Positions 1 to 15,939 of a stretch of DNA of 15,939 nucleotides are shown here, piece by piece. The stretch is from Moraxellaceae bacterium (GTDB lineage: Bacteria; Pseudomonadota; Gammaproteobacteria; Pseudomonadales; Moraxellaceae), in contig JBBKWW010000039.1 in the NCBI GenBank assembly GCA_037969155.1, positions 1 to 15,939 of the forward strand, read 5' to 3'. The position numbers and the translations under genes were made by a program. How positions within the stretch are numbered: position 1 is the stretch's first letter; each line of letters begins with the position of its first letter. The notes under the pieces are model-generated. The model was given only the letters and a program-made list of their open reading frames with translations. It had not been told where the DNA came from and did no database searches.

Positions 1-104
1 CTGCCAAAAGGCAACCAAACCACTGACGCAATTGTTGACAATTTCAATCTACTCGTCCGTTGCAGTTTAGTAAATCAAAATCCAGATAAAAAGAGTGTAA
101 TCCC

Positions 105-761
105 TTGAATAGAAACCTGAAACAACGCATCTTTAACCCTATGCCTAACTCCTGTGTATCTGCATATTTGATGCAGAACACCGCTAAAAAAACCGTAAAG
201 GAGCGGCAACAAGAAATTGTTAAGCACCGTTTATCTTTACGGTATCAGGGCGCTTTTAGCCTGATTGAGCTGCTCATCACGGTTTCATTGATGGCTATTT
301 TGGCCGCTTTCGCAGCGCCATCCATCGAGCAAATGCTGCAACGCTATGAGCGCCTTAAGGTCGAGCGAATCACGCAACAGCTATTACAAGAAGGACGTAA
401 TACGGCATTTTCGTTACGACAACGCATCATTATTTGTGGCAGTCGTGAGGCTGGTCCATGTAATGCTGCTGAGTGGAAGTCTGGCATGCTGATGTTCCAC
501 GATGTCAACCTCGACAATCGATTCACCCCTGAAATTGATACGCTGTTACGGTTTGAACCGCTCAATCTGAAGTACGGCACGTGGCAATGGATTGGTGGGG
601 CTAACTTTAGTACCTTTGTGCGATTTGAGCACACGTCTGGAATGCCACATGCCAGCTTTGGTAGTTTTCACTATTGCGATTTTGAACAAAAGGATCTCTT
701 CAGATTGGTGATGCGTAATACGGGTGTCTTGCGAAAAGACAACAAAGACGTACGCTGCTAA
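105..761 (+). CDS. Type IV pilin-like minor pilin of the FimT/GspH family. The N-terminus has a prepilin-type hydrophobic segment, so the true start may be 105 (TTG), 141 or 171.
   Basis: The translation contains QGAFSLIELLITVSLMAILAAFAAPS, a class III signal / N-methylation-like motif with Glu in the hydrophobic stretch. The size (about 196-218 aa) and the Cys pair near the C-terminus are typical of FimT/GspH minor pseudopilins. A weak AAGAG sits about 13 nt upstream of the TTG at 105. The long uninterrupted ORF is in one frame. Confidence 0.6.
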   Translation: MNRNLKQRIFNPMPNSCVSAYLMQNTAKKTVKERQQEIVKHRLSLRYQGAFSLIELLITVSLMAILAAFAAPSIEQMLQRYERLKVERITQQLLQEGRNTAFSLRQRIIICGSREAGPCNAAEWKSGMLMFHDVNLDNRFTPEIDTLLRFEPLNLKYGTWQWIGGANFSTFVRFEHTSGMPHASFGSFHYCDFEQKDLFRLVMRNTGVLRKDNKDVRC

Positions 762-793
762 ACTCGGTATCATGCCAATGGCATTGGGGGTTG

Positions 794-821
794 TTGTCCC
801 TTTCATCTCATGTTGTATATG
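794..821 (+). promoter_or_regulatory. Putative sigma70-like promoter for the thiolase gene: TTGTCC, 16 nt spacer, TATATG with TG immediately upstream. An AAGGAA Shine-Dalgarno lies at 831-836.
   Basis: Hexamers and spacing were read directly from the sequence. No other support. Confidence 0.25.
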
Positions 822-843
822 TCATTTTTTAAGGAATTAATTC

Positions 844-2022
844 ATGACCGAATCTGTCGTTATCGTCAATGGTGCACGCACCGCAATGGGTGGTTTTCAA
901 GGCTCATTGGCCGCTGTCAGCGCACCTGAGCTGGGTGCAACTGTCATTAAAGAAGCGGTGAGCCGTGCAGGTCTTGCCCCAACTGACGTGCAAGAAGTCA
1001 TTATGGGCTGCGTCTTACCTGCTGGCCTAAAGCAAGGCCCTGCCCGTCAAGCCATGCGTCAAGCAGGTCTGCCAGACAGCACCAGCGCGGTCACTATTAA
1101 CAAGCTGTGTGGCTCTGGCATGAAGGCGGTGATGCAAGCCACCGACATGCTCAAAGCTGAAAGCGCCGATATTGTGGTGGCAGGTGGCATGGAATCGATG
1201 ACCAACGCACCGTACCTGTTACCCAAAGCCCGTGGCGGCTTCCGCATGGGTCATGGCGAAATCAAAGATCATATGTTCTTAGATGGTCTAGAAGATGCTG
1301 AGACCGGTCGTCTGATGGGCTCATTTGCACAGGACATGGCCAATACTAAGGGCTATACCCGTGAGCAAATGGATGATTTCGCGATTCGCTCACTCAAGCG
1401 GGCGCAAACTGCGATTAACAATGGTTGGTTTAAAGACGAAATTACGCCAGTGGTGGTCAAAGGTCGTGGTGGCGATGTTTCCGTCGAGGTAGACGAACAA
1501 CCAGCCAATGCCAAGCTGGACAAGATCCCTACCCTGCGTCCAGCTTTTGCCAAAGACGGTACCATTACTGCCGCCAACGCCAGCTCGATCTCAGACGGTG
1601 CTTCCGCCTTGGTCTTGATGCGCGAATCGACTGCAACAGCTAAAGGCTTAGCGCCATTGGCTCGCATCGTGGCGACTGCTAGCAATAGCCAACACCCCAG
1701 CGAGTTCACCATTGCACCTGTTGGGGCAATCCAGAAAATTTTGAATCAAACTGGCTGGACTGCTGAATCAGTCGATTTGTGGGAAATCAACGAAGCGTTT
1801 GCGATGGTAACGATGGCTGCCATCGACAAGTACAGCTTGGATGACGAAAAAGTCAACATTCATGGCGGTGCCTGTGCGCTTGGCCATCCCGTTGGTTCGA
1901 CTGGCTCGCGGATTATCTTGTCGCTGATCCACGCGCTTAAACGCACCGGTGGCAAAAAAGGCATTGCCGCGCTGTGTATCGGCGGCGGTGAAGCCACTGC
2001 GGTCGCGATTGAACTGATCTAA
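844..2022 (+). CDS. Acetyl-CoA C-acetyltransferase (thiolase II, AtoB/PhaA/YqeF-like).
   Basis: 392 aa. The N-terminal VIVNGARTAMGGFQG, the active-site region NKLCGSGMKAV (nucleophilic Cys) and the C-terminal GGACALGHPVGSTGSRI...ALCIGGGEATAVAIE (catalytic His/Cys) are hallmark thiolase motifs. ATG start with AAGGAA Shine-Dalgarno. Confidence 0.9.
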   Translation: MTESVVIVNGARTAMGGFQGSLAAVSAPELGATVIKEAVSRAGLAPTDVQEVIMGCVLPAGLKQGPARQAMRQAGLPDSTSAVTINKLCGSGMKAVMQATDMLKAESADIVVAGGMESMTNAPYLLPKARGGFRMGHGEIKDHMFLDGLEDAETGRLMGSFAQDMANTKGYTREQMDDFAIRSLKRAQTAINNGWFKDEITPVVVKGRGGDVSVEVDEQPANAKLDKIPTLRPAFAKDGTITAANASSISDGASALVLMRESTATAKGLAPLARIVATASNSQHPSEFTIAPVGAIQKILNQTGWTAESVDLWEINEAFAMVTMAAIDKYSLDDEKVNIHGGACALGHPVGSTGSRIILSLIHALKRTGGKKGIAALCIGGGEATAVAIELI

Positions 2023-2037
2023 GGTTGGTGTGCCACA

Positions 2038-2068
2038 CAAAACGGGACGTTATGTCCCGTTTTCTTTA
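2038..2068 (+). terminator. Rho-independent terminator after the thiolase gene: AAACGGGAC / GTTAT / GTCCCGTTT stem-loop followed by TTCTTT.
   Basis: A perfect 9-bp GC-containing stem, a 5-nt loop and a T-rich tail sit 16 nt after the stop codon. Confidence 0.6.
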
Positions 2069-2168
2069 GTGCTCAAGCATTGGAAAACCTTTAATCGTCT
2101 CAATGAACCCAAATCCACGCTCATCATTCCATTCCGCCAAGCGACCTTTAGTTTTGACCATCAATGAT

Positions 2169-2936
2169 CTATCCCACACTCAGCTTCTTTAATACTTCCG
2201 CCACAGCAACCAACCCCATACTCGCCGTCATCACCGTCGCCGAACCATAACCGCCACACTGCAAGCCGCCCGTCGTACAAGTCTCCGGCTGATATGGCTG
2301 CTCAATCGAATAGACACAAGTCACGCCAAATTTTTCTTTCGGTTTTTTACACATATTGTAATCCTGCCGCAGTGTGCGGCGGATTTTTGCCAGCATTGGA
2401 TCATATTCAGTCTTGGATAAATCGGCGACCCGAATACTGAGTGGATCAGTCTTGCCACCGGCACTGCCCGACACCACCAGCGGGATTTTATGCCACCGAC
2501 AATATAAAATCAGTGCAGTCTTGGCTTTGACATCATCAATACAGTCGAGAACCACATCAGGTGCTGTCGCCAACAGTTGCGCCACATTATCCACTGTCAA
2601 AAAATCATCGATGATATTCAGCTTAATGCGGGGGTTAATGCCACGAATCCGCTCGGCCATCGCTTGGGTTTTTTCCAGACCCAACGTATCGGTTAAGGCG
2701 GGCAACTGTCGATTGATATTCGAAGCCACCAAAATATCCATATCCACCAAGGTTATTTCAGCAATCGCTGTGCGTGCTAGTGCCTCCGCTGCCCAACTGC
2801 CGACCCCACCGATACCAATCACCATCACATGCGCTTGCTCAAAATCCGTTAAGCGTGCTGTACCATACACACGCTCAATCCCTGCAAAACGACGTGTATA
2901 CTCATCACTGCTTGGCGCTAGGTCAGCTGATGTCAT
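2169..2936 (-). CDS. tcdA: tRNA threonylcarbamoyladenosine (t6A) dehydratase TcdA/CsdL. ThiF/MoeB E1-like family.
   Basis: 255 aa. VMVIGIGGVGSWAAEALARTAIAEITLVDMD (Rossmann GxGxxG), NINRQLPAL, MAERIRGINP, IPLVVSGSAGGKTDP and the C-terminal GGYGSATVMTASMGLVAVAEVLKKL match my recollection of E. coli TcdA essentially block for block. Confidence 0.85.
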   Translation of the reverse strand: MTSADLAPSSDEYTRRFAGIERVYGTARLTDFEQAHVMVIGIGGVGSWAAEALARTAIAEITLVDMDILVASNINRQLPALTDTLGLEKTQAMAERIRGINPRIKLNIIDDFLTVDNVAQLLATAPDVVLDCIDDVKAKTALILYCRWHKIPLVVSGSAGGKTDPLSIRVADLSKTEYDPMLAKIRRTLRQDYNMCKKPKEKFGVTCVYSIEQPYQPETCTTGGLQCGGYGSATVMTASMGLVAVAEVLKKLSVG

Positions 2937-2955
2937 GGCGATTCCAAAGTAAAGT

Positions 2956-2970
2956 TAGCAAGGCTTGCTA
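2956..2970. promoter_or_regulatory. Perfect 15-bp palindrome TAGCAAGGCTTGCTA about 20 bp upstream of the tcdA start codon. Candidate operator.
   Basis: Self-complementary around a central G. It lies in the tcdA / yqiJ-like divergent intergenic region. Confidence 0.2.
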
Positions 2971-3246
2971 TTGTGCCAAAATAGTCGAATCCCATGCAGT
3001 CTTTCACGCAAAAGACCGCGAATAACTTGCTAAACCCAGCAAAAATACTTTATAAATTAACCGTTGCAAAAAACAGACAAAGCCAGACAAAAAGCAGCTT
3101 GACTACGCTATAGTGGTGTACAAGATTTTATTCGGCATGCCTGTATGGCTGATGCGGTATCTCGCGATACAATCCACTGATTGAACAGGATGCCTGAACA
3201 ATATCAGCCAACGCATCCATATACCGTCAAAGCTGAGGAGCATAAC

Positions 3247-3885
3247 ATGACTATTTTTCTCGCTAACATCCTCGCCTTTCCAACCATTATTTTTTCGATA
3301 TTACTCAGTGTTGCTGTGCTGTACTGGCTGATTTCGCTCACTGGTCTACTCGGATCAGATCTGGATCTGGATACCGGCGATGGTTGGTTAGATTTTGGGG
3401 GGCTGATGACCACTTTAGGACTCAAAGGCGTCCCCCTGCCGCTGCTCTTAACGCTGGTATTGCTGTGGGCTTGGCTGACCACCTATTCGGTGCAAGTGCT
3501 CTTCGCAACGTGGCTGACGGGCGTAATCGGGATTGTGGTCAGTTGTGTCTTGATTCCTGTTGCACTACTGCTCGGGCTGGTGCTGAGTGCTTTACTGGTG
3601 CGGCCATTTCACTCACTACTCGACGAATCGCAACAGCCGACCCAGACCCGCATTCTCGGCTGTGTCTGTAATGTGACTTCACCGACGGTGGATCAGCACA
3701 ATGGGCGTGCTGAAGCGCATTTAGATGGCGCACATTTGATCTTACAAATCCGCAGCAGTACACCACTGACTCGCGGTAGCCGAGCGGTCTTTATCGAATA
3801 TATTGCCGAAAAAAACCTGTATTGGGTTGTGCCTGAAGCCGAATTTCTGGCAGGATCAATCCAGAAAATCTCAATGAAAGATTAA
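3247..3885 (+). CDS. yqiJ: YqiJ/NfeD-like inner-membrane protein (DUF1449-like): N-terminal transmembrane helices plus a C-terminal OB-fold beta domain. Partner of the downstream flotillin.
   Basis: There are at least three hydrophobic helices (FLANILAFPTIIFSILLSVAVLYWLI, VPLPLLLTLVLLWAWL, IGIVVSCVLIPVALLLGLVLSALLV). These are followed by a soluble ~90-aa C-terminal domain (ILGCVCNVTSP...GAHLILQIRS...AVFIEY) of NfeD type. It sits immediately upstream of an SPFH/flotillin gene, as in E. coli yqiJK. The start was chosen at the ATG with GAGGAG 7 nt upstream; the ORF is open from the TTG at 3181. Confidence 0.55.
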   Translation: MTIFLANILAFPTIIFSILLSVAVLYWLISLTGLLGSDLDLDTGDGWLDFGGLMTTLGLKGVPLPLLLTLVLLWAWLTTYSVQVLFATWLTGVIGIVVSCVLIPVALLLGLVLSALLVRPFHSLLDESQQPTQTRILGCVCNVTSPTVDQHNGRAEAHLDGAHLILQIRSSTPLTRGSRAVFIEYIAEKNLYWVVPEAEFLAGSIQKISMKD

Positions 3886-3953
3886 TAGGGCATTGAGGAT
3901 GCTCACAACTGTGATTATTCCTCACTCATAGTACAGCTTAGGAGAGCGAACAC

Positions 3954-6119
3954 ATGACACATTGGTTCATCTTGGCGATCAGCGCAATTGCGGTGATTTT
4001 GATCGTCTTATTGGGCATGCTACTGCTGATTAAGATTTTTTATCGCAAAATTGACCAAGGCCAAGCCTTGATTAAAAATGACACGTCCAGCACCCCGAAA
4101 GTCTACTTTACTGGTGCGATGATTCTGCCCGTAATTCATCGGGCTGAGATCATGAAAATCTCAGTGATCACCCTCGAAATTAATCGAATGGGCAAAGAAG
4201 GCCTGATCTGCCGCGACAATTTACGCGCTGATATTAGCGTGGCATTTTATCTGCGGGTTAATGAAACCGCTGATGATGTGCTGCGCGTGGCCAAATCAGT
4301 TGGCGTGACGCGTGCCTCTGATCGGGATGCGGTCAGTGAGTTATTTAACTCTAAATTCAGTGAAGCCCTGAAAACGGTCGGTAAAAAACTCGAATTTATG
4401 CAGCTGTTTGAGGAGCGTCAGGCATTTCGGGATGCGATTGTCGCCACCATTGGGCAAGATCTGAATGGCTATGTGCTTGAAGATGTCGCCATCGACTACT
4501 TAGAGCAGACCCCAAAAAGCTCACTCGATCCGAATAACATCCTCGACTCTGAAGGGATTCGGCGGATTACTGAAATTACCGCCAAACACAATATCGAAAC
4601 CAACCGCTTAGAGCGTGATCAGGCACTAGAAATTCAGCGCAAAAACGTCTCTGCACGTGAAGCGGGTCTGGAGCTTGAACGCAGCCAAACCGATGCAGAA
4701 GCACGACAACGCCGCGAAATTGACACCTTAAAAGCGCGTGAAACCTCAGCCACCGAGCAAGTGCAGCAAGAAGAACGCGGCAAAATCGAAGCAGCACGCA
4801 TCAAGACGGAAGAAGACGTCGCGATTGCCGAAGAAAATAAACAACGCCAAATCGAACTGGCTGGCAAAGCCCGCGAGCGAGCGATTCAGATTGAAGACGT
4901 GCGTATCCGCCAAGCCCGCGAACTCGAAGACGTCAATCGTCAACGTGCGGTCGAAGTCGAACGCATTAACATGGAAAAAGAGCTGGAAGGTGAGCGCAAA
5001 GAAATTGCGGAAATCACCAGTCAGCGTATCGCAGTCGAACGCGGGGTCGCTGAAGAAGAAGAGAACATCAAAGATGTGCGTAACCGTTCGGATGCTGAGC
5101 GTAAAAAACTGGTTGCGATTACTGCGGCACAAGCGACGGCTGAAGAACACAAAATCAAACAAGTCAAAGCAGCTGAAGCACAGTTTGAGCAGTCAAAGTT
5201 TGAAGCGGATGAAGTGTTGGTACGTGCTCAGGCTGAATTCGATGCCGCCGAGAAAAAAGCCGCCGCTGAGAAAAAACAAGCCGAAGGCCAACAAGCGCTG
5301 GCTGCTGCAAATGGCCTAGCCGCTGCGCAAGTGCAAGAAGCCAACGCCAACGCCGAAAAAGCCGCGGGCTTGGCACAAGCCGACGTCAAGCTGGCCATGG
5401 CCAAAGCACAAGAAGAAACCGGTATGGCCGATGTGCGGGTACTCAACAATCGCCTGCAAGTCGAGGCTGACGGGCAAGAAAAACTTGGCTCTGCTAAGGC
5501 TAAAGCACGCGAAGCGATGGCCTTGGCGGATAAAGAAGCGGGGCTGGCAGAAGCACAAGTGTTGCAACAACGCCTACTCGCAGAAGCTGACGGAGAAGAA
5601 AAACTTGGCGTTGCTAAAGCTAAAGCTCGCGAAGCGATGGCGGCTGCGGATAAAGAAGCGGGACTGGCAGAAGCCTTAGTGATGGAAAAACGGCTGTTTG
5701 CTGAAGCAGATGGTGAGGAACGCTTGGGACTGGCGAAAGCCAAAACCCGCGAAGCCCTGCTAGTCGCTGATGCCAATGGCCTACTGGCCAAACTGAAAAC
5801 CTACGAAGATCTATCAGCAGATGCACGTTCGTTTGAAGAATTCCGGATGGGCTTAGAGTTGCAAGAGAAACAAATCTTGGGACAACTAGAAGCACAACAG
5901 GTGATTGCACAAGAAAATGCCAAAGTGATGGCGGCGGCATTGCAAAATGCTAAGTTTGAATTGATCGGTGGCGATGCCAGCATCTTCGAAAAATTCACTA
6001 CTGGCATGAGTTATGGCAAAGCAGTAGAAGGGGCGCTGTCTAAGTCGCCACAACTACAAGCCACTTTAGCCGCGATTGCTAGTCGGGTGGCACAGTCTTC
6101 AACCGACTCAGCAAGCTAA
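3954..6119 (+). CDS. yqiK: Flotillin-like SPFH/band-7 protein (YqiK/FloT-like) with a long Glu/Ala-rich coiled-coil C-terminal region.
   Basis: 721 aa. It has an N-terminal TM helix (WFILAISAIAVILIVLLGMLLLI). The SPFH core follows (KVYFTGAMILPVIHRAEIMKISVITLEINRMGKEGLICRDNLRADISVAFYLRV...). After that comes about 450 aa of heptad-like E/A/K/R-rich sequence. AGGAGA Shine-Dalgarno before the ATG. Confidence 0.85.
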   Translation: MTHWFILAISAIAVILIVLLGMLLLIKIFYRKIDQGQALIKNDTSSTPKVYFTGAMILPVIHRAEIMKISVITLEINRMGKEGLICRDNLRADISVAFYLRVNETADDVLRVAKSVGVTRASDRDAVSELFNSKFSEALKTVGKKLEFMQLFEERQAFRDAIVATIGQDLNGYVLEDVAIDYLEQTPKSSLDPNNILDSEGIRRITEITAKHNIETNRLERDQALEIQRKNVSAREAGLELERSQTDAEARQRREIDTLKARETSATEQVQQEERGKIEAARIKTEEDVAIAEENKQRQIELAGKARERAIQIEDVRIRQARELEDVNRQRAVEVERINMEKELEGERKEIAEITSQRIAVERGVAEEEENIKDVRNRSDAERKKLVAITAAQATAEEHKIKQVKAAEAQFEQSKFEADEVLVRAQAEFDAAEKKAAAEKKQAEGQQALAAANGLAAAQVQEANANAEKAAGLAQADVKLAMAKAQEETGMADVRVLNNRLQVEADGQEKLGSAKAKAREAMALADKEAGLAEAQVLQQRLLAEADGEEKLGVAKAKAREAMAAADKEAGLAEALVMEKRLFAEADGEERLGLAKAKTREALLVADANGLLAKLKTYEDLSADARSFEEFRMGLELQEKQILGQLEAQQVIAQENAKVMAAALQNAKFELIGGDASIFEKFTTGMSYGKAVEGALSKSPQLQATLAAIASRVAQSSTDSAS
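5439..5798 (+). repeat. Three in-frame tandem copies of a 120-nt (40-aa) unit inside the flotillin coiled-coil. A degenerate fourth copy lies upstream.
   Basis: The three units align residue for residue: VLNNRLQVEADGQEKLGSAKAKAREAMALADKEAGLAEAQ, VLQQRLLAEADGEEKLGVAKAKAREAMAAADKEAGLAEAL and VMEKRLFAEADGEERLGLAKAKTREALLVADANGLLAKL. The underlying DNA units are at 5439-5558, 5559-5678 and 5679-5798. The repeat also generates spurious ORFs in other frames (4738..5319, 5431..5679, 5228..5791 minus). Confidence 0.8.
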
Positions 6120-6151
6120 TCTGGCCTCGTGTAGCATGCTGAATCAGCACA

Positions 6152-6179
6152 CATCAAGGGCAGATTTCTGCCCTTGATG
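6152..6179 (+). terminator. Strong hairpin (12-bp perfect stem CATCAAGGGCAG / loop ATTT / CTGCCCTTGATG) between the flotillin gene and the giant ORF, with no U-tract. Attenuator, processing site or weak terminator.
   Basis: Inverted repeat seen directly. It is followed by CCGATTGCAGC, which is not T-rich. Confidence 0.4.
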
Positions 6180-6231
6180 CCGATTGCAGCACAAAACGCC
6201 AGAGACACCGCCACACTGATGGAACGCTCAT

Positions 6232-9200
6232 ATGTCAACAGATCATAACCAACTTGAACAGATCGTCCGTGAAGGCTCTGCCTTTGACACCATTCAACGC
6301 CGTTTGCAGACACAAGGCGAGCAATTACGCCACTCGATTAACGACCTAAACACCGAACGCACCGAGACTTTTGGCAGTGCCAACATGGCGATTTTGGGTC
6401 GCTCACGGGTGCGCACCGAACAAAATGGCGTCGCACGTGACGTGGTGCAGCTGGGCACACACCTGTTATTTGGCTTTAATCTCCAGCTGGGGCTGCGTAA
6501 AAATCTCAATGCCGATGATATTTTTGTGTTGTATCAACTCGACGACGCCAACGGTGAGTTTGAACTGACCGCACACAGCAATGCAGGCACGTTTTTGCAT
6601 GACCCAGTATTTTTGCGCGATTTTAATGAACTCCAACAATATTATAGCAATGCATTCTTAAGCCAACTGGTCTGCATGAGTGGCATGCTGCTTGCCGTAT
6701 TTCAGATCGGCGAAAAAGTCACGGATGTGCGGGTGTTTCGCTGGGAACTGTATCCGAATGGCAGCGTCAATCGCTATATCGATAATCGTGGCGAACGCGA
6801 GCTAAAATTTCCAGATCGGTTTGGCTTTAAATGGATCACGGCCACCCGCGAAATGCAGGTACAAGGCCGTCAGCCACACTTGAACATTTTAGATACGATT
6901 TTTGTCGATAATTTGCGCGGTGATATCACGTTTAAAATCGAAAACAACACGGCAACGGGTCAAGGTATTTTTGCTGATCCAGTCGATATCGACTCGCAGT
7001 CACTCGATGATGGCAGCTTTGAATATGCGGATTTGGGCGCATTAATTTTAGTGCGTATTTTACCCTTTACCGAAAAAACATGGCGTTACTACATTTTTAA
7101 CCGTGATTTACAAACTGTACGGCGAGTCGATGAGCTGGCCGGTTCAGTGGTTGCGCTACCCGAAAATCATGGGGTGATTTTTCCAGCAGGCTTTTATCTC
7201 AATAGCGGTGAGCTAAAGACATATGAGATTGCTGCCGAGGATTTTCGGTTTTTACGCAGCATTCGCGCACCGAATGGCGAAGATGTGCTGTTTATCTTTT
7301 TTGCACAAAAAACAGGGCATGTTCTGCTCTATCGTTATAATTTAATTAATAAAAGCACTGACACTCCACTGATCGGACATGGCTATGCGCTGCACAGCAG
7401 TGGCCGACTGGTGATCTTTCATGCCGAAGGTGAGCCGACGTTGGTGCATCCGCTACAACTGTGGCAAACGCCATTTATGACGGATACGGTACATGCTGAA
7501 CAGCAACAATCCAATGACAGCGTACTGGGCAAAATCGGCAATCCTGAACTGGTTCGCGGTATTGCAGAGCTGAACAGCATCACCAAACTGATTGAACAGC
7601 CGACTGCTTCTGAGCGGCATTTCAATAGTTTGATTCGACAAATTGACCGCACATTGGATCAGTATTTTTGGCTGAGCGAAGTGCATTTTGAAGCATTTAA
7701 TCAACAGCTGGTGGCCGCGCGTGGCACAGCGGAACTGATGATTGATGAGTACGAAAAGGTGCAAGCGATTCGGCAACAGTCCAATCAGGCGATTGAGCAA
7801 ACCGCACAACAACAAGCACAACTGCTGCGCGACCTAAAGCCCAAACAATGGAACGCGCCAGATCAGTTTGTGGGTTACCTGAAAAAACTACGCGATCATC
7901 ACGGCCAACTGATGAGCCTAAAGGATCGGCGTTATATTGATACGACTCGCCTTGAGCAACTGCAACAGGCGCTCAAAACCGCGCAAGATCAGCTGACCGT
8001 GCAGACGTTTGATTTTTTGGCATCTGAAGCGGCACTCCAAGGCTATCGCAATACGCTATCCGAACTGGCCAGCCAAGTCACTACCGCGCAAACCCGTGAT
8101 GCACTGAGCACACTGGTGGCGCAATATCGTGAACTGACGCTTGGGCTCGATATGATCCAAAGCATGTTGGCCTCGATGAGTGGCGATAACACCACACAAC
8201 AGACTCAGATCGCCGAAAACATCTCCAGTATCTATGCCACGATCAATCAGCAACGCGCCGAAGCCGAAATCCGGCTGCGCGAACAAGGCAGTGCCGAGGC
8301 ACGGGCGCAGTTTACCGCAAGGATTCGACTGTATGAACAAAGCCTTGCCAATGGCATCGGCACGCTCAGCGCCCCCGATGATTGCGATGGCTTACTGGCT
8401 CGTATGCTGGATCAACTGCAAGAACTCGAAAGCCAATTTAGCGAGTTTGATGATTTTTTACTGTTGATCTTAGAGCAACGCGACAGCACGCAAGACAGTA
8501 TCGAAGCACGACGCTTACAGCTACAAGAACAACGACAACGCCGTATCAACACCTTAAGCGACGCGAATAGCCGCATTCTGATCAATATCAAACAACGCAG
8601 CGAACGCTTTGCCGAACTGGCCGAATTGCATGCGTTTTTTGCCGGTGATGCGATGGTGGCCAAAGTGCGCCAAATGGCACAGCAACTGCGCGACATCGGC
8701 GCAAGTCTGGAGGCCGATACCGCCGAAGGCCAATTGCGTGCTGCGCAAGATGCGGCGATGCGCAGCGTGCGTGATCGTGCCGATATTTTTGAGGATGGCG
8801 GCAATCTGATTCGGCTAGGTCGGCATCGCTTTAGTGTCAATCAGCAACAACTGGATCTGACCTTAATTCCGCGCGATGGCAAGCTGATGCTGCACCTGAC
8901 GGGCACGCAGTTTTATGAACCGCTGGAGGATCCACGACTCGCCGTATTGCAGCAGTATTGGAACATTCAAACACCATCTGAATCCGAACAGGTCTATCGT
9001 GCCGAGTATTTGGCCTATCTGATCCTGCAACAACTGAGTAGTCGCCCACAATTGCCGTTTAATCTGGCGGATCAAGCCGCGCTGACCGACTATATTCGGC
9101 AGTTTGCCTCACCACGCTATCGAGAAGGCTACGAAAAAGGCATTCATGATGTCGATGCTGCCAAAATCGTCAGTGCGCTGTGGACCGCACAACAACAGGC

Positions 9201-11670
9201 AGGGCTGCTCCGTTTCTCGCCGACCGCACGCGCGATGGCAATGCTGTTTTGGCAAGCACTGACCCAACAACCGAACTGCCAAACTGCCCGTAGCTTACAG
9301 GCGCGTGCCCAGTCGGCGGGTAGCTTGCAGCGGATTCTCGGCAGTGAGCAACTGTTACAGCGCTTGACCGAAGAAATTCAGCCTGCCCTATCCAGCTTTA
9401 TCGATGCCCAGCAACTGCGTGCCAATACCGCCCAAACCCAACAAGCCGCAGCGTACTTGATTCGACAACTCGCCGACCCAGTGGCCAGCCAAGATGTCCG
9501 CTTCGTCAGCACGCAATATGCGCAACAACAACGACAAGCCTTCCAACAGGCTGCACAGCAACAGGGCTATCAGGCCGAGCTACAACAGGCCATTCAGCAA
9601 GCCGGTCAAAATTATGGCAAAGCATGGGCAGTGGCTGACACATGGCTGACGGCGTTTTTGCAAAAACATGAAAGTAACAATCCGGCGCAACAGCAGCACT
9701 ATCTGCCCGAAACTATTGCACTGCTGCTCACCCCCGAACTGCCGCATCAGGCACAGTCAGTCGAACTGTCGTTTGTGATTGAAGGTTTAATCGGTCAGCA
9801 TCCGCGTTTAAATGGCCAACAACTGTCGATTCAATTGGATGATTTTTTTGAGCGTTTACAACAGCATGAACAGGTGGTGATCACGGGTTGGCAGCAACTG
9901 CAACAGCTGCGACACGAGATTTTGCAGCAGCAACGCGAGCGGCTGCGCTTGAGTGAATACACCGCCAAACCGCTATCATCATTTGTGCGCAATAAGCTAA
10001 TTAGCGAAAGTTATTTGCCATTGATCGGTGACAATCTGGCCAAACAAATGGGCACTGTCGGCGAAAATCGACGCACCGATCAGACGGGCCTACTGATGAT
10101 GATCTCGCCGCCTGGTTATGGTAAAACCACCCTGATGGAGTATGTTGCTGATCGTTTAGGCTTGATTTTTATGAAAATCAACTGCCCCAGCCTTGGCCAT
10201 GATGTGACCTCACTCGATCCTGAGCAAGCCCACCATTCCACCGCAAAATCCGAACTGACCAAACTGAATCTGGCCTTAGAAATGGGCAACAACGTGATGC
10301 TGTATCTGGATGACATTCAGCATACGCATCCTGAGTTTTTACAAAAATTCATCTCCTTATGTGATGGTACACGGCGGATTGAAGGGGTTTGGCGTGGCAA
10401 AAGCAAAACCTACGACATGCGCGGCAAGCGCTTTTGTATTGCGATGGCAGGTAATCCGTACACCGAAAGCGGTGAAGTGTTTAAGATTCCTGACATGCTC
10501 GCCAACCGCGCCGATATTTATAACTTAGGCGATGTACTCAGCGGCATGGAACAGGTGTTTGCACTGTCGTATATCGAAAACGCGATCAGTTCGAATGCCA
10601 TGATTGCACCGATAGCGACCCGTGGCATGGATGATTTTTATCGTTTTGTTGATCTCGCCAATGGCCGCGACGTGCCGAGTACCGAGTTTGATTACGACTA
10701 TAGCGCAGCGGAACGGCAAGACATCACCAAGGTCATGCAAAACCTGTTTAAAGTACGCCAGACTGTGCTTCGGGTGAATCAAGAATACATCGCATCGAGT
10801 GCGCAAGCCGATCAGTATCGCACTGAGCCGAGTTTTCGCTTGCAAGGCAGCTATCGCAACATGAACCGCTTGGCCGAAAAAATCTCACCGATCATGACCG
10901 ACGCTGAAATCGAACGGCTACTCGACGATCACTATGTGGGTGAAGCACAATTGCTGACGCAAGGTGCAGAAGAAAACCTGCTCAAGCTTAAATCCATGCG
11001 CGGCACCTTGAACGCCGAGGAGCAAACCCGCTGGACACAGATCACCAGCGAGTTTCAACGCCGCCAGCAGATGGGCGGCGACCAAGACACCGGCGAAAAA
11101 GTGGTACGCCAGTTGGTATTTATCAGCGAGGGCTTACAACAACTGCACAGCATCAGCAATCAGCACAGCGAACGACAACTGACTCAGCAAGATGCGCAGT
11201 TTGGTCGCATCGCTGACGGTCTATCTGGCTTGCAAAACAGCCAGCGCGAACTGACCGAACAACGCCACAATCAACAGCGCGACTTGGCCAGCCAACAGCT
11301 ACGCTTAGAACAGACACGCCAACAACAACAGAACGATACGCTGAGTGGCTTGGCGGCGCAATTGATCCAGCAACTGCAACAGCTTGATCTAAAACCGCAA
11401 GTGCATATACAGATTGAAGAACCACGCAGTGTCAGTGAGCTGCTGAAACAAATGTCGAGCCTACTCGCGCAAGTGCTAGGTAGTTTAAATCCAAAGGATG
11501 ATCAGGCGGCACAGACCAAGGCCATCAGCGATGCCCTGCAAACGGGTCAAAGCCAGACCGTGCAACTGCTCCGCCAGCTGCGCATGCTGATGGTGCGCCT
11601 AGAAGGACAAGTCCGCCAAAGCAACCTGCAACAGGCGCAATTACAGCCGCCGTCTGACTCGCAAACTTAA
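6232..11670 (+). CDS. Giant multidomain protein (1812 aa). It has an N-terminal globular domain (about 1-480) and a long Gln/Leu-rich predicted coiled-coil region (about 480-1250). A MoxR/dynein-related (AAA_5-like) AAA+ ATPase core sits at about aa 1280-1480. The C-terminal tail is Gln-rich. Function unknown.
   Basis: It is a single 5.4-kb ORF with no competing long ORFs on either strand. Walker A is ISPPGYGKTTL (nt 10108-10140). Walker B is VMLYLDDIQH (nt about 10294-10323). The following RRIEG...GKRFCIAMAGNPYTESGEVFKIPDMLANRADIY segment matches the MoxR/AAA_5 pattern (DEInR...ATQNP.E..G.Y.LPEA.LDRF). The central and C-terminal regions have extended Q-rich heptad-like sequence (QQQRQAFQQAAQQQGYQAELQQAIQQ, LRLEQTRQQQQN). 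Confidence 0.8.
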   Translation: MSTDHNQLEQIVREGSAFDTIQRRLQTQGEQLRHSINDLNTERTETFGSANMAILGRSRVRTEQNGVARDVVQLGTHLLFGFNLQLGLRKNLNADDIFVLYQLDDANGEFELTAHSNAGTFLHDPVFLRDFNELQQYYSNAFLSQLVCMSGMLLAVFQIGEKVTDVRVFRWELYPNGSVNRYIDNRGERELKFPDRFGFKWITATREMQVQGRQPHLNILDTIFVDNLRGDITFKIENNTATGQGIFADPVDIDSQSLDDGSFEYADLGALILVRILPFTEKTWRYYIFNRDLQTVRRVDELAGSVVALPENHGVIFPAGFYLNSGELKTYEIAAEDFRFLRSIRAPNGEDVLFIFFAQKTGHVLLYRYNLINKSTDTPLIGHGYALHSSGRLVIFHAEGEPTLVHPLQLWQTPFMTDTVHAEQQQSNDSVLGKIGNPELVRGIAELNSITKLIEQPTASERHFNSLIRQIDRTLDQYFWLSEVHFEAFNQQLVAARGTAELMIDEYEKVQAIRQQSNQAIEQTAQQQAQLLRDLKPKQWNAPDQFVGYLKKLRDHHGQLMSLKDRRYIDTTRLEQLQQALKTAQDQLTVQTFDFLASEAALQGYRNTLSELASQVTTAQTRDALSTLVAQYRELTLGLDMIQSMLASMSGDNTTQQTQIAENISSIYATINQQRAEAEIRLREQGSAEARAQFTARIRLYEQSLANGIGTLSAPDDCDGLLARMLDQLQELESQFSEFDDFLLLILEQRDSTQDSIEARRLQLQEQRQRRINTLSDANSRILINIKQRSERFAELAELHAFFAGDAMVAKVRQMAQQLRDIGASLEADTAEGQLRAAQDAAMRSVRDRADIFEDGGNLIRLGRHRFSVNQQQLDLTLIPRDGKLMLHLTGTQFYEPLEDPRLAVLQQYWNIQTPSESEQVYRAEYLAYLILQQLSSRPQLPFNLADQAALTDYIRQFASPRYREGYEKGIHDVDAAKIVSALWTAQQQAGLLRFSPTARAMAMLFWQALTQQPNCQTARSLQARAQSAGSLQRILGSEQLLQRLTEEIQPALSSFIDAQQLRANTAQTQQAAAYLIRQLADPVASQDVRFVSTQYAQQQRQAFQQAAQQQGYQAELQQAIQQAGQNYGKAWAVADTWLTAFLQKHESNNPAQQQHYLPETIALLLTPELPHQAQSVELSFVIEGLIGQHPRLNGQQLSIQLDDFFERLQQHEQVVITGWQQLQQLRHEILQQQRERLRLSEYTAKPLSSFVRNKLISESYLPLIGDNLAKQMGTVGENRRTDQTGLLMMISPPGYGKTTLMEYVADRLGLIFMKINCPSLGHDVTSLDPEQAHHSTAKSELTKLNLALEMGNNVMLYLDDIQHTHPEFLQKFISLCDGTRRIEGVWRGKSKTYDMRGKRFCIAMAGNPYTESGEVFKIPDMLANRADIYNLGDVLSGMEQVFALSYIENAISSNAMIAPIATRGMDDFYRFVDLANGRDVPSTEFDYDYSAAERQDITKVMQNLFKVRQTVLRVNQEYIASSAQADQYRTEPSFRLQGSYRNMNRLAEKISPIMTDAEIERLLDDHYVGEAQLLTQGAEENLLKLKSMRGTLNAEEQTRWTQITSEFQRRQQMGGDQDTGEKVVRQLVFISEGLQQLHSISNQHSERQLTQQDAQFGRIADGLSGLQNSQRELTEQRHNQQRDLASQQLRLEQTRQQQQNDTLSGLAAQLIQQLQQLDLKPQVHIQIEEPRSVSELLKQMSSLLAQVLGSLNPKDDQAAQTKAISDALQTGQSQTVQLLRQLRMLMVRLEGQVRQSNLQQAQLQPPSDSQT

Positions 11671-11683
11671 ACTGGATATCGGC

Positions 11684-12406
11684 ATGAGCGCAGCAAAACA
11701 GATTTTATGGGTGGAGGATGACCCCGCGATTGCTGAACCGATGTGCTATGCCTTGCAACGCGAAGGCTGGCAGGTGCACTGGCAAACCACCGCACAAGGT
11801 GCATTAGAGCTGCTCAGTACACAGGTCTTTGACTGTCTGATTTTGGACGTCGGTTTGCCCGATATGGATGGTTTTGATCTGTGTCGGCGGATTCGCCAAA
11901 CCTGCCAAACGCCGCTGCTGTTTTTAACCGCACGCAATGACGAAATCGAACGCATCATCGGCCTCGAAATCGGCGCGGATGATTACTGCGCCAAGCCGTT
12001 TAGCCCGCGTGAAATCATCTCGCGGATTAAGGCGATTTGGCGACGGATGCAGCCCAGCAGCAGCGAGCCAATCCATAGCACGCCGCCTACAATACCAGCA
12101 GCCACTGACCTGCACACATGGGGCGCGTGGCGTTATCAGCCGCACAGTTATCAGTTGTTTTATCACCAGCAACTACTGAATTTAACCCGCTATGAACTGG
12201 GCTTAATCTTGCTGTTCCTACAACAGCCTGAGCGGGTGTTTAGCCGTGAACAACTGATGCAACAGGTCTGGCAACATCCCGACCACAGCCTTGAGCGCAC
12301 CGTCGATAGCCACATCAAAACCCTGCGCCAAAAACTACACGCCATCCATCCAAGCGATCCGATTGTGACCCATCGTGGTTTGGGCTATAGCTTACTGCGC
12401 GACTAA
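11684..12406 (+). CDS. creB: OmpR/PhoB-family response regulator, CreB-like.
   Basis: The receiver domain has VEDD, the phospho-acceptor region LILDVGLPDMDGFDLCR and LFLTARNDEIERIIGLEIGADDYCAKPFSPREI. The C-terminal winged helix has LTRYE...VFSREQLMQQVW...RTVDSHIKTLRQKLHAIHP...THRGLGYSL. These blocks closely parallel E. coli CreB as I recall it. The start is 13 nt after the giant ORF's stop. Confidence 0.65.
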   Translation: MSAAKQILWVEDDPAIAEPMCYALQREGWQVHWQTTAQGALELLSTQVFDCLILDVGLPDMDGFDLCRRIRQTCQTPLLFLTARNDEIERIIGLEIGADDYCAKPFSPREIISRIKAIWRRMQPSSSEPIHSTPPTIPAATDLHTWGAWRYQPHSYQLFYHQQLLNLTRYELGLILLFLQQPERVFSREQLMQQVWQHPDHSLERTVDSHIKTLRQKLHAIHPSDPIVTHRGLGYSLLRD

Positions 12407-12459
12407 GACCCAATCAGTGCGATACTGGTGATCCATAGCGGCGGGTAGATTAGGCAAGC

Positions 12460-13926
12460 ATGTCAATTTTTGTGCGAATTTGGGCAGCGTTTACGCTGGT
12501 CTTGCTGATCGGTAGTCTCCTGACCACGCATGCGCTACAACAACAAATCAAACCCAACATGCGCCAAGTGGTCGAGGATACGTTAGCGGACAATGCCAAT
12601 CTAATCGCTGGATTGGTTGCCGATGATCTACGCGATGGGCGTTTGCAAAACGTGGCGTTTGACCAAAAAATCCAAGCTGCACTCAGCCGTGATCTGAATG
12701 CCAAAATCCGCAGCATGTCAAAAACAAATGTCCAGCAAACCCTATATATCACTGATGCACAAGGCAGGGTGCGCTACGACTCGAGTGGCCACGCAACTGG
12801 CCAAGACTACTCACGCTGGAATGACGTGTATCTAACCCTACGCGGCCAATACGGCGCACGCTCAACGCGCAGCGATCCAAATGACGAGAACAGCTCGGTG
12901 ATGTATATTGCTGCACCGATCATTGATCAGGGTCAAATCATCGGCGTGGTCAGTGTCGGCAAAGCAGGGCGCACCGTACAGCCGTATATCGAAAATGCCC
13001 AGCGCGAGATGCTGCAACAAGCTGCGCTGATGGTATTAATTTCACTGTTGCTGTGTGGCGTAGTCGCATGGTGGCTACGCCGCAGTATCAACACTGTACG
13101 CCGCTACGCGCTGTCACTGCCTGCGCATGAATTGCCCGCACCGCATTTTTATTCGGCCAGTGAACTGAATGACCTGACCCGTGCCCTGACCCAAATGCGC
13201 AGCCAACTCGAAGACCGCGCCTACATCGAACAAGTGGTACACCATCTGACCCACGAACTCAAAAGCCCACTGACCGCGATCAGTGCCAGTGCTGAATTGC
13301 TACAAGACCCGCTGCCCTTGGTGGATCAGCAGCACTTCGCCGCCAATATCCAACAGCAAACCGAACATCTGCAACAACTGGTTGAGCGGCTACTGATACT
13401 GGTACGCCTAGAGCAACAAGCTGATCAATTCGTATTACAGCCCCACAATTTAAGCCAGCTTGTTGCAAGCTGTATCCAAGCGCGGCAGAGTGTTTTGCGC
13501 AGTCGGCAAGTTCAAATCATCAATACACTGCCCGATCCACTCTGGGTACTGGCTGAGCCATTTTGGTTGGGACAAGCGATTGGTAATCTGCTCGATAACG
13601 CCATCGACTTTACTGCGGCACAAGGCATGATTCGGCTCACTAGTCACCGCACGGGTTTACAACAACAACTGAGTATTGAAAACAACGGTGAACCGATTCC
13701 TGACTATGCGTTGTCACAAGTATTTGATCGGTATTTCTCTTTGCCCAGACCCATGACAGGCCGCAAAAGCAGCGGTATCGGCTTGACTTTAGTCAAAGAA
13801 ATCATGCTACGTCATCAAGGTGCAGTGACGCTGGACAACACACCGAATGGCGTCTGTGCCAGTCTGTGGTTGGCACAAGCAGACCCAAACACCGACCGTC
13901 AAACAACCACTGCGAAATCGTCATAA
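12460..13926 (+). CDS. creC: Sensor histidine kinase with two TM helices flanking a periplasmic domain of about 170 aa. CreC-like.
   Basis: H-box HHLTHELKSPLTAISASAELL, N-box LLDNAIDFT and G-box GIGLTLVKEIM. TM1 is IWAAFTLVLLIGSLLTT and TM2 is AALMVLISLLLCGVVAWWL. It is the partner of the CreB-like regulator, and a creD-like gene lies downstream. Confidence 0.6.
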   Translation: MSIFVRIWAAFTLVLLIGSLLTTHALQQQIKPNMRQVVEDTLADNANLIAGLVADDLRDGRLQNVAFDQKIQAALSRDLNAKIRSMSKTNVQQTLYITDAQGRVRYDSSGHATGQDYSRWNDVYLTLRGQYGARSTRSDPNDENSSVMYIAAPIIDQGQIIGVVSVGKAGRTVQPYIENAQREMLQQAALMVLISLLLCGVVAWWLRRSINTVRRYALSLPAHELPAPHFYSASELNDLTRALTQMRSQLEDRAYIEQVVHHLTHELKSPLTAISASAELLQDPLPLVDQQHFAANIQQQTEHLQQLVERLLILVRLEQQADQFVLQPHNLSQLVASCIQARQSVLRSRQVQIINTLPDPLWVLAEPFWLGQAIGNLLDNAIDFTAAQGMIRLTSHRTGLQQQLSIENNGEPIPDYALSQVFDRYFSLPRPMTGRKSSGIGLTLVKEIMLRHQGAVTLDNTPNGVCASLWLAQADPNTDRQTTTAKSS

Positions 13927-14028
13927 ATCTGTCATGATTTGAGGATAGTGTGATCATATGAACAATAAAAAAAGCAGCGACAATCCAACAATAATTCATC
14001 TCATCATCAGTCAGGAGAACTGTAAATT

Positions 14029-14793
14029 ATGAATATGACTCGTTATCTCAATCATTTTAAAAAACCCATGCTGCCGTCTATTTTTATCGGCATATGGCCA
14101 CTATTCGGACTGTATCTCTGGCTACAAATGGAGAGTCTATTTGCCCTGATCATCGGCAGCTTTTTTGCTGTACTGCACTATCGCAAATGGCGGCGTTACC
14201 AACGTGCGCAATATATTGAACAGTACGCCATGCCGTTGTATCTCTTGCATGATCTGCGCCGAGAGTATCAGCTTGACTCGGTACAACTGCCCATCATCGA
14301 GCGCGGCTTTAAAGACTTTTGCTTAATTCATCTGGAGAAACCCAACCAACTGCACAACATGCCGTCTAAAGCAGTCGATGCACTGTGGCACGCTTTTATC
14401 CTCGACACACGCAGCTATGCGGAGTTTTGTCAGCGTGCCTTTGGCCACATGCTGCATCATCGCCCGTCACTCGACATGCAAGCGTTGTCCAATACCACAC
14501 AGCAAAAATCCTTAAAGGCCACATGGCTTGGCGCGTGCCAACTGGAAAATTTCACCCACACACACGCCGCTCAGTTGCCGTTACAGTTACCCTTGTTATT
14601 TGCCATTGACCAGTACTTGGCGTGGCCGCAAGGCTTGCACTATCAGCTAGATCAACTGCAACACTTACTCAGAGTTCGTGATGCGAGTTCGAGTTGTGGT
14701 GGTGGAAGCTGTGGTGGGACATCCGTTGATATCAGTGATAACAGCAGTTCAGGTGGTGATTCGGGCTGTGGCGGTGGTTGTGGTGGGGATTAA
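14029..14793 (+). CDS. N-terminally membrane-anchored protein. Its conserved-looking core carries a WHxFxLDTxxY motif and several His residues, possibly related to DUF1399 (glycine-rich domain-containing protein-like). It ends in a Cys/Gly-rich C-terminal tail.
   Basis: 254 aa. TM segment: IFIGIWPLFGLYLWLQMESLFALIIGSFFAVL. Core: VDALWHAFILDTRSYAEFCQRAFGHMLHHRP. Tail: SSSCGGGSCGGTSVDISDNSSSGGDSGCGGGCGGD. AGGAGA Shine-Dalgarno 10 nt upstream. Confidence 0.55.
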   Translation: MNMTRYLNHFKKPMLPSIFIGIWPLFGLYLWLQMESLFALIIGSFFAVLHYRKWRRYQRAQYIEQYAMPLYLLHDLRREYQLDSVQLPIIERGFKDFCLIHLEKPNQLHNMPSKAVDALWHAFILDTRSYAEFCQRAFGHMLHHRPSLDMQALSNTTQQKSLKATWLGACQLENFTHTHAAQLPLQLPLLFAIDQYLAWPQGLHYQLDQLQHLLRVRDASSSCGGGSCGGTSVDISDNSSSGGDSGCGGGCGGD

Positions 14794-14886
14794 AAAAGTA
14801 TTTACGTTTTTAGATCTGCGATGACACAACCTGTCCAACTCACTCGGCATACTCAAATCTCTAAACCATCCAGCTAGGAAATCAAC

Positions 14887-15198
14887 ATGTTCACATTTAG
14901 CCACCGACTCAGCGTTTTGTTTGCACTCACTAGCATCATGTTCAGCAGCACCAGCCACGCCGCAGTTACCGAGACCTTTAAACTCACAGCCCCCGTCGAG
15001 TTTTCGGAAGAAGGCACTTATCTGACCACCAATAAGGGCGACTTTGTACTGCAAACCCTCATCATCAATCCACGTGTATTTAACACGATTAAAACCCTAA
15101 AACGTGGCAACTGCTTTAGCGCCACCTCCCCGCAAGGGCTCAGCAGCGCCGAAGGCAGTGACATCAGTAAAGTCAGTAAAATTGCCTGTAAGCGCTAA
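14887..15198 (+). CDS. Small secreted protein of unknown function (103 aa precursor, Sec signal peptide, two Cys).
   Basis: Signal peptide MFTFSHRLSVLFALTSIMFSSTSHA with the predicted cleavage after SHA and AV following. AGGAAA Shine-Dalgarno 7 nt upstream. The mature protein is about 80 aa with Cys near the C-terminus. Confidence 0.5.
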   Translation: MFTFSHRLSVLFALTSIMFSSTSHAAVTETFKLTAPVEFSEEGTYLTTNKGDFVLQTLIINPRVFNTIKTLKRGNCFSATSPQGLSSAEGSDISKVSKIACKR

Positions 15199-15228
15199 GC
15201 CACTTCACACATTTATCGGAGCCTGCAC

Positions 15229-15687
15229 ATGTCAAAATTTATTTTTTCACTGACTGCCGTCACAGCACTTAGCCTGAGCGTCAATGCACAGGCGGCTTGT
15301 CCCAGCGCAGCCAAAACGGTATTTAGCTGTAGCACCACCAATGGCAAAGTGGTCGAAATCTGTGACCTCGGCCAGCATCTCATGTATTCATTTGGCAAAC
15401 CCCGCGCCAAGCCCGAACTCCAGTTTAATCTGGCCAAAACCCGTGCCTATATGTACTTATGGGATGGCAATACTAGCTCTGAATACAATGAGTTGTATTT
15501 ACCGCGTGGCAACACCATCTATCAAGCCTACCACGCCAATCACCGCAATCATGGCGGCACTGAACATGGGATCAAAGTTTTTATCAATCAAAAACAAGTG
15601 GCTGATGTACGCTGCCGTGCGGCCAGTGTGATCGAAAACTTTCAACAGCTTGAGCTACCGCAGATCAGTGGTGACGAACGACTTTAA
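15229..15687 (+). CDS. Secreted protein of unknown function (152 aa precursor, Sec signal peptide, five Cys in the mature part).
   Basis: Signal peptide MSKFIFSLTAVTALSLSVNAQA with cleavage after AQA and A following. GGAG 8 nt upstream. The mature part, ACPSAAKTVFSCSTTNGKVVEICDLG..., suggests disulfide bonding. Confidence 0.55.
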   Translation: MSKFIFSLTAVTALSLSVNAQAACPSAAKTVFSCSTTNGKVVEICDLGQHLMYSFGKPRAKPELQFNLAKTRAYMYLWDGNTSSEYNELYLPRGNTIYQAYHANHRNHGGTEHGIKVFINQKQVADVRCRAASVIENFQQLELPQISGDERL

Positions 15688-15703
15688 TCCATACAAACTT
15701 TAA

Positions 15704-15719
15704 TTCACACAGACTTCAC
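15704..15719 (+). promoter_or_regulatory. Cre-tag direct repeat TTCACacagacTTCAC, the consensus CreB-binding motif, 72 nt upstream of the creD-like start.
   Basis: An exact TTCAC-N6-TTCAC was seen in the sequence. In E. coli, CreBC-regulated promoters including creD carry this tag. Confidence 0.5.
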
Positions 15720-15755
15720 ATACGCCACAAGCGAACCCCATCCAAGCCTCGCACA

Positions 15756-15784
15756 CTCTCCCCATCGACTAGATTTGGGGAGAG
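15756..15784 (+). promoter_or_regulatory. Hairpin CTCTCCCCA / 11-nt loop / TGGGGAGAG whose 3' arm contains the creD Shine-Dalgarno (GGAGAG, 7-8 nt before the ATG). Possible translational control element.
   Basis: A perfect 9-bp inverted repeat was seen directly. The right arm overlaps the ribosome-binding site of the ORF starting at 15791. Confidence 0.3.
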
Positions 15785-15790
15785 ATTGAG

Positions 15791-15939
15791 ATGCAGCGTT
15801 TTCTAAGCTTTAAATTTTTGATCATGGCTGGATTGATTTTTGGCTTTTTAGTGTGTTTTATGTTTATGCGCGGCATCGTGTATGAACGACAGCAATACAG
15901 CCAAAACGTGATTGCCGAAATTGGCCGTGACAGCGTGCG
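15791..15939 (+). CDS. creD: N-terminal fragment of a CreD-like inner membrane protein. It continues beyond the window.
   Basis: Open frame MQRFLSFKFLIMAGLIFGFLVCFMFMRGIVYERQQYSQNVIAEIGRDSV. The TM helix followed by an ...ERxxYxxxV... segment resembles the start of CreD. It sits downstream of creBC and a cre-tag. Confidence 0.45.
   Translation, partial: MQRFLSFKFLIMAGLIFGFLVCFMFMRGIVYERQQYSQNVIAEIGRDSV

What the first reader, a model, noticed from the sequence alone, without database searches (positions are those of the whole stretch)
3247..11670. Possible three-gene module: NfeD-like (yqiJ) – flotillin (yqiK) – giant AAA+ protein
The NfeD/SPFH pairing is a canonical two-gene operon. Here a third, very large ATPase gene follows in the same orientation 112 nt downstream, with no recognisable promoter in between. 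The gap contains only a strong hairpin without a U-tract, which could act as an attenuator or RNA-processing site and allow read-through. If the three genes are co-transcribed, the giant protein may be a client or effector of the flotillin scaffold.
Basis: inference. Interest (0 to 1): 0.55.

Follow-up and report, generated by a model that had tools for sequence, protein, structure and literature searches.

The report
Flotillin operon with giant AAA+ ATPase
The three genes are a real, widely conserved membrane-scaffold module: a small membrane protein, a flotillin and a giant ATPase. It is a shortened copy of a system already described in comparative genomics and in the Pseudomonas aeruginosa "bac" operon, so it is a sound finding but not a new one.

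Summary
Three + strand genes (3247-3885, 3954-6119, 6232-11670) are separated by 68 and 112 nt. The 112-nt gap carries a 12-bp hairpin (6152-6179, -21.9 kcal/mol) with no U-tract and no sigma-70-like site.

In all 75 loci from about 80 species that hold enough upstream DNA, the YqiJ-like gene and the flotillin gene lie directly upstream of the giant DUF3686/AAA+ gene on the same strand. These species span Gamma- and Betaproteobacteria, Myxococcota, Zetaproteobacteria and one Clostridia-labelled MAG.

The module is already in the literature. Ravi et al. 2024 describe the operon as YqiJ/YuaF + Band-7/flotillin + beta-propeller/coiled-coil/AAA+, often with CesT-like + PspA. The P. aeruginosa orthologues are bacC-bacD-bacE of the bacABCDEF operon. 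RT-PCR there spans the flotillin-ATPase junction, and the proteins are co-regulated.

The window holds the PspA-less abbreviated form. Here it is followed 13 nt later by creBC.

My own addition concerns the hairpin. A stable stem-loop just after the flotillin stop is conserved in position but not in sequence: at least 10 bp in 31 of 54 gaps, against about 2.5 of 54 in shuffles. It usually lacks a U-tract, which fits an attenuator or mRNA-stabiliser role.

The function of the ATPase (remodelling flotillin/PspA assemblies) remains inferred.

The parts
3247..3885 (+). Gene 1: a 212-aa inner-membrane protein with 3 hydrophobic segments and a C-terminal soluble domain. It is YqiJ/YuaF-like (short NfeD-like) and orthologous to P. 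aeruginosa BacC (PA3730).
   Evidence: ORF and strong SD GAGGAG. Three hydrophobic segments. No Pfam or NCBIfam hit for it or for 34 relatives. hhalign of family profile A2 against E. coli YqiJ gives probability 91%, E 9e-7, colinear. 35% identical to the P. aeruginosa BacC-position protein, E 3e-25. Found upstream of the flotillin in every locus with enough DNA.
3954..6119 (+). Gene 2: a 721-aa flotillin-type SPFH protein. It has an N-terminal TM anchor (aa 6-24), an SPFH/Band-7 domain (aa about 32-180), a long Ala/Glu/Lys-rich coiled coil and a C-terminal globular end. Orthologue of P. aeruginosa BacD (PA3729, 'PaFlo3').
   Evidence: Band_7 at E 6.5e-11 on aa 1-249 only. One TM segment. 26% identical to E. 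coli YqiK, E 3e-37. 52% identical over 686 aa to the P. aeruginosa protein. The SPFH domain is 51-87% identical across all loci.
5466..5755 (+). 120-bp (40-aa) tandem repeat, 2.4 copies, inside the flotillin coiled-coil region. Copy number seems to differ from the 90%-identical relative (721 vs 679 aa).
   Evidence: Tandem Repeats Finder. Repeats are visible in the translation. L001 flotillin is 679 aa.
6152..6179 (+). Intercistronic stem-loop, 12 bp with a 4-nt loop and no U-tract, 33 nt after the flotillin stop. Proposed attenuator or 3'-end mRNA stabiliser that lowers ATPase expression relative to flotillin.
   Evidence: -21.9 kcal/mol, z -5.5. Unique in the window. No Rfam family. Conserved in L001, and replaced by a different 13-bp hairpin in L069. 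Enriched at this position across 54 loci.
6232..11670 (+). Gene 3: a 1812-aa soluble giant ATPase, annotated 'DNA repair ATPase' in databases. Orthologue of P. aeruginosa BacE (PA3728 / PA14_16190).
   Evidence: Pfam DUF3686 + DUF7902 + AAA/AAA_5. No TM segment apart from one buried hydrophobic stretch. 49% identical over 1641 aa to P. aeruginosa P0400. At least 1513 relatives among the 8,000 candidates scored. 645 50%-identity cluster representatives carry DUF3686, and full-length ones are 1590-2036 aa. Weak SD (GGA) before the ATG.
6388..7467 (+). Beta-rich N-terminal domain (aa 53-412) inside DUF3686. It is an irregular beta-propeller-like fold, preceded by a long helix (aa 17-47).
7483..9951 (+). 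Long helical region (aa 418-1240). It holds helical bundles or coiled coils including DUF7902 (aa 601-684), a small beta element (aa about 876-898) and a well-predicted all-helical domain (aa about 923-1240).
   Evidence: Models md447efd9ca8d and m317725a0545c. Pfam DUF7902. Many invariant residues at 842-1007.
10087..11061 (+). Single AAA+ module (aa about 1286-1610). Motifs: Walker A GYGKTT 1295-1300, Walker B LYLDD 1357-1361 (Asp-Asp, not Asp-Glu), sensor-1 N1408 in AGNP, and a putative Arg finger R1426 in PDMLANRA.
   Evidence: Pfam AAA and AAA_5. Motifs are present in 76 of 76 family members (64 of 76 for the exact GNP). Invariant columns. Foldseek gives generic AAA+ hits: Skd3/ClpB, RuvB, MCM, NorQ/CbbQ at E about 1e-4.
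11089..11640 (+). Gln-rich, poorly conserved C-terminal helical tail of the giant protein (aa about 1620-1803).
   Evidence: Low-confidence long helices in model m317725a0545c. Variable columns in A1.
11684..13926 (+). creB (11684-12406) and creC (12460-13926). These are lineage-specific downstream neighbours. creB starts 13 nt after the giant gene's stop, so read-through from the module is likely here, but they are not part of the conserved module.
   Evidence: NCBIfam CreB 288 bits and CreC 595 bits, both above cut-off. Junction sequence. The same arrangement occurs only in L001.

Best explanation
The three genes form one conserved functional module. It is the PspA-less ('abbreviated') form of the YqiJ-like / flotillin / beta-propeller-AAA+ system that Ravi et al. 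2024 linked to PspA. Its full form is the P. aeruginosa bacABCDEF operon, and the window genes correspond to bacC, bacD and bacE.

What is shown:
- the gene order is invariant across distant bacteria;
- the ATPase motifs are intact everywhere;
- in P. aeruginosa the orthologues are co-transcribed and co-regulated.

What is inferred:
1. Transcription starts upstream of gene 1 and reads through into the giant gene.
2. The stem-loop 33 nt after the flotillin stop, together with the weak ribosome-binding site of the giant gene, lowers ATPase output relative to the abundant scaffold. It could do this by partial termination or pausing, or by protecting the 3' end of a processed yqiJ-like/flotillin mRNA.
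3. The YqiJ-like protein and the flotillin build a membrane-anchored SPFH assembly on the cytoplasmic face of the inner membrane.
4. The soluble giant protein docks on this assembly through its propeller and helical arms.
5. As an AAA+ oligomer it uses ATP to remodel or disassemble flotillin and/or PspA-type (ESCRT-III-like) polymers during membrane stress or repair.
6. In this lineage the transcript probably continues into creBC.
For: Synteny. In 75 of 75 loci with both genes readable, the flotillin lies directly upstream of the giant gene on the same strand. The YqiJ-like gene lies before it wherever DNA is available. Two extra degraded or frameshifted flotillin loci, and one further locus, still have the DUF3686 gene downstream. 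Flanking genes differ between lineages, so the three genes are the conserved unit.

Accessory genes reproduce the published operon. DUF2170 + PspA_IM30 lie upstream in 42 of 75 loci, PLDc_2 downstream in 15 and rhomboid downstream in 10. This matches Ravi et al. (PMC11237479).

P. aeruginosa locus L086 reads DUF2170, PspA, a 213-aa protein, a 688-aa flotillin, a 1746-aa DUF3686/AAA protein, PLD, YaeQ, RecJ, LasB. This matches the numbering PA3732 to PA3724. Identities to the window proteins are 35%, 52% and 49%.

Experiments in P. aeruginosa. RT-PCR gave products across all junctions from bacA to PA14_16200. BacB to BacF rise 6- to 13-fold in a bacA mutant (PMC10948618).

Co-transcription elsewhere. 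Gaps of 40 nt or less, or overlaps, occur in 7 loci.

Hairpin. A stem of at least 10 bp occurs in 31 of 54 flotillin-to-ATPase gaps. This compares with a mean of 2.5 of 54 in shuffles, 13 of 270 same-length CDS windows, 25 of 182 other co-directional gaps and 2 of 44 yqiJ-like-to-flotillin gaps. The median start is 14 nt after the stop, and only 6 of 41 have a T-rich tail. The P. aeruginosa junction is also strongly structured, yet it is read through.

ATPase competence. Walker A, Walker B and the Arg-finger-like motif are present in 76 of 76 members.

Architecture. A propeller-like N-terminal domain, long helical arms and one AAA+ module, with no TM segment.
Against: - No transcript data exist for this organism.
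- The typical gap of 80-150 nt with a strong hairpin is also what an operon end looks like. A minority of loci (6 of 41) have a T-rich tail, i.e. look like real intrinsic terminators.
- RT-PCR in P. aeruginosa shows some read-through, not its efficiency, and does not exclude an extra internal promoter.
- The window lacks the PspA/DUF2170 pair and the sigma-54 site reported for bacA, so regulation may differ here.
- No interaction between flotillin and the ATPase has been measured anywhere that I could find.
- The substrate of the ATPase is unknown.
- The propeller assignment rests on low-TM Foldseek hits. The AAA+ clade is unresolved.
- Walker B is Asp-Asp rather than Asp-Glu in all members, which could mean slow or regulated hydrolysis.
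Confidence: 0.72

Rival explanations
1. The module is two transcription units. The YqiJ-like and flotillin genes form a classical two-gene NfeD/SPFH operon that ends at the hairpin. The giant gene (with creBC in this lineage) is transcribed from its own promoter in the gap or in the 3' end of the flotillin gene. The link is functional, seen as conserved neighbourhood, but not transcriptional.
For: E. coli yqiJK and Shewanella SO1376/SO1377 are two-gene units. The Shewanella pair is followed by a rho-independent terminator. A stable hairpin right after the flotillin stop is the rule, and some loci have T-rich tails. creB follows the giant gene by only 13 nt, so giant-creBC could be a unit. One sigma-54-like match lies at 5929-5944, inside the flotillin 3' end.
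Against: No sigma-70-like site lies in the gap. The sigma-54-like matches are at chance level, 16 found against 15.9 expected. The window hairpin has no U-tract. Seven loci have gaps of 40 nt or less, or overlapping genes. RT-PCR read-through across the equally structured junction has been shown in P. aeruginosa.
Confidence: 0.2
2. The giant protein is a DNA repair ATPase, as its database name says, and its position next to the flotillin genes has no functional meaning.
For: Only the names: Pfam DUF3686 'ATPase involved in DNA repair' and NCBI 'DNA repair ATPase'. There is a very weak RuvB-like hit at E 0.024, and RuvB and MCM appear among generic AAA+ fold hits.
Against: No DNA-binding, nuclease or helicase domain was detected. 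No paper in the library holds DUF3686 or PF12458. Neighbourhood with membrane proteins is invariant in about 75 species, together with PspA, PLD and rhomboid. The RuvB hit covers only the P-loop region.
Confidence: 0.03
3. The module is an anti-phage or other conflict system carried on mobile DNA.
For: The taxonomic distribution is patchy and includes a Clostridia-labelled MAG. McrBC lies a few kb downstream in L001. One copy is riddled with IS elements and a group II intron.
Against: None of the three proteins gives a PADLOC hit. There is no composition anomaly across the module. There are no integrase or transposase genes in the window. The giant gene is common in P. aeruginosa assemblies: 3222 member sequences in one 90% cluster. 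The published phenotypes concern biofilm, swarming and osmotic stress.
Confidence: 0.05

Closest known systems
P. aeruginosa bacABCDEF ('biofilm-associated cluster', PA3732-PA3727 / PA14_16140-PA14_16200; Mace et al. 2008 PMC2587700; Ben Mlouka et al. 2024 PMC10948618)
   Same: bacC, bacD and bacE are the orthologues of the three window genes. They are in the same order and on the same strand, at 35%, 52% and 49% identity. A structured gap of about 150 nt lies between flotillin and ATPase.
   Different: The window lacks bacA (DUF2170, CesT-like), bacB (PspA homologue) and bacF (PLD). It shows no sigma-54 site upstream. It has creBC directly downstream instead. The bac papers do not describe the domain content of BacE.
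PspA-associated CesT/Tir - YqiJ/YuaF - Band-7/flotillin - beta-propeller/coiled-coil/AAA+ operon of Ravi et al. 2024 (PMC11237479)
   Same: The three core components and their order are the same as in the Dokdonia example in their Table S3. The paper explicitly notes 'abbreviated operons' without PspA. The PLD accessory gene was also recovered in my loci.
   Different: That description is purely comparative-genomic. It gives no statement on the intercistronic hairpin, on Walker B Asp-Asp or on the creBC linkage.
E. coli yqiJ-yqiK and B. subtilis yuaF-floT (NfeD-like + flotillin two-gene operons)
   Same: A small multi-TM protein with a C-terminal OB-like domain is followed by a TM-anchored SPFH/coiled-coil flotillin.
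   Different: These are paralogues. Identity to YqiK is 26%. The Pfam YqiJ_N, YqiJ_OB and Flot models hit the E. coli proteins but not the window proteins. No giant ATPase follows yqiK in E. coli.
HflK/HflC-FtsH (and mitochondrial prohibitin / m-AAA, SLP2-YME1L-PARL)
   Same: An SPFH scaffold is functionally coupled to an AAA+ machine. A rhomboid gene accompanies the module in 10 loci, as PARL does with SLP2. This comparison is an analogy from established knowledge.
   Different: The giant protein has no protease domain and no TM anchor. The YqiK-type flotillin is expected to face the cytoplasm, whereas HflK/C is periplasmic. No physical complex is known.
Vps4 / ESCRT-III (and PspF-PspA) type AAA+ remodelling of PspA-family polymers
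   Same: A single-AAA+-domain protein with a large N-terminal substrate or adaptor region is genetically linked to a PspA (ESCRT-III superfamily) gene in 42 of 75 loci.
   Different: There is no MIT domain. The AAA+ clade is unresolved, with weak hits to Skd3/ClpB, RuvB, MCM and NorQ/CbbQ and Pfam hits to AAA and AAA_5. The window has no pspA nearby.

Membership tests
YqiJ-like / flotillin / DUF3686-AAA+ module (Ravi et al. 2024; P. aeruginosa bacCDE) | Giant protein with an N-terminal beta-propeller-like domain, coiled coil or helical arms, and a single C-terminal AAA+ module (Pfam DUF3686 + DUF7902 + AAA) | tested here: met
   Pfam DUF3686 E 7e-171, DUF7902 E 2e-16, AAA/AAA_5 above cut-off. 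Model with a beta domain at aa 53-412 and helices 418-700. Foldseek best hits are beta-propellers. 49% identical to P. aeruginosa BacE.
YqiJ-like / flotillin / DUF3686-AAA+ module (Ravi et al. 2024; P. aeruginosa bacCDE) | TM + Band-7/SPFH + long coiled coil + flotillin-type C-terminus, encoded directly upstream on the same strand | tested here: met
   Band_7 E 6.5e-11 on aa 1-249. One TM segment. 52% identical over 686 aa to BacD, including the C-terminus. The Pfam 'Flot' model itself does not hit.
YqiJ-like / flotillin / DUF3686-AAA+ module (Ravi et al. 2024; P. aeruginosa bacCDE) | 3-TM YqiJ/YuaF-type protein encoded directly upstream of the flotillin | tested here: met
   Three hydrophobic segments. 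hhalign against E. coli YqiJ gives probability 91%, E 9e-7. 35% identical to BacC. The similarity to YqiJ is remote.
YqiJ-like / flotillin / DUF3686-AAA+ module (Ravi et al. 2024; P. aeruginosa bacCDE) | Conserved gene order across unrelated genomes | tested here: met
   75 of 75 loci, plus L083-L086.
Full bacABCDEF / PspA-linked form | CesT/Tir-like DUF2170 gene and PspA-family gene immediately upstream | tested here: not met
   Upstream of gene 1 lies a divergent ThiF-family gene and a thiolase. There is no DUF2170 or PspA match in the window. The same absence is seen in 33 of 75 loci, so this is the abbreviated form.
Full bacABCDEF / PspA-linked form | PLD (HKD) gene downstream of the ATPase | tested here: not met
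   creB follows after 13 nt. PLD is present in 15 of 75 loci.
Full bacABCDEF / PspA-linked form | Co-transcription of the flotillin and ATPase genes | not testable with these tools
   Shown by RT-PCR only in P. aeruginosa PA14 (PMC10948618). Here it is inferred from geometry and from loci with overlapping genes.
Full bacABCDEF / PspA-linked form | Sigma-54 (-24/-12) promoter upstream of the operon | tested here: not met
   There is no TGGCAC-N5-TTGCW-like match in 2937-3246. Matches across the window are at chance level, 16 against 15.9 expected.
E. coli YqiJ / YqiK orthologues | Match to Pfam YqiJ_N + YqiJ_OB, and to Band_7 + Flot, at family thresholds, with high identity | tested here: not met
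   The E. coli proteins hit these models. The window proteins and 34 relatives do not hit the YqiJ models. The Flot model does not hit. Identity to YqiK is 26%.
Canonical NfeD | Pfam NfeD (OB-fold C-terminal domain) match | tested here: not met
   No Pfam hit up to E = 10 apart from noise. No PDB sequence hit for profile A2. Only the remote YqiJ relationship is supported.
Active AAA+ ATPase | Walker A Lys, Walker B acidic pair, sensor-1 polar residue and Arg finger conserved | tested here: met
   GYGKTT, LYLDD, AGNP and PDMLANRA are present, and conserved in 76, 76, 64 and 76 of 76 members. Walker B is Asp-Asp rather than Asp-Glu.
HflK/C-FtsH-type SPFH-AAA+ protease pair | AAA+ partner carries a protease domain and TM anchors | tested here: not met
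   No peptidase domain and no TM segment. This is an analogy only.
Intrinsic (rho-independent) terminator | GC-rich stem-loop followed directly by a U-tract | tested here: not met
   The stem is present, but the tail is CCGATTGCAG. It was not reported by the terminator scan.
Known RNA family (Rfam) in the gap | Covariance-model match | tested here: not met
   No Rfam match with E up to 1 anywhere in the window.
Known anti-phage defence system | Match to PADLOC models | tested here: not met
   No hit for any of the three proteins.

The most novel reading that the evidence does not exclude
The stem-loop just after the flotillin stop codon is conserved in position but not in sequence, and mostly lacks a U-tract. 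It may be a dedicated, phylum-spanning regulatory device that fixes a high-scaffold / low-ATPase stoichiometry. The giant propeller-AAA+ protein may be a bacterial Vps4- or FtsH-like remodeller that acts on the flotillin assembly itself. That would explain why the three-gene core persists without a cis-encoded PspA. In this lineage the module may in addition be transcriptionally fused to the CreBC envelope-responsive two-component system.
Probability: 0.25. Interest if true: 0.6.

Novelty: new member of a known kind. Interest (0 to 1): 0.3.

Why it matters
Bacterial flotillins are still scaffolds in search of a mechanism, and no partner enzyme is established for the YqiK-type proteins. This module gives one flotillin subfamily an obligate genomic partner: a 200-kDa AAA+ protein found in hundreds of species, including P. 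aeruginosa, where the operon affects biofilm formation, swarming and virulence.

The window adds nothing categorically new. It does show that the three-gene core is the stable unit, because PspA, PLD and rhomboid come and go. It also shows that database names ('DNA repair ATPase', 'hypothetical protein') hide this link. Finally, the flotillin-ATPase junction carries a conserved structural signal that could be tested directly.

Tried and rejected
- **Full-length Pfam and NCBIfam scans of genes 1 and 2** gave nothing. The flotillin is recognised only when its coiled coil is cut off. Its C-terminal pieces hit nothing.
The closest relatives are a metagenome scaffold at 90% identity (L001) and a Moraxellaceae MAG at 69% (L069).
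- **PADLOC:** no hits.
- **Rfam:** no hits.
- **PDB sequence profiles** for the giant protein and for the YqiJ-like family: no hits.
- **Foldseek on the C-terminal model** gave only generic AAA+ matches, so I do not assign an AAA+ clade. A motif resemblance to MoxR/AAA_5 proteins is from memory and is not claimed.
- **The second homologue search** (flotillin N-terminus) returned only truncated proteins of at least 54% identity. A proper converse test, asking how often this flotillin subfamily lacks the ATPase, was therefore limited to three look-ups. All three were positive.
- **Sigma-54 and sigma-70 pattern searches** were uninformative.
- **Literature searches** for DUF3686, PF12458 and 'DNA repair ATPase' + flotillin found nothing.
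- **The P. aeruginosa SPFH survey** (PMC13086221) mentions PaFlo3/short NfeD but not the ATPase.
- **The Arc-pathway paper** lists PA3729 only as an IP background protein.
- **Two failed calls:** one script timed out, and one call had a frame error.
- **Rejected ideas:** orthology with E. coli yqiJK, a DNA-repair function, a defence island, and the hairpin being a repeated (REP-like) element in the window.

Full report
**1. What is in the window**

The region holds three + strand genes.
- Gene 1 runs 3247-3885 (212 aa). Its ATG sits behind a GAGGAG Shine-Dalgarno sequence. The mechanical ORF starts at 3181.
- Gene 2 runs 3954-6119 (721 aa).
- Gene 3 runs 6232-11670 (1812 aa).

The gaps between them are 68 and 112 nt.

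The 112-nt gap contains CATCAAGGGCAG-ATTT-CTGCCCTTGATG at 6152-6179. This is a perfect 12-bp stem with a 4-nt loop, at -21.9 kcal/mol and z = -5.5 against shuffles. It is followed by CCGATTGCAG, so there is no U-tract. It is not called by the terminator scan. It occurs only once in the window and matches no Rfam family. No sigma-70-like site lies in the gap.

**2. Gene identities**

The flotillin is invisible to Pfam at full length, presumably because of its long Ala/Glu/Lys coiled coil. Its first 249 residues hit Band_7 at E 6.5e-11. It has one N-terminal TM segment. It is 26% identical to E. coli YqiK.

Gene 1 has three hydrophobic segments and a soluble C-terminal domain. Neither it nor 34 relatives hit any Pfam model. 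A profile of the family nevertheless aligns end to end with E. coli YqiJ (hhalign probability 91%, E 9e-7).

The two genes are thus YqiJ-like and YqiK-like paralogues. They are not the E. coli orthologues, whose proteins do hit YqiJ_N, YqiJ_OB and Flot.

The giant protein carries DUF3686 (aa 32-479), DUF7902 (aa 601-684) and a single AAA+ module. It has no TM segment.

**3. Anatomy of the giant protein**

Two AlphaFold models were built from 30-sequence alignments.
- The N-terminal 700 residues have mean pLDDT 84. They consist of a long helix (17-47), a beta-rich domain (53-412) and then helical bundles (418-700).
- Foldseek places the beta domain among beta-propellers: Elp1, Sec12, the clathrin terminal domain and prolyl oligopeptidase. 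E-values are 2e-6 to 1e-4 but TM-scores are low, so it is an irregular propeller.
- Residues 871-1240 form a confidently predicted, mainly helical domain.
- Residues about 1286-1610 form the AAA+ module. It resembles solved AAA+ proteins only generically: Skd3/ClpB, RuvB, MCM and NorQ/CbbQ, at E about 1e-4.
- The last roughly 190 residues are Gln-rich, variable helices.

The catalytic motifs are conserved in 76 of 76 family members, apart from the exact GNP at 64 of 76: Walker A GYGKTT (1295-1300), Walker B LYLDD (1357-1361), sensor-1 N1408 and the Arg-finger-like PDMLANRA. Walker B is Asp-Asp throughout.

The DUF3686 domain occurs in 645 50%-identity cluster representatives. Full-length members are 1590-2036 aa, so the domain sits at the N-terminus of proteins of this size in essentially all complete members.

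**4. Synteny**

A scan of one genome per species with an alignment of the giant protein returned 80 loci. They come from Marinobacter, Pseudomonas and relatives, Xanthomonadales, Enterobacterales (Xenorhabdus, Limnobaculum, Gilliamella), Burkholderiales, Methylomonas, Zetaproteobacteria, Myxococcota and one Clostridia-labelled MAG.

In every locus with both genes readable (75 including the window), the flotillin gene lies directly upstream of the giant gene on the same strand. The YqiJ-like gene lies upstream of the flotillin wherever the contig extends that far. The few loci without these genes start at or inside the giant gene.

Flanking genes differ between lineages. The creBC pair that follows in the window recurs only in the 90%-identical relative L001.

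Three further look-ups that started from flotillin fragments also found the DUF3686 gene downstream. One of these copies is broken by IS elements and a group II intron.

**5. Accessory genes and the literature**

Clustering the ORFs of the loci showed accessory genes:
- a DUF2170 gene and a PspA_IM30 gene immediately upstream in 42 of 75 loci (35 co-directional, 7 divergent);
- a PLD-like gene downstream in 15 loci;
- a rhomboid gene downstream in 10 loci;
- a small TerB-like ORF between the flotillin and ATPase genes in 5 loci.

This is exactly the operon described by Ravi et al. 2024 (PMC11237479). [quoted passage not shown] They add PLD in some Proteobacteria and 'abbreviated operons' lacking PspA.

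The window is such an abbreviated operon. Upstream of gene 1 lie a divergent ThiF-family gene and a thiolase.

**6. Experimental anchor**

The P. aeruginosa member of the giant family is P0400, with 3222 member sequences in one 90% cluster. It sits in this gene order: DUF2170, PspA, a 213-aa protein, a 688-aa flotillin, the 1746-aa ATPase, PLD, YaeQ, RecJ, M4 protease. This fits the numbering PA3732 down to lasB = PA3724.

These are the bac genes. Mace et al. 2008 (PMC2587700) defined PA3732-PA3729. They showed that a PA3731 (PspA-like) mutant is defective in biofilm formation, swarming, rhamnolipid production and virulence, and that the PA3731 protein rises on osmotic shock.

Ben Mlouka et al. 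2024 (PMC10948618) extended the operon to bacA-bacF. Their RT-PCR gave a product across every junction, including bacD-PA14_16190. BacB to BacF all rise 6- to 13-fold in a bacA mutant.

By position and size, BacC, BacD and BacE are the orthologues of the window's three genes, at 35%, 52% and 49% identity. The assignment of BacE to the DUF3686 protein is my inference from gene order and locus numbering. The paper does not give its domains.

**7. The junction between the flotillin and ATPase genes**

Across loci the gap is usually 60-220 nt. Seven loci have gaps of 40 nt or less, or overlapping genes. A few have inserted genes.

In the 54 loci with 40-250-nt gaps, stem-loops are strongly enriched:

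| Sequence set | Stem of at least 8 bp | Stem of at least 10 bp |
|---|---|---|
| Flotillin-to-ATPase gaps | 41 of 54 | 31 of 54 |
| Shuffled versions of those gaps (mean) | about 12 of 54 | about 2.5 of 54 |
| Same-length windows inside the giant CDS | 71 of 270 | 13 of 270 |
| Other co-directional gaps in the same loci | 56 of 182 | 25 of 182 |
| YqiJ-like-to-flotillin gaps | 11 of 44 | 2 of 44 |

The stem usually starts about 14 nt after the flotillin stop. Only 6 of 41 have a T-rich tail.

The sequence is not conserved. The window and L001 share one hairpin, while L069 has a different 13-bp hairpin of -22 kcal/mol. The P. aeruginosa junction is also strongly structured, yet it is read through in RT-PCR.

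The most economical reading is an intra-operon stem-loop that reduces downstream expression or stabilises the upstream message. The weak GGA ribosome-binding site of the giant gene, against AGGAGA and GAGGAG for the two upstream genes, would reinforce this effect. That fits a many-copy scaffold and a few-copy enzyme.

This step is inference. A true terminator combined with an internal promoter cannot be excluded.

**8. Mechanism**

- Shown: invariant linkage, intact ATPase motifs, and co-transcription and co-regulation in one orthologous system.
- Inferred from established knowledge: SPFH proteins form membrane-attached oligomeric assemblies, NfeD-type partners accompany them, and AAA+ proteins remodel protein assemblies.
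- Proposed model: the YqiJ-like protein and the flotillin build the scaffold on the cytoplasmic face of the inner membrane. The soluble giant protein docks through its propeller and helical arms. As an AAA+ oligomer it remodels flotillin and/or PspA-type polymers during membrane stress.

The recurrent PspA, PLD and rhomboid neighbours point to membrane maintenance, not DNA repair. The database name 'DNA repair ATPase' has no support that I could find.

**9. Verdict**

However, the module is a further member, in the PspA-less form, of a system already described by comparative genomics and partly studied in P. aeruginosa.

Three things are modestly new here: the position-conserved junction hairpin, the invariant Asp-Asp Walker B, and the lineage-specific 13-nt coupling to creBC.

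Noticed in passing
window 11670-13926 (creB 11684-12406, creC 12460-13926): creB starts only 13 nt after the giant gene's stop. That leaves no room for a terminator or an intergenic promoter. The same junction occurs in the 90%-identical relative L001, where creD follows further downstream, but in no other locus. In this lineage the CreBC two-component system may be transcribed with the flotillin/ATPase module.
   Followed up: partly
window 5466-5755: A 120-bp (40-aa) tandem repeat, 2.4 copies at 77-84% DNA identity, lies inside the flotillin coiled coil. The window protein is 721 aa and the L001 orthologue is 679 aa, which suggests copy-number variation of one repeat.
   Followed up: partly
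window 10300-10314 (aa 1357-1361) and all 76 family members: The Walker B motif of the giant ATPase is hhhhDD (LYLDD) instead of the usual hhhhDE in 76 of 76 members. This may mean slow or regulated ATP hydrolysis.
   Followed up: partly
window 3954-6119; precomputed Pfam columns: Full-length flotillins of this subfamily get no Pfam hit ('-') because of the long low-complexity coiled coil. Only the isolated N-terminus hits Band_7. Automated annotation therefore hides the SPFH identity of these genes.
   Followed up: yes
giant gene family: The Pfam description 'ATPase involved in DNA repair' and the NCBI name 'DNA repair ATPase' appear unsupported. No DNA-related domain was detected, the genomic context is membrane-related, and no paper in the library mentions DUF3686 or PF12458.
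   Followed up: partly
L011, L019, L025, L039, L067 (between flotillin and giant gene); L010, L023 (downstream): A small ORF of about 80 aa with weak TerB similarity (E 0.004) is inserted between the flotillin and ATPase genes in five loci, four of them Pseudomonas-type and one Lysobacter. This widens the gap to 400-950 nt.
   Followed up: no
L083 9001-18900: One copy of the module is decayed. The flotillin is truncated at 299 aa. Transposases (DDE_Tnp_1, rve) and a group II intron reverse transcriptase are inserted before the remains of the ATPase gene.
   Followed up: no
window 2022-2169 vs L001 5336-5992: L001 carries a cold-shock-domain + DUF1294 gene between the thiolase and the ThiF-family gene. 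That gene is absent from the window, where only 146 nt separate the two genes.
   Followed up: no
window 5929-5944 (+): A sigma-54-like match (TGGCGGCGGCATTGCA, 2 mismatches) lies inside the 3' end of the flotillin gene, about 290 nt upstream of the giant gene's start. Matches of this quality are at chance frequency in the window (16 found, 15.9 expected).
   Followed up: partly
L001 20931-24142: A McrBC restriction system lies about 5.5 kb downstream of the module in the close relative L001. This region is beyond the end of the window.
   Followed up: no
window 105-761, 14029-14793 and 15229-15687: ORF 105-761 is a pilin-like protein (N_methyl motif, weak GspH). ORF 14029-14793 is an uncharacterised 254-aa membrane-like protein; its L001 counterpart hits UCP032817-like. 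ORF 15229-15687 has no family hit. None of the three appears linked to the module.
   Followed up: no

Follow-up and report, generated by a model that had tools for sequence, protein, structure and literature searches.

A giant DUF3686-family AAA+ ATPase is encoded in a conserved cassette with YqiJ-like and flotillin-family proteins

The closest described counterpart of the locus analyzed here is an operon type reported by Ravi et al. (2024, mSystems 9:e00847-23; PMC11237479), in which a PspA/CesT-Tir pair is encoded together with YqiJ, a band-7/flotillin protein and an AAA+ ATPase that carries a beta-propeller and a coiled coil. Abbreviated operons devoid of the PspA pair were explicitly described in that study, which also raised as an open question the regulation of PspA homologues that have no dedicated ATPase (PMC11237479). 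The ATPases of these operons are the Pfam DUF3686 (PF12458) proteins, named 'DNA repair ATPase' by NCBI, and an optional PLD gene is common to the published and the present sets of loci. Our locus, found on a 15,939-nt stretch of Moraxellaceae DNA (hereafter, the window), shows no essential difference from the operon of PMC11237479, apart from having no adjacent YjfI-PspA pair and lying beside creBC; the AAA+ clade assignment, the invariant Asp-Asp (DD) Walker B motif and the rhomboid neighbour described below are absent from that report. The literature that was searched yielded nothing on these ATPases apart from Ravi et al., and within it no experimental work on any member of the DUF3686/PF12458 family was found.

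Several characterized AAA+ systems offer further points of comparison. MoxR-family proteins (CbbQ, NorQ, RavA) are stand-alone ATPases of ~270-500 aa with a DE Walker B motif and a VWA/MIDAS partner, an adaptor that MoxR ATPases normally require, whereas the window ATPase (~14% identity) carries its module in the C-terminal part of 1812 aa, has a DD Walker B and has no VWA partner. Midasin/Rea1 and dynein heavy chains concatenate six AAA+ modules per chain, as compared with one in the window protein, and differ from it in substrates, partner domains and phyletic range. The likeness to Vps4/CdvC and ESCRT-III is one of function: PspA/IM30 belongs to the ESCRT-III superfamily, and in both settings an ATPase encoded beside a membrane-remodelling polymer would recycle that polymer. 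Vps4, however, is a classic-clade AAA protein with an MIT domain, whereas the window ATPase is MoxR-like and its invariable partner is flotillin rather than PspA. HflK/HflC-FtsH, cited in PMC13086221, is a precedent for cooperation between an SPFH-family cage and an inner-membrane AAA+ machine. FtsH, a classic AAA protease, is anchored in the membrane inside a periplasmic-side cage, in contrast to the window ATPase, which is a soluble protein lacking a protease domain and whose flotillin partner is mostly cytoplasmic.

The giant ATPase is encoded by one unbroken open reading frame on the forward strand (6232..11670; ATG start, 1812 aa), the largest in the window, as had been noted from the sequence originally. 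The protein had been considered an orphan whose architecture could not be placed, a view that does not stand: Pfam DUF3686 matches aa 32-479 over profile positions 2-448 of 448 (E = 6.9e-171; 569.1 bits against a cut-off of 25), DUF7902 matches aa 601-684 (nt 8032-8283; E = 1.9e-16), at least 1513 homologues and 670 clusters at 50% identity exist, and the operon was already published (PMC11237479). These homologues were found in Proteobacteria, Bacteroidota, Actinomycetota and Deinococcota, and the window gene is an ordinary orthologue within this family of giant cytoplasmic AAA+ ATPases. No transmembrane segment was detected in the protein, its sole hydrophobic stretch falling within predicted beta-strands, and a sequence search with the full protein against the PDB found no match. 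Could the gene be an artefact, in which an assembly error or a frameshift fused separate genes? A 628-aa stand-alone AAA+ version does occur in one Thiomargarita MAG (locus L037), but collinear full-length homologues (1590-2036 aa) are present in more than 70 independent genomes, complete ones included, and their alignment across aa 1-1000 is almost gap-free; on these grounds we rejected the fusion, which we regard as extremely improbable, and take the frame to be a single gene.

The N-terminal region, originally described only as globular, can be divided more specifically into a helical hairpin, a propeller-like domain of ~27 strands and a helical bundle (all features of the protein are given on the forward strand). 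In AF2 models the hairpin (aa 2-47; 6235..6372) comprises helices 2-14 and 16-47, and is followed by the core of DUF3686 (aa 53-412; 6388..7467), whose ~27 strands are predicted to form roughly seven four-stranded units. Beta-propellers were the top Foldseek matches of this AF2 model, with low TM-scores (0.11-0.28), and the profile of the domain found no match in the PDB; the modelled fold is an irregular, beta-propeller-like one. Next comes a helical, partly heptad-periodic arm (aa 418-780; 7483..8571), which includes DUF7902, is 45-65% conserved and gap-free among homologues, and is low in Gly and Pro. AF2 places helices at aa 418-519, and a 3.5-residue hydrophobic periodicity is significant at about aa 420-760 (z up to 4.4), with short periodic stretches elsewhere (aa 1009-1060, 1205-1260 and 1737-1792).

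The arm is followed by a conserved middle domain (aa 840-1010; 8749..9261) that is not a coiled coil: identity in its sub-windows reaches 70-74% among 40 non-redundant homologues, almost without gaps, and neither heptad periodicity nor a Pfam match at E<=1 was found in it. Beyond it lies a variable linker (aa 1011-1199; 9262..9828) of ~21% Gln, with 24-39% identity and indels. The original reading of this part of the protein as ~800 aa of Gln-rich coiled coil was accordingly overstated, since heptads occupy aa 420-760 plus the short stretches and are missing from aa 840-1000, and since aa 1000-1200 form a variable Gln-rich linker. On the far side of the AAA+ module (aa 1250-1477; 9979..10662) and its lid, a conserved C-terminal domain (aa 1478-1640; 10663..11151), all-helical in the AF2 model, is 52-75% conserved with few gaps, and the protein ends in a non-conserved tail (aa 1641-1812; 11152..11667) of 19-25% Gln, where identity to homologues falls to 5-15% and gaps make up 27-82%. 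When fragments aa 480-850, 840-1020, 1010-1240, 1480-1660 and 1640-1812 were searched separately against Pfam, only DUF7902 was recovered, all other hits being at noise level.

The proposed assignment of the core to the MoxR/AAA_5-like, helix-2-insert group is supported. Two Pfam models match at aa 1288-1415: AAA, which scores 27.9 bits (cut-off 21.2), and AAA_5, which scores 27.0 (cut-off 22). The module contains a beta-hairpin between helix 3 and strand 4, at the pre-sensor-1 position. Matches of the AAA+ profile in the PDB (NVL, Rix7, p97 and RuvB; E = 0.004-0.05) extend to the P-loop level only, so that the clade is not identified by that search. The motifs pointed out in the original prediction were all located where it had put them: Walker A SPPGYGKTT at aa 1292-1300 (nt 10105-10131), Walker B (M)LYLDDIQH at aa 1356-1364 (nt 10297-10323), and the MAGNPYTESGEVFKIPDMLANRADIY block at aa 1405-1430. 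Sensor 1 (GNPYT) maps to nt 10441-10464 and the arginine finger (PDMLANRAD) to nt 10489-10518. The window copy therefore carries all four motifs of the family (SPPGYGKTT, hhhhDDIQH, GNPYT and PDMLxNRAD). A VWA domain, which had been noted as missing nearby, was indeed absent by Pfam from every open reading frame of the window, from the fragments of the giant protein and from the conserved neighbours.

The Walker B motif reads hhhhDD rather than the canonical hhhhDE, and the protein may consequently hydrolyse ATP slowly or work as a switch that depends on nucleotide. Carried further, this substitution could abolish hydrolysis, leaving an inert or very slow scaffold that, while nucleotide-bound, only organizes flotillin microdomains; long helical arms and a propeller, after all, are typical scaffold elements. 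We consider such an inert protein unlikely, because the DD pair is invariant in 76 divergent representatives of the family, in which variation is nearly absent also from the Walker A Lys/Thr, sensor-1 Asn and arginine finger, and because the AAA+ core is more strongly conserved than the rest of the protein (79-91% identity), whereas a decayed site would be expected to drift. This pattern of conservation is the mark of a catalytic site under selection rather than of decay, and it weakens the earlier suggestion of a regulatory pseudo-ATPase.

Upstream of the ATPase, on the same strand, lie the two other members of the cassette, which had been proposed to be a yqiJ/yqiK-type pair. The first (3247..3885) encodes a YqiJ-like inner-membrane protein (DUF1449, short NfeD-type) with about three hydrophobic segments; ATG 3247 was taken as its start since it matches the length of the homologues, the mechanical reading frame beginning at TTG 3181 (212 or 234 aa, respectively). 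Pairwise BLASTP against E. coli YqiJ was weak (E = 0.02) and Pfam YqiJ_N was matched by 2/32 orthologues, but a profile built from the 32 orthologues aligned to E. coli YqiJ with an hhalign probability of 92% (E = 6e-7). The second gene (3954..6119) encodes a divergent, 721-aa flotillin-family protein that aligns with E. coli YqiK from residue 1 (BLASTP, 26% identity over 488 aa; E = 3e-37), so that both halves of the proposed pair are borne out. Besides one N-terminal transmembrane segment (aa 1-34), it has an SPFH-like region and a long helical part that is rich in Glu, Ala and Lys and contains 40-aa repeats. Its homologues are named 'flotillin family protein/YqiK', a few of them matching PF01145; neither the YqiJ-like nor the flotillin-like protein of the window itself had a Pfam match (Band_7 included) or a PDB sequence match.

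The 112-nt spacer separating the flotillin and ATPase genes folds at -41.9 kcal/mol (z = -3.9 relative to shuffled sequences) and contains a stable stem-loop (6152..6179, forward strand) with a ~10-12 bp stem that is not followed by a T-tail. A near-identical hairpin occurs at the equivalent position in a 90%-identical relative (locus L001). The hairpin was not called as a terminator in a consensus scan, in which promoter and terminator counts were at or below the shuffle expectation. This element may attenuate transcription or stabilize the mRNA, and might in this way set the flotillin:ATPase ratio.

The YqiJ-like gene is found immediately 5' of the flotillin gene in at least 47 loci, and wherever enough upstream DNA was available in gamma- and beta-proteobacteria, the order and strand of YqiJ-like, flotillin and ATPase genes were kept (about 65/65 loci). 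The order is also preserved in records of Streptomyces, Deinococcus and Hymenobacter, bringing in three further phyla and making a functional link very strong; in the Hymenobacter annotation, the series reads Tir chaperone, PspA, DUF1449, a hypothetical protein at the flotillin position, and 'DNA repair ATPase'. An upstream extension, in which a YjfI (CesT/Tir-like)-YjfJ (PspA/IM30) pair adjoins the cassette, was present in 39 loci, YjfJ being identified as PspA_IM30 at E = 1.8e-42. No YjfI or YjfJ homologue was found in the window by tblastn, and the window therefore represents the abbreviated three-gene form, as in PMC11237479, in which any connection to PspA would need to act in trans. Downstream of the ATPase, a rhomboid gene overlaps the ATPase stop codon in 13 loci and a PLDc_2 gene occurs in 11.

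Its database names, Pfam's description of DUF3686 and the NCBI name 'DNA repair ATPase', would make the protein a repair enzyme, such as a coiled-coil ATPase of the SMC/Rad50 kind that acts on DNA, and the protein does contain long helical regions. Nonetheless, its ATPase is a single contiguous MoxR-type AAA+ module rather than a split ABC head, SMC_N and ABC matches were not obtained, and no DNA-binding or nuclease domain was found in the giant protein by Pfam. In every phylum that was looked at, its neighbours encode membrane proteins; NCBIfam gave no match to any of the three cassette proteins, and a literature search recovered no paper tying the family to repair. A role in DNA repair is thus very improbable.

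Some features of the family's distribution are of the kind expected from an anti-phage or conflict system, in which membrane-anchored flotillin and YqiJ would detect disturbances of the envelope, and effectors, for example a PLD-family nuclease or lipase or a rhomboid, would be switched on by the ATPase. The distribution is patchy, with Proteus and Providencia carrying the giant ATPase and 5,426 complete E. coli genomes giving no match to the Providencia AAA+ region at blastn sensitivity; copies also occur on megaplasmids and chromids, including pQBR103. In the closest relative, L001, McrBC lies ~5 kb from the cassette, an NYN-domain gene is inserted in another locus (L046), an SNase gene lies beside the short L037 form, and the PLDc_2 genes could serve as effectors. 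On the other hand, the core cassette has no obvious effector, PADLOC matched none of its three proteins (E<=0.01), no relatives were found among 2.9 million viral contigs, ordinary housekeeping genes flank the cassette at most loci, and its commonest extra partners, the PspA/CesT-like pair, indicate membrane maintenance. A conflict function is, in our estimation, unlikely.

In the window, creB starts 13 nt past the ATPase stop codon, and CreB (288 bits against 273) and CreC (595 against 356) both exceed their NCBIfam equivalog cut-offs, in agreement with the original identification of this two-component system. Among 83 loci, however, the only other one linked to creBC was L001. Envelope-stress control through CreBC, suggested earlier from this adjacency, is therefore at most a local feature, and we rejected co-regulation by CreBC as a general property of the cassette. 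Overall, the initial observation on this DNA was confirmed in part, and its interpretation was supported in part.

The preservation of cassette order in about 65/65 loci and in other phyla makes the remodelling of a membrane scaffold, as initially suggested, the best reading: the giant ATPase probably remodels the flotillin scaffold, and most likely it acts in the cytoplasm, using ATP to remodel membrane scaffolds made of flotillin, PspA or both. The explanation that best accounts for the data jointly, which we hold with reasonable though incomplete confidence, is a DUF3686 cassette member whose arm-bearing AAA+ ring acts on a flotillin/PspA scaffold. According to this model, the AAA+ modules would form a ring, like those of MoxR-type ATPases, bearing several long helical arms with beta-propellers at their tips. 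The propellers or arms would attach to the flotillin/YqiJ assembly at its cytoplasmic coiled-coil dome, or to PspA polymers recruited to that assembly, and ATP binding and hydrolysis by the ring would move the arms, leading to assembly, disassembly or recycling of the scaffold under membrane stress. Functional parallels would be the action of Vps4 on ESCRT-III or the work of FtsH within HflK/C cages. The topology fits direct contact, because the flotillin has a single N-terminal transmembrane segment and the ATPase has none. Gene linkage indicates a shared process; physical interaction, or its direction, does not follow from it. Counting against the remodeller model are the missing VWA/MIDAS adaptor, the DD in Walker B, the weak match of the beta-domain to propellers and the absence of the PspA pair from the window.

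To our knowledge, bacteria have no known ATP-driven factor for the building or recycling of flotillin/SPFH assemblies, and a giant ATPase locked to a flotillin pair across at least four phyla is an obvious candidate for the scaffold-recycling ATPase. We tentatively propose, as a possibility that goes beyond the favoured explanation and is clearly less secure, that DUF3686 ATPases are the energy-consuming regulators so far missing for bacterial flotillin (SPFH) scaffolds, with a MoxR-like ring that bears long propeller-tipped arms and uses an unusual Asp-Asp catalytic site to assemble flotillin/YqiJ cages and associated PspA polymers or strip them from the inner membrane. If true, bacteria would have in them an equivalent of Vps4 or NSF that serves membrane microdomains. 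The family is present in the tractable Proteus mirabilis, Stenotrophomonas maltophilia, Pseudomonas and Marinobacter. Nothing unique is added to this picture by the window copy, which is of value because it points to a conserved family that has been misnamed 'DNA repair ATPase'.

The gene at 6232-11670 (+), the largest in the window, is a single unbroken ORF that starts with ATG and encodes 1812 aa, as the original prediction had described, but its product is not the orphan it had been taken for. Pfam places DUF3686 (PF12458, worded there as "ATPase involved in DNA repair") over aa 32-479 (E = 6.9e-171) and DUF7902 over aa 601-684 (E = 1.9e-16), and at least 1513 homologues turned up when 5.8 billion proteins were searched. 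The top 120 of these, from Marinobacter, Halomonas/Vreelandella, Cellvibrionaceae and others, are collinear with the protein at ~1570-1835 aa, and most carry the NCBI name "DNA repair ATPase". With aa 1-520 as query, phmmer run exhaustively over 1.84 billion cluster representatives found 670 clusters at E ≤ 1e-3, of which 210 reached E ≤ 1e-30, and tblastn against plasmid and chromid records added members from Streptomyces, Nonomuraea, Deinococcus and Hymenobacter. Membership in the DUF3686 family is nearly certain. Because collinear full-length homologues (1590-2036 aa in the phmmer clusters) abound in several phyla, a frameshift fusion of neighboring genes is ruled out, and we give virtually no credence to an artefactual ORF.

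In an alignment of 40 non-redundant homologues, identity to the window protein was highest in the AAA+ core (aa 1241-1440; 79-91%), reached 45-74% with almost no gaps across the N-domain and aa 480-1000, and gave way to a variable linker at aa 1000-1200 (~21% Gln); the tail (aa 1641-1812) showed no conservation. An AF2 model of aa 1-520 (pLDDT 85, pTM 0.85) predicts a helical hairpin (aa 2-47), ~27 beta-strands forming roughly seven four-stranded units (aa 53-412) and a helical bundle (aa 418-519). Hydrophobic periodicity of 3.5 residues reached significance only at ~aa 420-760 and over three further short segments, and was not found at aa 785-1000 or 1065-1200. The ~800-aa Gln-rich coiled coil originally proposed therefore survives as a helical arm of ~350 aa, the remainder being a conserved domain at aa 840-1010, which has no Pfam match, and a low-complexity linker. 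No transmembrane segment was found in the protein, its sole hydrophobic stretch falling within predicted beta-strands.

The motifs on which the ATPase assignment was based are all present: Walker A SPPGYGKTT (aa 1292-1300), Walker B MLYLDDIQH (aa 1356-1364) and MAGNPYTESGEVFKIPDMLANRADIY (aa 1405-1430). Pfam AAA and AAA_5 match aa 1288-1415 with scores a little over their cut-offs. Across 76 divergent cluster representatives retaining the AAA+ module, Walker A SPPGYGKTT, Walker B hhhhDDIQH, the sensor 1 GNPYT and the arginine-finger block PDMLxNRAD are near-invariant. Judged from these comparisons, the Walker B DD is a family signature under selection and not a mark of decay, because it is invariant, the other catalytic residues are intact and the region is the most constrained of the protein; the suspicion of a regulatory pseudo-ATPase is weakened accordingly. 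The same near-invariance of catalytic motifs makes it unlikely that the protein serves as an inert scaffold or switch. A Thiomargarita MAG (L037, 9905-11791) encodes a stand-alone 628-aa AAA+/C-terminal module, 65% identical to that of the window, behind genes for DUF2066, SNase and an ABC-ATPase. Neither the 1200-aa N-terminal part nor flotillin/YqiJ neighbors are present there, and the module may be either a true short form or the product of a chimeric MAG.

Upstream of the ATPase gene lie, on the same strand, genes for a YqiJ-like protein (3247-3885) and a YqiK-like flotillin (3954-6119), a pairing that had been recognized correctly. The 721-aa flotillin-like protein has no match in Pfam or in a PDB sequence search, but aligns from residue 1 with E. 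coli YqiK (26% identity over 488 aa, E = 3e-37); its homologues are named flotillin/YqiK, and it has one N-terminal TM helix. The smaller protein (212/234 aa) has about three hydrophobic segments, and a profile of 32 orthologues matched E. coli YqiJ (probability 92%, E = 6e-7). Within the flotillin gene, a 120-bp (40-aa) tandem repeat (5466-5755; ~2.4 copies, 77-84% matching) encodes the unit AEADGxEKLGxAKAKAREAMAxADKEAGLAEAxV and may be the source of length variation among flotillin homologues (643-733 aa). The spacer between the flotillin and ATPase genes (6120-6231; folding energy -41.9 kcal/mol, z = -3.9) contains a stable stem-loop (6152-6179) with a stem of ~10-12 bp and no T-tail, near-identical to one at the equivalent position of a 90%-identical relative (L001, 9873-9900), which may attenuate read-through or stabilize the upstream mRNA.

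When the window proteins were searched by tblastn on 83 loci, all of the ~65 with enough upstream DNA had the YqiJ-like, flotillin-like and ATPase genes in that sequence and on a single strand. These include gammaproteobacteria (among them Marinobacter, Halomonas, Pseudomonas, Stenotrophomonas, Lysobacter, Xanthomonas, Providencia, Xenorhabdus, Gilliamella, Psychrobacter, Methylomonas and Thiotrichaceae) and betaproteobacteria (among them Lampropedia, Diaphorobacter and Comamonas). Annotations in three other phyla give this gene order too: a Streptomyces record is annotated as small protein, flotillin family protein and DNA repair ATPase; one from Deinococcus has two size-matched hypothetical proteins before a giant "DNA repair protein"; and one from Hymenobacter reads "molecular chaperone Tir", PspA/IM30, DUF1449, a hypothetical protein in the flotillin position and DNA repair ATPase. 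The linkage of the ATPase to flotillin/YqiJ is near-absolute across at least four phyla. Two loci have additional genes between flotillin and ATPase, encoding an NYN-domain and an unknown protein in Lampropedia (L046, 2870-5516) or a DUF389 membrane protein in a Lysobacteraceae locus (L044, 3950-5887). A member annotated "DNA repair ATPase" lies on the 425-kb environmental megaplasmid pQBR103 of Pseudomonas fluorescens SBW25 (NC_009444.1, 96133-97332), and the cassette is therefore able to travel on large plasmids.

Rhomboid and PspA proteins act at membranes, and PLD-family enzymes can be lipases or nucleases. A YjfI (DUF2170)-PspA pair adjoins the cassette in 39 loci (PspA_IM30, E = 1.8e-42). 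In 13 loci (e.g., L011, 11710-13043) a gene for a rhomboid intramembrane protease overlaps the stop codon of the ATPase gene, and a PLDc_2 (HKD) gene follows the rhomboid in 11. A role in DNA repair, as the database name has it, is very improbable, since the neighborhood holds no repair context and neither an ABC/SMC head nor a DNA-binding domain was found in the protein. A conflict or defence system would fit the patchy distribution, the copies on megaplasmids, the PLD or NYN neighbors at some loci and the McrBC genes close to the L001 cassette; yet the cassette proteins have no PADLOC match, the viral contigs searched contained no relatives and the core cassette carries no effector, leaving this reading unlikely.

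CreB and CreC are genuinely encoded downstream (11684-13926), but the proposed CreBC connection does not extend to the family: among 83 loci, creBC adjoins the cassette only in L001, and the Marinobacter and Halomonas loci have different flanks. The window lineage may transcribe creBC together with the cassette, because creB starts 13 nt beyond the ATPase stop codon with no terminator in the spacer (11671-11683). Beyond creC lie two ORFs that match no family with confidence: one of 254 aa (14029-14793), with a weak Acyl_transf_3 match, whose L001 homologue carries PF27765 (UCP032817-like) and is followed by creD, and one of 152 aa (15229-15687). In L001 the McrBC restriction system (20931-24142) lies ~5.5 kb downstream of the cassette, past creBC and creD; the window ends earlier. 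Upstream, a GspH/minor-pilin-like protein with a prepilin methylation motif (105-761), acetyl-CoA acetyltransferase (thiolase; 844-2022) and TcdA (tRNA t6A cyclase; 2169-2936, minus strand) are unrelated housekeeping genes, syntenic only in L001.

The family and its folds, the flotillin/YqiJ and PspA/rhomboid/PLD linkages, the soluble ATPase and the single-TM flotillin together suggest a remodeller of flotillin scaffolds, a reading we hold tentatively, at somewhat short of an even chance. The AAA+ modules would assemble as a ring in the manner of MoxR-type ATPases, from which long, propeller-tipped helical arms would radiate and contact the flotillin/YqiJ assembly at its cytoplasmic dome, or PspA recruited to that assembly; nucleotide-driven motion might then build the scaffold, take it apart or recycle it.

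The original observation was thus largely correct, and its membrane-scaffold idea is well supported, but had already appeared in print as a computational prediction. In the sections of Ravi et al. 2024 (mSystems 9:e00847-23, PMC11237479) that treat it, an operon identical in kind combines a CesT/Tir-PspA pair with three components, namely a 3TM protein prototyped by YqiJ/YuaF, a band-7/flotillin protein and a beta-propeller/coiled-coil AAA+ ATPase, and occasionally a PLD hydrolase; abbreviated operons without the pair are called "more widely distributed", a supplementary table gives a Dokdonia example, and a rhomboid is not listed in those sections. The literature searched yielded no mention of DUF3686/PF12458 and no experimental study of the family. 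Beyond this, our analysis assigns a MoxR-like fold, recognizes the DD site as invariant, identifies the rhomboid neighbor and finds the "DNA repair" name without support. The ATPase gene in the window is a typical orthologue from a known yet uncharacterized family, set in the abbreviated version of the operon, and the DUF3686 ATPases are a good target for experiment.

Follow-up and report, generated by a model that had tools for sequence, protein, structure and literature searches.

In Escherichia coli, creD lies straight after creC. In a Moraxellaceae-like uncultured bacterium, the interval between these two genes is about 1.86 kb long and holds four conserved ORFs, which raises the question of what these ORFs are and how they relate to the regulatory genes around them. 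The CreBC-CreD system is conserved and acts in envelope and beta-lactam responses; to our knowledge, no biochemical role has yet been assigned to CreD. CreC is the protein also called PhoM, and the only link between phosphate signalling and Cre that we know of so far is kinase cross-talk.

Two modules between creC and creD

The window, i.e. the whole 15,939-nucleotide stretch of DNA that was analysed, contains the following genes of interest:

11684–12406, + strand: creB, response regulator (NCBIfam CreB equivalog NF008296, 288.3 bits against a cut-off of 273)
12460–13926, + strand: creC, sensor histidine kinase (NCBIfam CreC equivalog NF008312, 594.7 bits against a cut-off of 356)
13958–14032, + strand: leader ORF (uORF), 24 codons
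14029–14793, + strand: ORF A, 254 aa, PF27765 (UCP032817-like), a predicted membrane protein whose cytoplasmic part is a His/Cys-rich helical domain and which ends in a CGGGCGGD tail
14887–15198, + strand: ORF B, 103 aa, a small predicted exported protein with two invariant Cys
15229–15687, + strand: ORF C, 152 aa, a predicted exported all-beta protein with four Cys conserved in close relatives
15791–15939, + strand: 5' end of creD (ATG at 15791), which leaves the window

A preliminary description of this DNA had placed four ORFs between creC and creD; all of its coordinates were reproduced, including those of the 24-aa uORF overlapping the ORF A start through ATGA, and the equivalog scores upheld the cre identities. 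It was also right about E. coli, the gap in MG1655 being 57 nt. The genes creB, creC and creD are authentic cre genes. The creC product carries HisKA and HATPase_c domains (Pfam) and its gene ends with a TAA at 13924–13926, while creB starts 13 nt past a gene for an 1812-aa DUF3686/AAA protein. The recognition helix of CreB (RTVDSHIKTLR) resembles that of E. coli CreB (RTVDTHIKTLR) and not that of PhoB (RTVDVHIRRLR). By itself, the creD fragment gave weak CreD matches, below the Pfam and NCBIfam cut-offs; its 49 in-window residues are identical to the start of a 483-aa PF06123 CreD encoded on L001, a longer contig from this organism. None of the four interval ORFs is a chance ORF. No PADLOC match was obtained for ORF A, B or C or for the upstream giant ATPase genes, and a defence-system role was rejected.

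The CreB and CreC equivalogs and CreD are common to the window locus and to the cre loci of E. coli, Pseudomonas aeruginosa, Aeromonas and Stenotrophomonas maltophilia (creABCD or creBCD-hp136). Where E. coli has 57 nt between creC and creD and S. maltophilia has 81 nt, the locus here has about 1.86 kb and four ORFs. Unlike the creABCD loci, the window locus has no creA. Both putative secreted products of the interval were considered as the missing CreA (PF05981) and rejected, the hhalign probability being 0.2% for ORF B and 7.9% for the ORF C family, in both cases with an alignment over the signal-peptide region only. A 136-aa ORF directly 3' of creD in our organism agrees with hp136 of S. 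maltophilia in size and position (PMC4689548).

Comparison with related genomes showed that the interval ORFs form two separable modules with different histories, not a single cassette:

13918–14793, + strand: module 1 (Pho-box-like site, TAnnnT hexamer, leader ORF and ORF A)
14794–15687, + strand: module 2 (conserved upstream region, ORF B and ORF C)

Module 1 adjoins creC in all creBC-linked relatives examined (L003, L084, L085, L090 and L096; ORF A identity 53–86%), and in L085 ORF A is still linked to creBC though creD is absent. Module 2 is facultative among close relatives: L003, L084 and L096 have neither ORF B nor ORF C, L090 has ORF C without ORF B, and L091, L092 and L095 have both without creBC or ORF A. 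Wherever B and/or C were recovered among close relatives, they occupied the position directly upstream of the cre tag of creD. Module 2 has probably been gained or lost repeatedly beside creD. In L091, an IS110 remnant abuts the B-C module. The "accessory cassette" of the preliminary description was right in essence: the gene order is not universal but varies among relatives, and A, B and C all have homologues, none with a housekeeping annotation, but there are two modules of differing history. A foreign origin of A, B and C was rejected, as their GC content, GC3 and codon usage are the same as those of the flanking genes; the compositional skew that had been suggested as a check showed no anomaly.

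The creD end of the interval carries a further site:

15704–15719, + strand: canonical cre tag TTCACACAGACTTCAC, an exact TTCACn6TTCAC, at -87 to -72 from the creD ATG

When the region upstream of creD was tested for TTCACnnnnnnTTCAC, the match at 15704–15719 was exact. The identical 16-mer, spacer included, is found at -87/-86 in L084, L090, L091, L095 and L096. The creD tag of E. coli lies at -77 to -62, compared with -87 to -72 in the window, and that of S. maltophilia at -80 to -65 (PMC4689548). Since CreBC regulates creD negatively in S. maltophilia (PMC4689548), the sign of the CreB effect on creD cannot be assumed. No intrinsic terminator was detected in 13700–15939, where 2.2 would be expected in shuffled sequences. 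The suggestion that the interval insulates creD from creBC read-through was therefore left unsupported, there being no terminator-like site in this region, no compositional anomaly, no Rfam element and no structure in the leader.

On balance, the explanation that we somewhat favour is that the creC–creD spacer took up two accessory modules independent of each other, and that creD retained a CreB-dependent promoter of its own. It is built on observed gene content, conservation, presence or absence in relatives, and the sequence and geometry of two sites; from these we infer the binding regulators, the transcription start, leader translation, read-through, topology and all biochemical functions. 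Alternatively, A, B and C could be passengers at a permissive insertion site, with no functional or regulatory tie to Cre, and the conserved motifs would be their own unrelated promoters. PF27765 genes elsewhere have neither cre neighbours nor conserved partners, ORF C relatives in L093 and L099 lie away from creD, B and C are freely gained and lost, and the IS110 remnant sits beside them in L091, all of which would fit such passengers. We nevertheless judge this improbable, because ORF A is kept at creC, with the box 0–14 nt from the stop, down to 53% ORF A identity, because B-C occurs only directly 5' of the creD cre tag in all loci recovered, and because all the genes run in the same direction, closely spaced and unbroken by a terminator.

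A Pho-box-like site at the creC stop

Two short elements lie where creC ends:

13918–13935, + strand: Pho-box-like direct repeat TCGTCAT-AAAT-CTGTCAT, overlapping the creC stop codon, with two mismatches to the consensus
13946–13951, + strand: -10-like hexamer TAGTGT (TAnnnT), 10 nt past the box, its T, A and final T invariant in six loci

With CTGTCAT-A(AT)A(TA)-CTGT(CA)A(CT) as the Pho box consensus (PMC3465305), the site at 13918 was the sole match in the window at up to three mismatches, 0.04 being expected. A Pho-box-like site with two or three mismatches is present at 6/6 creC–ORF A junctions, and no further match was found in 109 kb of related loci. Across relatives it stays within 0–14 nt of the creC stop despite the divergence of ORF A to 53% identity. 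The spacing is rigid in the six loci: the 18-bp box, 10 nt, TAnnnT, 6 nt, and then ATG or GTG. The E. coli PphoB promoter has the same box-to-hexamer spacing (box, 10 nt, CATAAT), and its box is identical to the window site at 16/18 positions, as many as the site shares with the consensus. Two 7-bp CTGTCAT-type repeats with a 4-bp A/T spacer are common to the window site and to PhoB-dependent promoters such as E. coli PphoB and PpstS, in which the box replaces the -35 element as it would here (PMC3465305). The promoter scan detected no sigma-70 consensus -35/-10 pair. Unlike classic Pho promoters, the window site lies in a cre locus and over a stop codon, with the predicted transcription start at the leader AUG. 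Given its geometry, the TAnnnT hexamer at 13946 probably acts in the promoter, and the putative control signal ahead of ORF A is more like a PhoB site than a CreB site.

In the wider PF27765 family, Pho-box-like upstream sites occur in 2/81 loci at up to four mismatches, and a looser Pho-box core in 6/81. Because such sites are so rare, Pho control is not a trait of the family; as a family-wide trait it was rejected, the enrichment being weak.

The 3' end of creC carries a cre tag in E. coli and the Pho-box-like site in our organism, and this position invites another reading: the whole interval could be a Cre regulon in which GTCATn6GTCAT is a lineage-specific, lower-affinity cre tag for CreB~P, so that A, B, C and creD would be co-induced by CreC signalling. 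Tested as a cre tag, the repeat at 13920 has GTCAT/GTCAT half-sites, not TTCAC, and shares with the tag the 5-6-5 layout and a TCA core only. Binding of CreB at 13918–13935 has some likelihood because the repeat combines this cre-like layout, with the 11-bp period of TTCACn6TTCAC, with the position of the E. coli tag; CreB and PhoB are paralogous proteins whose winged-helix domains are alike, and the linkage of ORF A to creBC is kept even in L085, where creD is absent. Against it, a perfect, invariant TTCAC tag is retained for creD in the same locus, and the match runs beyond the 5-mer core to all 18 bp of the Pho box, A/T spacer and flanking CT included, at the PphoB distance from the -10-like hexamer. 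A different half-site is also not expected for a CreB whose recognition helix is almost identical to that of E. coli CreB. We therefore regard a Cre-only regulon as rather unlikely. The earlier proposal that the interval is co-regulated with Cre is plausible to the extent that creD keeps its own invariant canonical cre tag; as regards the uORF and ORF A, it runs against the Pho-box-type character of the site upstream of them.

The leader ORF ahead of ORF A

Between the hexamer and ORF A lie the leader ORF, which starts at the seventh nucleotide after the hexamer and whose TGA overlaps the ORF A ATG (ATGA), and a conserved element within it:

14008–14022, + strand: conserved 15-mer CAGTCAGGAG(G/A)ACTG, containing the ORF A Shine-Dalgarno, invariant or nearly so in six loci

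Six loci carry an uninterrupted leader frame of 23–40 codons with a fixed start position, while the other two frames contain 0–5 stops, about 2 on average, in the five loci counted. Five loci close the leader frame with ATGA, and in L096 it stops 3 nt short of the ORF A ATG. L090 has GTG as its start codon, the others ATG. Little of the peptide is conserved beyond a Lys/Asn-rich N-terminus and the codons fixed by the Shine-Dalgarno. By direct reading, ORF A has a strong, invariant Shine-Dalgarno (AGGAG); inspection of the sequence found none ahead of the leader ORF. The 15-mer could form a 4–5 bp hairpin with the Shine-Dalgarno in its loop. As a whole, the leader RNA is unstructured, folding worse than shuffled sequence (z = +1.44), and a structured RNA or riboswitch was rejected on account of this fold and the absence of an Rfam match. 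Nor is a small uORF shared by the PF27765 family at large: none was found outside the cre-linked clade, where matches in GC-rich genomes were noise.

The arrangement recalls two known systems. As with translationally coupled leader peptides, a short ORF spans the entire 5' leader and its stop lies over the downstream start (ATGA); as with leaderless mRNAs, an AUG would stand at the predicted +1. It differs from known leader peptides in having neither an attenuator or terminator structure nor conserved regulatory codons.

The above findings suggest how module 1 could work. It would be a self-contained transcription unit, in which the 18-bp Pho-box-type repeat over the creC stop would stand in for the -35 element and the predicted transcription start would be the AUG of the 24-codon leader ORF, giving a leaderless or almost leaderless mRNA. 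Since the leader stop overlaps the ORF A start, ribosomes ending the leader would be handed to ORF A, which would also start from its own strong Shine-Dalgarno.

The uORF could also be untranslated, its ATG and open frame arising incidentally from an A-rich 5' UTR and from constraints on the promoter and initiation region, with ORF A starting from its own Shine-Dalgarno only. This reading, which we hold to be a tentative alternative, fits a peptide that is unconserved except where the Shine-Dalgarno dictates, the missing Shine-Dalgarno before the uORF, the strong and invariant one of ORF A, and the L096 frame, which ends 3 nt ahead of the ATG without ATGA. The GTG of L090 fits it too and, being a poor start for leaderless initiation, counts against the leaderless-mRNA proposal. 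An untranslated leader squares less well with a frame open in 6/6 loci, when the other frames have about 2 stops on average (range 0–5), with a start codon at a fixed distance from box and hexamer, and with a stop on or beside the ORF A start in all six, whatever the length (23–40 codons).

Module 2 has a conserved upstream region of its own. Because no terminator separates the units, transcription of module 1 could continue into B, C and creD. Such read-through would provide creD with a second input, presumably PhoB~P, beside CreB~P at the cre tag, and the PhoB~P would come from phosphate limitation or from CreC-to-PhoB cross-talk.

Products of ORF A, ORF B and ORF C

The homologues of ORF A number 528; ORF A and all 120 listed homologues were assigned to PF27765 from the precomputed matches of the collection. 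The alignment revealed a family-invariant core, MPSxxVDxxWH...Y...C...HHxP...W...C...D, and a flexible Gly/Ser/Asp linker at the C-terminus ending in CGGGCGGD, which bears out the Cys/Gly-rich tail reported in the preliminary description. Topology by inspection suggests an N-in/C-in membrane hairpin tethering a cytoplasmic all-helical domain with the invariant Asp, His and Cys. The most likely role of ORF A would be that of a membrane-tethered metal- or thiol-dependent factor. It had no fold or sequence match in the PDB. Its function was also sought through conserved neighbours: the 81 more distant homologues (30–41% identity) are never near cre, and their loci have no neighbour in common beyond local synteny. 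Compared with PF27765 at large, the cre-linked subclade adds an N-terminal transmembrane helix, and it alone is fixed after creC with the Pho box and the leader ORF. NCBI names members of PF27765 "glycine-rich domain-containing protein". Kinship of ORF A with plant-type GRDP / DUF1399 (PF07173) was also considered and rejected, 22 family members giving no PF07173 match at E ≤ 1.

The putative secreted products belong to module 2, which includes one further element:

14811–14886, + strand: conserved leader/promoter region of module 2, with the core GACACAACCTGTCCAAC at 14823–14839

This region of about 70 nt aligns with the sequence preceding ORF B in L091 and with that preceding ORF C in L090, where ORF B is absent. 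There is no match in it to the cre tag or to the Pho box, and scan and inspection gave no convincing match to a sigma-70 or sigma-E type promoter for module 2. By direct reading, AGGA precedes ORF B and GGAG precedes ORF C; these readings and the alignments agree with the earlier attribution of a Shine-Dalgarno of its own and of Cys residues to each. Signal peptides with a charged n-region and a hydrophobic core were recognised by inspection (B, ...SSTSHA|A; C, ...VNAQA|A). Their features are kept in homologues, with a variable h-region, and the AF2 models have low confidence at the N-terminus. ORF B and ORF C are probably Sec-exported disulfide proteins.

ORF B has relatives in 7 other clusters at 60–77% identity, all 8 clusters being 103 aa long. 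It had no match in Pfam or NCBIfam, and it weakly matched the segment just 5' of the ORF C-like domain in a fused lipoprotein (P0167). Close to ORF C are 18 clusters, which a profile search extended to 432 cluster representatives, a family of putative secreted barrels of about 145 aa in which C34 and C129 are invariant and for which the copies searched held no matching Pfam or NCBIfam model. The relatives in L093 and L099 are not near creD. The model suggests that ORF C is a small lipocalin-like barrel of an unannotated family. Its structural matches to calycin/lipocalin-like barrels (the ToxS and VtrC periplasmic domains, FABP-like binders, the PliC/MliC lysozyme inhibitors and the T6SS immunity protein BtaiB) had low scores and 3–14% sequence identity, the likeness being confined to general architecture. 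For A, B and C, neither fold nor family matches pointed to a biochemical function.

The genes wedged between creC and creD, coding for a predicted membrane-tethered Cys/His protein and two putative periplasmic proteins, are candidate functional partners of CreD. Two uncharacterised families of some size also come to notice here: PF27765, without a structural match in the PDB, and the putative secreted barrels of about 145 aa. That a near-consensus Pho box overlaps the creC stop points to phosphate signalling and Cre being linked directly in the genome, and the conserved geometry of promoter and leader ORF is precise enough for direct testing. A bolder reading, on which we would stake little, is that this box is the hard-wired output of PhoM (CreC)-to-PhoB cross-talk, with Cre and Pho converging on one leaderless-leader-peptide unit that would read through ORF A, a member of the widespread and structurally novel PF27765, the barrels and creD. 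If true, this convergence would tie phosphate status to cell-envelope maintenance and offer a first way into the functions of PF27765, of the ORF C family and of CreD.

Gene order between creC and creD

Re-reading of the frames bore out the preliminary description of four ORFs between creC and creD, an interval of only 57 nt in E. coli MG1655. The full 483-aa CreD (PF06123) was seen in L001, a contig from the same organism that reaches further (99-100% identical to the window).

Features of the creBCD region (forward strand)
11684-12406, creB: NCBIfam equivalog, 288 against a cut-off of 273 bits; expected Pfam domains
12460-13926, creC: NCBIfam equivalog, 595 against 356 bits; expected Pfam domains
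13918-13935, Pho-box-like repeat TCGTCAT-AAAT-CTGTCAT, overlapping the creC stop codon
13958-14032, leader ORF (uORF)
14029-14793, ORF A, 254 aa
14887-15198, ORF B, 103 aa
15229-15687, ORF C, 152 aa
15704-15719, perfect cre tag TTCACACAGACTTCAC, upstream of creD
from 15791, creD, incomplete at the window end

Relatives were gathered by exact and near-exact look-ups and one metagenome scan with CreD; neighbouring proteins belonged to clusters (at least 90% identity) whose labels were Moraxellaceae or Pseudomonadota MAGs.

Gene order in the recovered loci
creB-creC-A-B-C-creD: window, L001, L002
creB-creC-A-C-creD: L090
creB-creC-A-creD: L003, L084, L096
B-C-creD without creBC or A: L091, L092, L095
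creB-creC-A, then unrelated genes: L085, L086

These arrangements show that ORF A (53-86% identity) has a fixed place beside creC, while B and C are facultative and invariably directly precede creD. In L091, where creBC and ORF A are missing from the locus, the B-C module is bordered, directly upstream of the ORF B leader, by the frameshifted remains of an IS110-family transposase (6946-7563; PF02371 at 32 bits with the fragments concatenated), as would fit a rearrangement that separated B-C from creBC-A. In L095 two ORF B copies stand in tandem (2-397) ahead of ORF C and creD, first a partial one, within which the contig begins, and then a full one.

A lesser alternative is that A, B and C are unrelated passengers. 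Around distant ORF A homologues, in 80 genomes (30-41% identity) and in L087 (39%), cre genes were absent within 7 kb and not one neighbour was conserved, and remote ORF C relatives were not adjacent to creD; beside creC, ORF A keeps the fixed place described. The preliminary description had called for a check of GC and codon-usage skew, and none was found: GC of the three ORFs is 0.48-0.49, with GC3 and codon usage as in the flanking genes, and a foreign origin was rejected on this basis.

Upstream, a DUF3686/DUF7902/AAA gene of 1812 aa (6232-11670) ends 13 nt before the creB start, preceded by ORFs of 234 and 721 aa without family match; PADLOC gave zero matches for this region (3181-11683). 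Since the giant ATPase gene also adjoins creB in L003 and L090, these genes may share a transcript with creBC. creA is absent from the window. Downstream, an overlapping 136-140-aa ORF without Pfam match always lies directly 3' of creD (L001 11607-15179; L003 10365-14426; L090; L091), being 136 aa in L001, with the convergent restriction pair mcrBC after it; in size and position the ORF resembles hp136 of the S. maltophilia creBCD-hp136 cluster (PMC4689548). Unrelated to these genes, an ORF at 105-761 has a type IV pilin-like N-terminal methylation motif (PF07963), beside thiolase and ThiF-family genes.

Candidate CreB and PhoB sites and the leader ORF

Five other loci carry the identical cre tag, down to its spacer, at -87/-86 relative to the creD ATG, and L003 has a one-half-site variant. 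The corresponding E. coli tag, TTCACcgtcacTTCAC, lies at -77 to -62 within the creC 3' end, and that of S. maltophilia at -80 to -65 (PMC4689548).

When the creC-ORF A junctions were aligned, one direct repeat, GTCATn6GTCAT, proved invariant. The site at 13918-13935 differs at two positions from the published Pho box, CTGTCAT-A(AT)A(TA)-CTGT(CA)A(CT) (PMC3465305), and is identical at 16/18 positions to the E. coli phoB promoter box. Allowing up to 3 mismatches, it was the sole match in the window (0.04 expected), and in 109 kb of clade loci matches occurred only at the creC-ORF A junction, in 6/6 loci with ORF A. All six share a rigid layout of box (18 bp), 10 nt, TAnnnT, 6 nt and ATG (GTG in L090), with the same distance from box to hexamer as in E. 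coli PphoB. Since CreC, formerly PhoM, phosphorylates PhoB in the absence of PhoR (PMC3129296), a Pho-type box on the stop codon of creC is intriguing.

In the main competing explanation CreB would bind the GTCAT repeat as a variant of its site, which would place the whole interval in the Cre regulon. The recognition helix of CreB in the window (RTVDSHIKTLR) is nearly identical to that of E. coli CreB, unlike that of PhoB (RTVDVHIRRLR), and from this likeness we infer that CreB would read the TTCAC tag and PhoB the putative box upstream of ORF A.

Pho-box-like repeats were also seen upstream of a few distant PF27765 genes in Lysobacteraceae, Acidovorax and Caldimonas (L009 4386-4415; L052 6837-6866; L043 6919; L029 6785), in two cases as a tandem of three half-sites; within PF27765, control by PhoB may have had more than one origin. 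In L087/L088 an exact, inverted TTCACn6TTCAC (6943-6958, minus strand) lies 43 nt upstream of the distant ORF A homologue (39% identity), which has no cre neighbours. This could be chance, with about 2 exact sites expected over all fetched loci, but only some 0.03 in the 200 nt preceding a homologue.

The leader ORF start codon is conserved at the 7th nt past the -10-like hexamer, the expected transcription start. Its frame is open for 23-40 codons in 6/6 loci (24 in the window), against 0-5 stops (mean about 2) in the other two frames over five loci counted. In five loci the frame closes with ATGA overlapping the ORF A start codon; in L096 it closes 3 nt short of that codon. The simplest reading is that the leader ORF is putatively translated, possibly leaderless, and coupled to ORF A. 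That the uORF is untranslated is a lesser alternative: no Shine-Dalgarno precedes it, and the peptide is unconserved except for a Lys/Asn-rich start and the codons set by the invariant CAGTCAGGAGGACTG Shine-Dalgarno block. No stable RNA structure was found in the leader (z = +1.44), nor any Rfam match.

Protein families of ORFs A, B and C

ORF A has 528 homologues; PF27765 ("UCP032817-like") was found on every homologue listed, and NCBI names some "glycine-rich domain-containing protein". Its Gly/Ser/Asp-rich C-terminal linker (residues 220-254, window 14685-14793) attracts spurious weak matches (YxzE-like; the JGI 'YgcG' label) and ends in CGGGCGG(G)D; this linker is retained across Alpha-, Beta- and Gammaproteobacteria. 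For ORF B no family was detected; seven further clusters (60-77% identity) are each 103 aa with two invariant Cys. ORF C has 18 close clusters (74-99% identity) with four conserved Cys, and searching 1.8 billion representatives with a profile gave 432 relatives (151 with E <= 1e-10). The majority of these are secreted and stand alone at about 145 aa, and some form the C-terminal domain of a larger protein. Comparison with CreA ruled it out as the identity of ORF B or ORF C.

One 406-aa lipoprotein (P0167, L099 1490-2710) joins a weakly ORF B-like segment (hhalign probability 34%; HMMER 16.9 bits, E = 8.7e-5 among 315 sequences) directly to a clear ORF C-like domain, a fusion that hints that B and C may act together. 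Its gene adjoins that of a DUF805 membrane protein, lies beside an integrase-bearing element and is not close to creD.

A proposed two-input model of the interval

We propose that the creC-creD interval would receive two inputs on a single strand. The leader ORF and ORF A, which with the box make up module 1 (13918-14793), would be driven by a PhoB-type promoter at the creC stop, and a CreB-type promoter would drive creD directly. The suggestion that the cassette insulates creD from creBC read-through found no support, as 13700-15939 holds no terminator-like site (nor any sigma-70 consensus site); transcription from the module 1 promoter could thus run on through B, C and creD. For module 2 (14794-15687: ORFs B and C) there is a separate conserved upstream region of 70 nt.

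None of the cre system, the cre tag and the Pho box is new in itself, and our literature search found no paper on PF27765 or on the creC-A-B-C-creD arrangement. What is new is their combination here, a clade-specific PF27765 unit inserted with a rigid promoter-leader architecture, and a facultative periplasmic pair adjoining creD.

Follow-up and report, generated by a model that had tools for sequence, protein, structure and literature searches.

A membrane-anchored PF27765 protein with a conserved Cys/Gly-rich tail encoded between creC and creD in a Moraxellaceae-like clade

INTRODUCTION

Stress tolerance, seed size, and disease resistance are all influenced by plant GRDP/DUF1399 (PF07173) proteins, for which no molecular mechanism is known. 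The tails of the GRDP1/2 subgroup are Gly rich with interspersed Cys residues and carry the motif [CG]GGGCGG[GC] (PMC4299439). [quoted passage not shown] Among bacterial proteins, those of TIGR04222, mostly from Actinomycetota, have a membrane anchor and, C-terminal to it, an unstructured region of Ser, Gly, and Cys. They are often encoded beside MNIO genes, their tails are predicted to be periplasmic, and they have been proposed to be MNIO substrates (PMC12452194).

Here, we describe gene X, which lies in the window (the whole stretch of DNA that was analyzed, 15,939 nucleotides) and is annotated there as a clade-specific insertion into the creBCD locus. X is a new member of an already known, uncharacterized family that is large, with thousands of sequence clusters in at least 585 species genomes, yet for which neither a paper nor a solved structure was found.

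RESULTS

Gene X is a genuine gene of the PF27765 family

The preliminary description had placed an open reading frame at positions 14029 to 14793, and this is borne out by the ORF list, the translation, and an identical database protein: gene X starts with ATG and runs for 254 codons plus a stop codon. The core DALWHAFILDTRSYAEFCQRAFGHMLHHRP and the tail SCGGGSCGG...GCGGGCGGD read in that description are both found in the translation. Independent assemblies yield the same protein. X is a protein-coding gene, neither an artifact nor CreD; the latter identity was rejected, as X has no PF06123 match and the true creD begins at 15791. By hydropathy and AlphaFold2, the protein is laid out as a two-helix N-terminal anchor, an all-helical domain, and a disordered Ser/Gly/Asp/Cys tail, with 7 Cys in total and His at 13 of 254 residues. 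The parts of the gene are as follows.

14029 to 14793 (stop codon included), + strand: gene X, encoding a 254-aa protein of PF27765 (UCP032817-like); from the ORF list, the translation, and the identical database protein P0001
14068 to 14178, + strand: N-terminal membrane anchor, residues about 14 to 50, interpreted as a hairpin of two helices whose ends are both cytoplasmic; from hydropathy, AlphaFold2 helices, and charges
14206 to 14691, + strand: conserved all-helical domain, predicted to be cytoplasmic, residues about 60 to 221; from alignment A1 (118 sequences) and AlphaFold2
14350 to 14469, + strand: core motif common to DUF1399/GRDP-like proteins, residues 108 to 147, LHNMPSKAVDALWHAFILDTRSYAEFCQRAFGHMLHHRPS; from hhalign and reciprocal HMM matches
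14686 to 14790, + strand: disordered Ser/Gly/Asp/Cys tail, residues 220 to 254, ending GCGGGCGGD-COOH; from composition, pLDDT, and conservation

The family assignment of X rests on the precomputed PF27765.1 annotation of P0001, a full-length database protein 100% identical to X, and can be regarded as nearly certain; the same annotation is carried by 120 of the 120 homologues among the matches listed. A search with X returned 528 homologues at E ≤ 1e-3, and a profile built from 118 members matched 10,552, 2,925, and 684 cluster representatives at E ≤ 1e-3, 1e-10, and 1e-30, respectively. The relatives are spread over at least 585 species genomes, mostly of Proteobacteria, and some of them bear the NCBI name "glycine-rich domain-containing protein." Literature searches for UCP032817, PF27765, and PIRSF032817 found no paper on the family, and the bacterial "glycine-rich domain-containing protein" led to plant papers only. 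Longer family members showed no informative domain fusions, and a PDB sequence-profile search detected no solved structure or fold relative, its one match being a Gly-Ser linker artifact.

Several other assignments were rejected. The sole match of X in the Pfam and NCBIfam scans, Acyl_transf_3, was subthreshold (20 bits versus a cutoff of 31) and fell on the transmembrane (TM) region, as a match to a hydrophobic segment. Among the 118 members, UstYa gave weak, subthreshold matches in 6 (best E = 0.0019), and YxzE likewise stayed below threshold in 6, the match seen falling on the low-complexity tail. PADLOC had no match for X or its neighbors.

X is inserted into creBCD in one clade

The remaining features of the locus are given below.

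11684 to 12406, + strand: creB, response regulator; NF008296 CreB, 288 bits versus a cutoff of 273
12460 to 13926, + strand: creC, sensor histidine kinase; NF008312 CreC, 595 bits versus a cutoff of 356
13920 to 13935, + strand: direct repeat GTCATAAATCTGTCAT (GTCAT-N6-GTCAT), upstream of X and overlapping the creC stop codon; from alignment A4 of five loci
14008 to 14022, + strand: conserved block CAGTCAGGAGAACTG with the Shine-Dalgarno sequence AGGAG, which ends 11 nt before the ATG; nearly invariant in five loci
15704 to 15719, + strand: exact cre tag TTCACACAGACTTCAC; it begins 87 nt before the start codon of creD
15791 to 15939, + strand: first 49 codons of creD, with the window ending inside the gene; the translation is the N terminus of the 483-aa PF06123 CreD of locus L001

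The claim that X is wedged into creBCD thus stands, with CreB and CreC above their cutoffs and creD downstream, for the window's clade only. Between creC and creD lie X and two small ORFs with signal-peptide-like N termini. In all five loci of the two-TM subfamily (50 to 100% identity), creB and creC precede X, and the order creB-creC-X-creD is found only in the window's clade, which is uncultured and Moraxellaceae-like, the latter affinity being indicated by its CreC neighbors only.

The exact cre tag TTCAC-N6-TTCAC has a single match in the window, downstream of X, with about 0.03 expected by chance; at the same position the tag is identical in L089 and L091 and has one mismatch in L092 to L094. 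The repeat GTCATAAATCTGTCAT, which lies upstream of X and looks like the cre tag, is kept in 5/5 X-bearing loci of alignment A4, in which the rest of the spacer has diverged, and it forms with the creD cre tag the only two occurrences of KTCAY-N6-KTCAY in the window, both on the + strand. We infer that GTCATAAATCTGTCAT is a candidate binding box for a response regulator of the OmpR/PhoB type. No significant RNA hairpin was detected in the Shine-Dalgarno region CAGTCAGGAGAACTG (z = 0.71), and a scan for sigma-70 promoters and terminators between creC and creD found nothing.

An N-terminal anchor precedes a helical domain with invariant His, Asp, and Cys residues

The membrane anchoring noted earlier is supported by 19-residue hydropathy windows above 1.5, which span residues 14 to 50, and by AlphaFold2 helices at residues 17 to 33 and 37 to 65. 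The N terminus MNMTR.LNHFKKP is kept among close relatives. Three K/R residues flank the hydrophobic stretch of X before and five after it; for single-TM family members (n = 80), the mean K+R count is 0.09 before the TM segment and 4.75 after it. By the positive-inside rule alone, the domain and tail of X are predicted to face the cytoplasm. Since this charge distribution predicts a cytoplasmic tail, the tail cysteines would be free thiols at the inner membrane face, and the disulfide-forming tether previously suggested is unlikely because the same rule places the tail in the reducing cytoplasm.

The helical domain is modeled with high confidence (pLDDT mostly 90 to 98; pTM 0.81). Across the 118 sequences of A1, P112, S113, D117, W120, H121, Y130, C134, H144, P146, and D194 are invariant and H143, W166, and C170 nearly so. 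These residues form i/i+4 pairs on three helices, plus the HH pair and D194. The full 13-residue signature PSDWHYCHHPWCD occurs in 235 of 266 diverse family members, and X has all 13 residues (P-S-D-W-H-Y-C-H-H-P-W-C-D at positions 112, 113, 117, 120, 121, 130, 134, 143, 144, 146, 166, 170, and 194).

The domain is probably a remote homologue of DUF1399

The core of X had been likened to DUF1399, a resemblance that fails as a direct match and holds as remote homology in profile-profile and reciprocal HMM comparisons. The PF07173 HMM gives no match to X even at E ≤ 10 and is absent among the matches listed for 10 named relatives and for all 118 members; its gathering threshold is 22.7 bits, and genuine members reach 165 to 228 bits in the same library. 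By hhalign, the family core and DUF1399 align in the same register with P values of 0.0024 (repeat 2) and 0.0071 (repeat 1), at an HH-suite probability of only 10 to 12%. The observed score of 28.6 was reached by 0 of 150 column-shuffled nulls, whose maximum was 26.2. Reciprocally, the family-core HMM recognizes 119 of 120 PF07173 proteins, with controls at or below 6.7 bits, and a PF07173-derived HMM matches 120/120 family ORFs at 3 to 18 bits, with 765 control ORFs at or below 1.1 bits. These matches fall on the core motif block (residues 108 to 147), and one protein, P0219, is annotated with both PF27765 and PF07173. Taken as a whole, the profile comparisons make it likely that the PF27765 family is a remote homologue of the plant GRDP-like/DUF1399 domain. 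DUF1399 repeat 2 does not conserve equivalents of Cys134 and Cys170; therefore, a Cys-based site would not be ancestral.

The Cys/Gly-rich terminus is conserved

The last 35 residues of X contain 13 Gly, as first described, and 4 Cys (C223, C228, C247, and C251) rather than the 6 then counted, together with 10 Ser and 4 Asp; the pLDDT of the tail is about 47 to 54. Each of the 118 aligned relatives has a Gly/Cys-rich terminus, most commonly GCGGGCGGD, and 95 of them match a terminal C-x(1-4)-C-x(1-4) pattern. Conservation reaches at least 90% at G248, G250, C251, G252, and G253, and many members have a single Cys near the terminus (for example, ...GGGGGCGGD). Under a strict criterion, 237 members of the wider set of 266 have a Gly/Cys terminus; most of the 29 without a Gly-rich end have a Cys/Ser-rich end or look truncated or frameshifted.

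At the nucleotide level, the last nine codons of X differ only synonymously from those of an 86%-identical relative (L003), and the middle of the tail differs from it by in-frame 3-nt and 12-nt indels; all tail indels observed are in frame. The tail thus looks to be under purifying selection and is not simply low-complexity sequence that arose by chance. Variants sharing at least 90% identity with X are 253, 254, or 255 aa long; they differ within the tail by single codons and by exchanges of Cys and Gly, and one near-identical strain variant has lost C247. The 13 Gly codons comprise 8 GGT, 2 GGG, 2 GGC, and 1 GGA, and the 8-mer TGTGGTGG occurs three times, so that the GGT/GGC-rich repeats of the preliminary description hold in a loose sense, with no tandem array found in the tail by Tandem Repeats Finder. 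The slippage proneness proposed with them likewise finds no tandem repeat behind it, although the near-identical variants do show one-codon length differences. Soft-metal binding by the tail, as first suggested, is plausible.

Family genes lack a conserved neighborhood

Clustering of ORFs from 85 loci showed that the family gene stands alone, with no neighbor family in more than 10 of them, and no metal, redox, or other common theme emerged among the neighbors. The recurrent neighbors appear to reflect synteny among close relatives, and the tightly coupled ones are mutually unrelated (a ParA-like ATPase, SDR dehydrogenases, DUF2889, MmeI, NifA, and MprF/VirJ). Homologues also occur in Acidovorax, Bradyrhizobium, and Pseudomonas sp., and in Ralstonia (R. 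solanacearum megaplasmid) the family gene comes after the membrane-lipid genes mprF-virJ/acvB. The histidine kinases encoded close to other family members were considered as CreC and rejected; they are PAS, NifL, or GGDEF-type proteins.

DISCUSSION

C-terminal tails rich in Cys, Gly, and His serve as metal-binding elements in SlyD and HypB, and in thioredoxin reductase and Erv2 a flexible Cys-containing C terminus shuttles redox equivalents. We tentatively propose that X is a membrane-tethered metal-binding or thiol-redox module that combines a putative His/Asp/Cys pocket with its tail, a low-confidence reading that has a real chance of being correct but is far from established; no characterized homologue ties the family to metals or redox. 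The putative pocket (D117, W120/H121, Y130/C134, H143-H144, W166/C170, and D194) would work with the flexible C-x3-C thiol tail, which could swing to and from it, handing over or sensing a soft metal ion or an oxidizing equivalent. In the window's clade, the gene has been recruited into the interval from creC to the creD CreB box, and X would then supply CreBC envelope signaling with an accessory input or output. Because the promoter and terminator scans between creC and creD were empty, we infer the transcription units of X: its expression is probably shared with creBC or driven by a response-regulator-type box of its own, GTCAT-N6-GTCAT.

A bolder extension of this proposal, which we consider unlikely, is that the helical His/Asp/Cys domain and the CGGGCGG tail form one ancient unit running from Proteobacteria to plants, the pocket acting on or with its own tail. 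X would then belong to a previously unrecognized class of membrane-tethered metallochaperones, thiol relays, or self-modifying proteins, wired in the Moraxellaceae-like clade into CreBC via its own response-regulator box.

Many small membrane proteins whose genes adjoin a two-component system modulate its kinase, as MgrB and SafA do, and X might similarly be a noncatalytic adaptor or regulator. Its helical domain would bind and modulate a partner at the inner membrane face (CreC, CreD, or an envelope biosynthesis enzyme), and the tail would be a flexible element for interaction or oligomerization, not a metal or redox site. The stable placement of X right after creBC in the window's clade and the position of the Ralstonia gene after membrane-lipid genes speak for such a role, as does the sole GRDP biochemistry, the activation of UDP-L-rhamnose synthase by cotton GRDP1 (PMC13001069). 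However, if X were purely an adaptor, one would not expect 13 polar or aromatic residues to stay nearly invariant in 235/266 members, nor cysteines to stay at a fixed spacing at the extreme C terminus, and the family has no conserved partner gene. We rate this reading as rather doubtful, though one to be kept in mind.

Metal-free thiol chemistry is a further candidate. C-terminal redox arms are found in thioredoxin reductase (GCUG), mercuric reductase (CC), and Erv2 (CGC), and the C-x3-C tail of X could by analogy be a swinging arm whose disulfide is formed and resolved so that electrons pass between the Cys134/Cys170 pair and a substrate, making X a thiol oxidoreductase or a sensor of oxidative stress. 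The two nearly invariant domain cysteines, the conserved terminal C-x3-C, and the flexibility of the tail in the AlphaFold2 model would suit such a relay. It seems quite improbable, however, for a family in which no motif or fold of the flavin, NAD, or thioredoxin-like kind was detected, many members have only one Cys near the terminus, and a near-identical strain variant does without C247; in addition, DUF1399 repeat 2 lacks the domain cysteines.

Still less probable is that the tail is a substrate of posttranslational modification, like a RiPP precursor, with its cysteines converted to thiazol(in)e, thiooxazole, or thioether by an unlinked enzyme or by the protein's own N-terminal domain. 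The tail resembles in composition the cores of the microcin B17 type, which are rich in Gly, Ser, and Cys, and the pairing of domain and tail extends from bacteria to plants. The idea is modeled on the proposal for TIGR04222 proteins, whose architecture X has in common (PMC12452194). Against it, no MNIO (DUF692), cyclodehydratase, or radical-SAM gene was seen among the main window ORFs scanned, no neighbor is conserved in the 85 loci, X has no TIGR04222 match (no NCBIfam match at E ≤ 0.1), the UstYa matches lie below any threshold, and the tails of TIGR04222 proteins are predicted to be periplasmic whereas that of X is predicted to be cytoplasmic.

Finally, the reading of the tail as meaningless low complexity or an assembly or frameshift artifact in an ordinary hypothetical membrane protein, which could appeal to a low-complexity sequence with a variable middle part and to a gene with no conserved genomic partner, is effectively refuted by the conservation data: the terminal motif is neither absent nor frameshifted in close relatives, being kept in all the aligned relatives and in plant GRDPs, the final codons vary synonymously only with every indel in frame, and independent assemblies agree.

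Comparison with known systems

Like the canonical creBCD loci of E. coli, Acinetobacter, and Alkanindiges, the locus in the window encodes CreB and CreC above the equivalog cutoffs and has a cre tag before creD; in the canonical arrangement creC is followed directly by creD (L093 and L094), whereas here X and two small ORFs come between them. Within PF27765, X has the 13-residue signature, the N-terminal anchor, and the Gly/Cys C terminus of the family, but its subfamily (P0001 to P0016) has a two-helix hairpin anchor where most members have a single TM segment, and it is the only group found inside a cre locus. TIGR04222 proteins resemble X in having an anchor and an unstructured Ser/Gly-rich C terminus with interspersed Cys; X differs in its lack of an HMM match and of an MNIO gene and in the predicted cytoplasmic location of its tail.

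With DUF1399, X has in common the core P-[ST]-x3-D-x2-W-H-x3-L-x4-Y-...-G-x2-L-x-H and the R-x-[FY]-[KR]-x-F helix before it, in one copy compared to two in the aligned PF07173 proteins. The motif reads W-H-A-F-I-L-D-T-R-S-Y in X (WHxFxLDT) and W-H-x-H-x-L-x-P-x-x-Y in DUF1399, so that the second His and the Pro are replaced in X, and C134, C170, and D194 are extra invariant residues of the bacterial domain. X is membrane anchored, whereas the PF07173 proteins examined have no N-terminal hydrophobic anchor. The C-terminal Gly-rich tail with [CG]GGGCGG[GC] is common to the X family and plant GRDPs (PMC4299439; protein P0127). Domain and Cys/Gly tail thus travel together across kingdoms, and a bacterial homologue in a well-studied two-component locus would be a tractable way into the function of the two combined.

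Gene X and its protein family

Gene X lies in a cre locus, whose features, all on the forward strand, are as follows.

Features of the cre locus around X
11684-12406, +, creB, first in the order creB-creC-X-small ORFs-cre tag-creD
12460-13926, +, creC, between creB and X
13920-13935, +, direct repeat GTCATAAATCTGTCAT, upstream of X, overlapping the creC stop codon
14029-14793, +, X, ATG start, 254 codons plus stop
14887-15198, +, small ORF (103 aa) between X and creD, signal-peptide-like N terminus
15229-15687, +, small ORF (152 aa) between X and creD, signal-peptide-like N terminus
15704-15719, +, exact CreB cre tag TTCACACAGACTTCAC, starting 87 nt upstream of the creD start codon, sole match in the window
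from 15791, +, creD, downstream of the cre tag

Both the core and the tail sequences quoted in the preliminary description were found in the translation of X. The membrane anchor claimed there is borne out by a strong hydrophobic stretch at residues 14 to 50 and by two helices (residues 17 to 33 and 37 to 65) within the N-terminal hydrophobic region of the AlphaFold2 model, which is all-helical and confident (mean pLDDT 85, pTM 0.81), with disorder from about residue 222 on. The protein contains 7 Cys and 13 His in total. Its last 35 residues hold 13 Gly, as counted before, together with 10 Ser, 4 Asp, and 4 rather than 6 Cys; apart from this Cys count, the original observation is real, and its family guess was a good lead.

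X had no significant match in the local Pfam and NCBIfam libraries. A large protein collection yielded 528 homologues at an E value of ≤1e-3, including the 100% identical P0001, and all listed homologues carry the precomputed annotation PF27765.1, "UCP032817-like," a model that postdates the local Pfam copy scanned. NCBI labels some relatives "glycine-rich domain-containing protein," and JGI labels two "YgcG." Run against 1.84 billion cluster representatives, a profile of 118 aligned members (alignment A1) matched 10,552 at ≤1e-3, 2,925 at ≤1e-10, and 684 at ≤1e-30. Relatives occur in at least 585 species-representative genomes, and the best 80 matches listed from the genome scan are nearly all from Alpha-, Beta-, or Gammaproteobacteria. 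X adds a new member to a family that is catalogued but has no known function.

Relationship to the DUF1399 domain

The guess that X resembles DUF1399 (PF07173) did not hold as Pfam membership, since PF07173 gave no match to X in local Pfam even at an E value of ≤10, but it is supported as remote homology by hhalign and reciprocal HMM searches. PF07173 proteins were fetched with a bait sequence, five of them confirmed by local Pfam (165 to 228 bits), and the motif W-H-x-H-x-L-x-P-x-x-Y occurs twice in these proteins (alignment A2, n = 22). Residues 108 to 147 of the X family pair with both DUF1399 repeats in one common register (repeat 2, P = 0.0024; repeat 1, P = 0.0071), and the alignment takes in the upstream R-x-[FY]-[KR]-x-F helix. 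HH-suite assigns the match a probability of only 10 to 12%; the hhalign score, 28.6, is higher than that of any of the 150 column-shuffled nulls (mean, 14.3; standard deviation, 2.7; maximum, 26.2), and a score of 11 was obtained with the reversed profile. A family-core HMM matches 119 of 120 PF07173 proteins, at best with ~14 to 17 bits per repeat; control ORFs reach ≤6.7 bits. Conversely, a PF07173-only HMM gives 3 to 18 bits on every X-family ORF and ≤1.1 bits on 765 unrelated ORFs of the same loci. One database protein, P0219, reaches 29.9 bits with the family-core HMM and carries both Pfam annotations (PF27765 and PF07173). X stands outside Pfam DUF1399, yet it is probably a remote homologue of that domain.

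Does the tail accompany the domain outside bacteria? In orthologues of the plant glycine-rich domain protein GRDP2, the C terminus is a glycine-rich domain in which Cys residues are scattered and whose MEME consensus is [CG]GGGCGG[GC] (PMC4299439), and the plant PF07173 protein P0127 carries CGGCGGGCGGSCGGGC... immediately past its DUF1399 region, at the C-terminal end. Domain and tail co-occur across kingdoms.

Conserved residues, a possible pocket, and the Cys/Gly tail

Ten residues are invariant in A1 (P112, S113, D117, W120, H121, Y130, C134, H144, P146, and D194), and H143, W166, C170, and the terminal G248, G250, C251, G252, and G253 are nearly so. An identical 13-residue signature, PSDWHYCHHPWCD, is found in 235 of the 266 members of a wider set. 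One helical turn separates the conserved partners D117/H121, Y130/C134, and W166/C170; judged from conservation and spacing, these three pairs together with H143-H144 and D194 look like a binding or catalytic pocket. Two unusual members were also seen. P0244 (429 aa, metagenomic) is tandem duplicated, with the invariant WH changed to WR in both copies and no Cys/Gly tail, an isolated case in which the pocket histidine and the tail have disappeared together. A Xanthomonadaceae MAG (L007) encodes two tandem paralogues (5091-5894 and 6001-6702), each with a Cys/Gly tail.

An assembly artefact, with the tail absent or frameshifted in close relatives, had been considered; a Gly/Cys-rich terminus is present in 118 of 118 aligned members. 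C-x(1-4)-C-x(1-4) closes 95 of these 118, GCGGGCGGD being the commonest ending, and in the wider set (n = 266) members without a Gly-rich end are mostly Cys/Ser rich with a terminal Asp or apparently truncated or frameshifted. The Gly codons of the X tail are mixed (8 GGT, 2 GGG, 2 GGC, and 1 GGA); the 8-mer TGTGGTGG occurs three times in the tail-coding DNA, where Tandem Repeats Finder detected no array. Compared with its 86% identical relative in locus L003, X shows in-frame 3-nt and 12-nt indels mid-tail and only synonymous differences across the last nine codons. The length variation anticipated among strains is of small scale: variants ≥90% identical to X are 253, 254, or 255 aa long, with single-codon changes and exchanges between Cys and Gly at C223 and C247; C228 and C251 are constant. 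Family-wide conservation, in-frame indels, and synonymous-only end codons thus indicate, at the sequence level, that the tail is a selected feature and not an artefact.

Predicted topology

Among 80 single-TM members, Lys and Arg together average 0.09 ahead of the TM and 4.75 over the 15 residues that follow it, and X has three ahead of its hydrophobic hairpin and five after. By the positive-inside rule, domain and tail are predicted to be cytoplasmic in both the single-TM and hairpin architectures. Such a tail argues against the disulfide-forming tether suggested in the preliminary description.

A clade-specific insertion in the cre locus

The wedging of X into creBCD had been called unusual, and X does lie between creC and creD, in one clade only. 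In each locus examined, the gene of the two-TM subfamily (50 to 100% identity to X) is preceded by creB-creC; creD lies downstream of the X homologue in L003, L089, and L091 but not in L090. Neither small ORF has a Pfam, NCBIfam, or PADLOC match; the 152-aa protein shares 78% identity with the same-position ORF of L091, and L003 and L089 lack both. The nearest named CreC relatives are from Alkanindiges illinoisensis (59%) and from Moraxellaceae MAGs and Acinetobacter species (50 to 56%). The creC-creD spacer holds X in the window's clade, an unrelated 146-aa ORF in one MAG (5459-5899 in L092), or nothing, as in the plain creB-creC-creD of Alkanindiges and Acinetobacter junii; in Moraxellaceae-like genomes, insertions seem to have a hotspot here.

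No cre genes lie close to more distant family members in the loci examined, and no neighbor family occurs in more than 10 of 85 family loci, indicating that the family gene stands alone and that its cre-locus placement is a clade-specific insertion. Tightly coupled neighbors have functions unrelated to one another. A family member is recorded in 118 Ralstonia megaplasmid records; in the one examined, of Ralstonia solanacearum FJAT-91 (CP016613.1, 819736-820434), the gene, annotated merely as a hypothetical protein, is directly downstream of mprF (lysyl-phosphatidylglycerol synthase/flippase) and virJ/acvB on the same strand. Ralstonia is a culturable host suited to genetics on the family gene.

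Two further gene sets adjoin the cre genes. Directly upstream of creB (3181-11670, +) are three large genes without a PADLOC match, encoding a membrane protein (234 aa), a coiled-coil protein (721 aa), and an ATPase of 1,812 aa (DUF3686, DUF7902, and AAA ATPase), the last also adjoining creB in L001, L003, and L091. Outside the window, an ORF of ~136 to 140 aa without a Pfam match overlaps the creD end by a few bases in four loci (L001, 11607-12017; L003, 10365-10781; L089, 8292-8714; L091, 8915-9325) and is probably translationally coupled to creD.

Possible regulation of X

L089 and L091 carry exactly the same cre tag as the window, and one-mismatch tags precede creD in Alkanindiges, Acinetobacter, and one MAG. 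The position of the identical tag, with X (or the small ORFs) on one side and creD on the other, is constant; being downstream of X, it implies that X is not transcribed from the creD promoter. How, then, is X expressed? Nothing was detected by simple scans for promoters and terminators, and the conserved block that surrounds the Shine-Dalgarno sequence of X showed no significant folding. GTCAT-N6-GTCA[TC] is kept upstream of X in all five X loci, the remaining spacer having diverged, and KTCAY-N6-KTCAY has two sites only in the window, this repeat and the cre tag, both on the + strand. Such a direct-repeat arrangement is typical of boxes for OmpR/PhoB-type response regulators, suggesting expression of X from a CreB-like-dependent promoter of its own or by read-through from creBC; the repeat at 13920-13935 may be a candidate box driving X.

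Possible mechanism and comparison with known systems

X would act as a thiol/His-based metal-binding or thiol-redox module whose tail cooperates with the pocket. We put this forward tentatively as the likeliest mechanism, because a nearly invariant Asp/His/Tyr/Cys/His-His/Cys/Asp set sits on a confidently folded helical domain, the flexible tail ends in a selected C-x3-C-G-G-D, domain and tail are co-inherited from bacteria to plants, and the predicted location is cytoplasmic, at the membrane surface. Alternatively, X could be a noncatalytic adaptor, by analogy with plant GRDP1, a binding partner and activator of UDP-rhamnose synthase (PMC13001069). The tail might instead be posttranslationally modified, following the proposal made for TIGR04222 proteins (PMC12452194). 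A pure disulfide relay is another alternative to the metal-binding or thiol-redox module.

Nothing in X is categorically new, and its cre placement is unusual and limited to one clade. The cross-kingdom domain-plus-tail unit has no known mechanism, and the X locus would be a convenient place for its study. TIGR04222 proteins have similar tails that are predicted to be periplasmic (PMC12452194), whereas those of the X family are predicted to be cytoplasmic; with plant GRDP2, X shares a glycine-rich C terminus with interspersed Cys.
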